This document shows positions 1 through 64,000 of a stretch of DNA of 64,000 nt, one piece after another; positions within the stretch are counted from its first letter, which is position 1; each line of letters begins with the position of its first letter. This DNA comes from a virus: positions 1 through 64,000 of IMG/VR virus record IMGVR_UViG_3300027752_001458. The stretch is one strand, 5' to 3'. The notes beneath the pieces were generated by a model. It did not search any database. It saw nothing but the letters and a program-made list of their open reading frames with translations, and was not told the DNA's origin. The position numbers and the translations under genes are program-made.

Positions 1-1634
1 CAACCTATACTACTACCCGATTTACGTTTGATATTTGGGTTGTAGTCTGGATCGTTTTTATATTTCTCATCGTCATAGTCATCATCGCTTTCGCCTGTTT
101 GACGTCCACGTACTTTCATTTCTACAACTTTAACTTCACCGTCCTCTGTAACAATACGTTTAGCATACAGTGTATTTGTTACACCCACACTATCCGGTGC
201 TTGTATATCGTGGTCATCGCTGATGTCTAGTACTTCAATACTGTCATACCATTCTGCCATACGAGGGAATGTTTCTTTAAAATTAAATCCACGTCTTGCA
301 TCATACTGTTCGTAAAATACTTTAAAGTCGTGATGTAGTAAGTGTTGTTCAGCAGTATTCCTATGTGGAGTTTTAACAACATCCAAATATTCTATTAGTC
401 TGCTAATTTGATCTTGCTCCCAAGGTTGCAATAGTTCTGCACCTGTAATATCTGATTTCTCGCCTTTGGCTCTAACTGCATCTAACCAATCGCTAATCTC
501 ATCATGGTACATCTTACGCAAGTGATCTGGTAATGTCAGTGGACTCTGGAAACTAGGAAAACGCAATATGTTTACACTAATGCCTGGAACATGATGTCCG
601 TACTTACGTTTCATTGTTAGTACCCAATCCCAAAACTCAGTAATAGTGTCTAGGCATAATGCATTAATAGTCATCATACAATGTACACCTTCGTACCTTG
701 CCTCACTGGCAAAACGTTCAAACTGTTTTGTCCACACGTCCCACTCTAGTCCGTCCCTGATGTACTCTGCTTGTGGCCCAAAGGCTTCATTACTAGTGTA
801 CACATGGAAGTGTTCAATGTGCTGTGTTGCATCAATAAACCTATCGAGCAATGCTGGCTTAGCCATTAAGTTACTGTTAATTGCCAAACGCATTTTATGT
901 TTGTTTGGATCATCAGACTCTTTGAACCAGTCGAACAACTTATAAATCTCAGGAGTCATTAGTGGCTCACCACCTGTAACTCTAATCTCTTCTAAGTCCT
1001 TACTTAGTTCAGGCCACCATCTCCAAAACGCATCAACATACGGATTAACATCACCACGTGCATACGGTTCGGCATACGGAGCATCATCAATAAAGTGTCC
1101 ACGAGCATCTGACTTAATGCCTTGATAGCCACCGTTAGTTCTGATATCTTTAACCCATGTACTACTAAATGCTGGGTTACAATAACTACATGCAAGTTGA
1201 CATGTTCTATCAAAAGCAATTTCCATTGTTTTCAAATTAACATCTTCTTGCGGATCTAATGTTGCAATAAGATCCAAGTCATCGTCTTCGTAGATAACTG
1301 TCTTATAAACTCTGTCTGACACTGGCTCATTACCATCTGAGTCTTGGCCCATGTCTTCAATCTTCCAACAGTACTCACACTCTTTTGGACGGTCACCTTT
1401 CTGCATCATATCACGCATCTTTTTCTTATGTCGTGTGTTATGAATAGCTGAAGGATTTGTTTTAATTTCTTCTGTATCTATTTGGTGTGCTGGGGGATGA
1501 TGACAACTGGTTGTACCGCCATGGCCCAACCATATCGTTGCATTAAACCACTTTGCTCCACAGAAGGAATCACTTACAGGATCTATCTTCCTGGCTTTGA
1601 ACTCTCTGTGTGTCTCGTCTACTTTTCTAACCAT
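1..1634 (-). CDS. Radical SAM protein with N-terminal Twitch/SPASM-like Cys motifs (3' end runs off the window)
   Basis: Not in the ORF track; read manually. ATG at 1634 overlaps the SDR stop (TAATG). It translates MVRKVDETHREFKARKIDPVSDSFCGAKWFNATIWLGHGGTTSCHHPP...ECEYCWKIE...TCQLACSYCNP (CxxxCxxC)...RVTGGEPLM. Paralog of 3960..5597. Confidence 0.9.
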   Translation of the reverse strand, partial: MVRKVDETHREFKARKIDPVSDSFCGAKWFNATIWLGHGGTTSCHHPPAHQIDTEEIKTNPSAIHNTRHKKKMRDMMQKGDRPKECEYCWKIEDMGQDSDGNEPVSDRVYKTVIYEDDDLDLIATLDPQEDVNLKTMEIAFDRTCQLACSYCNPAFSSTWVKDIRTNGGYQGIKSDARGHFIDDAPYAEPYARGDVNPYVDAFWRWWPELSKDLEEIRVTGGEPLMTPEIYKLFDWFKESDDPNKHKMRLAINSNLMAKPALLDRFIDATQHIEHFHVYTSNEAFGPQAEYIRDGLEWDVWTKQFERFASEARYEGVHCMMTINALCLDTITEFWDWVLTMKRKYGHHVPGISVNILRFPSFQSPLTLPDHLRKMYHDEISDWLDAVRAKGEKSDITGAELLQPWEQDQISRLIEYLDVVKTPHRNTAEQHLLHHDFKVFYEQYDARRGFNFKETFPRMAEWYDSIEVLDISDDHDIQAPDSVGVTNTLYAKRIVTEDGEVKVVEMKVRGRQTGESDDDYDDEKYKNDPDYNPNIKRKSGSSIG

Positions 1635-2230
1635 TACATATTCCCTACGTCGAAACTTATGTTTCTTACTTGTACATGTCTTTTTAGGTCTATTAGCCAT
1701 TCGATCTGTTCAGCAACACTATCAGCTGTCATCATAAAGTCCTCTGCGAAGTCTTTAAACACTGCTGTACTGTCGGTATCGACAAACCCTGGCTTAACTA
1801 AACTCACTCTACACTTCCCCTGTTTATGCATATTGGATAACTGTAAACTCGCCCAATCTAATCTAGCCTTGTCGCTTACATATGGCGTCCAGTCTGCATT
1901 GTAACCCATCTGACTAAAGTTTGTAATACTGTCGCTACTAGTAGCACCCATATTAATTATTAGTCTAGGTTTCTCTTGCCATTGCTCATACATCAAATAC
2001 ATTAACCGTACTTGGTTGTCCGGAACGTATGCATTATTTACAAACACATCAGCGTTCCATTCAACAGCTTCCTTTACAACTTTCTTGCATGTACTTACTT
2101 TCTGTAAGTTGTAACCATTGGACTTACTAAAGCCTTTAAGCTCAAAACCTCTGTCCTCTAACCGATTCCAAAGTTCCTTTCCGATGCCTCTAGTATGTCC
2201 AGTTATAGCAATTTTTTTAATGTGTGGCAT
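1634..2230 (-). CDS. Short-chain dehydrogenase/reductase (SDR)
   Basis: TGHTRGIG Rossmann motif, DVFVNNA, catalytic YxxxK (YVSDK), KPGFVDT. Confidence 0.85.
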   Translation of the reverse strand: MPHIKKIAITGHTRGIGKELWNRLEDRGFELKGFSKSNGYNLQKVSTCKKVVKEAVEWNADVFVNNAYVPDNQVRLMYLMYEQWQEKPRLIINMGATSSDSITNFSQMGYNADWTPYVSDKARLDWASLQLSNMHKQGKCRVSLVKPGFVDTDSTAVFKDFAEDFMMTADSVAEQIEWLIDLKRHVQVRNISFDVGNM

Positions 2231-2255
2231 GTGTATATTTACTCTATTATGTTAT

Positions 2256-3356
2256 TTATTCAAACAAATCTACGTTTTCCCAAGGCATGCTTTCTTTGCC
2301 AAAGTGTCCGTAGTTTGTAGTTTCACTAAGGTCTAACTCGAACAGTTTAAACTTATCGATAATACCTTTAGGAGTTAGGTCAACTAACGCCCTGATCTCT
2401 GCTGTAATATCATTTCGTACATCACCGTCTGCATATACATACACACTAGTAGGCTCTTTAACACCGATAGCATAACTTAGTTGCACAGTACAGTTGTCTG
2501 CTTTACCACTTGCTACAATATTCTTTGCCAAGTAACGTGCCATATAAGCCGCACTTCTATCTACCTTAGTGCAGTCTTTACCACTAAATGCTCCGCCACC
2601 ATGCGGGGCATAGCCACCGTATGTGTCTACGATAATCTTACGTCCTGTAAGTCCTGTATCTCCGTCAGGCCCGCCGATAACAAATTTGCCTGTTGGGTTA
2701 ATTAAATATTCCGTCTGGTCATCAATGGGAGCATTCAAACTGCTTAGTGCTATTTTAACTAACTCCTTAAGAGTTTGTCTTGTAACGTCTAATGAAAATT
2801 CCTCTGTGTGCTGACTACTGCACACAACTCTGCTTATCCTAACAGGTGTGTTGATGTCACTGTATTCCATTGTAACCTGTGCTTTACTATCTGGCCCAAT
2901 CCAATTGGCACCAGTACGTCTCTGTGATTCGATATACTTTAATATTGCATGACTGTAATAGATAGCACTTGGCATATGGACAGGTGTCTCGTTACATGCG
3001 TAACCAAACATGATACCTTGGTCACCTGCACCAAAGTCGTCTGTGCCCATCGCGATGTCAGGCGATTGTCCGTGTAACTCATTATACACTTTTAACGTAT
3101 TCCAATGGAAGCCGTCTTGCTCGTAACCAATATCTTTTACAGTATCTCTGACAATCTTCTCAATTACATCTTTGTCAAAGTTATCCGATTTATATTCGCC
3201 CGCCAACGTTACCATGTTGGTAGTTACAAGTGTTTCAATTGCCGCTCTGTGAGTGACGTTTTTGTCTAGTAAGTAAGTAGCAACCTTGTCTGAAATTAAG
3301 TCTGCTATCTTGTCTGGATGTCCAGTACTAACACTTTCGCTCGTAAATTCGTACAT
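2256..3356 (-). CDS. metK: S-adenosylmethionine synthetase
   Basis: ESVSTGHPDK, GAGDQG, GDTGLTGRKIIVDTYGG and GGGAFSGKD signatures; GGAG RBS upstream. Confidence 0.97.
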   Translation of the reverse strand: MYEFTSESVSTGHPDKIADLISDKVATYLLDKNVTHRAAIETLVTTNMVTLAGEYKSDNFDKDVIEKIVRDTVKDIGYEQDGFHWNTLKVYNELHGQSPDIAMGTDDFGAGDQGIMFGYACNETPVHMPSAIYYSHAILKYIESQRRTGANWIGPDSKAQVTMEYSDINTPVRISRVVCSSQHTEEFSLDVTRQTLKELVKIALSSLNAPIDDQTEYLINPTGKFVIGGPDGDTGLTGRKIIVDTYGGYAPHGGGAFSGKDCTKVDRSAAYMARYLAKNIVASGKADNCTVQLSYAIGVKEPTSVYVYADGDVRNDITAEIRALVDLTPKGIIDKFKLFELDLSETTNYGHFGKESMPWENVDLFE

Positions 3357-3392
3357 TTATTTCTCCGTTATAGTTTATATAGAATAGTTATA

Positions 3393-3716
3393 CTATTCGA
3401 CGAACAAGCCTTTAAGTTCTTTGCCTTTAGCCATGTCGCCATTGAACGTCATTTTGCCGCCCATTACCAATGATATAGGATTGCCACCTGCTAAGAACAT
3501 TTCTAACAATGTGTCCTCATTAACAAACCCAACAGTGATATCTGATTTGTCTAACTGCTTGTGTGCAATACTACATTCTTTGTCGTGAATACTAACAGAA
3601 AATTTACCGTTAGTCTCACTAATAACATTAATATTAATGTCAATATCAATACCATCTGCTTTTTGTACTTGGAAGTTTTCTTCCAATTGTGTTTTAATTT
3701 TATCGTAGTCTAACAT
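3393..3716 (-). CDS. SCP2 sterol/lipid-binding domain protein
   Basis: Likely start is MLDYDK at 3716 (TAATG coupling). The sequence SDITVGF..EDTLLEMFLAGGNPISLVMGGKMTFNGDM matches the SCP2 C-terminal pattern. Confidence 0.75.
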   Translation of the reverse strand: MLDYDKIKTQLEENFQVQKADGIDIDININVISETNGKFSVSIHDKECSIAHKQLDKSDITVGFVNEDTLLEMFLAGGNPISLVMGGKMTFNGDMAKGKELKGLFVE

Positions 3717-3967
3717 TATGTGTTCTCCTCTGGGTACCCAATGTACCACTTCTGTATTGTGTTGACTCTTACATCTCTCCATGCCTTTCTATCTAATGCA
3801 TACATTACAATTGTAGAACAGTCAGGTGATTGATTCGTTATGCTCGTACTTAAATTTGCGACTTCACTATTTAGAGTGCAAGCCATTGACCTAATCTCCT
3901 TAGTGTCTATCTTTTCGAACACAACTGTTACTACGCCTTCCTTTAATGCTTTTATTAACTTATCCAT
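3716..3967 (-). CDS. Small WYL-like/DUF2693-type SH3-fold phage protein
   Basis: LKEGVVTVVFEK...IRSMACTL...WRDVR pattern typical of this T4-like family. Confidence 0.6.
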   Translation of the reverse strand: MDKLIKALKEGVVTVVFEKIDTKEIRSMACTLNSEVANLSTSITNQSPDCSTIVMYALDRKAWRDVRVNTIQKWYIGYPEENT

Positions 3968-5597
3968 TCAATGCCTCTGCTTCCTCACACATAAACCAGA
4001 AGTCGTGCATCTCTGGAAACGTTGCTAAGTAATTTGTATTTCTTCGTCTGTCATGTTCTGTAAAAAACTTATAAAAGTCTGCACGGTCTCTTATTAGTTT
4101 ATCATGTGGTAGCTCTGCTTTCATAAACTCTAAGTTTCGCTTTACCTTTGCTATCTCAAAATCCTTAAAGCCTTTGTAATCTACATACTCTTCGTTGGCT
4201 TTATTTTGTTCCATAAACTGTATTGCTTCTTGCATATACTCTTGATACTGCCCTGGCAATACTTGTATGCTTTGCCAAGCAGGAGCTCTGAGCAATGGAA
4301 CATCGAACCATATACGTTGTTCAGGAACTTCCCAGCCCATCGAGTACTGAACCTCTTTGCTCCACTTTTCTCTAAGGTCTAGTATGCCTTGTAAGAATTC
4401 TTTAAAACTTGTTACACTTAAACAGTTAAATGTATTAATGAAATTGATACTTGTGAATCGTGTTTCGTCTAAAAACCTGTGACAGTTATTCCAAACAGTA
4501 TCGAAGTCCATGCCACTACGCATATACTCCGCTTGTTCACCCCAGCCGTCTAGACTACAGAACACACTAAAGTTATGGTATGCCTTGTCGTTGTATTCGT
4601 ATATGTATGTGAAACTATTGTTATCTTGTTCCTCACACTGTCCAACTTGCAGGAATGTCTGCGGTATTGCTTCACGCTCAATTACAGGTAGCTCACTGCT
4701 GTGGTAACGCTTTGCGTCCTCACCTATAATAGAATGTTGCCATGTTTGCCAGTCAGTGCCGTCGAGCGGATCTGTTACATATACTTCAGCACCATGCTGT
4801 ACATTGTCCATCTTCTTAACTGCATTCAAAAACTTTACAAACAATGCATCGTTGACAGGACACATGTTTGATGTTATACTTAACTCTAAATCTTTATTAG
4901 GATTGTCTAGTACATAGTCTAGTACCTTAAAAGTATTCTTATCCATTAACGGCTCACCGCCTGTCATTCTAAATACTCGTAGTGTCTTATACATCTCAGG
5001 CCACCACTTCCAAAACGCTGTAACATAAGGATTGTTATCTTGGCTAAGTTTAAGTGGCATAAGCCCTTTACGATCTAAACTCTCTACATTGTTGTGCGGT
5101 GCTGTAGTTGGGTACTCGCCGAACTCGTCAATCTCTTCTTGCCATGCTGTACTTAAATGCGGTGAACAATAACTACACTTAAAGTTACATGCTTGATTAA
5201 AGTTTACTTCTACATAACGTGGATTAATATTGCCACTAGCACCAGCATCCATAATATCTTCTTTACTGTCCTGTGCCCAGTACTCGCCACTGCGATATAC
5301 CCGGTCACTTCTTGCGCCAGTGTCTTCTATGTTCCAGCAATAACTACAACCGTCCGGCTTCTCGCCTTTAAGCATTTGTCTGCGTTGGTCTTTCTTCTCT
5401 TCTGTATTATGTAATGCTGAAACATTCTTTGCTAGTTCTTCTAATGGAATTTTATGTGTAGGTGGGTGATAGCAACTATGTGTTGTGCCATTAGTTAAGT
5501 GCATAGACACTTGGCTCCACTTTGCATAACACATGGTAGGACTAATAGCGTCTAGTTGTTTTTCTGCCTTATCTGCGGCTTGGTCGTATATACTCAT
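3960..5597 (-). CDS. Radical SAM protein with N-terminal Twitch/SPASM-like motifs
   Basis: CNFKCSYC (CxxxCxxC), MTGGEPL, N-terminal CYAKW..SCYHP..CSYCW. Start is probably ATG 5597, coupled to the upstream stop. Confidence 0.9.
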   Translation of the reverse strand: MSIYDQAADKAEKQLDAISPTMCYAKWSQVSMHLTNGTTHSCYHPPTHKIPLEELAKNVSALHNTEEKKDQRRQMLKGEKPDGCSYCWNIEDTGARSDRVYRSGEYWAQDSKEDIMDAGASGNINPRYVEVNFNQACNFKCSYCSPHLSTAWQEEIDEFGEYPTTAPHNNVESLDRKGLMPLKLSQDNNPYVTAFWKWWPEMYKTLRVFRMTGGEPLMDKNTFKVLDYVLDNPNKDLELSITSNMCPVNDALFVKFLNAVKKMDNVQHGAEVYVTDPLDGTDWQTWQHSIIGEDAKRYHSSELPVIEREAIPQTFLQVGQCEEQDNNSFTYIYEYNDKAYHNFSVFCSLDGWGEQAEYMRSGMDFDTVWNNCHRFLDETRFTSINFINTFNCLSVTSFKEFLQGILDLREKWSKEVQYSMGWEVPEQRIWFDVPLLRAPAWQSIQVLPGQYQEYMQEAIQFMEQNKANEEYVDYKGFKDFEIAKVKRNLEFMKAELPHDKLIRDRADFYKFFTEHDRRRNTNYLATFPEMHDFWFMCEEAEALNG

Positions 5598-5755
5598 TAC
5601 CAATTATGTATGTTCCCTGCAATAATAACAAAGCATGTGATGAAATTTACTAATACAATTACTGTTCTGATTAATGCTATCTTGTCTGCTTCAGCGTCAG
5701 TTGTTCCTTCCTTTTCGCCAATGGCTTTAGCCCAAAGGCGCCAAAGTTGTCTCAT
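5597..5755 (-). CDS. Small membrane protein (52 aa)
   Basis: Below the track cutoff: MRQLWRLWAKAIGEKEGTTDAEADKIALIRTVIVLVNFITCFVIIAGNIHNW*. It overlaps both neighbours (ATGA/TAATG) and has one hydrophobic helix. Confidence 0.8.
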   Translation of the reverse strand: MRQLWRLWAKAIGEKEGTTDAEADKIALIRTVIVLVNFITCFVIIAGNIHNW

Positions 5756-6756
5756 TGTATTAAACCTTTTTCCAGTAAGTCCTGGATCTGTTTCTCTCTA
5801 ATCATTGCACCCCAACGTCTAGGATTCACATAAGTTTGTTTGAAGAACTTACACATCTCCTTACTGGGGTCAAACAACATCATAGAGTTTATGTCTGCGT
5901 TTAACTCTCTGCCTATGCTACAAACTCTTTTGTGTAGCATAGCACTATCCCATTGTAATTTACTATAACGACAAGTCATATCATTTAATCCGTCGAACTC
6001 AGGTGCAACTTCGTTATTAAAGAAATCTTTAAACCACTCGTAGTCTGATATTTTGTTAGTGTCCCAATCACTAAGCACTGTCATTTTACAACCAAGTCTT
6101 GCTCCGTAGATAGCCCATATACCATTCTCTACATCACTGCCTATGTTGCACCATGTTTGTAATCTGTTGTAGTTACCATACCAAATCTTCTCTTTAAACT
6201 CGTCTGGTGCTACACGTTTACCTTGGTCAGTACTCATTTTAACACCTTCCCTAAACCCTGCTCTGAAGGCTTGGAAAGGACTTGCTGTTTGGTGTACTTC
6301 ACTAAATGTGTCGTTAAGTTGAATGTAATCTAACTTCCAGCAAAACTCCATACCCTCACCGTCTGTTGCGGCTTCATGTGTGTTAATGCTTTTAGTATAC
6401 TCTGTGGGCCAACATTTAAGTCCACCGTTACCGTACACTAATCCGTTAAGAATGTTTTTAGCATTCCAACTAAAGATACATTTGCTGATGTCATTGCCAT
6501 CATGGTCGGTTTCTGGTACGTCAAGTTCTTGTTCGAAGAAGTCATCCATTACAATGTTGTCACCGTCTACGGTAATGAATCTATCTGTATCTGATTGCTC
6601 GGCACAAGCCTTATGTGCGGCATCGAAGCCTTTAACTCCGTGTACTCGCTTTGCCCAAGGCACCTTGTTTAGTAAGTCTGCCCAATGTTCTTCGCAGTTG
6701 GGTTCGTCATAACTGATATAGAATATATCTAGTTCGGTAACATCAATTTTTGCCAT
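5752..6756 (-). CDS. Glycosyltransferase-like protein (GT-A fold)
   Basis: DIFYISYDE start, AHKACA, FITVDGDN (DxD motif). Confidence 0.6.
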   Translation of the reverse strand: MAKIDVTELDIFYISYDEPNCEEHWADLLNKVPWAKRVHGVKGFDAAHKACAEQSDTDRFITVDGDNIVMDDFFEQELDVPETDHDGNDISKCIFSWNAKNILNGLVYGNGGLKCWPTEYTKSINTHEAATDGEGMEFCWKLDYIQLNDTFSEVHQTASPFQAFRAGFREGVKMSTDQGKRVAPDEFKEKIWYGNYNRLQTWCNIGSDVENGIWAIYGARLGCKMTVLSDWDTNKISDYEWFKDFFNNEVAPEFDGLNDMTCRYSKLQWDSAMLHKRVCSIGRELNADINSMMLFDPSKEMCKFFKQTYVNPRRWGAMIREKQIQDLLEKGLIQ

Positions 6757-6784
6757 GTGCGTGTCCTGTGTTTCGCTATAGCAA

Positions 6785-6792
6785 TATTTATC
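6785..6792 (-). promoter_or_regulatory. Late promoter GATAAATA
   Basis: T4-type late -10 box variant in the intergenic gap upstream of 5752..6756. Confidence 0.65.
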
Positions 6793-7398
6793 TTATTTAA
6801 TACTGTAGTTCTCGAAAATCTTGTGAGTGTACACACTATACGCTTCTGGCAACGTATCTTTGTGTTTTATCTTTACTACATTACTATCTTTAAACATTTC
6901 AGGGCTTACTACTATACGTTCTAATAAGATATGCGGATCTTTGAGAGGTGTAACATAAAAACTCATCGGTTGTTTCAATACTAACTTTGCATTTTTACTA
7001 ATCTTCCAATCGTTCTTTGTTGTAGAGAATAAAATATCATACGCTTTTGAAGTTGATGTTATCTCAGATAAGAAGTCCCTAGATGCTTTTGTTTTAGCAA
7101 CTTCTAAACTTCGTACTTTAATATGGCACACCTCATGCTCGTCTTCGTGTATAATAAACTGTGCAATACTTTTACCTTGTTGGTCAGTTATAGCAACATC
7201 CCGAGTGTTAAACTTATACGATTTGCAATCGACATACGTTGACATATCAGGTTCTGTTAACCCTTTGTATAGTATGTTACCGTCCGGCTGATACACCATG
7301 TATGTGTGTTCTTGGTTTGCTACTATTACATCTTTGTAATCGCCCTTAATTTCTTTCTTTGCCAATGCTAGTCTTTCGCCTGGTGTTAATTCACTCAT
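6793..7398 (-). CDS. Hypothetical protein
   Basis: 201-aa ORF coupled to the upstream gene; GAGG RBS. Confidence 0.7.
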   Translation of the reverse strand: MSELTPGERLALAKKEIKGDYKDVIVANQEHTYMVYQPDGNILYKGLTEPDMSTYVDCKSYKFNTRDVAITDQQGKSIAQFIIHEDEHEVCHIKVRSLEVAKTKASRDFLSEITSTSKAYDILFSTTKNDWKISKNAKLVLKQPMSFYVTPLKDPHILLERIVVSPEMFKDSNVVKIKHKDTLPEAYSVYTHKIFENYSIK

Positions 7399-8258
7399 TT
7401 GTTTACCTCAATTTCCATCTGTTGTATTTTATCCTTAGTCATCCATGTCTTATCTACATAGTGGAAAGGTTGTGTTATCTGAAAGTTACCTACTTTAAAA
7501 TTGTTATATGATTTATAATATGTGGGAATACTGTCAGTCCAGTTATCTTCCATTTCGCTAGTGGGCACGTTTTGTACAAAACTTTTCATGTGTACAAACG
7601 TAGGTAAGTCTGTTATATGATCCATAGTACATTCATCTTCTATGCCTAGTAACTGTATAGCCAAACTAAATGCCACGTCAGCACTTAACCATTCTGGCTT
7701 ACCCTTTGGCATGTATTTGTAATACATACGTTCCCAATTCTCAAAAATAATCTGTATCATTTTGAACAACTCACTTGCTAGGTCGCTCTTCTTAAAGTAA
7801 AAGAATGCGGTGTACACATTAGGCATATTGTTTCTTTTCATGTCTAGTCTGTAGTGCAAATCGTTTACTAATTCGTCTCGGTATGTTTTTACATTAGTAC
7901 ATGCCCACACATCTCTCTGAGATAAATGTTCCCACCAATGGCTTACATCATATGGGAATATCATATCGGTATCTAGTATAACTGTCTCATCATAAGGCGA
8001 CATGTAATAATATTTCCACTTGTTATTAATTTTCCACTGTGCATCAGCGGCATGGTCTTCCCACGGTATATCAACAATATGGTCAAATATTCTTTTGTGT
8101 TTTGGTTGTATTAATGCTTTAGTCTTGGTGTCAACACACACCGTCAGATTGCTTACGTTGCCCTGTGTTAGTTTTAAATTCAGTGCGAGTGCATACGCTT
8201 GTTCTAAATAATCAACAGTGTCGTTATTCTGTGCAATTACAATATACCCTTTGCTCAT
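7395..8258 (-). CDS. Glycosyltransferase (GT8-like/nucleotide-diphospho-sugar transferase)
   Basis: Likely start is MSKGY at 8258. YYMSPYDETVILDTDMIF contains the DxD motif. Paralog of 9861..10745. Confidence 0.7.
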   Translation of the reverse strand: MSKGYIVIAQNNDTVDYLEQAYALALNLKLTQGNVSNLTVCVDTKTKALIQPKHKRIFDHIVDIPWEDHAADAQWKINNKWKYYYMSPYDETVILDTDMIFPYDVSHWWEHLSQRDVWACTNVKTYRDELVNDLHYRLDMKRNNMPNVYTAFFYFKKSDLASELFKMIQIIFENWERMYYKYMPKGKPEWLSADVAFSLAIQLLGIEDECTMDHITDLPTFVHMKSFVQNVPTSEMEDNWTDSIPTYYKSYNNFKVGNFQITQPFHYVDKTWMTKDKIQQMEIEVNK

Positions 8259-8425
8259 TTTATTAATTTCCAATCTTCTTTGTATAAGCAAAAACGAGAC
8301 TGGTCTTTGTCTGTTCTATATGTAAACTGCATTGACAATAATTGCTCAACTACACCCTCGTTTGTTCTATTGAACCCAGGTTCGTTATGTATAATTCTGT
8401 CGCCTACTTCTGGTGCTTTAGCCAA
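8255..8425 (-). CDS. Small hypothetical protein (56 aa, TTG start)
   Basis: Not in the track: MAKAPEVGDRIIHNEPGFNRTNEGVVEQLLSMQFTYRTDKDQSRFCLYKEDWKLIK*. It has a GGAGA RBS and fills the gap with overlaps on both sides. Confidence 0.7.
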   Translation of the reverse strand: MAKAPEVGDRIIHNEPGFNRTNEGVVEQLLSMQFTYRTDKDQSRFCLYKEDWKLIK

Positions 8426-9674
8426 GTTGTTTCTCCATAACTTTATCCATTAGCGGATGTATACCTTCGTTAAAATTAAACGTATGGTACTTTAAATAAT
8501 TTCTATAATGTTCAAAAAACTTTTGTTGATTACGTTCTAACTTTTCTTGCACTGCTGTACTTGTAAAAAGTTCGTGCAATACACTTGTAGGTGTGTGTAT
8601 TATCTTTAATAGTTCTTCTTTTACTTTATCCATTCGTTGTGTAGTATCTATCATTTCATCGTATGACTCATCAAAGAACTCTGGAAAACTTTCAAATCCT
8701 AAACGTTTCCATGTTTTTAAACTTCCGGGTAATCCACATATCAGCATTGGTAATTTAAAAAATGCAGACTTTAAACTTTTCTCTGTGATGTATGCATACG
8801 TTATATCGTCTGAGTGTAATCTAGAAACATAAGGTGCGTGGTCATAATTAAATATTTCTGTGTGGTCAAAAAATGTTTCGGTACTAACGTATGTGTATGC
8901 AGAGTTCATTAATTTATAATCCGGTCTGTCTTGCACAATGTTTAAGTCTGGATCACGCACAGAGAAAGGATCCTTTCCTACGTAGGTGTACTTGCATTTA
9001 TCTTCATGTTGCTTACATAAATTAGTAATTGTATTTCTGTGCTCTTTTACAATGTTATTCAGCGATAGTATGTGATATGGTTTTGCATTTGTTGTTTGTT
9101 CGTAAACAGTGTCGTGGGCTAAGTTACTGTAAACCATTCTAGAAAAGTATATAGAATAATAGTTTATGGTTGCGTTTGGTAATGCTTGCCTGTATGCATC
9201 TACTACATCATAATTTACCAAGTCCATAATAATGTTTTCTTGTTTTACTTTTCTTGTTGCGTGTTTAAACCAGTCAATTCGTTCTTGTTCGCCTACTCCG
9301 TATAGATCATATCCGTTTGAAAATCGCCACTTTAATTTGTCAAATCCTTTTACGTCTGCGAATTGGTCAATCATTGTTTCCAGTTCTGTACAGTCTATAT
9401 CATACCAAGGGTACACTCTGAAACCTAGATCTACTATGTACGTTATATTATTTCTTCTGGCGTTTGCTTCCATTAGTTGCTTTAATACAAATGACTTAAC
9501 TTGTCGCAACTTTGCCTCAATGCCGTATTCTTTTAACTTGGTAATATTATAATGGTCTAAATTATGTGTACAAAATTTATTATCAAACTCGCCAATGTAA
9601 AACATACTACGGTCTTCCATCTGCGATTGATGTGTATAATAATGTACAAGTTTTTCAATCACTACAACTTCCAT
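8418..9674 (-). CDS. Putative glycosyltransferase-like protein (GT10-like C-terminal motif)
   Basis: YITEKSLK..P..I.G..G..LGFESFPEFFDESYD motif. Confidence 0.5.
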   Translation of the reverse strand: MEVVVIEKLVHYYTHQSQMEDRSMFYIGEFDNKFCTHNLDHYNITKLKEYGIEAKLRQVKSFVLKQLMEANARRNNITYIVDLGFRVYPWYDIDCTELETMIDQFADVKGFDKLKWRFSNGYDLYGVGEQERIDWFKHATRKVKQENIIMDLVNYDVVDAYRQALPNATINYYSIYFSRMVYSNLAHDTVYEQTTNAKPYHILSLNNIVKEHRNTITNLCKQHEDKCKYTYVGKDPFSVRDPDLNIVQDRPDYKLMNSAYTYVSTETFFDHTEIFNYDHAPYVSRLHSDDITYAYITEKSLKSAFFKLPMLICGLPGSLKTWKRLGFESFPEFFDESYDEMIDTTQRMDKVKEELLKIIHTPTSVLHELFTSTAVQEKLERNQQKFFEHYRNYLKYHTFNFNEGIHPLMDKVMEKQLG

Positions 9675-9868
9675 TCAATTTTGTCATCACATGCCATCTG
9701 CGATGCCTGGATATAATCTCTGTCTTCTTCTGACAGGACACTCCAAAACTTGCTGATGTTTAATGTGTGTTCGTATACTTTATCACTGTGCTTCAAGTGA
9801 TAGTTACTTTCCATCCATTCTTGTAGCTGGTCCATTCTACTGTTTATCTTATCTCTTAAATCAGACAT
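9662..9868 (-). CDS. Hypothetical protein
   Basis: 68-aa ORF overlapping both neighbours in the operon. Confidence 0.65.
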   Translation of the reverse strand: MSDLRDKINSRMDQLQEWMESNYHLKHSDKVYEHTLNISKFWSVLSEEDRDYIQASQMACDDKIEWKL

Positions 9869-10745
9869 ATCGTAATAGTTCCTTGCTTATTCTGTTTATT
9901 GCCCACTTGTTCATTACGTGAACATCAAGTCCTCTCCACCTACACAACATAAAGTCGCCTAAACTTTTAGGTTTCTCTAGATAAAAAATGAGTTCATTTA
10001 GTGCTGGAGCACTGTGAACGTCATCAGTATCAAATGTTTTGTATAAGTGTGGTACTGGTAGTTGTGGTATACCTTTATCTACAAACCCGCCGAGCATGTG
10101 TGCCGCTACACTAAAACTGTAGTCATTACGGTACAGTGACCCGGGCCACTTGTAAACGTCTTGATAAAATTCTCTGTTGTCTCTAACATGCTTAACAGTT
10201 TCAAACATCTGTTCTGCAAATTCTGTTTTACGAAAGTACACTACTGTGGCCCAATACATTGTTATACCTGTCGGACTTAATCTGCGTAGAGTGTCGTCAT
10301 TACGTTCTGACATTATATCTTCGTATGACCAGTTCATCATAAATTCATTTTCATGGTCCCAACAACTGTTTAACGTGTCACTTAGTATTAAGTAATCAGC
10401 GTCTATTAGTATAGTTTCGTCATAGGGCGACATATTGTATGCATCACACCTGTCCACGTTGTAGAAGGGCAACGGCTTGCTTGTATGGCTGGTATCTTTG
10501 TATAGCCTAGTATTACTACGTTTAAAGTTTTTATCTTTTTCTGTAATTACAATATTAGATATTGCATGGTGTACAAATTCTTTGCCGAGTATTTCAGTAG
10601 TGTAATCATAACTGTGTTGATTAGTTACTACTGTGATATCATGTATGCCGCAATTCTTTTTGATTAAGTATGCGTTTGTCACAGCCAACTTGAGATAATC
10701 TATCTCCTCGTTGTTGTGTGCAAACATTAAAAAGCCTTTACTCAT
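9861..10745 (-). CDS. Glycosyltransferase (GT8-like)
   Basis: YNMSPYDETILIDADYL (DxD), RNDYSFSVA; paralog of 7395..8258. Confidence 0.7.
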   Translation of the reverse strand: MSKGFLMFAHNNEEIDYLKLAVTNAYLIKKNCGIHDITVVTNQHSYDYTTEILGKEFVHHAISNIVITEKDKNFKRSNTRLYKDTSHTSKPLPFYNVDRCDAYNMSPYDETILIDADYLILSDTLNSCWDHENEFMMNWSYEDIMSERNDDTLRRLSPTGITMYWATVVYFRKTEFAEQMFETVKHVRDNREFYQDVYKWPGSLYRNDYSFSVAAHMLGGFVDKGIPQLPVPHLYKTFDTDDVHSAPALNELIFYLEKPKSLGDFMLCRWRGLDVHVMNKWAINRISKELLRYV

Positions 10746-11433
10746 TTAATAAAAACCCTCTGGTGTGTTCCCAACCTATTACAGAATATACATGCGATGG
10801 ATTTAAACGTGATGCAATTGGGAAATCGTTTCCAGCAACATCTGTACGGTCACCGTAAAATCTTATGTTGCTTATAACAGGAAAGTCTACGAGTATCTGT
10901 GATTTGTCTGAGCCTAATGGAGCAATATCGATACCTGTATCACCGCCTGGGCGAGCTTGTAATGTTGGGAACAATGCATTAAAGGTTTCAGCTATACGAT
11001 TACGCTCGGGTTGGAATATTTCGTATTCTACATATCTTGCACGTTCGTCTGTGTTAGCATTACGTCCTACCACACTAAAGTTTACCATGCCAGGTCGATG
11101 TTCAAAGTGTAAACCTGTTCTAAGGCTAAACTTGCTTTCAGTTAGTTGTACACTTAACCATGTGTGTGCATCTTCAGGCAGTATCCAATGCGATGCTCTT
11201 ATATTCGTAGAGCCCTCATAGACATCACACCCAGAGCAATTGTATACACGTTTACAACTGTTGTAAATTTCTTCGCCTACTTGCTCTAATGTTTTTGGTC
11301 TGTCACTGCCTGTAACAAGGTATACGTTATGTGTTCTAGCGAATGCCAGAAACTCTTTCTTAAACTGTGGATCTATTGTGCCTCTGCTAGGAGTTAATGT
11401 ACCATCGACATCAAAAATATATTCAAGTTTCAT
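10738..11433 (-). CDS. HAD-superfamily (IIB) phosphomannomutase-like
   Basis: FDVDGTLTPSR, VTGSD, EHRPGMVNFSVVGR, GG..GIDI, FYGDR...GNDFPI. Confidence 0.85.
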   Translation of the reverse strand: MKLEYIFDVDGTLTPSRGTIDPQFKKEFLAFARTHNVYLVTGSDRPKTLEQVGEEIYNSCKRVYNCSGCDVYEGSTNIRASHWILPEDAHTWLSVQLTESKFSLRTGLHFEHRPGMVNFSVVGRNANTDERARYVEYEIFQPERNRIAETFNALFPTLQARPGGDTGIDIAPLGSDKSQILVDFPVISNIRFYGDRTDVAGNDFPIASRLNPSHVYSVIGWEHTRGFLLNE

Positions 11434-11785
11434 CTAAATTTAAATCTATCAACTTATGTACCTTTCTGCTTTTCTTTAACTTAGTGTATTCAGCATGATA
11501 TTCATTTGTAGCTTCAAAGTACCTTGATAAAATCTCGTCTAAGAAATCGCCTAGTCCGACAATTTCGATTGGATTGTTATACACATCTAGCAATATTGCT
11601 TTGACATGCCCCTGTGTTATTAATGTCTGCACAAATGCTATAAGCTCTTGTGAGATTTCAAACGTACCACCATTAATACTAAAACTTAATAGTGTCTGGA
11701 CTTTTGCCTTTAAGGCATTGTGCTGTACATTGAGCGTGGTTCTATAATTCGCAAACTCTAATGCTTTTGATAGTTTAGTTGACAT
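11423..11785 (-). CDS. Hypothetical protein
   Basis: ORF whose ATG (11785) lies 5 nt after TAAATA. Confidence 0.7.
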   Translation of the reverse strand: MSTKLSKALEFANYRTTLNVQHNALKAKVQTLLSFSINGGTFEISQELIAFVQTLITQGHVKAILLDVYNNPIEIVGLGDFLDEILSRYFEATNEYHAEYTKLKKSRKVHKLIDLNLDET

Positions 11786-11790
11786 AAGCA

Positions 11791-11798
11791 TATTTATC
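11791..11798 (-). promoter_or_regulatory. Late promoter GATAAATA
   Basis: GATAAATA-TGCTT-ATG. Confidence 0.65.
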
Positions 11799-11802
11799 AG
11801 TC

Positions 11803-11834
11803 AAAAAAAAGCCAGTTACTGTGAACTGGCTTTT
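11803..11834 (-). terminator. Rho-independent terminator
   Basis: GCCAGTT-6 nt loop-AACTGGC hairpin followed by T8 on the minus strand, downstream of 11854..12900. Confidence 0.85.
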
Positions 11835-11853
11835 AATTATTTTAATTTAAATT

Positions 11854-12900
11854 TTATAGATTGCTTACTGCGCCGTACGTTGGTGCAGTTAAAACAACAC
11901 CGTTGTTTGCACGTTTAGTTTGGATAGTACTTGTAATAGTACCGTCTACACTATCTACATATCCCACAGTATCATCTGAGTTACCGTCAACACCATCTGC
12001 TCCGATGCCATTGCCTAGTGCGTGATCATCTCTCATTGTAACTTTAAACGTTATAACAGTTGGATTAGTAGTGCTGTTTACTTTAGCATGTAGTTGGTAG
12101 TAGTTACTTGCATAAGAACCTGAACCGTACTTGATATACATTTGTACATAGCCTGTAGTTAGTTCCATAAAGCCTTTACTAGCACTTGTACCTGTTGATC
12201 CTGAACTAACCAAGTTGTCTAAACTAAATGTCAATGTTCCCAATGCACTTAATGTACTTGTCCAGTTACTGTTCTGTGAACCAATAGTTCCTGCGGAACT
12301 GCCTGATGTTCCACCACTTCTGCTTGCTGTAAATAGTACTTCACCGCCTGCGTTAAAAAAGCCTCTACAATGAGCTTCGCTTGCGAAAGTTGCTGTAAAT
12401 TCATGTGTAATTGATGCAGTGGATGAACTACCCCAAGCCGCTGTTCTGCTTGTTGTACCGCTTGCATCAGTTGTTAAACTGCCACTTGGTACTGCATTTC
12501 TTGCATCGAACACATCTTTAACATCGTCCATCAAGTTAGACCAATCACTTGCAGTCAACGTTGAGCCTGCAGTTTTATCTGAAGCTGAAGATGAATTTAG
12601 TGAGTGTCCTAAAAATGTTGCTAAGGACTGTATTTCGTCCTGTAAGTTCTTGTAACCTGTTGTACTATTCACTGCTTGAATTGAGCTACCTGATGTAGCG
12701 TTTAAACTACCAACAGATTGATTATAACCGTAGTTACTGCTGGCGGCGTAAGACCCAACTGTTGTATCTGCCGGCGTGCCTAGCTGTCTGTATACATTAG
12801 CTACCATGTTGTTGTAATCTGCGATACCAATTTGGTCGCCGGCTACTACCTGCACCATGTTAATTCCGCCTGTTACTGTTAGTGTTGATCCACTTGCCAT
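11854..12900 (-). CDS. Virion structural protein (tail/fibre associated)
   Basis: G/S/T-rich, contains FFNAGG, has its own late promoter, an AGGAG RBS and a terminator. Confidence 0.6.
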   Translation of the reverse strand: MASGSTLTVTGGINMVQVVAGDQIGIADYNNMVANVYRQLGTPADTTVGSYAASSNYGYNQSVGSLNATSGSSIQAVNSTTGYKNLQDEIQSLATFLGHSLNSSSASDKTAGSTLTASDWSNLMDDVKDVFDARNAVPSGSLTTDASGTTSRTAAWGSSSTASITHEFTATFASEAHCRGFFNAGGEVLFTASRSGGTSGSSAGTIGSQNSNWTSTLSALGTLTFSLDNLVSSGSTGTSASKGFMELTTGYVQMYIKYGSGSYASNYYQLHAKVNSTTNPTVITFKVTMRDDHALGNGIGADGVDGNSDDTVGYVDSVDGTITSTIQTKRANNGVVLTAPTYGAVSNL

Positions 12901-12937
12901 TGTTTTCTCCTACAATACAATATTATGTTATTACTAC

Positions 12938-12945
12938 TATTTACC
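12938..12945 (-). promoter_or_regulatory. Late promoter GGTAAATA
   Basis: TAAATA-GTAGT-A upstream of 11854..12900. Confidence 0.55.
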
Positions 12946-14934
12946 TTATTTAACGCCAATTACCGCTTCTACTACGCCCTGCCCTTCAGAAGTTTTATCT
13001 TCTAAAGACCTGCCTATGATTGCTTGTAATGGAGTGTCATCATTTGCCGCACAAGCAATGCCTGATACGTCACTTGATGTTAATCGTTGACCTTTATTAA
13101 CAAGTCCAATTACGTTAACTGGAACTCGTCCTGCTAATGCTACTGGAATACCTGTTGCGCCACTGTTCATTAAGTATGCTGGGGTAGTAGAAACTACACC
13201 AAATACTTCAGTGTCTTCAGGTCCTGTAGTCTGTGTTATTTCAGCGTCACCGCCAATCTTAACAACTGTGCCTGCATCATAGTCAACATCGGATGAATAT
13301 ATCTCAGCCAAATCCGCAAACTGTGCCGAGGTTGCTGTACCGTTAAAGTGATCGCCTGCTACGTTACCTGAGAACGTTGCTGTTACACCACCAGTTAAAT
13401 TACCTGAAGTAATAGTTGCTGTACCATCTGTTAATGATCCACCTGTTACTGCACCACTAAACGTTGCGGCTACACCACCAGTTATAGTACCTGATGTACT
13501 AGATAGTGATCCGTCAGTTACCGTTCCACCTGAAACAGTACCACTTAGTGTTGCGTCAACACCACTGAATGTTGAACTGTGTACAGTGCCGACCTTAGTG
13601 CCTGCGTTACCAATGTTAATGCTGTTGTCTGTAACTAGTATATCACTACCAAACGTCTTGTTTGATACTGTTGCTACACCAGTTGTCGTAATAACTGCAT
13701 CGCCACTAACATCAACAACAATATTACCTGTTGTTGGATTTCTTAAGTCTCCGTAGAAGCCTAAGTTATTTGTCCACACATTGCCTTCGTTAACGATTAC
13801 ATTAGATGCCCAAACTTCGTCAATTGCCGCTGTGTTAGAACCAAAGGTTTCAATGTTTAGACCACTAATAGTACCGCCATTAGCAAGTGTAATATTGGAT
13901 ACATAAATGTTATCAATAGGAGCATCACTTTCACCAATGTCTAAAACAACACTAGTTGATCCACCTGTCTTTGCTTTCTTAATATATTGTGCTGTTGCAG
14001 ATGCTGGGTTACCAATAAAGATAGTGTCAGTATGTACTTCACTAAATCTAGAACCTGCCGCACCCAATGTTTCGTTATCAGTTGTTGTAGGTACATAACT
14101 TTTGCCAGAGTGTATGATTATGTTAGCATCAATTTCACCTGCGCCTGTTAAGATAGCATTTGCTCTGTCAGCCTGTGTTGCCACGTTTGCTAATGCAATA
14201 GCTGTCGATGCATATTTTGTTCTAAGGTTCATACCTGGTTTAATAGTATCACCGATACCATCTGAATCTGTCATTTGTGCATACATGTTTGTATCAGCTA
14301 AACCTTCAATCTTCCATGATGTGTTAGCCTGTACAGTAAATGATGCATGGTCACTGAATATAGCCATAATGCTTTCACCACCAGTGAAACCTGCTAATCC
14401 GTTGCTACCGTCATTCACATACATAAGTGCCATAACTGAATGGAAAATTCCATCTTCGCCTGGTACATACATTGATCTAAGTCTAGTACCGTAAGAGCTT
14501 GGACTACCTACGTTAGATACTCCGCTGTACTCGTTAGATACTTTACCTGCATAAGATGAATCTACAAAAGTAGTTCCATTATGCACTTTTAATTTATCGT
14601 CTACTGTATCATAGTAAGCAGTTCCTGAAGCTACACCGCCGCTTGGTGCCGCCGCCGATACTGTAATACTTTGCCTTTGCCATCCTGTGCCGTCATAAAC
14701 TCTCATCACGTCTTCTGTCTTATCATACCAAATCTGACCTTCTAAAGGAATATCAGGAGTTGGTGCTGATGTACTGGCAAAGTTTTCTAAATGTCTTATT
14801 GAGTTTTGAACAAAATATTGTCCATATCCCGATACATTTCTACCGACCAGTGCAACGCTGAAAGAAGAGTTAACCTGACTAGCGGCTACGTTGATGGTCT
14901 TCGAACCATCTGTATTTTGTACTGAATAAGTCAT
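12946..14934 (-). CDS. Tail fibre protein with C-terminal chaperone/peptidase G2-like domain
   Basis: N-terminal LENFA..P..GQIWYD motif, G/T-rich repeats, C-terminal ADLAEIY...PVALAGRVPV. Confidence 0.7.
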   Translation of the reverse strand: MTYSVQNTDGSKTINVAASQVNSSFSVALVGRNVSGYGQYFVQNSIRHLENFASTSAPTPDIPLEGQIWYDKTEDVMRVYDGTGWQRQSITVSAAAPSGGVASGTAYYDTVDDKLKVHNGTTFVDSSYAGKVSNEYSGVSNVGSPSSYGTRLRSMYVPGEDGIFHSVMALMYVNDGSNGLAGFTGGESIMAIFSDHASFTVQANTSWKIEGLADTNMYAQMTDSDGIGDTIKPGMNLRTKYASTAIALANVATQADRANAILTGAGEIDANIIIHSGKSYVPTTTDNETLGAAGSRFSEVHTDTIFIGNPASATAQYIKKAKTGGSTSVVLDIGESDAPIDNIYVSNITLANGGTISGLNIETFGSNTAAIDEVWASNVIVNEGNVWTNNLGFYGDLRNPTTGNIVVDVSGDAVITTTGVATVSNKTFGSDILVTDNSINIGNAGTKVGTVHSSTFSGVDATLSGTVSGGTVTDGSLSSTSGTITGGVAATFSGAVTGGSLTDGTATITSGNLTGGVTATFSGNVAGDHFNGTATSAQFADLAEIYSSDVDYDAGTVVKIGGDAEITQTTGPEDTEVFGVVSTTPAYLMNSGATGIPVALAGRVPVNVIGLVNKGQRLTSSDVSGIACAANDDTPLQAIIGRSLEDKTSEGQGVVEAVIGVK

Positions 14935-14950
14935 TTGTTTTTATCCTCTA

Positions 14951-15574
14951 TTAATTTAACTGTACTCTGACAGTATATATTATTTCAATTGTTCTGTTTG
15001 CACTCTTTTGAACTGGGTGAAATATTACATGTGTTAGCAACTTAGCATCCGTTGGATCTGTTGCGTAACTTAGTAAACCTAGTTCGTCAAAAACATAAGT
15101 ACCTTCGTTAGTAGTGCTACTATCGAAGTCGTCCTGTCCGGCAGGTTGATTATAACCTAACGTACAAGTAATTTTTAAATCTGTAAAACTGGTGCCAGTG
15201 ATTACTTCAATCTTATCTGTTGTTGTGTTGTTACTTACTACTTTCTCATAAGTTCTACTATACAACGTTGCACTGTTTTCGTATGATTCACTTACTCTTG
15301 GTGCTTTGTAAATTACTTTACCAGCAGAGTCAACTGATGTTGCTCCGTTACCGAAAGCCATAAAGTGAATGTATGCACCTGCTTGGTTAGTAAGTGCGTT
15401 CGCAATCATGTTTGCCATGTTGCCGTAGTGGATGGCGTTTCTCTTATTAATAAGTTCTTCGCCGGTATCTACATCTCTAATCAGGATGTGTCCTGACATT
15501 TTAATACCTGCTGATTCATCTACTGGTTTGGCATTTTTCATGTCGTCCTCAACTTTTTCATTGCTATCGTTCAT
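14951..15574 (-). CDS. Baseplate structural protein
   Basis: GHILIRD..NAIH..FDELGL..HVIFHPVQKS; lies between the giant wedge gene and the fibre gene. Start is ATG 15574 or 15541. Confidence 0.6.
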   Translation of the reverse strand: MNDSNEKVEDDMKNAKPVDESAGIKMSGHILIRDVDTGEELINKRNAIHYGNMANMIANALTNQAGAYIHFMAFGNGATSVDSAGKVIYKAPRVSESYENSATLYSRTYEKVVSNNTTTDKIEVITGTSFTDLKITCTLGYNQPAGQDDFDSSTTNEGTYVFDELGLLSYATDPTDAKLLTHVIFHPVQKSANRTIEIIYTVRVQLN

Positions 15575-15579
15575 ATTCT

Positions 15580-15611
15580 TATTTATCACTTTTCATTATA
15601 TATTGTTTTAA
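15580..15611 (-). promoter_or_regulatory. Late promoter GATAAATA plus upstream 16-bp palindrome-like box
   Basis: TTAAAACAATATATAA-N8-GATAAATA-N5-ATG. Confidence 0.6.
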
Positions 15612-15624
15612 TTCTTACTCTTTT

Positions 15625-18600
15625 CTACTCAAAATTGTGTAAAAAGTCAATTATACTCACATTCGATTTTAGAACAGTACCTTTGTCAGTAATACTACCT
15701 GCTTCCTTAACTGTCTTATTGCCTGAGTCCCAACCATTAACTTCATCTTCGTCAAATAGTGGCCAATTTAATACTGAATTATTATTTCCGCCAGGTCTAC
15801 CAGTTGGATTAAACGTGCCCGAACCATCCCACGAACTATCAAAGCCATATGTAATATTATCTGTATCACCGTCATACGTTACGTTTGCATAGTTTACATT
15901 AGCACTGGTTACTGTTAAGTTACCACTGCCGTCCCAATCATCATCAAACGGAATTGTGTCATCGAATATCTCAACTGGTTTAATCCAGTTAAAGTCTTCA
16001 GGGTCTCTAACTAATAGCCCGTTTGCATCACGTAATCTAATGTTCTCAGATTCTTCTCCGTTATACACTTCAGCGCCAACTGGTATAATAGTATTAGGTG
16101 TTGTGCCTTTAGTGCCTCTAATAATACCTGATATACTCTTCGTTGCTAAGTTCTTGTTCTCATATTCTATTCTTTCACCGTTAATCCAAATAACTGATCT
16201 ATCTTGCTTAGTAGCATTTGGAATCTTAGTAACATCAGCAAACATAATTTCAGTATCCCAAATTGCTAATGGGCTAGTTACTGTAGTTAGTGGTGTAATA
16301 TTACGTCTGTAATACTCTGTTTGACCAAACATATCCATGAACACCATGAAGCGTACATCAGTACTGTCTGTACTAATTTGCGTGTTACCTTGTGTCATAA
16401 CATCCATTACTAATGTTTCTAGTGGCTGTACAACTATAAGTTCTTCTGGTCTGTCAGGACCGTACTGCGACTTGAGGAACGTTACAGAATCAAATCCGTA
16501 TACTGTCTCATCGTCAACTCTGTAATTAACATTGCCTTGTGAATCTTCACTAAACACACCTACAAAGTTATTAACTTCAACTTCTCTGTCAAACAATCCA
16601 TCATCCCAAGTATTAGCATCGAATCCTCTAGTATCAGTATAGTGTGTTGTAGGATGCGTTCCAGGAACAACATCAGTAAATATGTTTCCGTCTAACTCTT
16701 GTCCTTGGAATGTTGCATGTACTTTACTCTTCACTAAGTTAAGTGCTGTAGTAAGGTTACCACTGCTAACCATTTCTGAGACTACACTAATGTTAGTTGT
16801 TATAGAAGTGTTAGAGCTTGCACCTACGCCGTATGCTAAATCAAATGCATTTGTTACTGCTGTACGCACACTTGGATTAAACTTCCATAAACGTTCTGGT
16901 GCTGTCCACTGTAGCGAAGTATTTGAAATAGATGTATTAGAAGCAGTTTCTATTGCAACAATGTTCTTAGCAATAGACACATTCATAGTTTCTAATGTAG
17001 GATCAAATCCGTCAATATATTTAACTTCAATTTTATCACCGTTGCCAGGTAAGCCCACAGCATTGTTAACACCTGCTTCATCTGTAAACGATATAAATGC
17101 ATTACCAACGTCAACTAGATAGTTTGTTACTGTTGTATTAGCACTGGTCGATGTCTTATCAATCTTCCTGCCGTTTACAAAAATCTCTAATCTATCCGAA
17201 TCCTGTACTTCAAAGTTTAAGTTGAATACTGATGTTGTTCCGTCTGCAACAATAGTTTGTACACTACCGCCAGTTGTATTTTCATACAATGCGCCTTTAA
17301 CTCTGTCAAACACAATAGTCTGATCCATACTTCTTATCTTAGAAGGAGTATTGCTAAAGCCAGTATAGTCTTTATCTGTAGACAGTGTCAACGCATCTGC
17401 TGGCACATTCTTGTCTAAGATCCTTACAGCCTTTAAGCCTTCATCGTAGAACGGAGGTCTATCAAAGTCTGACGTACTGCCTGACATTATTTCTACAGGT
17501 GCTTTCTTAATATCACTGTAGTTTCTAATCTTACTACTGTAAGGCTTAACTTCGTTAAAGTATTCAACCGCTTTATCAAAGTTATCAATCTTGAATCCTT
17601 TGAATGGTACAAGGTCAGTTTCTTCTTTTACAATTTTCAAGTAAGTTGTTTTAAATGCATAATCTAATTCGCCTTGTTCTGCGTATGCGTATTTCAACAT
17701 TTCAAAGAAGAACTTGTTCCAATGTGCGGAGTATGTATTAACAAATACGTTACTGTAAAGTGCATTTAATATTAACCTTACTTCTTTACCTATTGCCAGA
17801 CTTTGTCCTGAACTGTGTACAGTGTTAGTCCAACGTACAGTTTCATTTTCCATTGCAATTAATGTAAATTTATCAGTCTTCTTACTGTACTCGTATAATG
17901 TATATCTAGCACTGTCGTCTTTTTGTACTTGGATAATACTCTTGTCTAATACATTTTTCAGTAGTCCAAACTGTTTTGTATCTGCAACTTTCCTCAATGG
18001 CTTATATGTGTTGTCGTAATACACTGTAGAATTATTTGTTTTATCTATTCTTATCTGCTCGTACCAGTTAACTCTTTCTAAGAGTGCGTAATCAGTTGGT
18101 AAATTATCTCTCCAATCTAAGAACGTTGTTTCCATTTGCAGTTGTCTAAATATATCATTAAGAATAACAAACATTTGCTTTCTTGCTTTCTTAATATCTT
18201 TAAACATTGTTTGTCTAGGTCTAAACTTAGAGCCGTATCTTTCGGATACACTTAGTCCTGAGCCCGGTACTGCTTGATCCAATCCGTTATATCCTGCTAA
18301 ACTATCAATAAGTTTCATGCTTAGGTTATTTGGTATAGTACCGTCTCTGTCGCCTTCGCCTGCTAATGTCCAACTAGTATGCTTCTGAGCATTTTCGTTT
18401 TCCTTGCGTTTGAAGTTTACACTTAAAATGCTGTCGTCTGTTCTAATTAACGAGCCCATTGTGTTAACAACCATTGCGTCAGGTGAAATAATACCGGAGT
18501 ATGCAACTCTTTCTGAATCTATGTCTTGTAATAATCTTGTTAATTCTAGTGTGCTTCTCTCTTTCTGGAAGTTAACTCTAGCCATATCTGAAACTATTGA

Positions 18601-21600
18601 CAAGTCGCTCTGCCAGAAGTAGTAATACGTTTTCGGTTTACCGTTTTTATCTGCATGTGTCTCAGTAATAAAGTTATCTGTATTACTAGGAGCAGTGAGG
18701 CTTTCAACCCATTCGTTAATTACAACTCTACTACCTGGGAACATCTCTCCCCAATTTTGTGAACGCTCGTAGTTATTGTAGCCAGTCGAACTGTAAGTGC
18801 CTGGTCCTTGCTCATACCATGTATAACGTAATGTGGACGTATCCCACCATCTAAGACCTACATCTTTTCTTCCGTATTTTACTTTACGTGGATCGTAAAC
18901 AACAGGATCTCTTTCAGTTCGGAAGTCAATTTCCTTGCCAATGAATCCAGGTAGTATACCTTTGAACGGATCGTATAAGTCTATATCAAATTCTTTCTCT
19001 GCACTATCTTCATCGTATGTAAATACATCTCTAATGAACTTAGTGTCTACTAATTTTTCTTGTTGTCTAATAACTGTACCGCTTTCTAAATAAGCCCACT
19101 TGTTTGTATTTTGATAGTTATCAACCCACACATTGCTCAAGCTCGTTACATTGACCTTAACAGTTCCATTTGCATTTAAATCGTTACTAATACGCTGACT
19201 TTGTAATGCATAAGGGTTAACATGTATAGCTGAAACATCACTTGCTGTAATGCTAATAGGTGATGCGCCATCTAATCTTCTTAGTTCATATTTGTACAGT
19301 TGTCCGGATTGTACTAGGTCACCAATTGCTGTACCAATAGCAAACGGGCTTCTGCTTTGGAATCTAATTGCTTTACCACTGTCAGGTCCGCCAGTTTTGG
19401 TTCCGTCACTTGCTCCTGCGCCTACTCCAAAGCCTCCACCAGTGCCGTCACCTGCTCCACCGCCGCCTGCAGTGCCGCCTGTGCCAGGTTGAGTACCGTC
19501 TTCGTTGAAACCGTCACCGACACTTGCTCCGCCACTGACTACATCAATAGCTGGTGGTATCTCAGGAATATACGCACCCGAGTCAATATTCATACTCTCT
19601 AGTAGTCCTGGGAAACTGCCTTCTAATTCAATGCCGTCACCAGCTTCTGTACCTAGACGTAGCCCAGGTATAACACCACTGTCATCTACACTAGCTGTAA
19701 AGTATGGCATGCCATTTGGATCTTTTTGACTGTTAGCGTTAATAGAGTCTACCATGTTCTGTAAGAAACTGCCTGGATCCTGTGCGCCTTCTTGTAAGCC
19801 CATGTCCTGGATTGCTGTGCCTTTTTGTCTACAGTCGCCGATCAGTCTTCCTGTTAGGAATACACGACCACCTGTTCCTGATCCTCTTGATGTATTACTA
19901 ATTGAAGAGAACGTTTGGTCACCTGGTTTAGTACCTGTTGCGTTTTTAGTAACGTGGTATTCTAATGGAACACCTGAGTTAAGATCACCAGGGAATGTTT
20001 GGTACAAGCCTCTGTGTAGTACTGCTAAGTCTATAATAGCACCGTCATCGTCTACATCTGTTACTCTAAATACTGCAACTTCTTCTTTACTACTTGGCTT
20101 TTCATTTGCCCAAACTACTTGTCCAACTGCGTCTGCACCTGAACCTATAATGTTAATTGTTGGTGGATTGTTAAATACATATCCTGTACCTATTAGCTGT
20201 GAACCGTCATTGGCTGTTACAGCCTGAAGTCCCATAAACTGTCTAAGTCCGTCAGTAAATGCTACACCTACTAATGCGCCAGTATTGGCATCAACTGTGA
20301 TATGGTCTGCGTCAAACTCGAATCCGTATCCACTAGTGCCTGCTCCGCCCACTGTAATTCTTATACTACCGTCTGCTTGATAAAGTCCAGTAGCCTTATC
20401 TAGTTTGCCGTATCCACGTCCGCCTCTAGTAAACTGTATGCCTGCTATTGACATGCCGTCACCTGCAAAACCTGTGTTACTTTGTTGTGATACCGCTACA
20501 CCACCTACTGCTCTTAATATGTCGCCTCTTCTATAACCAGTGCCGTTATGACCTTGTGTTATAGTTGAAGGTTGATTTCTGTCTTTACGTTGCTGTGCAC
20601 CAATTGTATTACTAATATAATCAGTACCAGTTGCGGTAGTTGAAACACTACCTACTTCTGAATCTGCTGTGTTGGCGTCTGAGTCAGTGTCTGCTAGTAC
20701 TTTAGTGTTCACCGTATTTGTATTTGTTCTAGTGCCTGCTAATGTGGTTGTTTCACTGAATGCAACATTCAGTTTGTTGTTAACAGTATAGTCGAGTACT
20801 TCTTTTAATATGCCGCCTTTACAACCGTTTCTCAGAATTGGTACATCTGGAGTGTTGTCTCTCATTAATATTTGTAGACATTTAACACCGTCTTCTGTTA
20901 TAATAGTAGCATCAATCTGGTCACCCATTACTTGTTGTACTCTAGCCTTCATAGCCTCTACACCAGTAATGCCGGACGTTGATATCTGCTTGTCGTTAAT
21001 CCAAAACGTATCACCGTCTCTTAAATTGTATTGTGAGTGGTCAGTTGCAACTGCGCCTGAGCCTGCTGTACTTGCTCCATCCTTTCCAGGTATCCATGTG
21101 TTACTAGAACATAACTTAATCTTTGGCTTCATGCAATATTTGTTTAATTCGACATCCATTGATGCTTGGCTTCCGCCTGCAATAAGTGGCTGGTACAAAC
21201 CTGTAATAGTTTTCTTTAACAATTTAATTGTCATAAACCTTGCTTTAGGCTTCTCAGGATTTGACTGAGGGTTAAACGTATCATTAGTCGGGATCGGACT
21301 GTTAGTTTTACCACTGAATGTTCCGTCTTGTGCCACAAACGATGGTCTGCCATCTAGTGGACGTAATGGTCTTTCAGCGGAGTTAGTAAAGTTTACTGGG
21401 CCTGCTTTAATACTGCCTTTGTAAAATGACTCCTGGTTATCAAAACGCTTAACACTGTTAGACTGCCCTGTTTGTCTTATGTTGGGCTTAGTGCCTAGTC
21501 CTGCACTGTTGCCGACATGATTAATATTTATTCCACCAAAGTTGTTTCCACCGACGCCAGTAAATTGATACTGTTGAGCTGGACTGGTAGCAACAAGATT

Positions 21601-24600
21601 TCCGTTGTTGTTTTGCTTTGTTGTAGGACTGCCTTGCCCGCCGTTAGGACCGGGCCATACATGTGTAGCACCAGCAAAGGTACCACCAATAGCACTATTA
21701 CTTGCGCCACCGCCTATGTTAACATTTATTGGTACACCGGGATTGCCTGATCCACCACTACCACTATGTACAGTAGTTGGTTGGCTGTTAGCATTCTTGC
21801 TACTAGCAATAGTCGAACCTGTTGAAGCAAAGCCTACACCGCCTGCATTAGATTTTTCCCAGTACCAAGTTTGTTGTCCTTGGTTAATAGGTAATTGGTT
21901 GAAGCCCCAATAGAACACAGCTGAGTTACTGCCGTTTACGCCTCTAGAGGTCTTAATTGTTATCCATCTTCCTAAGCCAGGCTTGTAGTTGAACGAACAC
22001 TTTCCTACATTCTTTCTGCCGCCGCCTAGTATGCCGCCCATGTCTCCTGTTCTTTGAATTGAATTAATTGCTCCGTCATTTGCCCCGGGTGCATTGGTAA
22101 TTAATTTCTTAAATTGAGCCTTTTCTGCTGTTGTCTGCACAGTACACGTTGAATTAGAATTTGTTGTAGCAACTACTTTATTCATCATGTACTTCGATGT
22201 ACCTTGATAAACATCCATTCTATCTTCAGCACTGTACATGTTAAAGAACACATTCAGTTGCTCGTCAATGGATTGGTCAGCCGCTAATTGGAAACTAACA
22301 ACTTCAGGTGAAGGTCCACTGGAGTGATACAAGTAGTAGTTCACTCTCTCAAATGGCGGTATAGGAGCTATCGAGGTATCATCAATTATAACTCCTACTG
22401 GTGATACAGCTGAACTGCCTACTAGTCCAACAGTTGCACCATTTGAATCTGTAGCGCCTGCTGTTAGTGTAGCTGTCTCAGTACCTTCAGTAAGTACATC
22501 ATTTCTTGTAACTACCTGGGCTGTTGCTTGCCACTTAGTTGTTGAACCTATTTGTGCCATAGCAAAAACAAGTGTCATAGAGTTAGTTAAGTCGCCGCCT
22601 GTTGCAAAGTCAGTGCGTGATACACCTGACATTGTAGCAGTAACAGTAGCGCCTGCAGATAAGTGCTTACCTAATAATGTGAATGTAATCTCTTCGCCGT
22701 TCTCTCCCACTCTGTGTTTGTTAGCAGTCATGCCAGTGTATGTAGGTACTGGATCTAAACTAGTATCATTAACAGTAACGATGTCGCTCGGTTGCCCTGT
22801 TAATGCGCCTTTGCTTGTCGATGCTCTCAGTCTAAACTTCAACAGCTCAGAGCCTTCAGTTGTTCCGTCTGCTGTAAATGTTACAGTCTTTGTTGCTGTA
22901 CCATTTGCATTAAATGTCATTGTGAATGGAGTTGTTAAGCCTCCATTAATGTCAGCGGCTAAGTCTACACTACCAGTTGCATCAACTACTATAGTTTCGC
23001 CTGCTGTGATGTTATTTGCTTGTACAACAAATGTGCCTGTTCCGCCTTCATTAACACTGTCTTGTTTCCACTCTGCTGTAAAGCCGCTAGCATATGGCTT
23101 GTAACAAGAAGCAATATTGTCTACGTATTCAGTAATCTTTGGTGCGTCACATTTACCTTTAGTTTCGTCGCCGGCATGTATACACTTTGAATCTACTCTT
23201 TGTGTACCTGCTCCGTTAAAACCGTTAGCATCTACTGTGCATGATCTACCAGTTTCTACATATTCATGTGTGTGCTTAATTGCATCAACACAGTTATGGC
23301 TAGCATGTTGTATACCGATGTTTGCAGGATCATCTCCTGTGAAGTCATTAGTAAATGCAATCTTAGACTTTAGTGTTGGATCGACTTTATCAATAGAATG
23401 TGTTTGCCCACCATATACTTTTCCGTAATCTGCATAGTCTTCGCCCATGCCGCCCATTGTACCTTTTTCAAGCCTTGTTGCCGATGTTGCCCATACACTA
23501 CCATCCGATGCTGTAATAGTACCGTCTGTTTGCATAGTAAACTTAATATCGTCTCTAGTCCAACTTGTGCCGCTTGGAACTGATTCCCACTGACCTGAAG
23601 CATAATCAAACTCTTGCTTCGATGTGCCCCACTGGCTTCCGCCTGCTCCGTATTCAGTCTCTGCACCGTTAAACGCTCCGCCACCAATTGAGTAGCCGCC
23701 GCCGGATGTAGTGCCTTGTTGATCTAAGTATCTCTGTGCAAGTGGCTTAGTAAGCTCTTGCTGTCCAGGTAAAATACTCTTTGACTGATCAAATAATGCC
23801 TGCTGTAGTGCCTGAGATGCTACTTCTTTTGGAGTTAGTGTAGGAAGATTGTCAACCTTTGGATCACCGTTCTTACCTGTTCCTGTTTTTAGAGTAGGAT
23901 CGTATGTATTTTGTGAGCCATCGGAGCTATTAGACTTAGCCTTAGTAGTAGTCTTCTTGGCTGGTCCGCTAGTAACTTTTACTGCCGCCGAGCCTTTTGG
24001 AGCCGCTGAATTCTTAACTGTTGTTCCTGCTGTTAACGGTATCGCATTCTTTCCTGGCTTCTTAACAGCGCCTTTACCTTTGTTCGCCATATAGTCTTTG
24101 ACTTTCTGTGAAACGTCTGCCCAATTGATGTTAATAAACATCGAACCTTTCTTGACTACCATGCCAGCTTTACTGTACATAATATCTTTAATGTCAGCGG
24201 CATATTGTTCTACACTGTGCCACGGGTAAGTACTTGTTACAACGTTAGCACCGTTAAAGGAAATATTACCTTTATGGTCTGCAATAAAGAACGGAGTAAA
24301 TCCTTCCTTACCTGTAATGCCTGGAGCATCTGTTCCGTACACTTTATAATCAAATTCTGATCTGTATGTAACTCCGCCAGTTTCATATGGATGGGAGAAT
24401 GCAGGGTAATCAATAACGATTGTGTTTGCAGTCGGTATATCAACAACTGTAAATGTGTTGTTATAATAGTCTGGATCGTATGCATGTACTGTTATGCCGT
24501 TACCAACAAGTGTGTCTGAACCGTCTATTGCAAATGTGTGATTCTCACCTGTAGTAATTACAGTATTAGCACCCATAAACGTTGCTTCTTCGTATGTTGT

Positions 24601-27600
24601 TCTATAAGTCTCTACAGTATCGCCCGCAGTTAATGTTACGTTGTCTGACAACGTAATAATAGTATCGCCAACTATAGTAGCAATTGTTGTGCCAGCTGGA
24701 ACACCTGTGCCAGTTACTCGCATACCTTCAATTAGTCTATTAGTGTTTCCTAAAATAGTAACACTTGTACCAGCAGTAACATCACTTGCTACTGTTAGTG
24801 TTAGTCTAGGTGCGTCGAATAATGTTTTGTTTATCACAAACGAGTTGCTAGTTGTATCAATTCGTCTTACAGACTCTACAATATCCTCACTGGATAGTTG
24901 GTTAATTTTTACATATTCTAAATTAACAAGTGTTGATAGATCTGTATCTGTTGTAATTTTTGTTGCGTCATTAATAGTAAACGATAAGTTCGCTTCGTTC
25001 AACGCTCCGCCTGTGTAACTGGCAGGGTTAATGTCAAATACTACTAGCTCGACTTCTTGTGCCGGAGTAGTAGCTTCTACTTCACGTATTGCTTTTGCAA
25101 AATCAACTATGTCGTCAGCCGCCAAAGTAACAGCATTCTGTAATGTTACGTTTGCAACTTGACCATCGCCTGTATGCAAGAAGTACAGTGTAGCATCTCC
25201 GCTAAATGATCTACCGTCTGCAAGGTTTATATCAAAGTTATTAAGTGATGCGTCAAGTGCGTCTCCACTTGCGTATGTTCCCGCTGGTAGTGGATTAGGT
25301 ACTGTAAGCGATGTAATGCCCTGTGACAGCGTTATGTCGTTGCCTGATATAGTTGCTACAGTTACTGAGTTAGCAGTGTCATTAATGTCATGCCCTAATA
25401 CAAGCGGTACTATAACATAGTCGCCTACGTTAACACCAGTTGTACTGGATAATGTAATTACGTTAGTGCCACTGTCTGCACCTCTAATTGCTTTAGCTGG
25501 CTCACTGCCATAGTTAGGTAAATCGTATGCAACACTTATAATTTGTGTTGGCTCAGTAACAGTTGAATGGAACAAGTACATGCCCTTTTCAAGTGTTTCA
25601 GCTGTGTTAATGTTTACAACTGTGCCACTAGTAACAGCATTTTCAACAGTACCTTGTACAGGTGTTGATATGTTGCCTAGTGTAGATAAACGTTCTGTGA
25701 AGTTTTTGTTTAATACTTTTTCAGTTCTGATGTTCTTTGGAGAAAAACTAGCGCCTGCTAATTCAGTGCCTGACTCGTCTTTAAACTTAACTGTTAAGCC
25801 GTCAAATAATGACTCACCAACAAAGTCGAAACTGTCGCCTTTTAATGAGAGTGCATTAGGAACTGCTGTAACTTTGAGGGTTGTTTCTGCTAATGAAACT
25901 GTTGCAGTATCTGTTATAACATTTAATGCTGTGTGAGTACCGTATAGTGCAGAGCCTAGTGTGAACGTTGTATCAGTCTTGTCTTTAACAACAAATACGT
26001 CTCCTACTGTTGCACCTATGTTATCAACATTGAACACAACATTACTGCCTACACTAAATGGATGCCCTGGAGCAACAATTTGTACGGTATAATCAACAGA
26101 TGTGTTACCTGTCTTAGCATTACCGAAGTTTATAAAAGTAAGATTTGCTTTAGTTACAGTTTCAGTCATGCCGCCTAGCACTGTTGTATTTGCATACAGT
26201 TGTACTTCGCCTGCAGGTGTTATGTTTGCAACTTGGAAAATATTACCGTTTAAGTTAGAGCTACTGTTATCATGAAACTTCAACCAGTGCCCTTGTGCAA
26301 CGCCGTCTAACTGTCCGTTATTAATAGTGAACGTTAACTGCTTGTTGTGTACTTTCATGTTAGGTATAGCATCTACACTTCTAAAAATTGTTATGTCAGT
26401 TGTAGGTGTAACTTCTTCTGCTCTAGCATACTGGTAAGCATTTTGTAATGTTACTGCTTCGGCATTAATAATGTTACCACTTAGTTGCGGTGTAATTGTA
26501 CTGATAGTGTTAACACTAGGTACAGTATAATTAATGTTACCCATCTCAACTGAACGCTCTGCAACTTTCTCTTCACTTACAAATCTAGTAATAGGATGAT
26601 CAACTTCTAGTTGGTCCGTTACATAAATTGGGTTACCATCATATGAAACTAAGTTTGCATAGTTAGGTGAAATTATGTTATTGCCTTTAAGTGCTAGTAC
26701 TTGATCAAACCATTTAGTGTGGTCATAATCTGCACTTACGTTAGAATTATCGTTGTTGTCTAAAATTATATCAGATAACTTTACGTCTGCCCAAAGGAAC
26801 GATGTTCCAACACCTTCGTCAAATTCTACATACGAAACATTACTGCCTGTGCTAGTAAGTTTGTATACTTCAAATTCTTCATGCTCGCCTTTTGCAAAGT
26901 GGATAGTGTCATTCTCTTTTGGCAATTTAGATGCATTAGCAAGTTGATTAACATCAAACAAGTTCTCAAAGTCGTAAATATCAAATGCTTGGTACTGTAC
27001 GTTATACTTGGAAACATAACCTGAGTTTGGTAACGGAGCATACTTGCTGTCAACTAAGCCCACGTAACTAACACTTGAAGTCAGAGGCCATAAGCCTTTC
27101 TCTGCCATGTCTGACGGTCTAACTGGAAGTCTTATAGGATCATCAACGTCAATTAATATTGTTGCATCATCCTTGCTGTCTGGGTATATCTCGAATGTTC
27201 TCATCTGTGTTAGCTTCGCCGCTAAGGCATCGTTTGCAAACACTTTGATGTTCATTGAACTACCTGGTAAGTCACCGTAGTATGTATCTTCTAAATCAAT
27301 TGTGCCACGCTCAACAATTTCTATTACTGAGTTGGGCTGTATAGGTGCACCAGGGATAGCGCCACAGTCTAAGAAGTTAAGTGTGGATGTTCCTGCGCCT
27401 ATATCACTAGTAATTGTATATAATGCTTCTTCGCTTGTCTCTGGTAGTTTAGCGCCATTAATGAATACATCAACATGCGGGTAACTACCGTTAATAATTT
27501 GTAAGTTGTCAGCGGCAAGTGGTGTTGTTGTAGTTATACCGTCGCCTACTTCTACTGGAGTAAAAGTAAAGCTCTGTGATACATTGCCTGATAACAACGA

Positions 27601-30600
27601 GTTAGTTGTAATGTTTGTTCTACTACCTTCGTCAAATTCCCAATCATGTGAGCCGCCGGCTCCAACAATATTACCTGTTGTAGTTCCACCGTTAACTGAA
27701 ACAATTATGTCACTAAATGTTGTGCTGTTTGCAGTTTGGAAACTATAACGTTGTCTTGGTTGGTAACGTTTTGCAGGTAAGTTTAATGTGCTTTCTAACG
27801 TGGTGCCTGCGCCTTGCTCTGCTAGTGTAAAGTCGTTACCTTTAATTGTTAAGTAGAACTCTTCAATGCCTGCGCCTGCTGTTCTAGTAAACGTTGCTGA
27901 AATATTTGCACTAATGTCGTTTGTTGAGTTAATTGCGTTAGCAACATCTTGTACAGAAGTCACACTACTCAAGTCAATAATAGTGTTTACGTTAGAACTA
28001 AAGTTGTCTGTAATTAATATATTGCCAGCACTTGTTAAATCTGCAACTGTTATGTTAGCAGTAGAAACAGCATATGGTTTTAAGAATGTAGTAGTAATAT
28101 TTGCTGTAAGTAATTGTGCCGCAACAACTGTTACTGAAGGATTAATGGTATAACCATATCCTGGCTCGTTAACTGTTACGTCAGATATTCTACCATCTGT
28201 TCCAATGTTAACAGTAGCCTTTGCTGTTGTGCCGCCGCCATATTCAAAACTGCCTGGAATGTCTGCTGGTGGTGGTTCAATTTCTAAGAATGGTCTTTGA
28301 TAGAACTTAGTTGTTCTGTCAAGTACCTCTACGGCTTTAACTTTACTTACAATATCTTCTGGGTAAGCAATTTGTATAAGTTGTCTTTCGTTAGTGATTT
28401 CACTCTCACTAACTTTAATATCAATTGTTTGGTAGTTGCCAGTATCACCGAAGTCACCTGCTTTAAGAGCCCATTCGTCATAAACTGCAACACTACCAGG
28501 AACAAGTACCTTGTCACTGTTAAGCAATACTTCGATACTGTTTTTAGTACCCTTACTACGAATCATGCCTGCATAAAAATCATACTGGTCATCTTGTGTA
28601 AGTTCAAATTCTCTAAGGTACTTTCTTTCTTCGTACCCGTATTGTCTTCTACTTGCTTCGTATAGTTGCTTCTCTACAGGCACATGTCCAATTTCATTGT
28701 ATCTACCCATGTCACTAGCAAGTGTATCGAAGTTAGGCTTTAAGCCATCTGGTGTGATAATATAACCTTCTGCTGTCAGTGTTCCGTTCCAGCCTGCAGT
28801 TCTTTTACCTTTAATTTTTATTCTACGTTGTCTCTGATTTAAGACATCGTTGTATATAGTGTCACCGAATATTGTTTTATTCGATAATACCATTGCATGT
28901 TCAATTTCATTTGTGTACAATATTACGCCGTAGATTTGTTTACCTGTCGGTGGTATAATTGTAATTAAATTTGTGTCTCTAGTAATCTCGCACTCGGAAG
29001 TCTTTATTGATTTACCTTCCTGGTCTAGTATACTGTACTGACTCTGGTCTACATCAATAATTTTACTTACTCTGCCGATAGGCGCTAGAAACTTCACATT
29101 GCTTGCTAATGGACTGAGACTTAGCGTATTGCCTGGTGCCCATTTACCTATGCTCCAGAACAAGAACTGTTTTCCGCTGTACAACCAATTGTTAATGTCG
29201 TTGATCTCGCCGTTGAATTCGCCGAAGTCGTAACCCATTGCTTCTTGCTTTCTGCCTAGGCTAATTAAGAAGTCAAACAATTCGTTTACTGTAGCAAACA
29301 CTGTGCCATATTCAACTTTCTTAATTATGCCAGTGCCTTGTAAGTATAATGTTGCTTCAGCGGCATTGGTCATTGGCAATGACGGAAGTCTCTGCCATAA
29401 TGCCGTGTCCGTTACATTACTGCCTGCAGGAGAAAAATCTTTTGCTTGGTAGAAGTTGTACCCTGATTTAATTATTGTGCCTGTTATGTAGTTAACACTG
29501 TTGCTGTAAGTACCGAAGTCTACTGCTTCGCCACCAACACTTACTTCTGTTGCTGGACCACTAGTGTTACTTTCTTCAACTTCAAAGAAACGTTTTACTG
29601 CATTGTAGCCTTCTACTTTATACTTGCCAGCAGTTGTGTAAGTAATTAATACACCTGAGAAATCATTTGTTGTGCTGTAAGGACCAACGTGTACGCCAAT
29701 ATCGATATCTTCTTGTGGCAATATCAAACTTGAACTGTTACCTGTTGAGCTATAACTATCACTGAACACAGTCATAGTATCTTTATCTACATATCCAGCA
29801 AACTTATGTCCAAGTTTACTAGTAATTGATCTATAAGGTTTAACAAATTCTTTTGTTGTGTTAAGACCTTGGAATTTTAAAAATGCGTTAATGTACTGCG
29901 TGAAACCTACAGTATATGTTGTAGTTTCTGATGCAGTAACTTCGCCGTGTATTTCTGCGAGCTTTGCTTTAATTCGTCTATTAGTTGTTCTGTCTAATAA
30001 CTGCTTTGGATTTGCAGAACGTCTAACTGGCTTTCTTGGATCAGAGAACACAGTAGCAAACTTACCTGGCTGTGCTAACAATAGTGCCTGCATAACTGCA
30101 AACGGATAGCCTTCAGATATTTTCCATGCATTCTCAACTGGAGCACCATCGCCAAACTTCCAGTCTTTTCCTGTCAGTGTGCTATCAGCGGCGTACACAG
30201 TACTTAATGTACTTGTTAGTGAGAACGTTGCACCAGTGCTGTCTACTGCTGTTGTGCCAGTGTTGTTTGTACTAACATGCGTAGGTGTTTCTGCAAAACT
30301 TGGTCCAGTAGTATATGGGTACGCAGGTTTGTTACTAGCATCTACAGTTGCTACATAATAGTATGTACCAGCTGGAAATTCGGGTGTTGGTCCACTGCGT
30401 CCGTTATAAGCATCTAGGTCGCCGGAGTTAGCAATGTATTCGTAATCCTCAACAAACTCGCCTGTTGGCGTGCCACCAATTGTTGCTCTTGTTACAGTTT
30501 TTAAACCGTAACTACTGTCAATTCGTTTAATACTGCTCGATGCATTAGCTCTGTCTGAATAACCATATGGCCCGTAAATTGGGAAACCATCAAATGCCCA

Positions 30601-33600
30601 ACCGACGATTGGCGAGTGAGTGGATGTACTCCAGTTATCTAATGCAACTGCCTGTGGGCTAGGCTGAATGTAACCGTAAATGTTATTACTGTCAGGAGCT
30701 CCACCGGCGTTATCTCTGCTAACTTCATTTCTATACATACTGTTGTAAGTAAATGTAGTGCTGTCAGTGTGCGTAACACCTGAATTAGCATTTGTAATTA
30801 ACGCACCGTTAGTTGCTATACCAATTGCTGTATTGCTTGTGGTAGTAGCATTTGCAAACTGAGTGCCTAAGCTGGAAGGATCTACTCGTCCTACCAACGA
30901 TGTTAACTTGTAAGTACTAGCCTTATCTTGTATAATGCTTGTGTTGTCTGCTGTTGGGAATGTACCCACAGCATGATTCATAATATTGTTTGTTGTAATA
31001 TTTAAAACGTTAGCAACCTGAGAAACACTTACACCATCAACATGAATAAACGTGTTGGCACCTCCATTGTTGTCTGATACACCAGTTGTTGTCTCTGCCC
31101 AACTAATTGTTTTAGTTGTTGCTGTTGTGGCAATAATGTTTGCAGGAGCAATCAATGTACCACTTGCGTCAACAGGTAATTCGTATTTTAAACCAATACG
31201 TCTATACGGATTGTCTACTTTATATCTGCTGTTAGTAACATTCTCTCTTGCGCCTTGTCTAATAATACCTTCTTCTAAGTCACTCCACAAGTTGGAATTA
31301 CTTGAAGCATAACTAGTGCCGTACTGTGTTTCCCACCATGTAGGCTTTCTAGTAAATCCTAGCATTTCCCATGGATGCGTGTGAGGTCTATCTGTATCGT
31401 AACATGCCTCAAATATGCCTTTCCAATGTGCTGGCTTACTTGTGCCATGGTTATAGTTCCATGTCCACAGATCGTCTGCTAGATAAAATTCATTTTTAAC
31501 AAAGTCTACATCATTTCTTGTTATGTAGTTGTTAAAGTTAGAACGTAATAAACCATAATACTCATCACGATCTCTACCTGTTTTTCTAAATTGACCAGGT
31601 CTAATGTCACTGACATTTAAGTCTGGTAAACTGTCATTGTTTCTAAATTGCTGTAATGTTGCATTGTATACTCTTTTCTCAAACTCTAAAAGTATGAAGT
31701 CATGCACATCATTCGTTGCAACTGATTTACTTCCATCATGTCCCACTACCATTTTAATAGGACTTATAAAAGTAGTATCTGTAATAATTTCTGGATATGT
31801 AATAGGATACATACCTAATGCACTAGGCGTTGAAGGTACTTGAGCACTTTCTCTATTTGAGTCGTATAGTCTGACTTTAATAGTATTACCTAATGTTATT
31901 GTGTAAGCAGTTTTGAAAGTAACTGTAACAGCACCGAGTGTGGTTGTTATTTCGTAATCAACATCTGCACATAATAATTTGTCTGGGTTAACGCCATCTG
32001 ATTCGTAAAGATAAATTGTGTTTTCAATTTTCAGAAGATCTAGATAGTTTGTTAATGTGTATTCTCTTTTTAATACATTGTTCATAACTAGTTTTTCTTC
32101 GATGTACTTGTCACCAAAGGCTATCATAAACGTATCGTCGAATACATTCTTGCCTTGGTTGTATGCAATAACATTCTCTAAAACTAATTCTAGCATGGCG
32201 CTGTACGACATTGCTGTGTAGTCTGAACTGTTTACAAAGTTTTTAATTTCTTTCTTTAATCTGTTCTTATACTTTACATATTCTTCTGCAACAAAATCCA
32301 TACTGTCTTTAATATTGAACTTGTCATTACTGAACAAGAATGCCGATAGTCTTAAATCGTCATCAGTTTGCATAATCTTATCTGCGTACTTTATGTCTCG
32401 TTTAACATTTTCAGAGTTGTTTGCACCTAATGAGTCACCTGTGTGATCTTCCTGAAACTCTATTAAGTTTTTAAAGTGTTCCAAGTACTCAGGTTGTGAT
32501 ATTGAAAGTATATCTGCATTGTCTAAGTTACTGTGCCAACTGCCTGGTACGTGATATCTACCGTTAGTGTTTACACTTTCAAAGTATCCAGTGTCTGTCT
32601 CAGTAAATATATCAATGATATCAAATTTGCTAAATGTAAAACTTGCAAAAATAACTGCAACTTGTGAGGCATCGTATGAGAACAACTCTGTTCTCTTACC
32701 GTTAACATAAATGCGTATGCTCTTCTCAACTAGCCCTGCAATATCACTCTTGGAGTTAGTTGGTACTGCTGATATGTGGTATAACCTTTTAGCACTTTCG
32801 GAATCACTGTCATTAATAATGTATCGGTCTTCCACACGTTGCTTTAATTTTTCTTCTAATGGTCTCCATGCAGTATCGTAAGTTACTTTAGCATTATTCT
32901 TTTTATAATAGATATAACCACTAATTTGTTTCTTAGCTGTGCCACCGAAAGGTGTGTAAGATTCAAAGTAGTCATCTATATGGTTAGTAAATGATATTTC
33001 ACTAAAGTTGTTAAAGTTTTTATACTCTAACGGGAAGTTTAAAACAGGGTCAGCTGTTCTGTTTGAACTTGTCGGAGTGTACCCAAAAATGTTGTTGCCA
33101 GTAAATGTGCTTGATGGGTAAGTAGCATCGCTGTCTAGCCTGACTTTGCTACTGTCGTACATAACAAACTCAATTGGCGTATTAATTTTTGTCTTCTGCT
33201 GTCCTGCTTTCCATTCAGTGCCTGTCCAGTAGTATTCTATACCCTGGTATTTAGAACCAAACTTAACTGTAATAACATCACCGACTTGTGCAACATATGG
33301 CACAAACCCTGCTTGCCCGTCTAATAAGCCTGCAGGACTAGTAGCGTCTGCTACTTTAGTTAGTACTACATTCTCTGATCCATCATCGCTAATAATATAT
33401 GCATGTTGTGAAACAGATGCATCATCACTAGCTAGTAGTATTGTGTTACCTGGCTGTAATGTTACAGAGTCAATTGATGCGCCTGTCGGTCTACCAACAA
33501 TCTCACTTTGTACATATCCTTCTGCACTCATATCTACTGCAAATTTACCAGTAAGACCAAAGTTCTGTAATTCAATATTTCTATCAAATTCGATAATAGG

Positions 33601-34710
33601 TCTTACTGCACGTTTGTCTTTAGGCGGTAACTGGTCACCGACTTCTAAGAATGTGTTCTTGTGGTGCCAAAAGTTAATTCTGCTCCACACGTTATTATCA
33701 GTTGAGCCACGCTCCATGATAATGTAGTCTGGATTTTCCTGAGTGTTATCACTGTCGTACGGTTCGATGTCAAATGCACCTGCGCCGCCCACTGTGTAAA
33801 CTAGTTGTGATCCGAGTGGTGCAACATAGCCGTTCCATAATGGAAGACCTGACTGTGGATCTGTTTGATCGAATGCGTAATCAGGTGCACCTACTTGAGT
33901 GTACTCGCCACCTGCTACTAGTTGTCCCCAGGATTCATAGTTCGTAATGCCTTGTAATCCGCCACTGTTAAAATATGTGCCTGTTGAGCTAGTTTCTATA
34001 AGAGTGTCTTCGACTCCAATAATTGTTTGGTCAAACTGAATATAATCTTCAGTACTGAAAACAGTTGCAAAGTTTTGATCCTTGTTGTGTAGTATAATGC
34101 TTTCGCCTACACCTTCTACAATATATCTGTTTTCATCTTTAAATTTGTTTGGGATAACATAGTTGCCTGCAAAAGTAACAACCATTCCACTTTTTAATGT
34201 AGTTCCTGCGGGTGTTGTGAATGACCTCTGACCTACAATGTCCTTCTCAATGTTTATAGGAGATGCAGATGTACCTTCAACAATAACTGGTGTCGGGCCG
34301 TTTGGACTCCAAAAGTATTCTTGGTAGTTAACAAACTTGTCAATATTAACTGGTGGTAAAAACGTGTATGCTTCAGAATCAAATATTGAATTTTGATTAA
34401 GTGTATTAACACCATAACTTTTAAGCACGTTGATATAGTCCTCATAGAACATAATGTTTGTGCTTTTACCTGTTGTCTGGTCAATAGTACTTACTGCTGG
34501 CTCTAAACTAAACTTGTCTCTATCAGCAGTTGGTTGCAAAATGTATGTATCTTTTGCACTTAACAGGTCCTCTTCTCGTCTACCAACATAAGCAGACATT
34601 GTCTCAACGTTTGCTTTACTAAAAAGTTGCTCAACTGTTGTATCGAAAAAATTCTTTATAACAGGTGTCTGGTGAATTACGGGAAGTTTTGTATATTTTT
34701 TATCAGCCAT
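15625..34710 (-). CDS. Giant (6361 aa) baseplate wedge-like structural protein with YHYH-like and Calx-beta-like inserts
   Basis: Uninterrupted 19-kb ORF directly after the gp6-like gene. C-terminal YFNEVKPYSSKIR motif; internal SPIVGWAFDGFPIYGPYG. Confidence 0.75.
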   Translation of the reverse strand: MADKKYTKLPVIHQTPVIKNFFDTTVEQLFSKANVETMSAYVGRREEDLLSAKDTYILQPTADRDKFSLEPAVSTIDQTTGKSTNIMFYEDYINVLKSYGVNTLNQNSIFDSEAYTFLPPVNIDKFVNYQEYFWSPNGPTPVIVEGTSASPINIEKDIVGQRSFTTPAGTTLKSGMVVTFAGNYVIPNKFKDENRYIVEGVGESIILHNKDQNFATVFSTEDYIQFDQTIIGVEDTLIETSSTGTYFNSGGLQGITNYESWGQLVAGGEYTQVGAPDYAFDQTDPQSGLPLWNGYVAPLGSQLVYTVGGAGAFDIEPYDSDNTQENPDYIIMERGSTDNNVWSRINFWHHKNTFLEVGDQLPPKDKRAVRPIIEFDRNIELQNFGLTGKFAVDMSAEGYVQSEIVGRPTGASIDSVTLQPGNTILLASDDASVSQHAYIISDDGSENVVLTKVADATSPAGLLDGQAGFVPYVAQVGDVITVKFGSKYQGIEYYWTGTEWKAGQQKTKINTPIEFVMYDSSKVRLDSDATYPSSTFTGNNIFGYTPTSSNRTADPVLNFPLEYKNFNNFSEISFTNHIDDYFESYTPFGGTAKKQISGYIYYKKNNAKVTYDTAWRPLEEKLKQRVEDRYIINDSDSESAKRLYHISAVPTNSKSDIAGLVEKSIRIYVNGKRTELFSYDASQVAVIFASFTFSKFDIIDIFTETDTGYFESVNTNGRYHVPGSWHSNLDNADILSISQPEYLEHFKNLIEFQEDHTGDSLGANNSENVKRDIKYADKIMQTDDDLRLSAFLFSNDKFNIKDSMDFVAEEYVKYKNRLKKEIKNFVNSSDYTAMSYSAMLELVLENVIAYNQGKNVFDDTFMIAFGDKYIEEKLVMNNVLKREYTLTNYLDLLKIENTIYLYESDGVNPDKLLCADVDYEITTTLGAVTVTFKTAYTITLGNTIKVRLYDSNRESAQVPSTPSALGMYPITYPEIITDTTFISPIKMVVGHDGSKSVATNDVHDFILLEFEKRVYNATLQQFRNNDSLPDLNVSDIRPGQFRKTGRDRDEYYGLLRSNFNNYITRNDVDFVKNEFYLADDLWTWNYNHGTSKPAHWKGIFEACYDTDRPHTHPWEMLGFTRKPTWWETQYGTSYASSNSNLWSDLEEGIIRQGARENVTNSRYKVDNPYRRIGLKYELPVDASGTLIAPANIIATTATTKTISWAETTTGVSDNNGGANTFIHVDGVSVSQVANVLNITTNNIMNHAVGTFPTADNTSIIQDKASTYKLTSLVGRVDPSSLGTQFANATTTSNTAIGIATNGALITNANSGVTHTDSTTFTYNSMYRNEVSRDNAGGAPDSNNIYGYIQPSPQAVALDNWSTSTHSPIVGWAFDGFPIYGPYGYSDRANASSSIKRIDSSYGLKTVTRATIGGTPTGEFVEDYEYIANSGDLDAYNGRSGPTPEFPAGTYYYVATVDASNKPAYPYTTGPSFAETPTHVSTNNTGTTAVDSTGATFSLTSTLSTVYAADSTLTGKDWKFGDGAPVENAWKISEGYPFAVMQALLLAQPGKFATVFSDPRKPVRRSANPKQLLDRTTNRRIKAKLAEIHGEVTASETTTYTVGFTQYINAFLKFQGLNTTKEFVKPYRSITSKLGHKFAGYVDKDTMTVFSDSYSSTGNSSSLILPQEDIDIGVHVGPYSTTNDFSGVLITYTTAGKYKVEGYNAVKRFFEVEESNTSGPATEVSVGGEAVDFGTYSNSVNYITGTIIKSGYNFYQAKDFSPAGSNVTDTALWQRLPSLPMTNAAEATLYLQGTGIIKKVEYGTVFATVNELFDFLISLGRKQEAMGYDFGEFNGEINDINNWLYSGKQFLFWSIGKWAPGNTLSLSPLASNVKFLAPIGRVSKIIDVDQSQYSILDQEGKSIKTSECEITRDTNLITIIPPTGKQIYGVILYTNEIEHAMVLSNKTIFGDTIYNDVLNQRQRRIKIKGKRTAGWNGTLTAEGYIITPDGLKPNFDTLASDMGRYNEIGHVPVEKQLYEASRRQYGYEERKYLREFELTQDDQYDFYAGMIRSKGTKNSIEVLLNSDKVLVPGSVAVYDEWALKAGDFGDTGNYQTIDIKVSESEITNERQLIQIAYPEDIVSKVKAVEVLDRTTKFYQRPFLEIEPPPADIPGSFEYGGGTTAKATVNIGTDGRISDVTVNEPGYGYTINPSVTVVAAQLLTANITTTFLKPYAVSTANITVADLTSAGNILITDNFSSNVNTIIDLSSVTSVQDVANAINSTNDISANISATFTRTAGAGIEEFYLTIKGNDFTLAEQGAGTTLESTLNLPAKRYQPRQRYSFQTANSTTFSDIIVSVNGGTTTGNIVGAGGSHDWEFDEGSRTNITTNSLLSGNVSQSFTFTPVEVGDGITTTTPLAADNLQIINGSYPHVDVFINGAKLPETSEEALYTITSDIGAGTSTLNFLDCGAIPGAPIQPNSVIEIVERGTIDLEDTYYGDLPGSSMNIKVFANDALAAKLTQMRTFEIYPDSKDDATILIDVDDPIRLPVRPSDMAEKGLWPLTSSVSYVGLVDSKYAPLPNSGYVSKYNVQYQAFDIYDFENLFDVNQLANASKLPKENDTIHFAKGEHEEFEVYKLTSTGSNVSYVEFDEGVGTSFLWADVKLSDIILDNNDNSNVSADYDHTKWFDQVLALKGNNIISPNYANLVSYDGNPIYVTDQLEVDHPITRFVSEEKVAERSVEMGNINYTVPSVNTISTITPQLSGNIINAEAVTLQNAYQYARAEEVTPTTDITIFRSVDAIPNMKVHNKQLTFTINNGQLDGVAQGHWLKFHDNSSSNLNGNIFQVANITPAGEVQLYANTTVLGGMTETVTKANLTFINFGNAKTGNTSVDYTVQIVAPGHPFSVGSNVVFNVDNIGATVGDVFVVKDKTDTTFTLGSALYGTHTALNVITDTATVSLAETTLKVTAVPNALSLKGDSFDFVGESLFDGLTVKFKDESGTELAGASFSPKNIRTEKVLNKNFTERLSTLGNISTPVQGTVENAVTSGTVVNINTAETLEKGMYLFHSTVTEPTQIISVAYDLPNYGSEPAKAIRGADSGTNVITLSSTTGVNVGDYVIVPLVLGHDINDTANSVTVATISGNDITLSQGITSLTVPNPLPAGTYASGDALDASLNNFDINLADGRSFSGDATLYFLHTGDGQVANVTLQNAVTLAADDIVDFAKAIREVEATTPAQEVELVVFDINPASYTGGALNEANLSFTINDATKITTDTDLSTLVNLEYVKINQLSSEDIVESVRRIDTTSNSFVINKTLFDAPRLTLTVASDVTAGTSVTILGNTNRLIEGMRVTGTGVPAGTTIATIVGDTIITLSDNVTLTAGDTVETYRTTYEEATFMGANTVITTGENHTFAIDGSDTLVGNGITVHAYDPDYYNNTFTVVDIPTANTIVIDYPAFSHPYETGGVTYRSEFDYKVYGTDAPGITGKEGFTPFFIADHKGNISFNGANVVTSTYPWHSVEQYAADIKDIMYSKAGMVVKKGSMFININWADVSQKVKDYMANKGKGAVKKPGKNAIPLTAGTTVKNSAAPKGSAAVKVTSGPAKKTTTKAKSNSSDGSQNTYDPTLKTGTGKNGDPKVDNLPTLTPKEVASQALQQALFDQSKSILPGQQELTKPLAQRYLDQQGTTSGGGYSIGGGAFNGAETEYGAGGSQWGTSKQEFDYASGQWESVPSGTSWTRDDIKFTMQTDGTITASDGSVWATSATRLEKGTMGGMGEDYADYGKVYGGQTHSIDKVDPTLKSKIAFTNDFTGDDPANIGIQHASHNCVDAIKHTHEYVETGRSCTVDANGFNGAGTQRVDSKCIHAGDETKGKCDAPKITEYVDNIASCYKPYASGFTAEWKQDSVNEGGTGTFVVQANNITAGETIVVDATGSVDLAADINGGLTTPFTMTFNANGTATKTVTFTADGTTEGSELLKFRLRASTSKGALTGQPSDIVTVNDTSLDPVPTYTGMTANKHRVGENGEEITFTLLGKHLSAGATVTATMSGVSRTDFATGGDLTNSMTLVFAMAQIGSTTKWQATAQVVTRNDVLTEGTETATLTAGATDSNGATVGLVGSSAVSPVGVIIDDTSIAPIPPFERVNYYLYHSSGPSPEVVSFQLAADQSIDEQLNVFFNMYSAEDRMDVYQGTSKYMMNKVVATTNSNSTCTVQTTAEKAQFKKLITNAPGANDGAINSIQRTGDMGGILGGGRKNVGKCSFNYKPGLGRWITIKTSRGVNGSNSAVFYWGFNQLPINQGQQTWYWEKSNAGGVGFASTGSTIASSKNANSQPTTVHSGSGGSGNPGVPINVNIGGGASNSAIGGTFAGATHVWPGPNGGQGSPTTKQNNNGNLVATSPAQQYQFTGVGGNNFGGININHVGNSAGLGTKPNIRQTGQSNSVKRFDNQESFYKGSIKAGPVNFTNSAERPLRPLDGRPSFVAQDGTFSGKTNSPIPTNDTFNPQSNPEKPKARFMTIKLLKKTITGLYQPLIAGGSQASMDVELNKYCMKPKIKLCSSNTWIPGKDGASTAGSGAVATDHSQYNLRDGDTFWINDKQISTSGITGVEAMKARVQQVMGDQIDATIITEDGVKCLQILMRDNTPDVPILRNGCKGGILKEVLDYTVNNKLNVAFSETTTLAGTRTNTNTVNTKVLADTDSDANTADSEVGSVSTTATGTDYISNTIGAQQRKDRNQPSTITQGHNGTGYRRGDILRAVGGVAVSQQSNTGFAGDGMSIAGIQFTRGGRGYGKLDKATGLYQADGSIRITVGGAGTSGYGFEFDADHITVDANTGALVGVAFTDGLRQFMGLQAVTANDGSQLIGTGYVFNNPPTINIIGSGADAVGQVVWANEKPSSKEEVAVFRVTDVDDDGAIIDLAVLHRGLYQTFPGDLNSGVPLEYHVTKNATGTKPGDQTFSSISNTSRGSGTGGRVFLTGRLIGDCRQKGTAIQDMGLQEGAQDPGSFLQNMVDSINANSQKDPNGMPYFTASVDDSGVIPGLRLGTEAGDGIELEGSFPGLLESMNIDSGAYIPEIPPAIDVVSGGASVGDGFNEDGTQPGTGGTAGGGGAGDGTGGGFGVGAGASDGTKTGGPDSGKAIRFQSRSPFAIGTAIGDLVQSGQLYKYELRRLDGASPISITASDVSAIHVNPYALQSQRISNDLNANGTVKVNVTSLSNVWVDNYQNTNKWAYLESGTVIRQQEKLVDTKFIRDVFTYDEDSAEKEFDIDLYDPFKGILPGFIGKEIDFRTERDPVVYDPRKVKYGRKDVGLRWWDTSTLRYTWYEQGPGTYSSTGYNNYERSQNWGEMFPGSRVVINEWVESLTAPSNTDNFITETHADKNGKPKTYYYFWQSDLSIVSDMARVNFQKERSTLELTRLLQDIDSERVAYSGIISPDAMVVNTMGSLIRTDDSILSVNFKRKENENAQKHTSWTLAGEGDRDGTIPNNLSMKLIDSLAGYNGLDQAVPGSGLSVSERYGSKFRPRQTMFKDIKKARKQMFVILNDIFRQLQMETTFLDWRDNLPTDYALLERVNWYEQIRIDKTNNSTVYYDNTYKPLRKVADTKQFGLLKNVLDKSIIQVQKDDSARYTLYEYSKKTDKFTLIAMENETVRWTNTVHSSGQSLAIGKEVRLILNALYSNVFVNTYSAHWNKFFFEMLKYAYAEQGELDYAFKTTYLKIVKEETDLVPFKGFKIDNFDKAVEYFNEVKPYSSKIRNYSDIKKAPVEIMSGSTSDFDRPPFYDEGLKAVRILDKNVPADALTLSTDKDYTGFSNTPSKIRSMDQTIVFDRVKGALYENTTGGSVQTIVADGTTSVFNLNFEVQDSDRLEIFVNGRKIDKTSTSANTTVTNYLVDVGNAFISFTDEAGVNNAVGLPGNGDKIEVKYIDGFDPTLETMNVSIAKNIVAIETASNTSISNTSLQWTAPERLWKFNPSVRTAVTNAFDLAYGVGASSNTSITTNISVVSEMVSSGNLTTALNLVKSKVHATFQGQELDGNIFTDVVPGTHPTTHYTDTRGFDANTWDDGLFDREVEVNNFVGVFSEDSQGNVNYRVDDETVYGFDSVTFLKSQYGPDRPEELIVVQPLETLVMDVMTQGNTQISTDSTDVRFMVFMDMFGQTEYYRRNITPLTTVTSPLAIWDTEIMFADVTKIPNATKQDRSVIWINGERIEYENKNLATKSISGIIRGTKGTTPNTIIPVGAEVYNGEESENIRLRDANGLLVRDPEDFNWIKPVEIFDDTIPFDDDWDGSGNLTVTSANVNYANVTYDGDTDNITYGFDSSWDGSGTFNPTGRPGGNNNSVLNWPLFDEDEVNGWDSGNKTVKEAGSITDKGTVLKSNVSIIDFLHNFE

Positions 34711-34715
34711 TTTTA

Positions 34716-37700
34716 TTAATATCCACTTGAGTCGCTTGAGTTATTGCCTGAACTAGTTGCACTAGAACCTGTAATCTGATTGTTAATCACGTTATCTTGT
34801 GTAGTAGTTGCTTTGTTCTTACCTTCTTCCGCTACATAGTTACCCATGTATGTTGTTATGCCGTTTGGCATATAAAATGTCTTTCCAAAGAAATCATGTG
34901 TATGCGATGTACCGTTGCCTACAAAGTCTGATGCTTCTTTTGTTGGATACAATGGATAGTAACCATTGATTGCAAAAGGACCAATCTCACTCTCTGGGTT
35001 TTCATATGAAGTAAATGTTGGTGTGCCACTGGTAGGCTTAATGTTCTCTTTAGTGATTTTGTCAACGATGTCAATATCGTCAACTGACGCTGTACTTAAA
35101 AATAACTCGTCACTGTCGCTCTTCACTTGAAATAAGTCTCCGAAAACACCTGTTGCTCGTTTAGGTACGATAACAATACTTCCGATCGAGTTACCTACTT
35201 CTTGATGTATGTAACTACTTAGTTCCGTAAAGTAGAATGTATCGCCAAATTCCCAATTGTCTATACTGAAATATTTAGTAACTGATTTAATAATTTTGGT
35301 TTTAATCTCGTTGTCACTTAGTGACGTGCCTGGTAGTCTGACTACTTTGAATCTTGCTTGTAGTTCTGCCTGTGCATCGTCGCCAAATAATAACTTAAAT
35401 CTGCCGCTCTTGAATAAAATTTGATCACTAGCCGCTTTGTAAGTTTGTAAAATTTGGAACTCTGTTTCAAGTTCTAATGTGCTTGGCTCTTCGGGCCATG
35501 CTGTTCCTGGAACGTTAATATACGAAAGTACTTCATCGTAGTAAGTGTCTGTTAACATGAAAAACTCATGTACATTACTAATACTAGGATCAATTCTCAT
35601 ATCGTTATTTGCAATATGGTTCCACTTAAATACTACACTTTCTTGTGTAGCGTTTTGCGTATCTTGTGTAAAGCTCTTGCCAATTTTAGCTCTATGCTTT
35701 GAACTTTCATAGTTGTTAACAACATTAAGGTTTGTGCTACTGTAGGACATCAAGTAGACTTTACCTGTATCTTTTGCATAAACTTTCTTGTTATGGAACT
35801 TGCCGTCAACATTGTTAAACGTGTCTACAATGGCTTTCGATTTAACTAGGAAAATATCGTAGTCTGCAATATTGTAATATGTGCCTGATAAGTTTAATGC
35901 ACTACCAGTCGAGTTGCCTGCAATCTTATCTTTAGTTGCACTAAAGTTAACACCTGGCTCTCTGCGTAAATCTAATATTCCTGTCTTAACAGGCTTAGTA
36001 TAAGTGTATCCGTCGAAGCTATCGAAGTCTTCAAATATCACAATATCGTTTGGCCCAACAAAATCATCGAACTGTATAGGATTATCCGGACTGTCATCGT
36101 TTGTTGAATTAAACGGAGTTACTTGCACTTTTCTAGCATCAGTATGCCCATCTGCGTAAACAAAGTTCTTAACAGCACTCCAAGTAATAGGAGTATCTAG
36201 TCTGTCTTTTGCTCTAGCATAGTTTACATTAATAAGGTCTTTACTAGCCAAGCCAGTTGAATCGACAGCATAATGTCTGTTGTCATCAAAGTCCACAATT
36301 GTTAATGTGCCTGTCTGTGTGGCAACGTTTGCATTGGATACATAAATGTGTCCACCGCCTCTGTTAGAAATAATGTTGGACTCATATGTAGCCGTGTCAT
36401 GCCTGTATGCTATGTTGCCTTGTGCATTTAGTATCGGGAAGCCAAACGTTGTGCTTGTAAAGTCAATGTTTACTTTACTAGGTAATGAGTGTACAACACC
36501 TGTGTTATTTGCAATAGTAACATTTATGTTACTTGTTAAATCCGATGTATCGAAGTTAGAACCTAACGGTATAGTTAAGTTGTGTACAAATGTGTTACCA
36601 GATGAATTACCATTCTTAAATAAACCAAAGTTTGAGTTAACTGTGAACTCTACTTGGCTATAGTTTACACTTCTTGATTTCAAAGGTATGTCAGTAAAGT
36701 TAACACCATCTTTGGTTGAGTACCACTTATCACCAATGTAATCTGGTGTAGGTGTCGTTGTATCTCTCCACTCAAAGCCTTCTAATGTCTGACCTTGTGT
36801 GTTAAGTGTTGTTAGCTCTAGCGTATCATATTTTGCTCTACCTGTAAAACTATCTACAATTCTATTTTGGTTAATGTTATAAAATCTGCAATCTTCATAA
36901 CTTTCAAAAATATACTTTGTGCCTCTTAGTTCTACATTGTATCTAAACGACAACGTGTCAATTGGCTCATACATAAACTTCATGAGCCAACTTCTATCTC
37001 TGTTGTTTCCGGATGTATCTTCTGAGTTACCGATATCAAACGTGTTAGTCAAGTCCATATCATTATTATTAACAACATAGAACGTGTCTGTTGTTGCATT
37101 ATAGCCAACACCGAATGTTTGCTTTTTAGCAATAGCAGATGAAATTTTGTTGCTTTCGACTTCGTAAAACTTACTTCTTAATGTAGTAATAATTTCTTTA
37201 CCAGCCCAGCCATCTCTTACATTTTCACTTAATGCGAATGGACCGTTTGCTGTAGTACTAGAGCTAACACGTCTGCCCGAGTTTCTAACAGAAACTATTT
37301 TAACCCACTTATACTTTGTAATATCTGCAGGATCTACGAACTTTATCATGTGCCCGGGCTGTATAAGGGACAATTCTGTTTTGGAAATATTTACGTCACT
37401 TACTGTACCTGTTTGAGTAAAGGTCTCAGTCATGTAGCCTGTATCATTTTCCGTTGTCTTAGGAAGCGTCTTCCATACTATGCCGTACTGGTCTAATTTA
37501 AATTTGTTTGGCTGTGTCTCAATCCACTTATTTCTAAAATCGCTATAGATAAAATCTCTTAATTCTAGATTCTTTAAGTATATAGGGAACACTTTTTCAA
37601 TTTGTTCTTTTGCTGTGTTGTTACCGTCAATAATAAACGAGTAACTTTGCGGAGAATCTTCTTTGTATAACGCTCCGTCTTCAGCAATAGTAGTTGTTGT

Positions 37701-39125
37701 CTGGAATGTGCTAGTAGGATCGGTAATATCGATATATCTACTGTGTCCAGCATGTGTTTTATTAGTAACTTTTAGTTTTCGTATGTTATTGCTTTTTGCT
37801 AAAGGCAATACTTGATAATCTTGTGCTGACACCATTCTGTCTTGAGCATAAAATGCCTGTGGTGCTCTTTCCTTAATCCCTGCCAATGTCTCTGATGGCA
37901 ATGAATTGTTAATGCTTGTTTGTAATCTAGCAGTAATAGTGAGTACATACTTCTCACCTGTCTGAGTTTCGTATGTTATGTCTGAAACTACGTTGCCCAT
38001 GTCGTCAGGTTGAATACTGTATCTCTCGTCTGCACTTGCTCTGTAAAACGCTCTGTAGTTGCCTACTGGAACGTTTGCAAAGTTACCATCAGCGAACTGT
38101 AATTTAATACCGCCTGTACCTAAGTTTTGTATTGCATACAAGTTAGGTGACTTTTTCGCTAAAGTATTGTACTGTAGTGTCTGCCCAACGGTGTTAGGAA
38201 TCTGTTTCCACTTGGACAGCACACCACCGATAGTACTTACTTGTTGAAAATATACATCAGTTTCATTAATGCCGTCAACAGCAATAGTCTGTGATCTATT
38301 TTCTTCTGGGGTCTCAAAATCGAAAGTTTGTGACTGCAATACTCCTTGTTTGAACATTAAGAAGAATCCGTTATTTGCACTGGAAAGCCCTAGCCCGTCA
38401 TTTCTATGAATTAATCCAAAGTTGTTTGATGGGTCAGGATGCTTTTCAAAGAAGAAATTGTTATCTTCAAAGTCAGCGTTTACGATTTCAAAGTCTCTAC
38501 TAACACCGTTTATACTCTTTTTAAACTTGTAAACAAATGGCGCATTTATTTGAGTGTTAACTTCATATAAGTCGGTAATAATTGAGTTTATTGAACCAGT
38601 CTTAACTGGCTTACTAAATCTATTCACATTGCCAAAGGCACTGTTCATTACAGTAATAAATTGTTCGTAACTGTCTGGGTTGTTTGCATCATTCCAAGTA
38701 ATAGCTCTATTACCTATGTCTGATCCGCCACTATCCGTTAGTGGCTCTGTGGTGCTTACACTTACAATTTTTAACAATCCACCTGCCGCTACGTTCCTTT
38801 TAGGATTATAGCCTAACTGTCTTGCTAGTTTGTATACTGAGTCTTTTCTTTCTGCTGTTTCAAGAAAGTTTTCTCTAGTGTTTACATCCATTCTAAATGC
38901 AATACTCTGTGCCATGTATGCAAGTAATTCTATGATAGCAATGAATTCAGAACTTTCAATGTAATCGTTGAAGTTTTCAGGGAAGTTAGTTCTAATGTAC
39001 TCAATCATCGCTGTACGAATTGTTTCAAAATCGTATGCTTGGAAGTTTACATTGCTGTAAGCCTTATAGGCTATATCCCAATCTTCTGCCGCGAACAAAT
39101 TGTTCTGTCTGTTACTCGTTGCCAT
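34716..39125 (-). CDS. gp6: Baseplate wedge subunit, T4 gp6-like
   Basis: YDFETIR..FNDYIESSEF..ENFLETAERKDSV..LGY, QDRMVSAQDY; follows gp25. Confidence 0.85.
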   Translation of the reverse strand: MATSNRQNNLFAAEDWDIAYKAYSNVNFQAYDFETIRTAMIEYIRTNFPENFNDYIESSEFIAIIELLAYMAQSIAFRMDVNTRENFLETAERKDSVYKLARQLGYNPKRNVAAGGLLKIVSVSTTEPLTDSGGSDIGNRAITWNDANNPDSYEQFITVMNSAFGNVNRFSKPVKTGSINSIITDLYEVNTQINAPFVYKFKKSINGVSRDFEIVNADFEDNNFFFEKHPDPSNNFGLIHRNDGLGLSSANNGFFLMFKQGVLQSQTFDFETPEENRSQTIAVDGINETDVYFQQVSTIGGVLSKWKQIPNTVGQTLQYNTLAKKSPNLYAIQNLGTGGIKLQFADGNFANVPVGNYRAFYRASADERYSIQPDDMGNVVSDITYETQTGEKYVLTITARLQTSINNSLPSETLAGIKERAPQAFYAQDRMVSAQDYQVLPLAKSNNIRKLKVTNKTHAGHSRYIDITDPTSTFQTTTTIAEDGALYKEDSPQSYSFIIDGNNTAKEQIEKVFPIYLKNLELRDFIYSDFRNKWIETQPNKFKLDQYGIVWKTLPKTTENDTGYMTETFTQTGTVSDVNISKTELSLIQPGHMIKFVDPADITKYKWVKIVSVRNSGRRVSSSTTANGPFALSENVRDGWAGKEIITTLRSKFYEVESNKISSAIAKKQTFGVGYNATTDTFYVVNNNDMDLTNTFDIGNSEDTSGNNRDRSWLMKFMYEPIDTLSFRYNVELRGTKYIFESYEDCRFYNINQNRIVDSFTGRAKYDTLELTTLNTQGQTLEGFEWRDTTTPTPDYIGDKWYSTKDGVNFTDIPLKSRSVNYSQVEFTVNSNFGLFKNGNSSGNTFVHNLTIPLGSNFDTSDLTSNINVTIANNTGVVHSLPSKVNIDFTSTTFGFPILNAQGNIAYRHDTATYESNIISNRGGGHIYVSNANVATQTGTLTIVDFDDNRHYAVDSTGLASKDLINVNYARAKDRLDTPITWSAVKNFVYADGHTDARKVQVTPFNSTNDDSPDNPIQFDDFVGPNDIVIFEDFDSFDGYTYTKPVKTGILDLRREPGVNFSATKDKIAGNSTGSALNLSGTYYNIADYDIFLVKSKAIVDTFNNVDGKFHNKKVYAKDTGKVYLMSYSSTNLNVVNNYESSKHRAKIGKSFTQDTQNATQESVVFKWNHIANNDMRIDPSISNVHEFFMLTDTYYDEVLSYINVPGTAWPEEPSTLELETEFQILQTYKAASDQILFKSGRFKLLFGDDAQAELQARFKVVRLPGTSLSDNEIKTKIIKSVTKYFSIDNWEFGDTFYFTELSSYIHQEVGNSIGSIVIVPKRATGVFGDLFQVKSDSDELFLSTASVDDIDIVDKITKENIKPTSGTPTFTSYENPESEIGPFAINGYYPLYPTKEASDFVGNGTSHTHDFFGKTFYMPNGITTYMGNYVAEEGKNKATTTQDNVINNQITGSSATSSGNNSSDSSGY

Positions 39126-39127
39126 AT

Positions 39128-39499
39128 TTAAATCTCTCTGCTATCCTGTGTGTATTCCACAAGCAGGGTTTCTTCATCTAAGAAAGGCTTAAGAGTTAGC
39201 TGAACCTGTATGCTAATTGTATGATCAATCACTTGAGTAAACACCTCTTGGATATTAACTCTGGGATCTTTAGTACATATTCTCACTACTTCGTCTCTTA
39301 CTTCTTGTTCTACATAAGTGTCTAGTGGATTCATGATAATATCATAAATAGTAGTACCAAACGTAGGACGCATGACTCGCTCGCCCCTTCGTGTATACAA
39401 TTCGTTTAATAGGTCAACTTTTACTGCTTCACCATTAGTAACAGTGTAAGGAGGTCTAATTTTACCTATTGTGCTAAAGCCTTTATATATGTTTGCCAT
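39128..39499 (-). CDS. gp25: Baseplate wedge subunit gp25
   Basis: YKGFST..DLLNELYTRRGERVMRPTFGT..DPRV; likely start is ATG 39499. Confidence 0.9.
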   Translation of the reverse strand: MANIYKGFSTIGKIRPPYTVTNGEAVKVDLLNELYTRRGERVMRPTFGTTIYDIIMNPLDTYVEQEVRDEVVRICTKDPRVNIQEVFTQVIDHTISIQVQLTLKPFLDEETLLVEYTQDSREI

Positions 39500-39504
39500 A
39501 TCAA

Positions 39505-39536
39505 TATTTATCATCGTTCGTTAAAACATGTTTTAA
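39505..39536 (-). promoter_or_regulatory. Late promoter plus perfect palindrome TTAAAACATGTTTTAA
   Basis: Palindrome at 39521-39536, then N8, GATAAATA, N5, ATG. Confidence 0.7.
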
Positions 39537-39578
39537 TACAGCCCATTTCGGGCCTTGAAAAGTACGCCAAAATAACGG

Positions 39579-39608
39579 TTGACTTTGGTATGATTTAGAC
39601 TATATAAT
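39579..39608 (+). promoter_or_regulatory. Sigma70-type early promoter
   Basis: TTGACT-N18-TATAAT. Confidence 0.65.
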
Positions 39609-39660
39609 ACTGGAGCATAATACTTTTTATGCATTTTTTACTTTTAAATTTAGGACAGTT

Positions 39661-39945
39661 ATGAAAAACGTTTTAGACAAATTTAACAGCATCGTTGAGC
39701 TTGCAGACAAGGCTAACAAAGCCATTGCCCGCAACCGTTATGAAGGAACTACAGGCTATGGCCCCAGGTTCAGAAAAATGATGCACTTTAACAACAGGCG
39801 TGTACACTCAGTGGGCATTTACGATTACCATCTTAAGAACTACGTTCTGTTTGAGCTAGTCAATATGGTCGGTCAGTCAAAGCACTCGATTCCAAAAGAA
39901 TTGCGTCAAATGGAGCGACTAATATTAGATGCCAAGATTGCCTAA
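39661..39945 (+). CDS. Hypothetical protein
   Basis: AGGA RBS, downstream of the early promoter. Confidence 0.7.
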   Translation: MKNVLDKFNSIVELADKANKAIARNRYEGTTGYGPRFRKMMHFNNRRVHSVGIYDYHLKNYVLFELVNMVGQSKHSIPKELRQMERLILDAKIA

Positions 39946-40579
39946 CGTAGTATTTGTTCACGGATCAGGTCAATCAGGGCTTAGTGTTAGTTATTTAGAA
40001 GTATTTTTGCCAGAATGTAATCTAGTTTGTCTAGAATACAAAGTGCAAGAAAACCCAGATGATATACTGAAACGATTCAACTTGCTTACTCGTAATGAGT
40101 TTGGAGACGAATCGTTTCATATAATTGCACATAGTTACGGTTGTTTGATCTCTAGCCTGTTTGCCGCGAAGTCGAAACGAGTATTATCATTCGTTGCATT
40201 AAGTTCCCCATGGGGAGGCAGTCAAACAGCACGTTGGATATCAATGGTATTCCGACAAAGTAAACTGTTTAACAATGTAAAGCCGAACAGTAACTTTATG
40301 CAAGACATACAAAACATCAAGTTAGACTGTCATGTTACGAATGTAGTAACAACAGGATCGACAGGCTCTGCTAATGACTTGGCAGGGCTAGGAACACAGC
40401 ACAACGACGGACTACTCACAGTTGCTACTCAGACCAATGTACCGAAAGGATTTTCTAACGTGGAAACTGTTTACCTTCCGTTGAGTCACAACGAAGTACT
40501 TTTATCATTCGATACTATAAATATAATTAAGAAACATACCTTCGGAGACACTAGTGGCACAGAATACTTCTTTAAATAA
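39929..40579 (+). CDS. Alpha/beta hydrolase (lipase/esterase-like)
   Basis: VFVHG oxyanion motif, AHSYG nucleophile elbow, SSPWGGS, NDGLL, SHNEV. Confidence 0.85.
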   Translation: MPRLPNVVFVHGSGQSGLSVSYLEVFLPECNLVCLEYKVQENPDDILKRFNLLTRNEFGDESFHIIAHSYGCLISSLFAAKSKRVLSFVALSSPWGGSQTARWISMVFRQSKLFNNVKPNSNFMQDIQNIKLDCHVTNVVTTGSTGSANDLAGLGTQHNDGLLTVATQTNVPKGFSNVETVYLPLSHNEVLLSFDTINIIKKHTFGDTSGTEYFFK

Positions 40580-40751
40580 TACACTCGAAGAAGAGTTAAG
40601 ACTAATGCTGATACAGAAGAATAACGAATGCAATCTCTACAAAGAAGAAATTAAAATATTAAAAAGGTCTGTTGCTGAAGAACAAGAAGGCAAATACAGA
40701 GCTTACATTAAGATTGCAGATTTACAAAAAGCAAACCCTCAGAAATACTGA
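40554..40751 (+). CDS. Small coiled-coil hypothetical protein
   Basis: GTG start with a GGAG RBS; TATAAATA late box at 40516-40523 upstream. Confidence 0.65.
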   Translation: MAQNTSLNNTLEEELRLMLIQKNNECNLYKEEIKILKRSVAEEQEGKYRAYIKIADLQKANPQKY

Positions 40752-40754
40752 CCG

Positions 40755-43493
40755 TTATAATCCTTTTGCTAACTTCTGCATAAGATACAAATCAGCTTGT
40801 TTGAAATCATACCCGTTACTGTCACTTGCAATTCTCATAATTTCAGGCAACATGCTATCTGATGATTGCCATAAGTAGGACATAACTGCACCCTTACCTT
40901 GGTCAACAGATTTAGACCCTGATACACCCTTTGATCCGCTAAATTTGGATAATGCAAAACTTCTAGCAATGTCGTTGTCACTGCCTGCCATTATGCTTCG
41001 TAGTGCTCTACTACTATCAAATCCATCTTTGCCCAGTGTGTGAGTTAACATAGTTAGTGCGATGCCTTGTTGCGTTGACATAGGACGGTTAGCTTTCTTA
41101 AATGCGTACCTAGACATTTGTTTCAAGTCATTGTTTAATAATTGCTTACTTGCATTTTTACTCATACCAGCGGCAACTTGGTTTATAAATATAGGTTCTT
41201 TATAAGCGCCACCTTTCGGTACGATGGCATACGCAGAATCACCTGCACTAAACTTACTACTAACTTGACTTGCTTTAAGAATGCCTTGTGAGGATAAATC
41301 TTGTCCTGGTCCAGCCGTTTTAATAATGTCTGCAATGTCTGCCGAAGATAGCTTTCCTTTACCTGTATCAATCATTGTAGTAGCTGATGTCGGGTCAAAG
41401 TTCTTGCCATCACCAAACATAACTACGCCAGCCTTTTGTTCTGCCTCGCCCAGTATGTGCTTGTACCCAATTGCCTTTACAGGCTTATCAGGCTTAATAC
41501 CACCCGGGTATTGCATTTCATGTTCTGTTAACATTGGTGCAGAACATGATGTAATCATGTCCTCTGTTGCTTTTAAGCCAGGCCCATTAGCAAATTCACT
41601 TGCCAATGCATCACCTGCCATTGTCTTACTTTTTAGTAACGGGGCATCTTTGTAATTAGGCACCATAGTGTTAAGTGTTTCTACATCTTTAGGATTACCT
41701 GATGTATCATAAAATTGTCCTCTAACGTGTCCTTCTAATGCTGGACCAGTTACTCCGTCAAAGCCAGTGCCTTGTTTAACACTACCATCTGGAGCGACTA
41801 TGGTGTCTGGGCCTATGTAACCAGAGTCCGATGAACCTGGGGCCATGTTGTTAGCCGCAAATTTATCACCTGCTATAGCATCCGAACCGCCTGGGGCAGG
41901 GATAGTAATGTCTTGTGTTAAATGTCCGAACCACGGTTCTCTGGTTGTGATCATTGTTGTCGTAGATGCGACTTTTATTTTCTTGCCTCGAGGGTCTTGG
42001 AAATTGCCTGCATACTTAGAATCAACTGTTGCTGGTAAAGACGGATCAACTTGTCTTAATCCGTTTGTAGGTAAAGGATTGCGAGTGTCTGTTTCTGCAT
42101 GGTCATAGTCCATAACAGGAATGCTCAACGGCTCGTCCTGAAATACTGTTACTGTTAAGGGTGTAATCGGTCCAGGGACGCCAGCTGATCCTGTGCTTCC
42201 ACCATCATTAAGATGTACAGTTGCCCCTTTAACATAACTAGGTCCGCCTGATACAACGTGTGTTGATCCACCTGTACTTATAAATGCATCACTACCGGAT
42301 TCTATCACAGTGGTTGCAGGAGTTTTAACTTCTATGCCTGACTCACCATATAGTTGCACACCGCCTTTTGATGCCGCCGATATTAAACTGCCGTCTTTAA
42401 GTGTTTGCATTTTAATTTGATTGTTTGTTAATTCGTTAATGCTATTACCGGCTTGTATATAAACATCACCACCAGTTGCGCCGCCTAAGTTTATTGTGTC
42501 TACTTCGCCGCCGGCATCTTCTAGCAACCCTGCGTTTATGTTTACCCTAACACCAGCATCTAAGTTTAATGTATGATCTGCTCTAATATTAACATTAGCG
42601 GTTGCTCTCATGTTTAAGTCGCTGTCGCTAAACACTTGTATACTGCCGTCTGCGGATAACTCTACCCAAGCAGTACCAGGACTGTTGATAACATAAACAA
42701 GTTCATTTGTATCGTCTATCAATACCTGTCCGCCACCAGCAGTTCTCATTCTGATATGACGCTGTTCCAAGTTATCGTCCATTACAAAACTGTGTCCGCC
42801 TAATCTATTTGTGCCGTCCTTTTTTCCTGTATCAACATTTACTTGCTCTGGCCCAGGTGTTAAAAACCCAAATACTTGTGAAGGACTTTCTCGTCTTGCA
42901 CCACTAGTTGTTGTACCTCTAACAGGGTCATTAATTAGTCCCTGCATTACTATAGGAAATGCTATGTATGGATTAAGTGGTCGCTGTGGAGTTTTACCGT
43001 GGCTTTTATTTTCGTCTCGTCTATTCTTTTCTGCTGTCGGTAATGGCTGGCTTGTGCCAAATGTTGCGCCAGCTGGGTTACCGGGCACCATGTTTTGCAT
43101 TTGGTCCGGGAACATGCATCCTATAATAATAGGTTGTTTCTTTTTACCGTCGCCGAATATTACTAACACAAAGTTGCCTGGATCAGGTGGAACCATCCAC
43201 ATGCCATATGTCTTCATTGTGTCTTGATATTTCGTTGTATTCTTTCCAACTGATGCACTAGGAGTTGTGCCTGCAAAAGGACTACTCCAGTAACAGTTAA
43301 AATACCCTTTTGGATCGTTTCTGTCTTTTGACAACATTGGGATATAAACAGGTATACGTCCGCTGTGACTTGCATCTTTAGGTCTTACAATTACTTCGCC
43401 TACATAGATACCGTGATCCAGATTTGCCTCTTCACGTGACTTGTCTACTGGATTCTTTCTACTTATTTTATATTCGTCTGCCTTATACGCCAT
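40755..43493 (-). CDS. gp5: Baseplate hub/needle protein, gp5/VgrG-like
   Basis: OB-fold motifs GRIPVYIP, YGMWMVPPDPG; GHSFVMDD..RMRTAGG; beta-helix region; EPWFGH; C-terminal lysozyme-like remnant. Confidence 0.8.
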   Translation of the reverse strand: MAYKADEYKISRKNPVDKSREEANLDHGIYVGEVIVRPKDASHSGRIPVYIPMLSKDRNDPKGYFNCYWSSPFAGTTPSASVGKNTTKYQDTMKTYGMWMVPPDPGNFVLVIFGDGKKKQPIIIGCMFPDQMQNMVPGNPAGATFGTSQPLPTAEKNRRDENKSHGKTPQRPLNPYIAFPIVMQGLINDPVRGTTTSGARRESPSQVFGFLTPGPEQVNVDTGKKDGTNRLGGHSFVMDDNLEQRHIRMRTAGGGQVLIDDTNELVYVINSPGTAWVELSADGSIQVFSDSDLNMRATANVNIRADHTLNLDAGVRVNINAGLLEDAGGEVDTINLGGATGGDVYIQAGNSINELTNNQIKMQTLKDGSLISAASKGGVQLYGESGIEVKTPATTVIESGSDAFISTGGSTHVVSGGPSYVKGATVHLNDGGSTGSAGVPGPITPLTVTVFQDEPLSIPVMDYDHAETDTRNPLPTNGLRQVDPSLPATVDSKYAGNFQDPRGKKIKVASTTTMITTREPWFGHLTQDITIPAPGGSDAIAGDKFAANNMAPGSSDSGYIGPDTIVAPDGSVKQGTGFDGVTGPALEGHVRGQFYDTSGNPKDVETLNTMVPNYKDAPLLKSKTMAGDALASEFANGPGLKATEDMITSCSAPMLTEHEMQYPGGIKPDKPVKAIGYKHILGEAEQKAGVVMFGDGKNFDPTSATTMIDTGKGKLSSADIADIIKTAGPGQDLSSQGILKASQVSSKFSAGDSAYAIVPKGGAYKEPIFINQVAAGMSKNASKQLLNNDLKQMSRYAFKKANRPMSTQQGIALTMLTHTLGKDGFDSSRALRSIMAGSDNDIARSFALSKFSGSKGVSGSKSVDQGKGAVMSYLWQSSDSMLPEIMRIASDSNGYDFKQADLYLMQKLAKGL

Positions 43494-43494
43494 C

Positions 43495-45900
43495 TTATCG
43501 CCCTGTTAGATCTATTTTAGATAGACTTAGTGATGTTACTTTTGGTGCTCTGGTCATTTCAACTTCAAACAATCCACCTGAGAAACTTGCTGTAAGTCCG
43601 ATAATCGCGTATACTCCACTTATAAAGAATGCTGTTCCTTGCTGTGTCATATAACCTGTGTTCTCATCTTCATCGTCAACGTTTGGGTCTCGGACTCGAG
43701 GTGTTTGCATTGTAAACAAAAAGTAGTTATCACTATTGCCATACACTGCATACTCATCCGTGGACTTTTTATCTTCGCTCGCCGCGTCTGCGTTACCTGG
43801 GTTACGCTGGTCTCTTGCGTTTGCATAAGGCATTGGTCTACCTAGGTACCATGGATCGCCACGTACTTTTAAATTTAAATCTATTAAAATACCTGCATCA
43901 TTTACATTCTGGTACATGTACCCAAACAGTGTTGCACTTGCTGTACCGTCATTTGTTTGGTTCGATGTTGCTATTACACTCTTGCCGTAATTATATTTTG
44001 GCTTAGGCGATGTATCGATATCTTCTGCTGTTTTCTTTGTGCTTTTCTTTAGTTGTTGTAATGCTTGGTATCCTGATAATTCACCGATAACGGTTGTTGT
44101 ACCACCATAATCACTTAGTAAGTCTGCACTATATAAGTATCCGCTTGCTTCTGGCTTGTATGGCTGTGCATTAGGATTAGGTGCCGGAGAGTCAACAGGG
44201 AAGTCTTCTTTTCCTTGTTCTGTTTTTCTGTAACCCAACGGATCTGAGCCTTGGTTATTAACGTACAAAATAGTATCTGCTAAATCGGCTCGTCTTTTAT
44301 CATCATCCATTATATCTGTGTATTCGTCACTTGATAGTCCTAGGGTGTCTTGTACTCGCTGGGCAAACACATCATCATCTAACGCCGCATTAATTCCTGC
44401 ACTGTCTTGTACCTTTGCCGCCACTTCTGCATCACGATCTTTGCCGTCAAGGTCAGTAGTAGCATCTTGATTCATTGTCGGAGAGTTTGCATTTGTGGCC
44501 ATGTCGCCCATTGTGCCTCCGCCTGGAACAGCAAGTAATAATTGACCTGCATTATACGAAATATCTGCACTTAGTATTTGGTCATTCAAGCCTGTGTATA
44601 GATAGTTGTACACCTTTTTAATGTTCATCTCTCTTACACGTTTTGTTGTTTGCTCTTTGTTAAGGTTGTTTTCTGCCGCCGCAACTTCGACGTCAGCTCT
44701 ATCATATATGATAGGTTTATAAATTATCTTCTTTGGATACTTGTTACGTTTGGTATCAAACACAGCGGCACCTGTTTCATCTAGTTCATATGATATCGAT
44801 GATTCAATCTTGTACCACTTAGTAAATGTTTGTGCTAGGTCAAATCCATCTGCGTTCACAGCCGGCTCATCGAATACTTTTTTCCTACTAGTCTTATCTA
44901 AGAAACCAGGACACATTACAAGTAGTGTGGTAAAGAACTGATTCATGTCTGTTCCTTCCTTCATTGCAATATTTTGATTGAACAGCCAGTCTGTGCCTGC
45001 TTCGACTCCGCCATCGAAACTTTCGGGGTCGTCTTCTAATCTCTTCTTGTATTCGTCTAACGTCTTAACACCTTTTTCCTGTGAGTTAATTAATCTATTA
45101 ACTTCTTCAGCCGCGTTGGCTCCTGCCTTGGTAACTTCTAAATCAGATATTTCTGATTTAAGTTGGGTAAGGTCAAACACAATTTCGTCATGTATGCCTT
45201 CTGCTTTTAAATTGTCTTCTCTATATTTTTTTAATTGGTCTTGTAAATCTTGTACAAGAGTTTCGATATCGTTACCGCTAACTTTTAAGTCTTTTGGTAA
45301 CTTAAAGTACTCGTCTGTGTAAGCAACTTGCGATCCTACTGGGCACGAAAAGTCGTATGTGCTACCAGTGGAGTCAATAGCAACACCTACTTCTGCGATA
45401 GTTAGTTTGTAAATAAATGGTCCGCCGATTGGACTGCCCGTTGTGTCTGAACTTTGAACTGGTGCGCCACCTACATCGTTGTCAGCATTCGGATTGTTCT
45501 CATATCCTTTAAATTCAACTGCTAAAAATAGTGGAACATCTGCCCACATATATTTGTGACCTAATGCCAACTTAGCGGCTTGTATCTGATCTAGTAAATC
45601 TGCGGCACTTGGCTGGAACAATTGGAACGTAGTCTTAATTGCCATTGCATTACCTGTTTTAGGCGATCCAACAATTTCAATATTGAGGTTGTCTATTTGC
45701 ACACCAGTAACACCGGTCTGTGCAATAACAACTGTACGTCCTGGCTCTGCGGCATACTGTCCTCTAAGCCACTCCTCTTCACCGATCATGTACAACTTAA
45801 GATTGTAACTGGTGTTTTCGTAGTGGTCTAGTATGTTACCCATCACTGCGTCTAGGTATACATTTTCTATCGCTTCTTTTTTATCTTTCGTTTTTGCCAT
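43495..45900 (-). CDS. Baseplate hub protein (gp27-like position)
   Basis: YNYLYTGLN, LKVRGDPWYLG, FISGVY..F.GG.F motifs; lies between the gp53-like gene and gp5. Confidence 0.6.
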   Translation of the reverse strand: MAKTKDKKEAIENVYLDAVMGNILDHYENTSYNLKLYMIGEEEWLRGQYAAEPGRTVVIAQTGVTGVQIDNLNIEIVGSPKTGNAMAIKTTFQLFQPSAADLLDQIQAAKLALGHKYMWADVPLFLAVEFKGYENNPNADNDVGGAPVQSSDTTGSPIGGPFIYKLTIAEVGVAIDSTGSTYDFSCPVGSQVAYTDEYFKLPKDLKVSGNDIETLVQDLQDQLKKYREDNLKAEGIHDEIVFDLTQLKSEISDLEVTKAGANAAEEVNRLINSQEKGVKTLDEYKKRLEDDPESFDGGVEAGTDWLFNQNIAMKEGTDMNQFFTTLLVMCPGFLDKTSRKKVFDEPAVNADGFDLAQTFTKWYKIESSISYELDETGAAVFDTKRNKYPKKIIYKPIIYDRADVEVAAAENNLNKEQTTKRVREMNIKKVYNYLYTGLNDQILSADISYNAGQLLLAVPGGGTMGDMATNANSPTMNQDATTDLDGKDRDAEVAAKVQDSAGINAALDDDVFAQRVQDTLGLSSDEYTDIMDDDKRRADLADTILYVNNQGSDPLGYRKTEQGKEDFPVDSPAPNPNAQPYKPEASGYLYSADLLSDYGGTTTVIGELSGYQALQQLKKSTKKTAEDIDTSPKPKYNYGKSVIATSNQTNDGTASATLFGYMYQNVNDAGILIDLNLKVRGDPWYLGRPMPYANARDQRNPGNADAASEDKKSTDEYAVYGNSDNYFLFTMQTPRVRDPNVDDEDENTGYMTQQGTAFFISGVYAIIGLTASFSGGLFEVEMTRAPKVTSLSLSKIDLTGR

Positions 45901-46196
45901 TATCTGAGTCTGTCTATTGCATTAGTTGAAGGTATATAAATTTCTTTACCTGAAGTAAAATCTTCAAGCGGGTCCACTAACAAATCTGGATTTCTTAATG
46001 CAAACACCCACCACAGTTTCGTAGTGCCGAATAATTTATTAGACAACAGATCTGGTCTCTTGTCAAATTTACTTTCAATAACATAGACCTGGTCAGCAGG
46101 CGATGATCCAATTTTTGGTAGCGTGTTAACATCTAAGTAAAACTTATTAACAGGCGCTCCTCGTAAGAAACTGTTAGTGTCGTGGAAGGAAGCCAT
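45900..46196 (-). CDS. gp53: Baseplate wedge protein, gp53/LysM-like
   Basis: RPDLLSNKLFGTTKLWWVFALRN..IYIP. Confidence 0.8.
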   Translation of the reverse strand: MASFHDTNSFLRGAPVNKFYLDVNTLPKIGSSPADQVYVIESKFDKRPDLLSNKLFGTTKLWWVFALRNPDLLVDPLEDFTSGKEIYIPSTNAIDRLR

Positions 46197-46951
46197 TATA
46201 CAAACCCTTTATTGAATTGTGCACCACTGGAAAAAGCATTTAAGTCAAACTGACTTCTTAGTTTCTTCTGTGTATACTGCGGTACCATTTCGATCATGAT
46301 GTCTGTCTCTGTGGGCATGTACGTTATTGTCTTGCCCTGTGTAGGGTGATTGTATTCAACTGGTACATAGTCCACGCCGTCCGGTAATTGTATGTTAAAA
46401 CTTCTAATAATTACTGGCACTTTGTTGAATCCAAAATGACCCAAGTATTCAAAAATTAGTACAGGAGGTGGAGTACCATAGTACCCTTGCTCAACTGCTG
46501 AATCTCCGTAGTAACCTTTTGTCACACTCCTTAAAAAATGGAATATGGACAACAGGTACTGTGCTTCTTCTAGTGTGTTTGCTGTAAACTGTCCTTGTAC
46601 TGGCAATGTTGCAGGCTTACTATTAAGGTAAGTGTAAAACGGATAGTTAGATCCGTGTTGGCTATGCTCATCATAGTCCACTTGACCTTGTAAAAATATG
46701 TTTGGTGTATAAGGATACACAATTCCGCCACGTTCTTTCAGAGGACTTAATATACTAGGCTGGTCTTCGCCCTTATGGTTCTTGGTACCATAGGCAATGT
46801 CTTCTCCGCCTTTCTTAGGTCGGATCCTAGCTCTCCAATCGAAATTACCTATATCTTTTCTGTTTGATGGTAATTCGTTTATGTTTAGTCCGATTCCCCC
46901 AGCCTTGCCTTGTCCTGCTGGTTCTCCGTCAATTAATATGTCATCTGCCAT
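46196..46951 (-). CDS. Tail tube initiator/baseplate-tube junction (gp48/gp54-like)
   Basis: YPYTP, HSQHGSNYP, GTPPPVL..F.KVPVII. Start 46951 has an AAGGAG RBS. Confidence 0.65.
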   Translation of the reverse strand: MADDILIDGEPAGQGKAGGIGLNINELPSNRKDIGNFDWRARIRPKKGGEDIAYGTKNHKGEDQPSILSPLKERGGIVYPYTPNIFLQGQVDYDEHSQHGSNYPFYTYLNSKPATLPVQGQFTANTLEEAQYLLSIFHFLRSVTKGYYGDSAVEQGYYGTPPPVLIFEYLGHFGFNKVPVIIRSFNIQLPDGVDYVPVEYNHPTQGKTITYMPTETDIMIEMVPQYTQKKLRSQFDLNAFSSGAQFNKGFV

Positions 46952-46968
46952 TATATGCTCCTTGCTAT

Positions 46969-47000
46969 TATTTATCATAATAAATAAAAACGTATTTTAA
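46969..47000 (-). promoter_or_regulatory. Late promoter plus 16-bp palindrome-like box
   Basis: TTAAAATACGTTTTTA-N8-GATAAATA-N5-A. Confidence 0.65.
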
Positions 47001-47024
47001 TTATCATAACCTTTAGAATAAACA

Positions 47025-47052
47025 TTGACATCGGTACATTTTAGTGTATAAT
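47025..47052 (+). promoter_or_regulatory. Sigma70-type promoter for the gp55-47-46 operon
   Basis: TTGACA-N16-TATAAT. Confidence 0.65.
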
Positions 47053-47087
47053 ACAATATAAACGAATTATAGTTTTGAGGAGACAAA

Positions 47088-47963
47088 ATGACTACAACAG
47101 GCAGAAAAGTTAATTATCTTAATAATAAAGATATTTTAAAAGAAATTCACAAGAGCAAGTTAAGTTACTGTTATGTAACTGATGACGACTACATCCAGCA
47201 AGACATTATCTTAACAGACGTGTCAGAAATTAACGCAGAAACAATTGAACAAGCAAAACTGAACAAAGCACATGTGCAGTCTAGGGCCGCATACGAACAA
47301 GCTATTAAAGAAGGGAAATGGGTTAAGAAGCCTAAGCAGAAAGAATTTGCTGTTGATCCTGAAAGTTTAGCTGTTGATGGGTTAGTGTTTAGAGTTATGG
47401 GATATGATCATATTCCGGATGAGCCAGGCAGGAAGAAGACTACAAAAACTGTTGCTGACACAAAAGCAAAAGTAAACTTCCCTCCGTTCAAGCATTATAT
47501 TTTAGATAGTGCTGGTGCTAATCCTAGAGAAGTTGTGCGTAGCCACTGGATAGGTGGACTACACAATGGACACTTTAGCGTTACCCACGGTAACATCAAT
47601 AACGAGCTAGGCAAGATGTTTATGAAACTTGTTGAGCGTTACAGTCAGCGAGGTAACTGGAGAGGTTACACTTATGTTGATGAGATGCGTGGACAAGCAT
47701 TAGTGCAACTTGCACAAATTGGCTTACAGTTTAACGAAGCAAAATCAGACAACCCGTTTGCATATTATACGGCTACTGTTAATAATAGTTTTACTAGAGT
47801 ACTGAACTTAGAGAAACGAAATCAAACTATCAGAGATGATATTTTAATCGAGCAGGGACATTTACCCAGTTACGGCAGACAGATTGCACATGAAAACTCG
47901 CTAAGAGAAATGCGAGCAAGTGCAGAAGCAGAATTGGAAAACTCCGGCAACGCAACTAAGTAG
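47088..47963 (+). CDS. gp55: Late-transcription sigma factor, T4 gp55-like
   Basis: NYLNNKD..; NWRGYTYVDEM..F...KSDNPFAYYT; precedes gp47-gp46 as in T4-like synteny. Confidence 0.85.
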   Translation: MTTTGRKVNYLNNKDILKEIHKSKLSYCYVTDDDYIQQDIILTDVSEINAETIEQAKLNKAHVQSRAAYEQAIKEGKWVKKPKQKEFAVDPESLAVDGLVFRVMGYDHIPDEPGRKKTTKTVADTKAKVNFPPFKHYILDSAGANPREVVRSHWIGGLHNGHFSVTHGNINNELGKMFMKLVERYSQRGNWRGYTYVDEMRGQALVQLAQIGLQFNEAKSDNPFAYYTATVNNSFTRVLNLEKRNQTIRDDILIEQGHLPSYGRQIAHENSLREMRASAEAELENSGNATK

Positions 47964-47971
47964 GGACTCAT

Positions 47972-48991
47972 ATGGCAAACCTTTTTGAAAGGGCCGCATG
48001 TTTTACAGATATACATTACGGCTTAAAACAAAACAGTAGACAGCATCTTAAAGACTGTCACAATTTTATAGATTGGTTTATAGCAGAAGCAAAGGCTCGA
48101 GATTGTGAGACTTGCTTCTTCTTAGGCGACTGGCATCATCACAGAGCAAGTATTAATATTGCTACGATGAATGCTACTATTAAAGATCTTAAAAAGCTGA
48201 ACGACAACTTTAGCAAAGTTTACTTTATAACTGGTAATCACGATTTGTACTATAGAGAGAAACGTGATCTTAACAGTGTAGAATTTGCTAGGGATTTAGA
48301 AAACTTTGTTATGGTAGACGAACACTTCTTGCAAGACGGTGTTGCTATTATTCCATGGCTAGTCGGTGACGAACATAAACTGTTAAACAAAGTAGATTGC
48401 AAGTACATGTTTGGGCATTTTGAGTTACCATACTTTAAAATGAATGCAATGGTAGAGATGCCAGACCATGGTGGTATCACAGCAAAAGACTTGTCTAATC
48501 CAGAATATGTATTCAGTGGTCACTTCCACAAGCGACAATACAAAGGCAATATCCATTATATGGGTAATGCGTTCCCGCACAACTATGCTGATGCACAAGA
48601 TAACGAGCGTGGTGCTATGTTCCTCGAATGGGACCAAGAGCCACAATATGTTAATTGGGCAGAATGTCCTAAGTATGTTACTATGGGACTTAGAGAATTA
48701 CTAGAAGCACCTGAGAAATTCTTAGACGAGAATACACATGCTAGGATTAAATTAGACGTTGCTATTAGTTACGAAGAGGCAAACTTTATAAGAGAAACAT
48801 TTGCTGAAAAGTTTAGTGTTAGAGAACTACAACTTATTGTCGTAAAAGAAGAAGACGAAGTTTTCGATGGAGAAGAAATTAATTTTGAGAGTGTTGACCA
48901 AATTGTAATTAGTCAATTGGAAACAATCGAAAGTCAATTGGTAGAAACACATCGACTAATTGAAATTTATAGGAATATTGAAATTGCTTAA
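47972..48991 (+). CDS. gp47: Recombination endonuclease subunit (Mre11/SbcD-like)
   Basis: TDIHYG, LGDWHH, GNHD, GHF, SGHFH metallophosphoesterase motifs. Confidence 0.92.
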   Translation: MANLFERAACFTDIHYGLKQNSRQHLKDCHNFIDWFIAEAKARDCETCFFLGDWHHHRASINIATMNATIKDLKKLNDNFSKVYFITGNHDLYYREKRDLNSVEFARDLENFVMVDEHFLQDGVAIIPWLVGDEHKLLNKVDCKYMFGHFELPYFKMNAMVEMPDHGGITAKDLSNPEYVFSGHFHKRQYKGNIHYMGNAFPHNYADAQDNERGAMFLEWDQEPQYVNWAECPKYVTMGLRELLEAPEKFLDENTHARIKLDVAISYEEANFIRETFAEKFSVRELQLIVVKEEDEVFDGEEINFESVDQIVISQLETIESQLVETHRLIEIYRNIEIA

Positions 48992-50759
48992 AATTAAAAA
49001 TGTAACAGCCAAGAACTTTATGAGTGTAGGTAACAACTTGCAAGCCGTAACGTTCGATACTGATTCATTGACATTAGTGTTAGGTCATAACTTAGACCTA
49101 GGTGGCGATGGTAGTAGGAACGGTACAGGTAAGACTACTATTATTAACGCACTCAGCTATGCACTTTACGGCGAGGCACTGACTAACATCAGAAAAGATA
49201 ATCTTATTAATAAGACAAATGGTAAAGGAATGATTACCACTGTTGACTTTGAGATTAAAGGAACTGAGTATAGAATTGAACGTGGTCGAAGACCTAACGT
49301 GTTAAAGTTCTATATCGATGGTAACGAATCGGCTGACAACGAACAGCAAGGTGATATGCGTGAAACTCAAAAAGACATCGAGCGTGTCATTGGGTTCCCA
49401 CATAATATGTTTAAGCATTTAATTGCATTAAACACATACACTGAACCGTTCCTCAGTATGAAAACAAATGACCAACGAGACATGATTGAACAGTTGTTGG
49501 GCATTACTGAAATTAGTTCTAAGGCAGAAGTGCTAAAGGAATTACTCAAGTCTACTAAAGACAGTATTAAAGACGAAGAGTCTAGGATACATGCAGTACA
49601 GAATGCTAACAAACGTATCGAGTCCAGTATTAAAGACATCGAAAGTCGGAGTAAGGCTTGGGGCAGACTCAAAGGAGATAAAGTTCATGGATTGCAAACT
49701 AGTTTAGATACATTAGAACACACTGACATTAAAGCAGAGCTAGACTGTCACAGAAAGATTGTGGATATTAATGAAAAACAAGCAAAGCTAACGGCACTTA
49801 AAACAGACTTGACCACAAGAACAACGTCAATGAATCGAAGTGACAATAAACTTACTACCTTAGAAGCTAACTTAACAAAAGCACTCGAAGGTGTATGTCC
49901 TACATGCGAGCAAGGTACTGCACATTTAAGCACACATGAAAAGTATACTGATGATTTGAGTGAAGAGATTAAAGAAGAGCAACGGTACAATGTTGAGCTA
50001 GTTGATAAAATTAGAGAGATTACTTCTACTATTAAAACACTTGGCAATATTCCTGAGACGCCTATTACGTTTTATAACAAAATGGAAGATGCGTTACAGC
50101 ACAAACATAATGTTGAAACGTTACAGGCACAAATTGAAGAAAAGATTAAAGAAGAAAATCCGTATGTCGAGCAAGTAGATCAACTTAGAACATCGGGTAT
50201 CGAAGAAGTAAGTTATGAATCAATAAACGATTTCACTAGTTTAAAAGAACACCAAGAGTTCTTGCATAAACTATTAACCAGTAAAGACAGTTTTATTCGT
50301 AAAAAGATTATTGACCAAAACTTACAATACTTAAACTACCGACTGAACTACTATTTAGAAAAGTTGGGCTTACCACACGATGTTAAATTTAACAGTGACT
50401 TAACTGTTGATATTACAGAGTACGGTAGAGACTTAGACTTTGATAATTTAAGTAGGGGCGAACGTAACAGACTTATACTAGGTATGAGTTGGGCGTTTAG
50501 AGACATTTACGAAAGTCTTAACCAGCCTATGAACTTGATGTGTATCGACGAACTAGTAGATAGTGGCATGGACACAACAGGTGTCGAGAATGCACTAGCA
50601 GTTCTTAAGAAGATGGGCCGAGAGTCAAACAAGAATGTATTCCTTATTTCGCACAAAGAAGAATTACAAGGGCGTGTTAACAATGTCTTGTATGTTGTTA
50701 AAGAAGGAGGATTCACTAGTTACAGTAATGACATAGAAATCCTTGATGAGAATACGTGA
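48984..50759 (+). CDS. gp46: Recombination ATPase subunit (Rad50/SbcC-like)
   Basis: Walker A NGTGKTT, zinc hook CPTC, signature LSRGE, Walker B IDE, ISH. Probable TTG start at 48984. Confidence 0.93.
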   Translation: MLKIKNVTAKNFMSVGNNLQAVTFDTDSLTLVLGHNLDLGGDGSRNGTGKTTIINALSYALYGEALTNIRKDNLINKTNGKGMITTVDFEIKGTEYRIERGRRPNVLKFYIDGNESADNEQQGDMRETQKDIERVIGFPHNMFKHLIALNTYTEPFLSMKTNDQRDMIEQLLGITEISSKAEVLKELLKSTKDSIKDEESRIHAVQNANKRIESSIKDIESRSKAWGRLKGDKVHGLQTSLDTLEHTDIKAELDCHRKIVDINEKQAKLTALKTDLTTRTTSMNRSDNKLTTLEANLTKALEGVCPTCEQGTAHLSTHEKYTDDLSEEIKEEQRYNVELVDKIREITSTIKTLGNIPETPITFYNKMEDALQHKHNVETLQAQIEEKIKEENPYVEQVDQLRTSGIEEVSYESINDFTSLKEHQEFLHKLLTSKDSFIRKKIIDQNLQYLNYRLNYYLEKLGLPHDVKFNSDLTVDITEYGRDLDFDNLSRGERNRLILGMSWAFRDIYESLNQPMNLMCIDELVDSGMDTTGVENALAVLKKMGRESNKNVFLISHKEELQGRVNNVLYVVKEGGFTSYSNDIEILDENT

Positions 50760-51181
50760 GCCAGTGGACATATAAAGGTAAACAAGTAGACGAGCTACCG
50801 ACAGACTGCGAAGCATTTGTTTACCTAATCACAAACTTAACTAGCGATAAGAAGTACGTTGGTAAAAAGTTAGCAAAGTTCAAAACAACCAAGCCTCCCT
50901 TAAAGGGAAAGAAGAATAAACGCCGTGGCACTAAAGAAAGTGACTGGCGTACATATTGGGGCAGTTCGGATCACTTAAATGCTGATGTGTTAGAGCTAGG
51001 CGAAGATAAGTTTACAAGAGAAATATTGCATTATTGCCCAACTAGAGGCATAGCAAGTTACATCGAAGCAGAAGAACAATTTAATCGAAATGTTCTCTTG
51101 ACAGATGAGTATTATAATGGTATAATAAACGTCAGAGTAGGCGGTTCAAAAATACTAAAGGAACATTTTGGAAAGACATAA
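50756..51181 (+). CDS. Small GIY-YIG-like endonuclease
   Basis: AFVYLITN...KKYVGKK, Y.GSS, F.REIL, E..YYN motifs. Confidence 0.75.
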   Translation: MSQWTYKGKQVDELPTDCEAFVYLITNLTSDKKYVGKKLAKFKTTKPPLKGKKNKRRGTKESDWRTYWGSSDHLNADVLELGEDKFTREILHYCPTRGIASYIEAEEQFNRNVLLTDEYYNGIINVRVGGSKILKEHFGKT

Positions 51182-51189
51182 CTATATAT

Positions 51190-51704
51190 TGAACATGGCA
51201 CACACCGACACCCAGTCTCGCTAATAAAAACGATCCCAGACACAAAGTCAAACTAATAAAGTACAACACATAGGACTATGCACCAGCCCCAACCGAGGCC
51301 AATATCGGACTCTTCGACAAACCTGAACAAGGTGCGAGAATTAGAGATGCATAGCGGTAAAGATACGACACATACGAAAAACTGTATTAGAAGGATGTAG
51401 GCACTGAGAAAAAGCAACCTACAAGTTTGTATAACTAAACTCTACAAGGTTATACAAATTTCCGTGAGATGAGACGGTAGTGTATGGGGACAGAAAGCTC
51501 ACTGGTTCCTTTAAGCACCCGAGTTAGAGATGATGATGGCTCATATGATGACAATATGACCGAACAGCTTCTCCTTGCAATAGGAGAAGTATGACTCCAA
51601 CTATATGATAACTTTAAATTACTTCTTTAATTTAAAAAAGTTACTTCAAGAACTGAAATGAATGAAATGATTGAAGTTAGTAGAAGTAAAGATACGAAGT
51701 ATCT
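51190..51704. other. ~520-bp non-coding, highly structured element (candidate ncRNA or replication origin)
   Basis: No ORF of 60 aa or more, about 10 inverted-repeat stems, one pair of 22-bp direct repeats. Confidence 0.6.
51207..51260 (+). repeat. Two 22-bp imperfect direct repeats, 32-bp period
   Basis: GACACCCAGTCTCGCTAATAAA (51207-51228) and GACACAAAGTCAAACTAATAAA (51239-51260), 17/22 identical. Confidence 0.6.
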
Positions 51705-52221
51705 ATAAAGTATTAAACAATTCAACAGTATCTCTGTAAGACAAACGTAAATTAACTGTATACAAATAAAAGTCTTTGTTTAATGAATGTAATGAAGCTC
51801 CATGGAATTTAGTTACGTCTAGTATACACACTTCACCTGGATGTAACATTTTATTGTGTTCTGAGTCTTTATGTATTATTTCAATTGGAACATCTTCTAA
51901 GTTAAACATTATATTAGTTTTTCTTGTTAGAGGGTTCTTCCATCCCATTAACCAATCCTGATGTAGTTTCACCATTGTACCTTGCTTAACAGTTTCTATT
52001 GCTACACTATGCTCCGCAATGTCTAACGGCAACGGAGTAGCGTCTATTATTTGTTGTTGTAGGCTTTGAGGCATGTCGCGGAGTAAAAAAATGTGCTGAT
52101 CCATTTCAGCACGGTCTTCTACTAAATGAAACTCACTAGCCTCTTTGAACTGCGTTATAGGTTCAACAAGTTGTCGCATTGCGTCAACATCATAGTCCCA
52201 CTTTAAAATTGTGCTATACAT
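51703..52221 (-). CDS. Cupin/2OG-Fe(II) oxygenase-like protein
   Basis: LHQD...R.TNI...LDVTKFHG (HxD...H). Confidence 0.55.
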   Translation of the reverse strand: MYSTILKWDYDVDAMRQLVEPITQFKEASEFHLVEDRAEMDQHIFLLRDMPQSLQQQIIDATPLPLDIAEHSVAIETVKQGTMVKLHQDWLMGWKNPLTRKTNIMFNLEDVPIEIIHKDSEHNKMLHPGEVCILDVTKFHGASLHSLNKDFYLYTVNLRLSYRDTVELFNTL

Positions 52222-52652
52222 TCGCTGTAGAACATCCTATTATTGACTGTTACAAACTCAGCTTTGAAGGGATTTTCGCGGTTATCACACCCATGTTCTT
52301 TAGTAGTATCTATTATAAAGAACTCGCCTACTTGTATAGTGTGGTCTTCTATTACACCATTATTAGTGTGCTGTACTGTAGCAGGCCCCTCTCCCACGTT
52401 AATCAGTATATTACTGTTTCTCCCACCGATATCTATGTGCAAGTGCAGTTGATCATGTTCCATAATATACTCTAATCCCACGTGGTGTAACGGCTCAATA
52501 TGGTACTTTTCGATGAAGTCAGCAGGCATCCTGCTCCATAACTGCTGGGCAGAATACAGCTTTTGGCGAATCTTCCTAAGCTGTACTACGCTACTCAGCA
52601 TCTTGTCTGTACGCAAAAACTCGAGGAATTGCTTAAATTCTATACTTTCCAT
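52203..52652 (-). CDS. Cupin/2OG-Fe(II) oxygenase-like protein
   Basis: LHID..RNSNI...IDTTKEHG (HxD...H); paralog of the adjacent gene; TAAATA-N5-ATG upstream. Confidence 0.55.
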   Translation of the reverse strand: MESIEFKQFLEFLRTDKMLSSVVQLRKIRQKLYSAQQLWSRMPADFIEKYHIEPLHHVGLEYIMEHDQLHLHIDIGGRNSNILINVGEGPATVQHTNNGVIEDHTIQVGEFFIIDTTKEHGCDNRENPFKAEFVTVNNRMFYSECIAQF

Positions 52653-52696
52653 ACCAGTATTTACCTAATTAGGAGCCAGAAAGAATGGTAAAAAGG

Positions 52697-52725
52697 TTGA
52701 CTTTGGTACTAGATACCAGTATAAT
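52697..52725 (+). promoter_or_regulatory. Sigma70-type early promoter
   Basis: TTGACT-N17-TATAAT with an A-rich upstream element. Confidence 0.8.
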
Positions 52726-52758
52726 ACATGTATATTAAGCAAATAAGGAAAGAGAACT

Positions 52759-53226
52759 ATGTACAATATATACCAAATCAAACTAAGCGAAGCAGTATAC
52801 AACTTTGTTAACGGTCCAGAAGGCGGACACACAAAGACTGCTGAAAAGTACCCAGAGTACAACACTCATATGGAAGTAATGCACAAGGGTTCAAAAGGAT
52901 ATACTCCTGAGATGTTTGCACATTACACTAAGGTTTGTGAGGTTGCTAACTTTGAACCTTCAGATCAAATTCTAGAAGAAGTGTTTAAAATCTTAAACGG
53001 TTACTACTTCGATGAAGAGACTGAGACAGACGAGACATTTGATGCTTTCGTTAGTGGTTTTAAAATGAAGACAGTCACTCGCAAGAACGGTGAAGTTGTA
53101 ACTTTCAGAGACATGCATTCACTATCACTTGGTGACATTGTTGAAGACACTTCAACTGGTGAGTTCCACATGGTAGACGGCATGGGCTTTAAGCAAATTC
53201 AAACTAAAATAGCGGAGTTAGTGTAA
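52759..53226 (+). CDS. YodL-like domain protein
   Basis: N-terminal YNIYQIK, LEEVFKILN, C-terminal MHSLSLGDIV...FHMVDGMGF. Confidence 0.6.
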   Translation: MYNIYQIKLSEAVYNFVNGPEGGHTKTAEKYPEYNTHMEVMHKGSKGYTPEMFAHYTKVCEVANFEPSDQILEEVFKILNGYYFDEETETDETFDAFVSGFKMKTVTRKNGEVVTFRDMHSLSLGDIVEDTSTGEFHMVDGMGFKQIQTKIAELV

Positions 53227-53457
53227 ATGGCTGTTAAGACTAAAAAGTATGTGCGTATTGATTCATACAACGACTTGTTAATGCCACTTGAGGTGTTTGA
53301 GCGTGTTGCTGATCAAATTATGTTTGTGCGAACTGTATACGAAGACGGTGCAACACACCTTTCTGAGATAACTGAAATTGATAAGTTTCACTTGCACACT
53401 CCTGCAGAAGTTGAAAATTTACTGATGCACGACAAGTTGAGTAAATCGAATGATTGA
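53227..53457 (+). CDS. Hypothetical protein
   Basis: 76-aa ORF with a GGAG RBS. Confidence 0.7.
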   Translation: MAVKTKKYVRIDSYNDLLMPLEVFERVADQIMFVRTVYEDGATHLSEITEIDKFHLHTPAEVENLLMHDKLSKSND

Positions 53458-53764
53458 TATATTACAAGAAGTAACAGACTGGGGCAAGTACTCAGTTAAC
53501 AACGGCATTTATCATGTGAACGGTGCAGGACAGTTAGTTGCATATAAGCCATCAGATGATGCTGAACTTAAAACGTTTATTAACCCATTAAAGCAGTTTA
53601 GCAAAAGTAGACGTAAGTTTGTTAAGCTCGGGCAAGTAGAAGAGCAGTTAGCAGATGACGTTATTGTTGTACAAGGCAGTAACGGAAAAACTTACACAAT
53701 CCAAGATGGCAAATGTAGTTGCCCTGGTTACACTTACAGAGGAGATTGTAAACATGTTAAATAA
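53450..53764 (+). CDS. SWIM zinc-finger protein
   Basis: GSNGKTYTI..CSCPGYTYRGDCKH. Confidence 0.8.
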   Translation: MIDILQEVTDWGKYSVNNGIYHVNGAGQLVAYKPSDDAELKTFINPLKQFSKSRRKFVKLGQVEEQLADDVIVVQGSNGKTYTIQDGKCSCPGYTYRGDCKHVK

Positions 53765-56105
53765 AATTATTAGTGTATCAGCAGTATTATTGTTAGGAGC
53801 ATGTGCAAGCGGCGGTGGGTCATCCCCTGCTCCAGTGACACCTGTAGTATCTACTTCACAAGCAACTACTACACCCACAGACCAACGGCATGCGTTTGAC
53901 ACATGGTCTAAAGTGTTCACTACTAATTTGTCAGGCTACAGTGCTAGTGTAACACAAAAGTATGACATGACGGATTATACCACAACAGGTTTGCCTGCTC
54001 CAACTGAAAAATATAAAATAGCAGACTATGGTTTTTTCCGTTCTACTATTACAGGCAGTCATCCTGGGTTTGACTACGAAGACACAACACCTATTTTAAG
54101 TTTCATGCAACATGGTCAGATTATCAGAGCTGACTTAAATGGCGATGGATGGCAAGACTTTTACTTGGCGAATTGGGTCGGCAATGACAGGTCTGAATTT
54201 GAACCTGACAGTATGTTGTTTGCATTTTTAAATGATGGTGACGGTAACTTTATATTAAGCAACGATTTGTTTCCAGAAGGCAACCCTTGTTTTAGGGGCT
54301 CCGGTTGTGACAACAATACTGAACACCAAAAAGGTTTAGTGGTTGCAGACTTTAATGGAGACGGCATTGACGACATCTATCAAGGCACTACACTTGTGCT
54401 CAGCGACAACGGAAAGTTATACGATAAAGGCGACACCCATTTGCCTATGGCAGAGTTGTTTGAGAAGTGTATGCCTGGTCAATATAACAGTATGTGTTTC
54501 CAGCACGATGCTGATGTAGGCGATGCAGACGGTGACGGTGACATAGACATTTTTATTCCTATCTCGTCAGCACATGTTGATAACTATCCTATGCCTTGGG
54601 CAATGTTAATAAATGACGGCACTGGTAAGTTTACTGCTAATCAAAACTTCCCAACACAGGCGGCAAATGTGTTTGCTACAGCGGCTACTATAGGCGACTT
54701 CGATGGTGACGGACACGGTGATGTTGCTGTTGGGTGGTTTATGACAGCCGAAGCAAAAGCAAATGGCTTTAGCGAAAACTATGACAATAGTGCAGGCACG
54801 GTATTTTGGAATGATGGAAATAATGATTGGAGAAACAGAGCATGGACAGAGCTTCCTGACAACTACTACGGTGCAAACGGAAATGCAAACGACATAAAAG
54901 CATTTGATTTTAACGGAGACGGCTTACTTGATATTATACTTGCGTCTACTAAGCACGAACCATATTACGATGGCAGGGTTGTACAGTTTTTCTTAAACAA
55001 CGGTGATGAGACATTTAGTGATGTTACAAGCACAGTTAATCCAGACACAAAATATGTTAACGGTTTGTGCCCAGACTCAACTGGTCCTTGCTATTGGAAC
55101 GGAGACGGCAACTTAGAAATATTAGACTTTGATGCAGACGGTGATTTAGATATCGTCGACACAGTGTTTGGTACTTATGCGTTAATAAACGAAGACGGCA
55201 CGTTTACAATATACGATGACTTTCCTACTTTTGACGACAGCACATCTTACTACCCAGTAGAAATAGACAACAAGTATTTCTATGACTTTATTGCTTCAAC
55301 TACGGAATACAGCGACACAGAAAGTATCCAAACATTTTATCAAGTGTTAGATCCGCCTTTTGTAAAAATGATGGAAGAGATTACTAACAAGCCTAAAGCA
55401 TACGTTGAAGGTATATTTGAAAGTAAGATGTTGTTTAGCGACTTACGACAGAACCAACGCTCAACCTCATTGTTTGCTACTGATATGGAAACATACGGTA
55501 TGGCAGGAGTGACACACAGAACAGACACGTTCGGATTTAATGCAGGTAAACTTACTGGTGATAACAATGGTAGTTTTGTTGGACTTGACTATGTAAGCAA
55601 TAACATACACGTTGGCATTAACTATGTTAACAACACTATGTCAATGTATAATCCTACAGAATATTACGGCACAGGTTCAGCTGATGTTGACTACGACACT
55701 GTTAGTGTGTTTGCAGAACAAGTGACTTATTTGACAGACACATGGTATACATCATACGGTGTTGAACTTTACCACACTGAAGTAGATAGCTTTACTGAAC
55801 AGAACAGTACACACAATGTTACAGTGGATGCATTTAATATGTCTGACGCAAAACTGTTTGCTGATATTACAGGCAAGTTTAATTCTAAATTAGGCTCAAC
55901 GTTTGTAAGTTTAGGGTATGAAGTTTATCGTGGACTAGGTAGCAGTACTGTTAACTTTGCTGATGTACTAGAGTATGATTCATCGCGTGAACTGGACTTA
56001 GGTAAGATTTCGGTATTACACATGTATAACTCTTTTTATGCAAGAGCTTCTATGAATACAGAAGAGTATAACACTTTTGAAGTTGGTTTTTTAATTAACT
56101 GGTAG
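53754..56105 (+). CDS. Lipoprotein with FG-GAP/VCBS repeats and C-terminal autotransporter-like beta-barrel
   Basis: Start MLNKII at 53754 (GAGGAG RBS). Lipobox LLGAC, about 6 D[FL][ND]GDG..D repeats, C-terminal amphipathic strands ending FEVGFLINW. Confidence 0.75.
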   Translation: MLNKIISVSAVLLLGACASGGGSSPAPVTPVVSTSQATTTPTDQRHAFDTWSKVFTTNLSGYSASVTQKYDMTDYTTTGLPAPTEKYKIADYGFFRSTITGSHPGFDYEDTTPILSFMQHGQIIRADLNGDGWQDFYLANWVGNDRSEFEPDSMLFAFLNDGDGNFILSNDLFPEGNPCFRGSGCDNNTEHQKGLVVADFNGDGIDDIYQGTTLVLSDNGKLYDKGDTHLPMAELFEKCMPGQYNSMCFQHDADVGDADGDGDIDIFIPISSAHVDNYPMPWAMLINDGTGKFTANQNFPTQAANVFATAATIGDFDGDGHGDVAVGWFMTAEAKANGFSENYDNSAGTVFWNDGNNDWRNRAWTELPDNYYGANGNANDIKAFDFNGDGLLDIILASTKHEPYYDGRVVQFFLNNGDETFSDVTSTVNPDTKYVNGLCPDSTGPCYWNGDGNLEILDFDADGDLDIVDTVFGTYALINEDGTFTIYDDFPTFDDSTSYYPVEIDNKYFYDFIASTTEYSDTESIQTFYQVLDPPFVKMMEEITNKPKAYVEGIFESKMLFSDLRQNQRSTSLFATDMETYGMAGVTHRTDTFGFNAGKLTGDNNGSFVGLDYVSNNIHVGINYVNNTMSMYNPTEYYGTGSADVDYDTVSVFAEQVTYLTDTWYTSYGVELYHTEVDSFTEQNSTHNVTVDAFNMSDAKLFADITGKFNSKLGSTFVSLGYEVYRGLGSSTVNFADVLEYDSSRELDLGKISVLHMYNSFYARASMNTEEYNTFEVGFLINW

Positions 56106-56115
56106 GTATTACACT

Positions 56116-56421
56116 TTACTCGGGCGGCATTGATGGAGCATCACCGCCCCAATTAGCTTCACCACCCTCGTTAGACCCCCAATCATCTCCATCGTAACTA
56201 GCACCTTTGTCGCCACCCTTAATTTTATTATATCTATTAAGTGTTTTGATTAGTGTTTCCCGCTCAGCAGGACTAAGATGCCATCCCTCAGTATATGAGA
56301 CAGCCCCTTCGCTAAAAATTGCCAGCTCTGCAACTTGACGAGTGATTAGTTTTTGTTCTTTATCGAGTCTGCCTAGGTAGCCCGTAATTTCTTCAGGCTC
56401 AGCCGATCCTAGGAACCCGTG
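56116..56421 (-). CDS. -1 frame extension of the gp26-like chaperone (gp51-like/GT-type segment), lacking its own ATG
   Basis: 101 open codons, HGFLGSAEPEEITGYLGRLDKEQKLITRQVAELAIFSEGAVSYTEGWHLSPAERETLIKTLNRYNKIKGG...MPPE*, starting at the slippery site T TTT TTC. Confidence 0.75.
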   Translation of the reverse strand, partial: HGFLGSAEPEEITGYLGRLDKEQKLITRQVAELAIFSEGAVSYTEGWHLSPAERETLIKTLNRYNKIKGGDKGASYDGDDWGSNEGGEANWGGDAPSMPPE

Positions 56422-57278
56422 AAAAAATTTACAGGATCAAAGTTAATAGGTGCATCGAATTGGTTATCGCACTTTTCATTTTGACAATCTATATATACTG
56501 ATTGCTTAACACCTTTAGCATTAATCTCATTAACAAACTCTTCAATTTGTTTACCAGTTACACTGTCTGTATTTTCCAGAAACTGCCTAATTTGTTTAAC
56601 GTCACTAACAATGCCGATCTCACCATCTTCATCTGTGTATCGAATTTCTTTCACACTGTCAATTATCATTTCAAAATTTAAGTCTGCTAATTTAACAAAA
56701 CTTGTATTGAATGCTTTTAGACGTTCCATATCATCTGTTAGCTCTGAAATAGCCTGCATACTTCTAGTACTTTGGAAACTGGCTAAACCAGCTTTAATTG
56801 TACTACCATATGTAAACGGCAATGTTACTAACGTAAGACCATTTGAAAGTTCTTTAACATATTCATTTTCAAGTGATTCCATAGTTGCTAATGAACTATC
56901 AATGCTAACCATAACAGTACTTAACTCTTTACAAGTCGGGCACTCTGCGTTAACTGTGACTTCGTCACCGCCACTTGCACCTCGAATAGCAATTAAGATT
57001 GCATCAACGTCTGCACTAAAAAGTAACTTAGGCTTCTTGATTTCAGGAACACATGACTTAATTAAATTAGAAACAGCTTCACCATTTAATAATGCATCTG
57101 GGTTCTTAAGCATCAGTTCGTCTTTAGTAGTCATTGGATAAATTGCAAACTCACCAGATTCTGGTGTTGCACATATATCATCAGTATAAAATTTAGCACT
57201 ACTAGGAATATCTAAATACATCTTAGGTGCTCTAAAGTAAGCACTTAACGGATTACTTTGATTTTTTTGTTCGCTCAT
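56409..57278 (-). CDS. gp26: Baseplate hub/tail assembly chaperone, T4 gp26-like
   Basis: NPLSAYFRAPK, PMTTKDEL.LKNPDALLNG, CPTC and C....C, ends NFF. Confidence 0.8.
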   Translation of the reverse strand: MSEQKNQSNPLSAYFRAPKMYLDIPSSAKFYTDDICATPESGEFAIYPMTTKDELMLKNPDALLNGEAVSNLIKSCVPEIKKPKLLFSADVDAILIAIRGASGGDEVTVNAECPTCKELSTVMVSIDSSLATMESLENEYVKELSNGLTLVTLPFTYGSTIKAGLASFQSTRSMQAISELTDDMERLKAFNTSFVKLADLNFEMIIDSVKEIRYTDEDGEIGIVSDVKQIRQFLENTDSVTGKQIEEFVNEINAKGVKQSVYIDCQNEKCDNQFDAPINFDPVNFFTGS

Positions 57279-57317
57279 TTTTGCTCCATATAATCCTTTG
57301 TGGATTAACTATGTACT

Positions 57318-57399
57318 TATTTATCTATATTAACAATAGTTTTAATGAATTTATTGAAAACTCCTCATTAAAAGCAGTTTTAATAATAGTTGATAAATA
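57318..57399. promoter_or_regulatory. Divergent late promoters, each with a 16-bp palindrome-like box
   Basis: Minus strand: GATAAATA at 57318-57325, box at 57330-57345. Plus strand: box TTAAAAGCAGTTTTAA at 57368-57383, GATAAATA at 57392-57399. Confidence 0.65.
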
Positions 57400-57424
57400 T
57401 GATTAGTAACAGAGGATACCCAAA

Positions 57425-60400
57425 TTGGCAGTTTCATTTAACTTAGACGGACAAGCCTTAACATTCCCAGACTGGGCGAGTGAGGCAACAGCGGAGCAGA
57501 TGCTAGATATACTGAAAGGTATAGCTAAGTCATCAGGTGCTTCAGAGAAAGATCAAAAGAAAGTTACAGATTCTGCTAAGAAGACGTTAGATGAACTGAA
57601 GAAAGGTAACGCAAATGATGACGTTACAGCAGAAGATCAAAAGAAGCGAGACGAGAAACTACTTAAAGAAAATAAAAAACTAGGAGACGGCTTTAAGGAA
57701 CTGGGCAATCAATTAGAGCAATATAAAGTAGACAAAGCATTTGATGCCTCGTTCTTAGGTACATTAAAAGCATCGTTTGAAAGCGAAGGTGAGAATGTCG
57801 GCAGGGCTATAATGACCACCGGCGAACACTTGTATAAAGGTGCGGCATACGTTGGCGGTGCAGTTCAGCAATATGGTGCAATGCTGGGCAACAGCATATT
57901 AGGTGCAGGCGAAAGTTTAAATGACTTAGCTAAGGTAGGTGTTGGCTTTAACGATACCTATTCCGGTATGGCAGAAACAGCTGGCTTGGGCGTGGCCCAA
58001 CTAGCAGGACTAACAGGAAGTTTCGGCGGAGCGGCGGCACTAATTTCAGCATCAGCAAAAGTTGTAGCAACACAAGGCTTTGGCAACTTCACTAAATCAA
58101 TGAGATTTGCTTCAGATATATCTGAAGAATTAGGCATGAGTTTAGAAGACAGCATGGGTGTGTTCTCAGAATCATTAAAGTCACGTCAGATGTTGATGAA
58201 CGTAGGTAATGCTGACCAAGGCAGAATGAACAAACAAATTCAGAAGTCGACAAAAATGCAGATGGCGTATGCTACTGCTATAGGTGTCTCAACAGAAGAG
58301 ATGTCAGCGTTTGTCGAAAGTTTAACCCGCAACAACGGTCTATTAACATCATCGCTATTGAGATTCGACGATACACTACGAGGCGATGTAATTGCTGGTA
58401 TCGAAGTATTTGCTAGTGGACTAGCAGGTATGGGCGGACAAGCAGGACAAGACATTGCATCAGCATTCCTAGAAGCAGGTACGGCAGGTGCAATTGGTAT
58501 GAGCCAAGCGGCAACAGGCTTTGTTACAGCATTGCCAAGTTTAGCAGGCCCAATGAACGAGTTTGCAAATGCAATGAAAGACGGCACACTTACCCAAGAA
58601 CAATCAAAAGATATGGTTAACAGTTTAACCGGTCAACTAGGAAATTTAAGTGCAGGTGAAAAAGATCGTATCTACCAAATGGCTAGAATCGGTGATGAGT
58701 CTGCAAAAACAATGGCTAATGCTATTGCACAGTTTGAACAAAGCGAAGACAAGTTAAAAGAAGTAAACGAAAAGTTCGGCACAGCATTCAATATGGACGC
58801 AGTGCAAAAAGGTACTAACCAGTTTAATAAGATGATGACAAACATATCAGGTGGCGCCTCGAATGCGTTCTACAGTTTGTTTGCAGATCCCGAAATAATG
58901 AAAGTTATTGAAGACGGGATGGCGGAAATATTTGCCATGTTTGGCATGGGTGTAGATGATCTAGCAGGCTCGGCAATGGATGCAGGCGGCATGGTTAAGA
59001 GCATGGTCCCTGCTGTTAAGAGCTTTGTTGGATTTATAGTAGACATTGGTAAATCAGTAGCAGGCTTTTTTGCAAAATTTAAAACAGATGAAGGCTTTGA
59101 CTTTGGTGCAATGTTTAGCGGCATCATAGGTAAGGCTAAATCGGCATTGTTCACAGCAATATTGACTTTTGTGGGTATATGGCTAGGTGCAACAGTTGCC
59201 ACACATTATGCAAAAACTGTATTAGGTCCAGCAATCGGAAAATTTGGCAAAGAACTATTTGCTAAACACAAAGGCCCAGCAATGGCTATGGCCAAAAATG
59301 CCCTTGAATATACCAAAGGCATGTTTGCAAAACATGGACCAGCCGCAATGAACATGGCTAAAAATGCACTTAACTACTCCAAAGGTCTGTTTGCAGGTGG
59401 AGCCACAACAGGCAAAAATATTCTCAATAATTCTATAGCTTATGCAAAAGACGTATTTAACACTTCTGGTGCAAAAGGTGTAGCAAGTAAAATGAGCGGT
59501 TACGCATCAGCATTTGGTAAAAAAATATTCAGTGGCGGCGACAAAATAGCAAAAACAGTTGCCAGTGCCGCCTCATCCTTTATGGGCAAACTTACAAAAG
59601 GTGGCGCACCTGATGTTGTAGGCAAAGGCGTGGCAAAAGCTGGTGGCCTAGTGTCTAGTTTAGGTGCAAAAGCAAAAGCACTTGTGCCAAAAGGATTGAG
59701 TGACAAAGTAAGTGGCATGGGCGGTAAAGTATCAGGCATGTTAAAAGGTGCGTCAGACAATGCAGACAAGGCCACAATGCCAATGGGCAAAGGCGGCGGC
59801 TTCTTACAAACAATAGCAGATGCAGTTAAAAAATTCGGCGATAGCAAAGTTCTTAAAGGAGCGGCGGCTATTGCATTGTTGGGAGCTTCAGTTGGTATAG
59901 CAGGTGTAGGACTTAAACAATTTAACGATGTTGACTTTGCATCAATAGTTAAAGGCACATTGGCGTTAGGCGGCTTAGCCGCATTGGCGCAAGTATTAGG
60001 TAAAGGTTCTATGGGAATGATACAGGGCGCCGCGGCAATAGTATTGTTAGGAGCCGCAGTTATACCATTAGCATTCGGTCTTAGTTTAATGAAAGACGTC
60101 GGATTTAAAACAATTGGCGTATTGGCGGCAGGACTTCTTACACTAGGTGGTGCGGCGGCAATACTTAGTTTTGCATCACCATTTATAATAGCAGGGTCTT
60201 TTGCAATCGCGGCATTGGGCGTAGCACTTGGCGTGTTCGGCGTAGGAATGTCACTGGTAACTGGTCCACTAAATGAGTTTATAACCGGTATGAGTAACCT
60301 TGCAGAAGTTAACGGAAAAGGACTAGCATCTGCGGCTGGCGGAGTATTAGCAGTAGGTGCCGCAATGGCGTTATTAGCCCCAATGCTTCCGTTCATGCTG

Positions 60401-61657
60401 ATAGGCGCATTAGCGGGCCCGGCTATTGAAAAGATAGCACTAGCCACAATGATGTTTAACTTTACTGATATGAAAAACTTAGCGTTGGCAGGTCCGGCAT
60501 TAAAATCATTAGGTGAGGGCATGAGTTCATTGAGTGGCGGCTCATTAATGAGCAGTATCAAAGATGGCATTGGCTCATTGTTCGGTGCAGATAGTCCTAT
60601 AGAAAAAATAAAAAACTTTATTGAAGGCTTCAAAGGCATTGACTATTCAGGTTTATTCTTTGCATCTGAAGGCTTACTACTATTACAGTCATCTATATTA
60701 GGCTTGCCTAAAGCATTAGACTTAGCAATGTCATACATGAATGTGCTGGGCGAGCATTTCCTTACTCTTGCAGACAGCTCAAGGTCAATAGGCATATTTG
60801 GATCTAGGATTGGTCCTTTTGCACAACACATGGAAACACTTGCGATTTCGTTCATGTTATTAGGCGATAGACCGTTTAGTGCATTTGATGGTGTAGAAGA
60901 ACAAGCTAAAGGCATGGATATGTTCGCAACATCAACTGAAAGACTTTCCTCGGCACTAGGTAGTATAGAATTCGACTATATAGCGGATGGGTTTCAGGAA
61001 ATCGCTTACAGTATAGAGGACATGGCGGCTGCCATGTCAGATATTAGCATGGGAGACATGCTAAAAATGGGTGCAATGAGACTGCTCGGTCCTAGCAAAG
61101 AAGAGATTCAAGAGGACGATAAACAAACAGCAGTTAAACATGTTGCAGGAGAGAAACTCCGCGGCACCTTCGGTTCAGATGAAGGCCTTCAAGGGCTAAT
61201 GGACAACATATCCATGTCATCCGGTAAGAACACTTACGCCCCAGGAGAAAGTGCTAAAGAACAAATGTTACTCCGCCTGCCTGAGATAGGTGCGGCAGGT
61301 ATTGATCTTGATGTTAAAAAAATGCAAAGTAAGGAACTAGGTGTTGCGGCAACGGAAATGCAACGGGTTACAGGACTCTTACAATCACAAATTGACATGT
61401 ACAGGATGCAAGAAAGCTCAGGTGTTATTGTTGCAAAAGACGTTCCTACTACAGCACAACCAGTCAAAGAAGAATTGGTAGCTACACCAGGTAAAATATC
61501 GCCTAACTCTCCCACAGCAGATAAGAAAAAATTGGAAGAAGCTATTGGCGGCGACATGACACAATCAGAATTACTTACAGAGTTAGTTAGGTTAACGCAA
61601 CTTAATAACAACTTGCTCAAGAAAGGCAACAAAATCACTGCTGAAATAGAAGTTTAA
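57425..61657 (+). CDS. Tail tape measure protein
   Basis: 1410 aa, Ala/Gly-rich and helical, hydrophobic segments, 22-aa repeats, N-terminal WASEAT motif, adjacent to the tail chaperone; TTG start. Confidence 0.8.
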   Translation: MAVSFNLDGQALTFPDWASEATAEQMLDILKGIAKSSGASEKDQKKVTDSAKKTLDELKKGNANDDVTAEDQKKRDEKLLKENKKLGDGFKELGNQLEQYKVDKAFDASFLGTLKASFESEGENVGRAIMTTGEHLYKGAAYVGGAVQQYGAMLGNSILGAGESLNDLAKVGVGFNDTYSGMAETAGLGVAQLAGLTGSFGGAAALISASAKVVATQGFGNFTKSMRFASDISEELGMSLEDSMGVFSESLKSRQMLMNVGNADQGRMNKQIQKSTKMQMAYATAIGVSTEEMSAFVESLTRNNGLLTSSLLRFDDTLRGDVIAGIEVFASGLAGMGGQAGQDIASAFLEAGTAGAIGMSQAATGFVTALPSLAGPMNEFANAMKDGTLTQEQSKDMVNSLTGQLGNLSAGEKDRIYQMARIGDESAKTMANAIAQFEQSEDKLKEVNEKFGTAFNMDAVQKGTNQFNKMMTNISGGASNAFYSLFADPEIMKVIEDGMAEIFAMFGMGVDDLAGSAMDAGGMVKSMVPAVKSFVGFIVDIGKSVAGFFAKFKTDEGFDFGAMFSGIIGKAKSALFTAILTFVGIWLGATVATHYAKTVLGPAIGKFGKELFAKHKGPAMAMAKNALEYTKGMFAKHGPAAMNMAKNALNYSKGLFAGGATTGKNILNNSIAYAKDVFNTSGAKGVASKMSGYASAFGKKIFSGGDKIAKTVASAASSFMGKLTKGGAPDVVGKGVAKAGGLVSSLGAKAKALVPKGLSDKVSGMGGKVSGMLKGASDNADKATMPMGKGGGFLQTIADAVKKFGDSKVLKGAAAIALLGASVGIAGVGLKQFNDVDFASIVKGTLALGGLAALAQVLGKGSMGMIQGAAAIVLLGAAVIPLAFGLSLMKDVGFKTIGVLAAGLLTLGGAAAILSFASPFIIAGSFAIAALGVALGVFGVGMSLVTGPLNEFITGMSNLAEVNGKGLASAAGGVLAVGAAMALLAPMLPFMLIGALAGPAIEKIALATMMFNFTDMKNLALAGPALKSLGEGMSSLSGGSLMSSIKDGIGSLFGADSPIEKIKNFIEGFKGIDYSGLFFASEGLLLLQSSILGLPKALDLAMSYMNVLGEHFLTLADSSRSIGIFGSRIGPFAQHMETLAISFMLLGDRPFSAFDGVEEQAKGMDMFATSTERLSSALGSIEFDYIADGFQEIAYSIEDMAAAMSDISMGDMLKMGAMRLLGPSKEEIQEDDKQTAVKHVAGEKLRGTFGSDEGLQGLMDNISMSSGKNTYAPGESAKEQMLLRLPEIGAAGIDLDVKKMQSKELGVAATEMQRVTGLLQSQIDMYRMQESSGVIVAKDVPTTAQPVKEELVATPGKISPNSPTADKKKLEEAIGGDMTQSELLTELVRLTQLNNNLLKKGNKITAEIEV

Positions 61658-61698
61658 TAAAAACTTTTCCGTTTTGCTTGACATTATTCCTATGAAGT

Positions 61699-61706
61699 GA
61701 TAAATA
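61699..61706 (+). promoter_or_regulatory. Late promoter GATAAATA
   Basis: GATAAATA-TACAC-A upstream of the portal gene RBS. Confidence 0.65.
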
Positions 61707-61727
61707 TACACATATAAAGAGGATTTT

Positions 61728-63413
61728 ATGGCTACTTGGCGAAAATATTTTAACAGTGCAAACGGCGGATTACCTGTAAACGTTACAGGCAACAACACCG
61801 ACGGATACAGTGCAACACATTCTAGATACAGCAGTTGGCTCCCAGAAGTCTATGCTGGCAGTCCTAACAGGTTAATGAGATACATGCAGTATGACCAAAT
61901 GGACAATGACTTAGAGATTAATGCGGCGCTAGATATTCTAGCAGAATTTTCTACTCAAGAAGATGACACAACTAAAACTCCGTTTAGATTTAGATTTACT
62001 GAAGACCCTAGTGAAACTGAAATGAAAATTTTAAGTAAAACACTAGACCAGTGGAACAACTTAAATGATTTTAGTCGTAGAGCTTTTAAAATGGTAAGAA
62101 GTACATTAAAGTACGGAGACCAATTTTTAATTAGAGATCCTGAAACATACAAGTTATACTGGACTGATCCAGCAAACATTGAAAAAGTTATTGTTAACGA
62201 AAGTAAAGGCAAGAAAATTGAAACTTACTTTGTTAAAAACTTAGAAGCAAACTTTGAGCAACTAGCGGCAACATCTGCGGCGGCACTACACTCCAGACCA
62301 TATGGCGCTGGCGGCGGAATGTTAGCAGGCGGAAACATTGGCACTAGTGCAGGCGCACGAAACGATACAAGTCAAGGCGCAAGCCAAGGCATGCCTGTTG
62401 ATGCAACACATGTTGTACAACTAAGTTTAACAGAAGGCATGGACCACAACTGGCCCTTTGGTATTAGTATTCTAGAACCTGTATTTAAAGTATTCAAGCA
62501 AAAAGAATTGCTGGAAGACAGCATTATTATTTACAGAGTGCATAGAGCACCTGAAAGAAGAGTGTTCTTTATTGACGTAGGTAATATGCCTCCGCATAAA
62601 GCACAACAGTACTTAGAAAAAGTTAAGTACGAAGTACAGCAAAAGCGTGTGCCCAACAAGAATAAAGATGGACAGAATGTTGCAGATGCGGCATACAATC
62701 CAATGAGCATGTTAGAAGATTATTTCTTTGCTCAAACGGCAGACGGCAGAGGTTCGAAAGTTGACACATTACCAGGTGGTACAAACTTAGGTGAGATTGA
62801 CGACTTAAAATACTTCAACAATAAACTGTTAAGAGGACTTAGAGTACCAAGCAGTTATTTGCCTACTGGTCCAGATGACGGAACAGCACAGCATAACGAT
62901 GGTAAAGTGGGTGTAGCATACATTCAAGAACACCAGTTTGCAAAGTACTGTCAGCGTCTACAAAGACAAATTATTAGAAATTTAGATAGAGAATTTAAGA
63001 TGTATCTAAATTATAAAGGCATCGAAATTGATAACAGTACGTTCAGTGTAGAATTTACTGACCCTCAGAACTTTAGTAGTTACAGAGAGTTAGACTTAGA
63101 TACACAAAGAGCTCAACTGTTTACAGGTTTAGAAGCAGTACCATATTTAAGTCAGCAGTTCAAGTTGAAGAAGTACTTAGGTCTTTCTGAAGAAGAAATG
63201 AGAGACAACGAGCATTACTGGAAACAAGAGAACAAGTATAACACGTCAGGCGCTGGCACTGAAGATGTTGGTTTAAGAAACGTAGGTGTTAGACCCGGTC
63301 CAAGCATGGACTTGGACATTGATGCACCAATAGATGATATTCCTGATCCAGCATTAGATGCAGAAACACCGGATGTTGATGTTATGCCACCGGTGACTCC
63401 AGGGGAACTATAA
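61728..63413 (+). CDS. gp20: Portal vertex protein
   Basis: LEDSIIIYRVHRAPERRVFFIDVGNMP, MLEDYFF, VDTLPGG.NLGEIDD.KYF..KL.R.L.VP. Confidence 0.95.
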   Translation: MATWRKYFNSANGGLPVNVTGNNTDGYSATHSRYSSWLPEVYAGSPNRLMRYMQYDQMDNDLEINAALDILAEFSTQEDDTTKTPFRFRFTEDPSETEMKILSKTLDQWNNLNDFSRRAFKMVRSTLKYGDQFLIRDPETYKLYWTDPANIEKVIVNESKGKKIETYFVKNLEANFEQLAATSAAALHSRPYGAGGGMLAGGNIGTSAGARNDTSQGASQGMPVDATHVVQLSLTEGMDHNWPFGISILEPVFKVFKQKELLEDSIIIYRVHRAPERRVFFIDVGNMPPHKAQQYLEKVKYEVQQKRVPNKNKDGQNVADAAYNPMSMLEDYFFAQTADGRGSKVDTLPGGTNLGEIDDLKYFNNKLLRGLRVPSSYLPTGPDDGTAQHNDGKVGVAYIQEHQFAKYCQRLQRQIIRNLDREFKMYLNYKGIEIDNSTFSVEFTDPQNFSSYRELDLDTQRAQLFTGLEAVPYLSQQFKLKKYLGLSEEEMRDNEHYWKQENKYNTSGAGTEDVGLRNVGVRPGPSMDLDIDAPIDDIPDPALDAETPDVDVMPPVTPGEL

Positions 63414-63616
63414 TGAAATTAACAGAATTTTATAATCCGGAAGCAGATAGATCAGCAACAAGAGACTTTGACGATACTCGTAAAACTAAACTTACTTTAC
63501 TATCTCTTAATAAATTAAGAAAGTACAGAGAGTTAAAGAAGAAAGAGAATATCGAACAGGCAGAGTTTGCATCTATTATGTATTCCAAAGCACAAGAATC
63601 AGACGCGGCCCTATAA
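63413..63616 (+). CDS. Small hypothetical protein downstream of portal
   Basis: Coupled to the portal stop; RKTKLTL..LNKLRK motif. Confidence 0.7.
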   Translation: MKLTEFYNPEADRSATRDFDDTRKTKLTLLSLNKLRKYRELKKKENIEQAEFASIMYSKAQESDAAL

Positions 63617-64000
63617 ATGAAATTAGCTGTTGTAGGCTGTAGCTGGTCTAGCCGAGATGTAGATTATCCTGATGTGGAATTTGGCAAGTTAGTAGCAGAC
63701 TATTACGATGCTGAATACATTAACATGGGAAAGCCTGCATGTAGTAACCCAGGTATAGCACTCCAAATAGATTACATCCTCGATGGTCACATGGGCCCAC
63801 TACCTGACTTAGTATTGATCAATGCTACCACAGTAACCAGAACAGAACTTAAACTAAACAGTAAACGCAGATTTGATCCTAAAGCAAGTTGGGATAATGT
63901 GCAGTTCAACATGATGTTTGGAGAGAAGCTTAGAGACATACATGCACCTGGGTACGGCAAAGGATACGATCCTAGTATTGTAATAGACAGTTTCTCTACT
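63617..64000 (+). CDS. SGNH/GDSL hydrolase-like protein (partial)
   Basis: MKLAVVGCSWS...YINMGKPACSN..IALQI; open to the window end. Confidence 0.55.
   Translation, partial: MKLAVVGCSWSSRDVDYPDVEFGKLVADYYDAEYINMGKPACSNPGIALQIDYILDGHMGPLPDLVLINATTVTRTELKLNSKRRFDPKASWDNVQFNMMFGEKLRDIHAPGYGKGYDPSIVIDSFST

What the first reader, a model, noticed from the sequence alone, without database searches (positions are those of the whole stretch)
50756..51704. Large structured non-coding element directly downstream of a stand-alone GIY-YIG nuclease
This is the only ~0.5-kb gene-free stretch in a tightly packed window, and it is full of complementary stems. CTATGCA 51276-82/TGCATAG 51348-54 encloses CCGA/TCGG. 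CATAC 51371-75/GTATG 51482-86 closes a multi-way junction containing TGTAGG 51396-401/CCTACA 51418-23, TTTGTATAAC 51426-35/GTTATACAAA 51449-58 and CCGT/ACGG. Further stems are TCATAT 51541-46/ATATGA 51603-08, CTTCTCCT 51568-75/AGGAGAAG 51582-89, and TTACTTCT 51619-26/AGAAGTAA 51682-89 around ACTTCAA/TTGAAGT. It ends in the mini-hairpin AGATAC-GAA-GTATCT. It starts immediately after a 141-aa GIY-YIG gene that seems to lack the separate C-terminal DNA-binding domains of homing endonucleases, at the end of the gp55-47-46 operon. I recognise no tRNA, tmRNA, RNase P or group I core motifs. Inference: either an undescribed large ncRNA that may partner the nuclease, or an ssDNA-folding/R-loop replication origin that the nuclease nicks.
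Basis: partly seen in the sequence, partly recalled or inferred. Interest (0 to 1): 0.85.

Follow-up and report, generated by a model that had tools for sequence, protein, structure and literature searches.

The report
New twin-box RNA beside phage nuclease
The gene-free stretch after a small GIY-YIG nuclease gene of this uncultured marine giant phage encodes a real, roughly 350-450-base, doubly knotted RNA of an uncatalogued family that always travels with the nuclease gene and carries two short boxes that mutate together; what it does is unknown.

Summary
Window 51266-51615 (+ strand), with a variable leader (51182-51265) and trailer (to 51704), is a conserved, non-coding, highly structured RNA. 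On 47 distinct homologues, 77 pairs in 15 helices are 95.7% paired, against 30-44% when partners are slid. Forty-six pairs show compensatory changes. Two pseudoknots covary. Invariant G-U pairs fix the + strand. No Rfam 15 family matches, and I found no paper describing it. The element has no coding signal. Exactly matching contigs cover it in marine metatranscriptomes from four studies.

It lies directly behind the 141-aa SegE-type GIY-YIG gene in more than 100 viral contigs, even where that pair is inverted relative to gp46. Other contigs carry a different RNA core at the same place. Cultured phages with the nuclease gene (Melnitz, Synechococcus B3) have no copy of the window-type core.

Two direct repeats ('twin boxes', 51541-52 and 51601-12) covary by identity, not by complementarity, and this is unexplained.

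Its origin idea has no support. Its 'nuclease partner' idea is open.

This scan had already reported the same family in two other genomes (e1-5335699, e1-5338567), and my independent analysis agrees with those reports.

Best reading: a stable, trans-acting folded RNA co-transcribed with the nuclease gene.

The parts
50756..51181 (+). Stand-alone 141-aa SegE-type GIY-YIG nuclease gene. Its GTG start overlaps the gp46 stop. The RNA is always found just downstream on the same strand.
   Evidence: ORF. Pfam PF19835 at 1.2e-33, residues 4-124. More than 8000 clusters of about 140 aa. AF2 model pLDDT 81, with weak fold hits to the I-TevI catalytic domain and the PD-T4-3 GIY-YIG enzyme.
51098..51126 (+). 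Perfect sigma-70-type promoter TTGACA-17-TATAAT with an extended TG, inside the 3' end of the nuclease ORF. The predicted start is near 51133.
   Evidence: 12 of 12 match. The same perfect promoter is present in only 10 of 55 distinct homologous loci, and none of the others reaches 10 of 12. RNA-library contigs begin at 51112 and 51140 (weak).
51182..51265 (+). Variable C/A-rich 5' leader with two 11-nt mini-hairpin repeats, GACACCCAGTC (51207-17) and GACACAAAGTC (51239-49). Copy number and sequence differ among relatives.
   Evidence: Alignment A1. An RNA contig variant skips 51153-51237.
51276..51354 (+). Domain I, a three-way junction. It contains H1 (51276-82 / 51348-54), the conserved joiner CC-N-GCCCCAA, H2 (51293-96 / 51305-08) and the long hairpin H3 (51310-16 / 51335-46, with inner stem 51321-24 / 51330-33).
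   Evidence: Pair counts, helices 1-5. RNAalifold.
51355..51521 (+). Domain II, a multi-helix junction closed by CGG 51355-57 / CCG 51519-21. It contains H5 (51362-66 / 51384-88), H6 (51396-401 / 51418-23, with a near-invariant 16-nt loop CACUGAGAAAAAGCAA), H7 (51424-36 / 51448-60), H9a (51480-83 / 51515-18) and H9b (51486-91 / 51505-10).
   Evidence: Helices 6-9, 13 and 14. Invariant blocks.
51464..51502 (+). Pseudoknot PK1: GUGAG 51464-68 pairs with CUCAC 51498-502, which is the loop of H9b. Relatives have GAGCG/CGCUC, GCGUA/UACGC and GUUGA/UCAAC.
   Evidence: Column scan. Helices 11-12 at 98.6-100% paired with double changes. Divergent loci L021, L043 and L160.
51440..51529 (+). Pseudoknot PK2: CUCUA 51440-44, the loop of H7, pairs with UAGAG 51525-29.
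   Evidence: All 5 pairs show changes on both sides, 95.7% paired (helix 10). These are among the top mutual-information pairs.
51541..51552 (+). Twin box 1, UCAUAUGAUGAC.
   Evidence: Covaries by identity with box 2.
51568..51589 (+). Hairpin H10 between the twin boxes, CUUCUCCU/AGGAGAAG.
   Evidence: Helix 15: 4 of 8 pairs have double changes.
51601..51612 (+). Twin box 2, CUAUAUGAUAAC.
   Evidence: A2 columns 323/411 read AA:23, UU:12, GG:12, with no discordant sequence. There are at least 10 joint changes on a tree built from other columns.
51613..51689 (+). Variable AU-rich trailer with helix H11 (51641-47 / 51683-89), whose loop is rich in NUGA repeats.
51690..51704 (.). Terminal hairpin AGAUAC-GAA-GUAUCU. 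It overlaps the stop codon of the convergent - strand ORF. It probably serves as a 3'-end or terminator hairpin for one or both transcription units.
   Evidence: 4 pairs, 3 of them with compensatory changes; the C-GAA-G loop is conserved.
51703..52221 (-). Convergent 172-aa ORF of no known family. It is a flanking gene, not part of the element.

Best explanation
Window 51266-51615 (+ strand), with a variable leader and trailer, is the gene for a large, compactly folded non-coding RNA of a family that no catalogue holds. The core has two multi-helix domains locked by two pseudoknots, then a 3' domain with a hairpin flanked by two 'twin boxes'.

Shown:
- The fold is conserved by compensatory change.
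- The + strand is the RNA strand.
- The region is not coding.
- It is present in RNA libraries.
- It is fixed directly downstream of the minimal GIY-YIG nuclease gene.

Inferred:
- The RNA is made as the 3' part of the nuclease gene's transcription unit. The window's sub-lineage also has a perfect sigma-70 promoter inside the end of that gene.
- It accumulates as a stable RNA.
- It acts in trans as a folded RNA or RNP scaffold, not as a DNA element and not as a required subunit of the nuclease.
- The invariant 16-nt H6 loop and the twin boxes are the likely contact surfaces. The twin boxes present the same short sequence twice to one shared partner, either a dimeric protein or a nucleic acid outside the RNA.

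I put the existence of a genuine new structured RNA family at about 0.97. The confidence given below is for the trans-acting, nuclease-independent mode of action.
For: Conservation: blastn and nhmmer find the element in about 90 loci, 60 of them distinct, and in most of 76 loci anchored on gp46.

Structure: 77 pairs are 95.7% paired, against 30-44% when partners are slid. Forty-six pairs have changes on both sides, and 0 of 500 shuffles reach the observed values. PK1 and PK2 covary. G-U pairs that never change (for example GU in 46-47 of 47 sequences at four positions) would be A-C mismatches on the other strand. Folding z-scores are -2.9 (+ strand) and -1.3 (- strand).

Not coding: 535 of 607 indel runs are not multiples of 3, variable columns show no 3-base periodicity, and the median longest ORF is 31 aa.

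Not a known family: no Rfam hit at gathering thresholds, only noise at E up to 10, and none in 12 related loci.

Expression: contigs with zero mismatches from four metatranscriptome studies cover 51112-51641.

Independence from the nuclease:
- The complete genomes of Melnitz and Synechococcus phage B3 carry the nuclease gene but no copy of the RNA core.
- The Melnitz-like contigs have nuclease proteins 76-82% identical to the window's, the same range as the RNA-bearing ones.
- At least two very different RNA cores follow an almost unchanged protein.
- No protein column tracks the twin-box state.
- The promoter is absent in 45 of 55 loci. This explains the fixed order and orientation by co-transcription alone.
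Against: The linkage to the nuclease gene is tighter than co-transcription strictly requires. It survives inversion relative to gp46 and the insertion of a gene between gp46 and the nuclease gene. It also holds across different RNA core types.

The protein has no DNA-binding domain and carries an invariant, very basic loop, KKLAKFKTTKPPLKG-KNKRRG.

No trans partner has been identified. The RNA ends were not mapped, because only assembled contigs were available. Those runs were selected for holding this stretch, so abundance relative to the flanking genes is not established.
Confidence: 0.5

Rival explanations
1. The RNA is the partner subunit of the minimal GIY-YIG nuclease. It would form an RNP in which the RNA supplies the target recognition, regulation or scaffolding that the missing DNA-binding domain would otherwise give. 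This is comparable in logic to omega-RNA with IscB/TnpB, or to the RNase P RNA with its small protein.
For: The RNA sits directly behind the nuclease gene on the same strand in essentially all loci, including about 16 where the pair is convergent with gp46 rather than following it. An optional 0.6-0.8 kb gene is often inserted between gp46 and the nuclease gene, but almost never between the nuclease gene and the RNA. Other RNA core types occupy the same position. The protein is a bare catalytic domain with an invariant basic loop. In the window, the RNA's promoter lies inside the ORF's 3' end.
Against: Melnitz-like contigs and cultured Melnitz carry the nuclease gene but no long RNA next to it, and the contig proteins are 76-82% identical to the window's. 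The complete genomes of Melnitz and B3 have no copy of the type-A core. The protein stays about 75-90% identical while the RNA core changes type entirely. No protein column covaries with the twin boxes. No candidate target sequence was found in the window.
Confidence: 0.22
2. The element is a cis-acting 3' untranslated element of the nuclease mRNA. It would control that mRNA's stability, processing or translation, for example to limit a toxic nuclease, and would have no trans function.
For: It is always on the same strand, at the 3' end of the transcription unit, with no own promoter in most genomes. A terminal hairpin lies at the convergent junction.
Against: A 350-nt two-domain fold with two pseudoknots and near-invariant loops is far more than 3'-end protection needs. 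A sub-lineage has acquired a perfect independent promoter for it. Nuclease genes without it exist.
Confidence: 0.1
3. The RNA is self-processing or serves as a template. The twin boxes would be two identical processing or re-alignment sites that bound the 46-72-nt segment carrying H10. That segment would be excised, circularised or copied repeatedly. Identity of two flanking sites is what cleavage at repeated sites, or template jumping as in telomerase or DRT2 RNAs, requires.
For: Identity covariation of the two boxes: at least 10 joint changes and none discordant. The same arrangement occurs in type-B RNAs. The large knotted fold is of ribozyme grade.
Against: No internal guide that covaries with the boxes was found. 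No reverse transcriptase or ligase gene is nearby. The inter-box period is not a multiple of 3, and concatemers have no open frame in sequences whose period is not a multiple of 3 (35 of 47), so there is no neo-like gene. No known self-cleaving ribozyme family matches.
Confidence: 0.08
4. The element acts at the DNA level, as a replication origin (ssDNA hairpins or an R-loop) or as a nuclease target site.
For: The leader has two in-phase 11-nt repeats, 32 bp apart. A strong promoter reads into the element, as at T4 R-loop origins (from my own knowledge of T4 oriF/oriG).
Against: Many conserved G-U pairs and a strand-asymmetric folding score show selection on one RNA strand. The pseudoknots and the GNRA-capped hairpin inserts seen in some relatives (GAAA or GCAA loops) are RNA features. 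The leader repeats are the least conserved part. The cumulative GC-skew minimum is at about 46-47 kb, not here. The promoter is absent in most relatives.
Confidence: 0.03
5. The stretch is a decayed remnant of the nuclease's lost C-terminal DNA-binding domain, or hides small protein genes.
For: Free-standing GIY-YIG homing enzymes usually have such a domain (general knowledge). Short ORFs of 31-54 aa exist in the stretch.
Against: There is no codon periodicity, indels are mostly not multiples of 3, and the median longest ORF is 31 aa. Conservation follows base pairs, not frames. The 140-aa form is the norm in more than 8000 relatives.
Confidence: 0.01

Closest known systems
HEARO / omega-RNA with IscB, and reRNA with TnpB (OMEGA systems)
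   Same: A large, pseudoknotted RNA is encoded right next to a small nuclease gene on the same strand, possibly starting inside the end of the ORF. The nuclease on its own lacks a target-recognition domain. HEARO was likewise first found as an 'endonuclease-associated' structured RNA (PMC13565253).
   Different: The nuclease fold is different (GIY-YIG, not RuvC/HNH). There is no transposon context, no recognisable variable guide segment and no sequence or Rfam similarity. The protein is only 141 aa and exists without the window-type RNA in related phages. Binding was not tested.
GOLLD (RF01998), ROOL (RF03087) and OLE: large ornate RNAs of bacteria, phages and prophages
   Same: The RNA is large, has many helices, is conserved by covariation, is phage-borne and has unknown function. 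It is a candidate for RNA-only or RNP higher-order assembly.
   Different: No match to their Rfam models. The core is smaller (about 350 nt). It is not near tRNA genes and is fixed next to a nuclease gene. The twin-box identity covariation has no counterpart that I know of.
Group I introns carrying GIY-YIG homing endonuclease genes (for example T4 td / I-TevI)
   Same: A GIY-YIG gene is physically coupled to a large structured RNA in a T4-like phage. There is a GNRA-loop / receptor-like motif (UAUGG ... CCU-AAG), which is a resemblance I recall, not one I tested.
   Different: The element does not interrupt a gene: it lies between convergent gene ends. The helix order does not give the P3-P7 pseudoknot topology. 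Rfam Intron_gpI does not match even at E = 10.
T4 Seg proteins (free-standing GIY-YIG homing endonucleases), Pfam PF19835 SegE_GIY-YIG
   Same: The protein's catalytic domain belongs to this Pfam family. It is inserted between conserved genes: PA5oct has the gp47-gp46 pair with neither the nuclease gene nor the RNA.
   Different: It has no C-terminal DNA-binding domain. It is a fixed, highly conserved gene in this phage lineage rather than a sporadic one. Seg genes are not known to carry an RNA (my knowledge).
Bacterial RNase P (about 120-aa protein plus about 400-nt catalytic RNA)
   Same: The size ratio of a small basic protein to a large knotted RNA is similar.
   Different: No RNase P core motifs and no Rfam match. 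This is an analogy only.

Membership tests
Any Rfam 15 family (4227 models, including GOLLD, ROOL, HEARO, OLE, IMES-1 to -4, group I/II introns, RNase P, tmRNA, 6S and the self-cleaving ribozymes) | Score at or above the family's gathering threshold | tested here: not met
   0 hits in the whole window. Only noise (E >= 3.1, all far below threshold) for 50700-52000 in sensitive mode. 0 hits in 12 related loci.
Group I intron | Interrupts a host gene whose exons flank it | tested here: not met
   It lies between the stop of the nuclease ORF (51181) and the stop of a convergent ORF (51703). gp46 and the nuclease gene are complete.
Group I intron | P3-P8 / P7 pseudoknot core topology | tested here: not met
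   The covariation-supported helices and two pseudoknots have a different order and nesting. RF00028 does not match.
OMEGA-type nuclease-guide RNA (omega-RNA / reRNA) | Encoded adjacent to or overlapping the nuclease gene on the same strand | tested here: met
   47-110 nt downstream of the nuclease gene in nearly all loci. The promoter lies inside the ORF end in the window.
OMEGA-type nuclease-guide RNA (omega-RNA / reRNA) | RuvC (with or without HNH) nuclease of the IscB/TnpB family, in a transposon context | tested here: not met
   The protein is a GIY-YIG domain. There is no transposase and no transposon ends. The locus is a fixed position in a phage genome.
OMEGA-type nuclease-guide RNA (omega-RNA / reRNA) | RNA binds the nuclease and directs cleavage through a variable guide | not testable with these tools
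   This needs biochemistry. In silico, no protein column tracks the variable boxes and no target was found in the window.
Type III toxin-antitoxin RNA (ToxI-like) | Tandem array of near-identical repeats upstream of an endoribonuclease toxin gene | tested here: not met
   There are only two short (about 12 nt) boxes inside a large unique fold. The RNA lies downstream of a DNA-nuclease-type gene.
T4-type R-loop replication origin (oriF/oriG) | Promoter plus downstream unwinding element, with no requirement for a conserved RNA fold | tested here: not met
   The promoter is present in only 10 of 55 loci. Selection is on RNA base pairs, including G-U. There is no skew inflection here.
Box C/D (k-turn) RNA | C box RUGAUGA paired with D box CUGA, forming a k-turn next to a terminal stem | tested here: inconclusive
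   Box 1 reads N-UGAUGA and the trailer holds CUGA/UUGA in the window. The D-like motifs are not conserved in position in relatives. No protein partner is known in bacteria-phage systems.
SegE-type GIY-YIG nuclease domain (Pfam PF19835), for the protein | Profile match above the curated cut-off, with GIY...YIG, Arg, Glu and Asn motifs | tested here: met
   116 bits against a cut-off of 25. Invariant VY..YxG, R, E and N columns. Weak fold matches to GIY-YIG enzymes.

The most novel reading that the evidence does not exclude
The RNA and the 141-aa GIY-YIG protein form a ribonucleoprotein nuclease. The large RNA would replace the missing DNA-binding domain, and the twin boxes, which always carry the same variable letters, would specify what is bound or cut. 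That would make it the first RNA-directed or RNA-scaffolded member of the GIY-YIG superfamily, carried as a core module by abundant marine giant phages.
Probability: 0.15. Interest if true: 0.95.

Novelty: categorically new. Interest (0 to 1): 0.8.

Why it matters
Large RNAs with several domains and pseudoknots are rare. Those whose function has been worked out have often turned out to be ribozymes, RNP cores or guide RNAs; HEARO, for example, became the IscB omega-RNA.

This family is widespread in uncultured marine giant T4-like phages. The exact nuclease protein is seen on 133 contigs of up to 336 kb. The RNA is present in ocean metatranscriptomes and is genetically welded to a minimal nuclease gene.

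Two features give direct experimental handles. The twin boxes change together by identity, which ordinary RNA pairing does not explain. Different RNA cores sit behind the same gene.

If the RNA proves to partner the nuclease, it would open a new class of RNA-dependent nucleases. If not, it is still a new structured phage RNA for host take-over or anti-defence biology, and a good cryo-EM target.

Tried and rejected
- Known RNA families: Rfam at gathering thresholds and in sensitive mode, and ARAGORN for tRNA/tmRNA, gave nothing.
- Coding or decayed domain: rejected.
- Neo-like concatemer ORF between the boxes: rejected. The period is 46-72 nt and not a multiple of 3 in 35 of 47 sequences.
- Tiny ORF after H10 and tandem stop codons in the boxes: the frame is not conserved across clades (read).
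- Box 1 pairing with box 2: fails in the UU haplotypes.
- A cis strand complementary to the boxes: none was found by mutual information or by RNAduplex against the rest of the RNA.
- Alternate pairing of both boxes with the upstream GAUG-rich strand: it fits some haplotypes (L017, L085), but the variable letter does not covary with that strand (identical upstream strands occur with different box letters, read).
- Target search for the box sequence in the window: 13 hits at up to 2 mismatches against 6.4 expected, none convincing.
- Protein/box co-variation: none.
- Cellular genomes: a 21-base gapped pattern gave 6 hits in 185,579 genomes, all of them chance by nhmmer.
- Cultured relatives: blastn against phage records found only the nuclease gene. 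The covariance model R1 found no copy in the complete Melnitz, B3 or PA5oct genomes.
- PDB sequence search of the nuclease: no significant hit.
- Supplements of the 2023 catalogue of viral structured RNAs (PMC10690425) are not held, so I could not check whether this motif is among its more than 10,000 unnamed candidates.
- RNA-library contigs do not reach beyond 51641, and flanking genes are only patchily covered. These are contigs from runs chosen for holding this stretch, so neither point is evidence about RNA ends or abundance.


Full report
**1. What is at the coordinates**

The + strand carries gp47 (47972-48991, metallophosphatase fold) and gp46 (48960-50759, AAA_23/SMC_N). A 141-aa ORF follows (50756-51181), whose GTG start overlaps the gp46 stop. 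It is a SegE-type GIY-YIG domain and nothing else: PF19835 at 1.2e-33 covers residues 4-124. The next gene is a convergent - strand ORF that ends at 51703. So 51182-51702 lies between two gene ends.

The window belongs to a 109,675-bp IMG/VR record that CheckV rates 28% complete. The identical nuclease protein occurs on contigs of up to 336 kb. The closest cultured gp46, at 53% aa identity, is from the jumbo Pseudomonas phage PA5oct. This is therefore an uncultured marine giant T4-like myovirus.

**2. Is the structure more than chance?**

On its own, the + strand folds better than dinucleotide shuffles (z = -2.9, 0 of 100 shuffles as good). The - strand does not (z = -1.3).

The decisive evidence is comparative.
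- blastn found the stretch at 71-88% identity in about 30 loci that had been fetched through flanking genes.
- A 14-mer scan plus an nhmmer profile raised this to about 90 loci, 60 of them distinct.
- Seventy-six loci fetched through gp46 alone mostly carry it too.

On an alignment of 47 distinct sequences (A2) I wrote a structure of 77 pairs in 15 helices, including two pseudoknots.
- 95.7% of cells are standard pairs, against 30-44% when the 3' partners are slid by 1-3 columns.
- 46 pairs have a change on both sides.
- 0 of 500 shuffles reach any of the five observed measures.
- PK1 (GUGAG 51464-68 with CUCAC 51498-502) appears in divergent relatives as GAGCG/CGCUC, GCGUA/UACGC and GUUGA/UCAAC.
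- PK2 (CUCUA 51440-44 with UAGAG 51525-29) has double changes at all five pairs.
- Several G-U pairs are invariant. That fixes the + strand as the functional strand and argues for RNA, not DNA.
- Some relatives insert GNRA-capped hairpins (GUC-GAAA-GAC, UAC-GCAA-GUA) after the 5' strand of PK1.
- UAUGG (51483-87) and CCU..AAG (51508-15) resemble a tetraloop receptor. That is a resemblance from memory, not a test.

The region is not coding. In total, 535 of 607 indel runs are not multiples of three, variable columns are spread evenly over the three phases, and the median longest ORF is 31 aa.

Details are in the observation check.

**3. Is it a known RNA?**

No Rfam 15 family reaches its threshold in the window or in 12 related loci. 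The sensitive scan gives only noise. ARAGORN finds no tRNA or tmRNA.

Literature searches found no description of a GIY-YIG-associated RNA. A 2026 review of nuclease-guide RNA systems mentions GIY-YIG only as a protein family. A 2023 catalogue of more than 10,000 unnamed viral RNA candidates could contain it, but its supplements are not held.

This scan had already met the family in two other genomes, in reports e1-5335699 ('twin-box', 'multiply knotted') and e1-5338567. I read those after my own analysis, and they agree with it.

**4. Context**

In loci found through the RNA alone, through the nuclease gene alone or through gp46 alone, the RNA lies 47-110 nt behind the nuclease gene on the same strand.

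Two rearrangements are informative.
- In about 16 distinct loci the pair nuclease-then-RNA is convergent with gp46-gp47 instead of following them (for example L203).
- In many loci a 0.6-0.8 kb gene sits between gp46 and the nuclease gene. Only four distinct loci (L058, L068, L097, L253) have anything between the nuclease gene and the RNA.

PA5oct has gp47-gp46 followed directly by convergent genes, with neither the nuclease gene nor the RNA.

The perfect promoter inside the end of the ORF (51098-51126) is present, always as a 12-of-12 match, in only 10 of 55 distinct loci. In most genomes the RNA must therefore be transcribed from the nuclease gene's own unit, and that alone can explain the fixed order.

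Contigs with zero mismatches from four different metatranscriptome studies cover 51112-51641, starting at 51112 and 51140. This shows presence in RNA libraries. It is no more than a hint about RNA ends.

**5. The nuclease without the RNA, and the RNA in other forms**

The nuclease family is very large: more than 8000 clusters, all about 140 aa, with an invariant basic loop. The AF2 model (pLDDT 81) gives only weak fold hits, the best of which are GIY-YIG enzymes.

Cultured Methylophilales phage Melnitz and Synechococcus phage B3 carry the gene, followed by gaps of 148 and 112 nt and then ordinary genes. A covariance model of the core (R1) finds no copy anywhere in their complete genomes.

Among the 80 closest nuclease genes, the downstream DNA falls into several groups:
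- the window type (52 distinct);
- a divergent sub-type that keeps the H6 loop and PK1 (L021, L043, L060);
- a second, unrelated-looking conserved non-coding core, 'type B' (23 loci);
- mosaics, with a type-B-like core but the window-type leader and trailer (L026);
- further groups that I did not resolve.

Type B again has two boxes flanking a hairpin, and they change together: CAUGAAG to CAUAAAG in L016, to CAUGAUG in L073, and A to G in L026.

**6. The twin boxes**

Box 1 (51541-52, UCAUAUGAUGAC) and box 2 (51601-12, CUAUAUGAUAAC) flank hairpin H10.

The strongest coupling in the whole alignment is identity between their variable letters: AA:23, UU:12, GG:12, with none discordant. Further positions follow the same rule (UU/CC/AA and UU/AA), as does the tail (GAUGAC/GAUAAC, GAUGAG/GAUAAG, GAUGUC/GAUAUC). 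On a tree built from the first 300 columns, the main position changes at least 10 times, always in both boxes. Block recombination of the 3' domain could inflate that count. Even so, at least seven distinct haplotypes each keep the two boxes alike.

I could not explain this:
- by pairing of box with box;
- by a cis-complementary strand;
- by alternate pairing with the upstream GAUG-rich strand;
- by translation;
- by a concatemer ORF;
- by co-variation with the nuclease protein.

What remains is a shared external partner, or two identical processing or re-alignment sites.

**7. Weighing the mechanisms**

That this is a genuine, uncatalogued, structured RNA family I hold at about 0.97.

| Mode of action | Weight | Main reasons |
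|---|---|---|
| Stable trans-acting RNA, merely co-transcribed with the nuclease gene | 0.5 | Best explains nuclease genes that lack the RNA, changing RNA cores behind an unchanging protein, and the independent promoter in one sub-lineage |
| RNA partner of the nuclease | 0.22 | Supported only by the exceptional linkage and the missing DNA-binding domain |
| Cis-acting 3' element of the nuclease mRNA | 0.1 | |
| Self-processing or template RNA | 0.08 | |
| DNA-level origin | 0.03 | Contradicted by strand-specific RNA-type covariation and by the position of the skew minimum |
| Hidden coding region | 0.01 | |

**8. Novelty**

No known family or system accommodates this RNA. The closest analogies are nuclease-associated guide RNAs (HEARO/omega-RNA) and large ornate phage RNAs (GOLLD, ROOL). 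These are analogies in context and size only.

Noticed in passing
L013, L016, L018, L032, L037, L050, L054, L061, L067, L070, L071, L073, L078, L250, L254, L281-L284, directly after the nuclease gene (for example L078:3421-4046): A second conserved, gene-free, structured-looking element ('type B') follows the same GIY-YIG gene in at least 23 loci. It is not detected by the window-type profile or by covariance model R1. It has its own twin boxes, (C)UCACAUGAAG and UCUACAUGAAG, which change together. The divergent window-type relatives (L021, L022, L052, L060) match its 3' half, so the family seems modular.
   Followed up: partly
L026:3417-4070 (also L027); L029 group (L029, L030, L031, L046, L065, L076): L026 is a mosaic: the window-type leader (CUAUAUAUUGAAC, GACACCAAGUC repeats) and trailer are combined with a type-B-like core. 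The L029 group has yet another long non-coding stretch behind the nuclease gene, which I did not analyse.
   Followed up: no
L206:3440-4180 (Methylophilales phage Melnitz), L207:2786-2896 (Synechococcus phage B3), L024 group: Cultured Melnitz and B3, and a group of Melnitz-like contigs, have the nuclease gene but only a 112-148 nt gap after it. In Melnitz that gap contains a TATAAATA late-promoter-like box and is followed by ordinary small genes.
   Followed up: yes
window 15625-34710 (- strand): A single open reading frame of 6361 aa, followed by one of 1469 aa (34716-39125). These are giant proteins, consistent with a jumbo phage. I did not examine them.
   Followed up: no
window 51153-51237: One metatranscriptome contig (run X1, depth 14.9) joins 51153 to 51237 and so skips 83 nt. 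This fits natural length variation of the repeat-bearing leader rather than splicing, because relatives differ in the same place.
   Followed up: partly
loci L211, L213, L222, L227, L234, L238, L242, L246 and others, between gp46 and the nuclease gene: An optional gene of about 0.6-0.8 kb is inserted between gp46 and the nuclease gene in many relatives. I did not identify it.
   Followed up: no
window 51179-51200 and homologous positions: The sequence around and just after the nuclease stop codon (ATAACTATATATYG, or TATAAGTAGG in another clade) is conserved beyond the ORF. It resembles a one-mismatch T4-type late-promoter box, so it may be a start or processing signal for the RNA in genomes that lack the sigma-70 promoter.
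   Followed up: no
window 51690-51704: The conserved C-GAA-G-capped terminal hairpin overlaps the stop codon of the convergent 172-aa ORF. The same kind of hairpin ends the type-B and divergent elements, so it may be a shared bidirectional 3'-end signal.
   Followed up: partly
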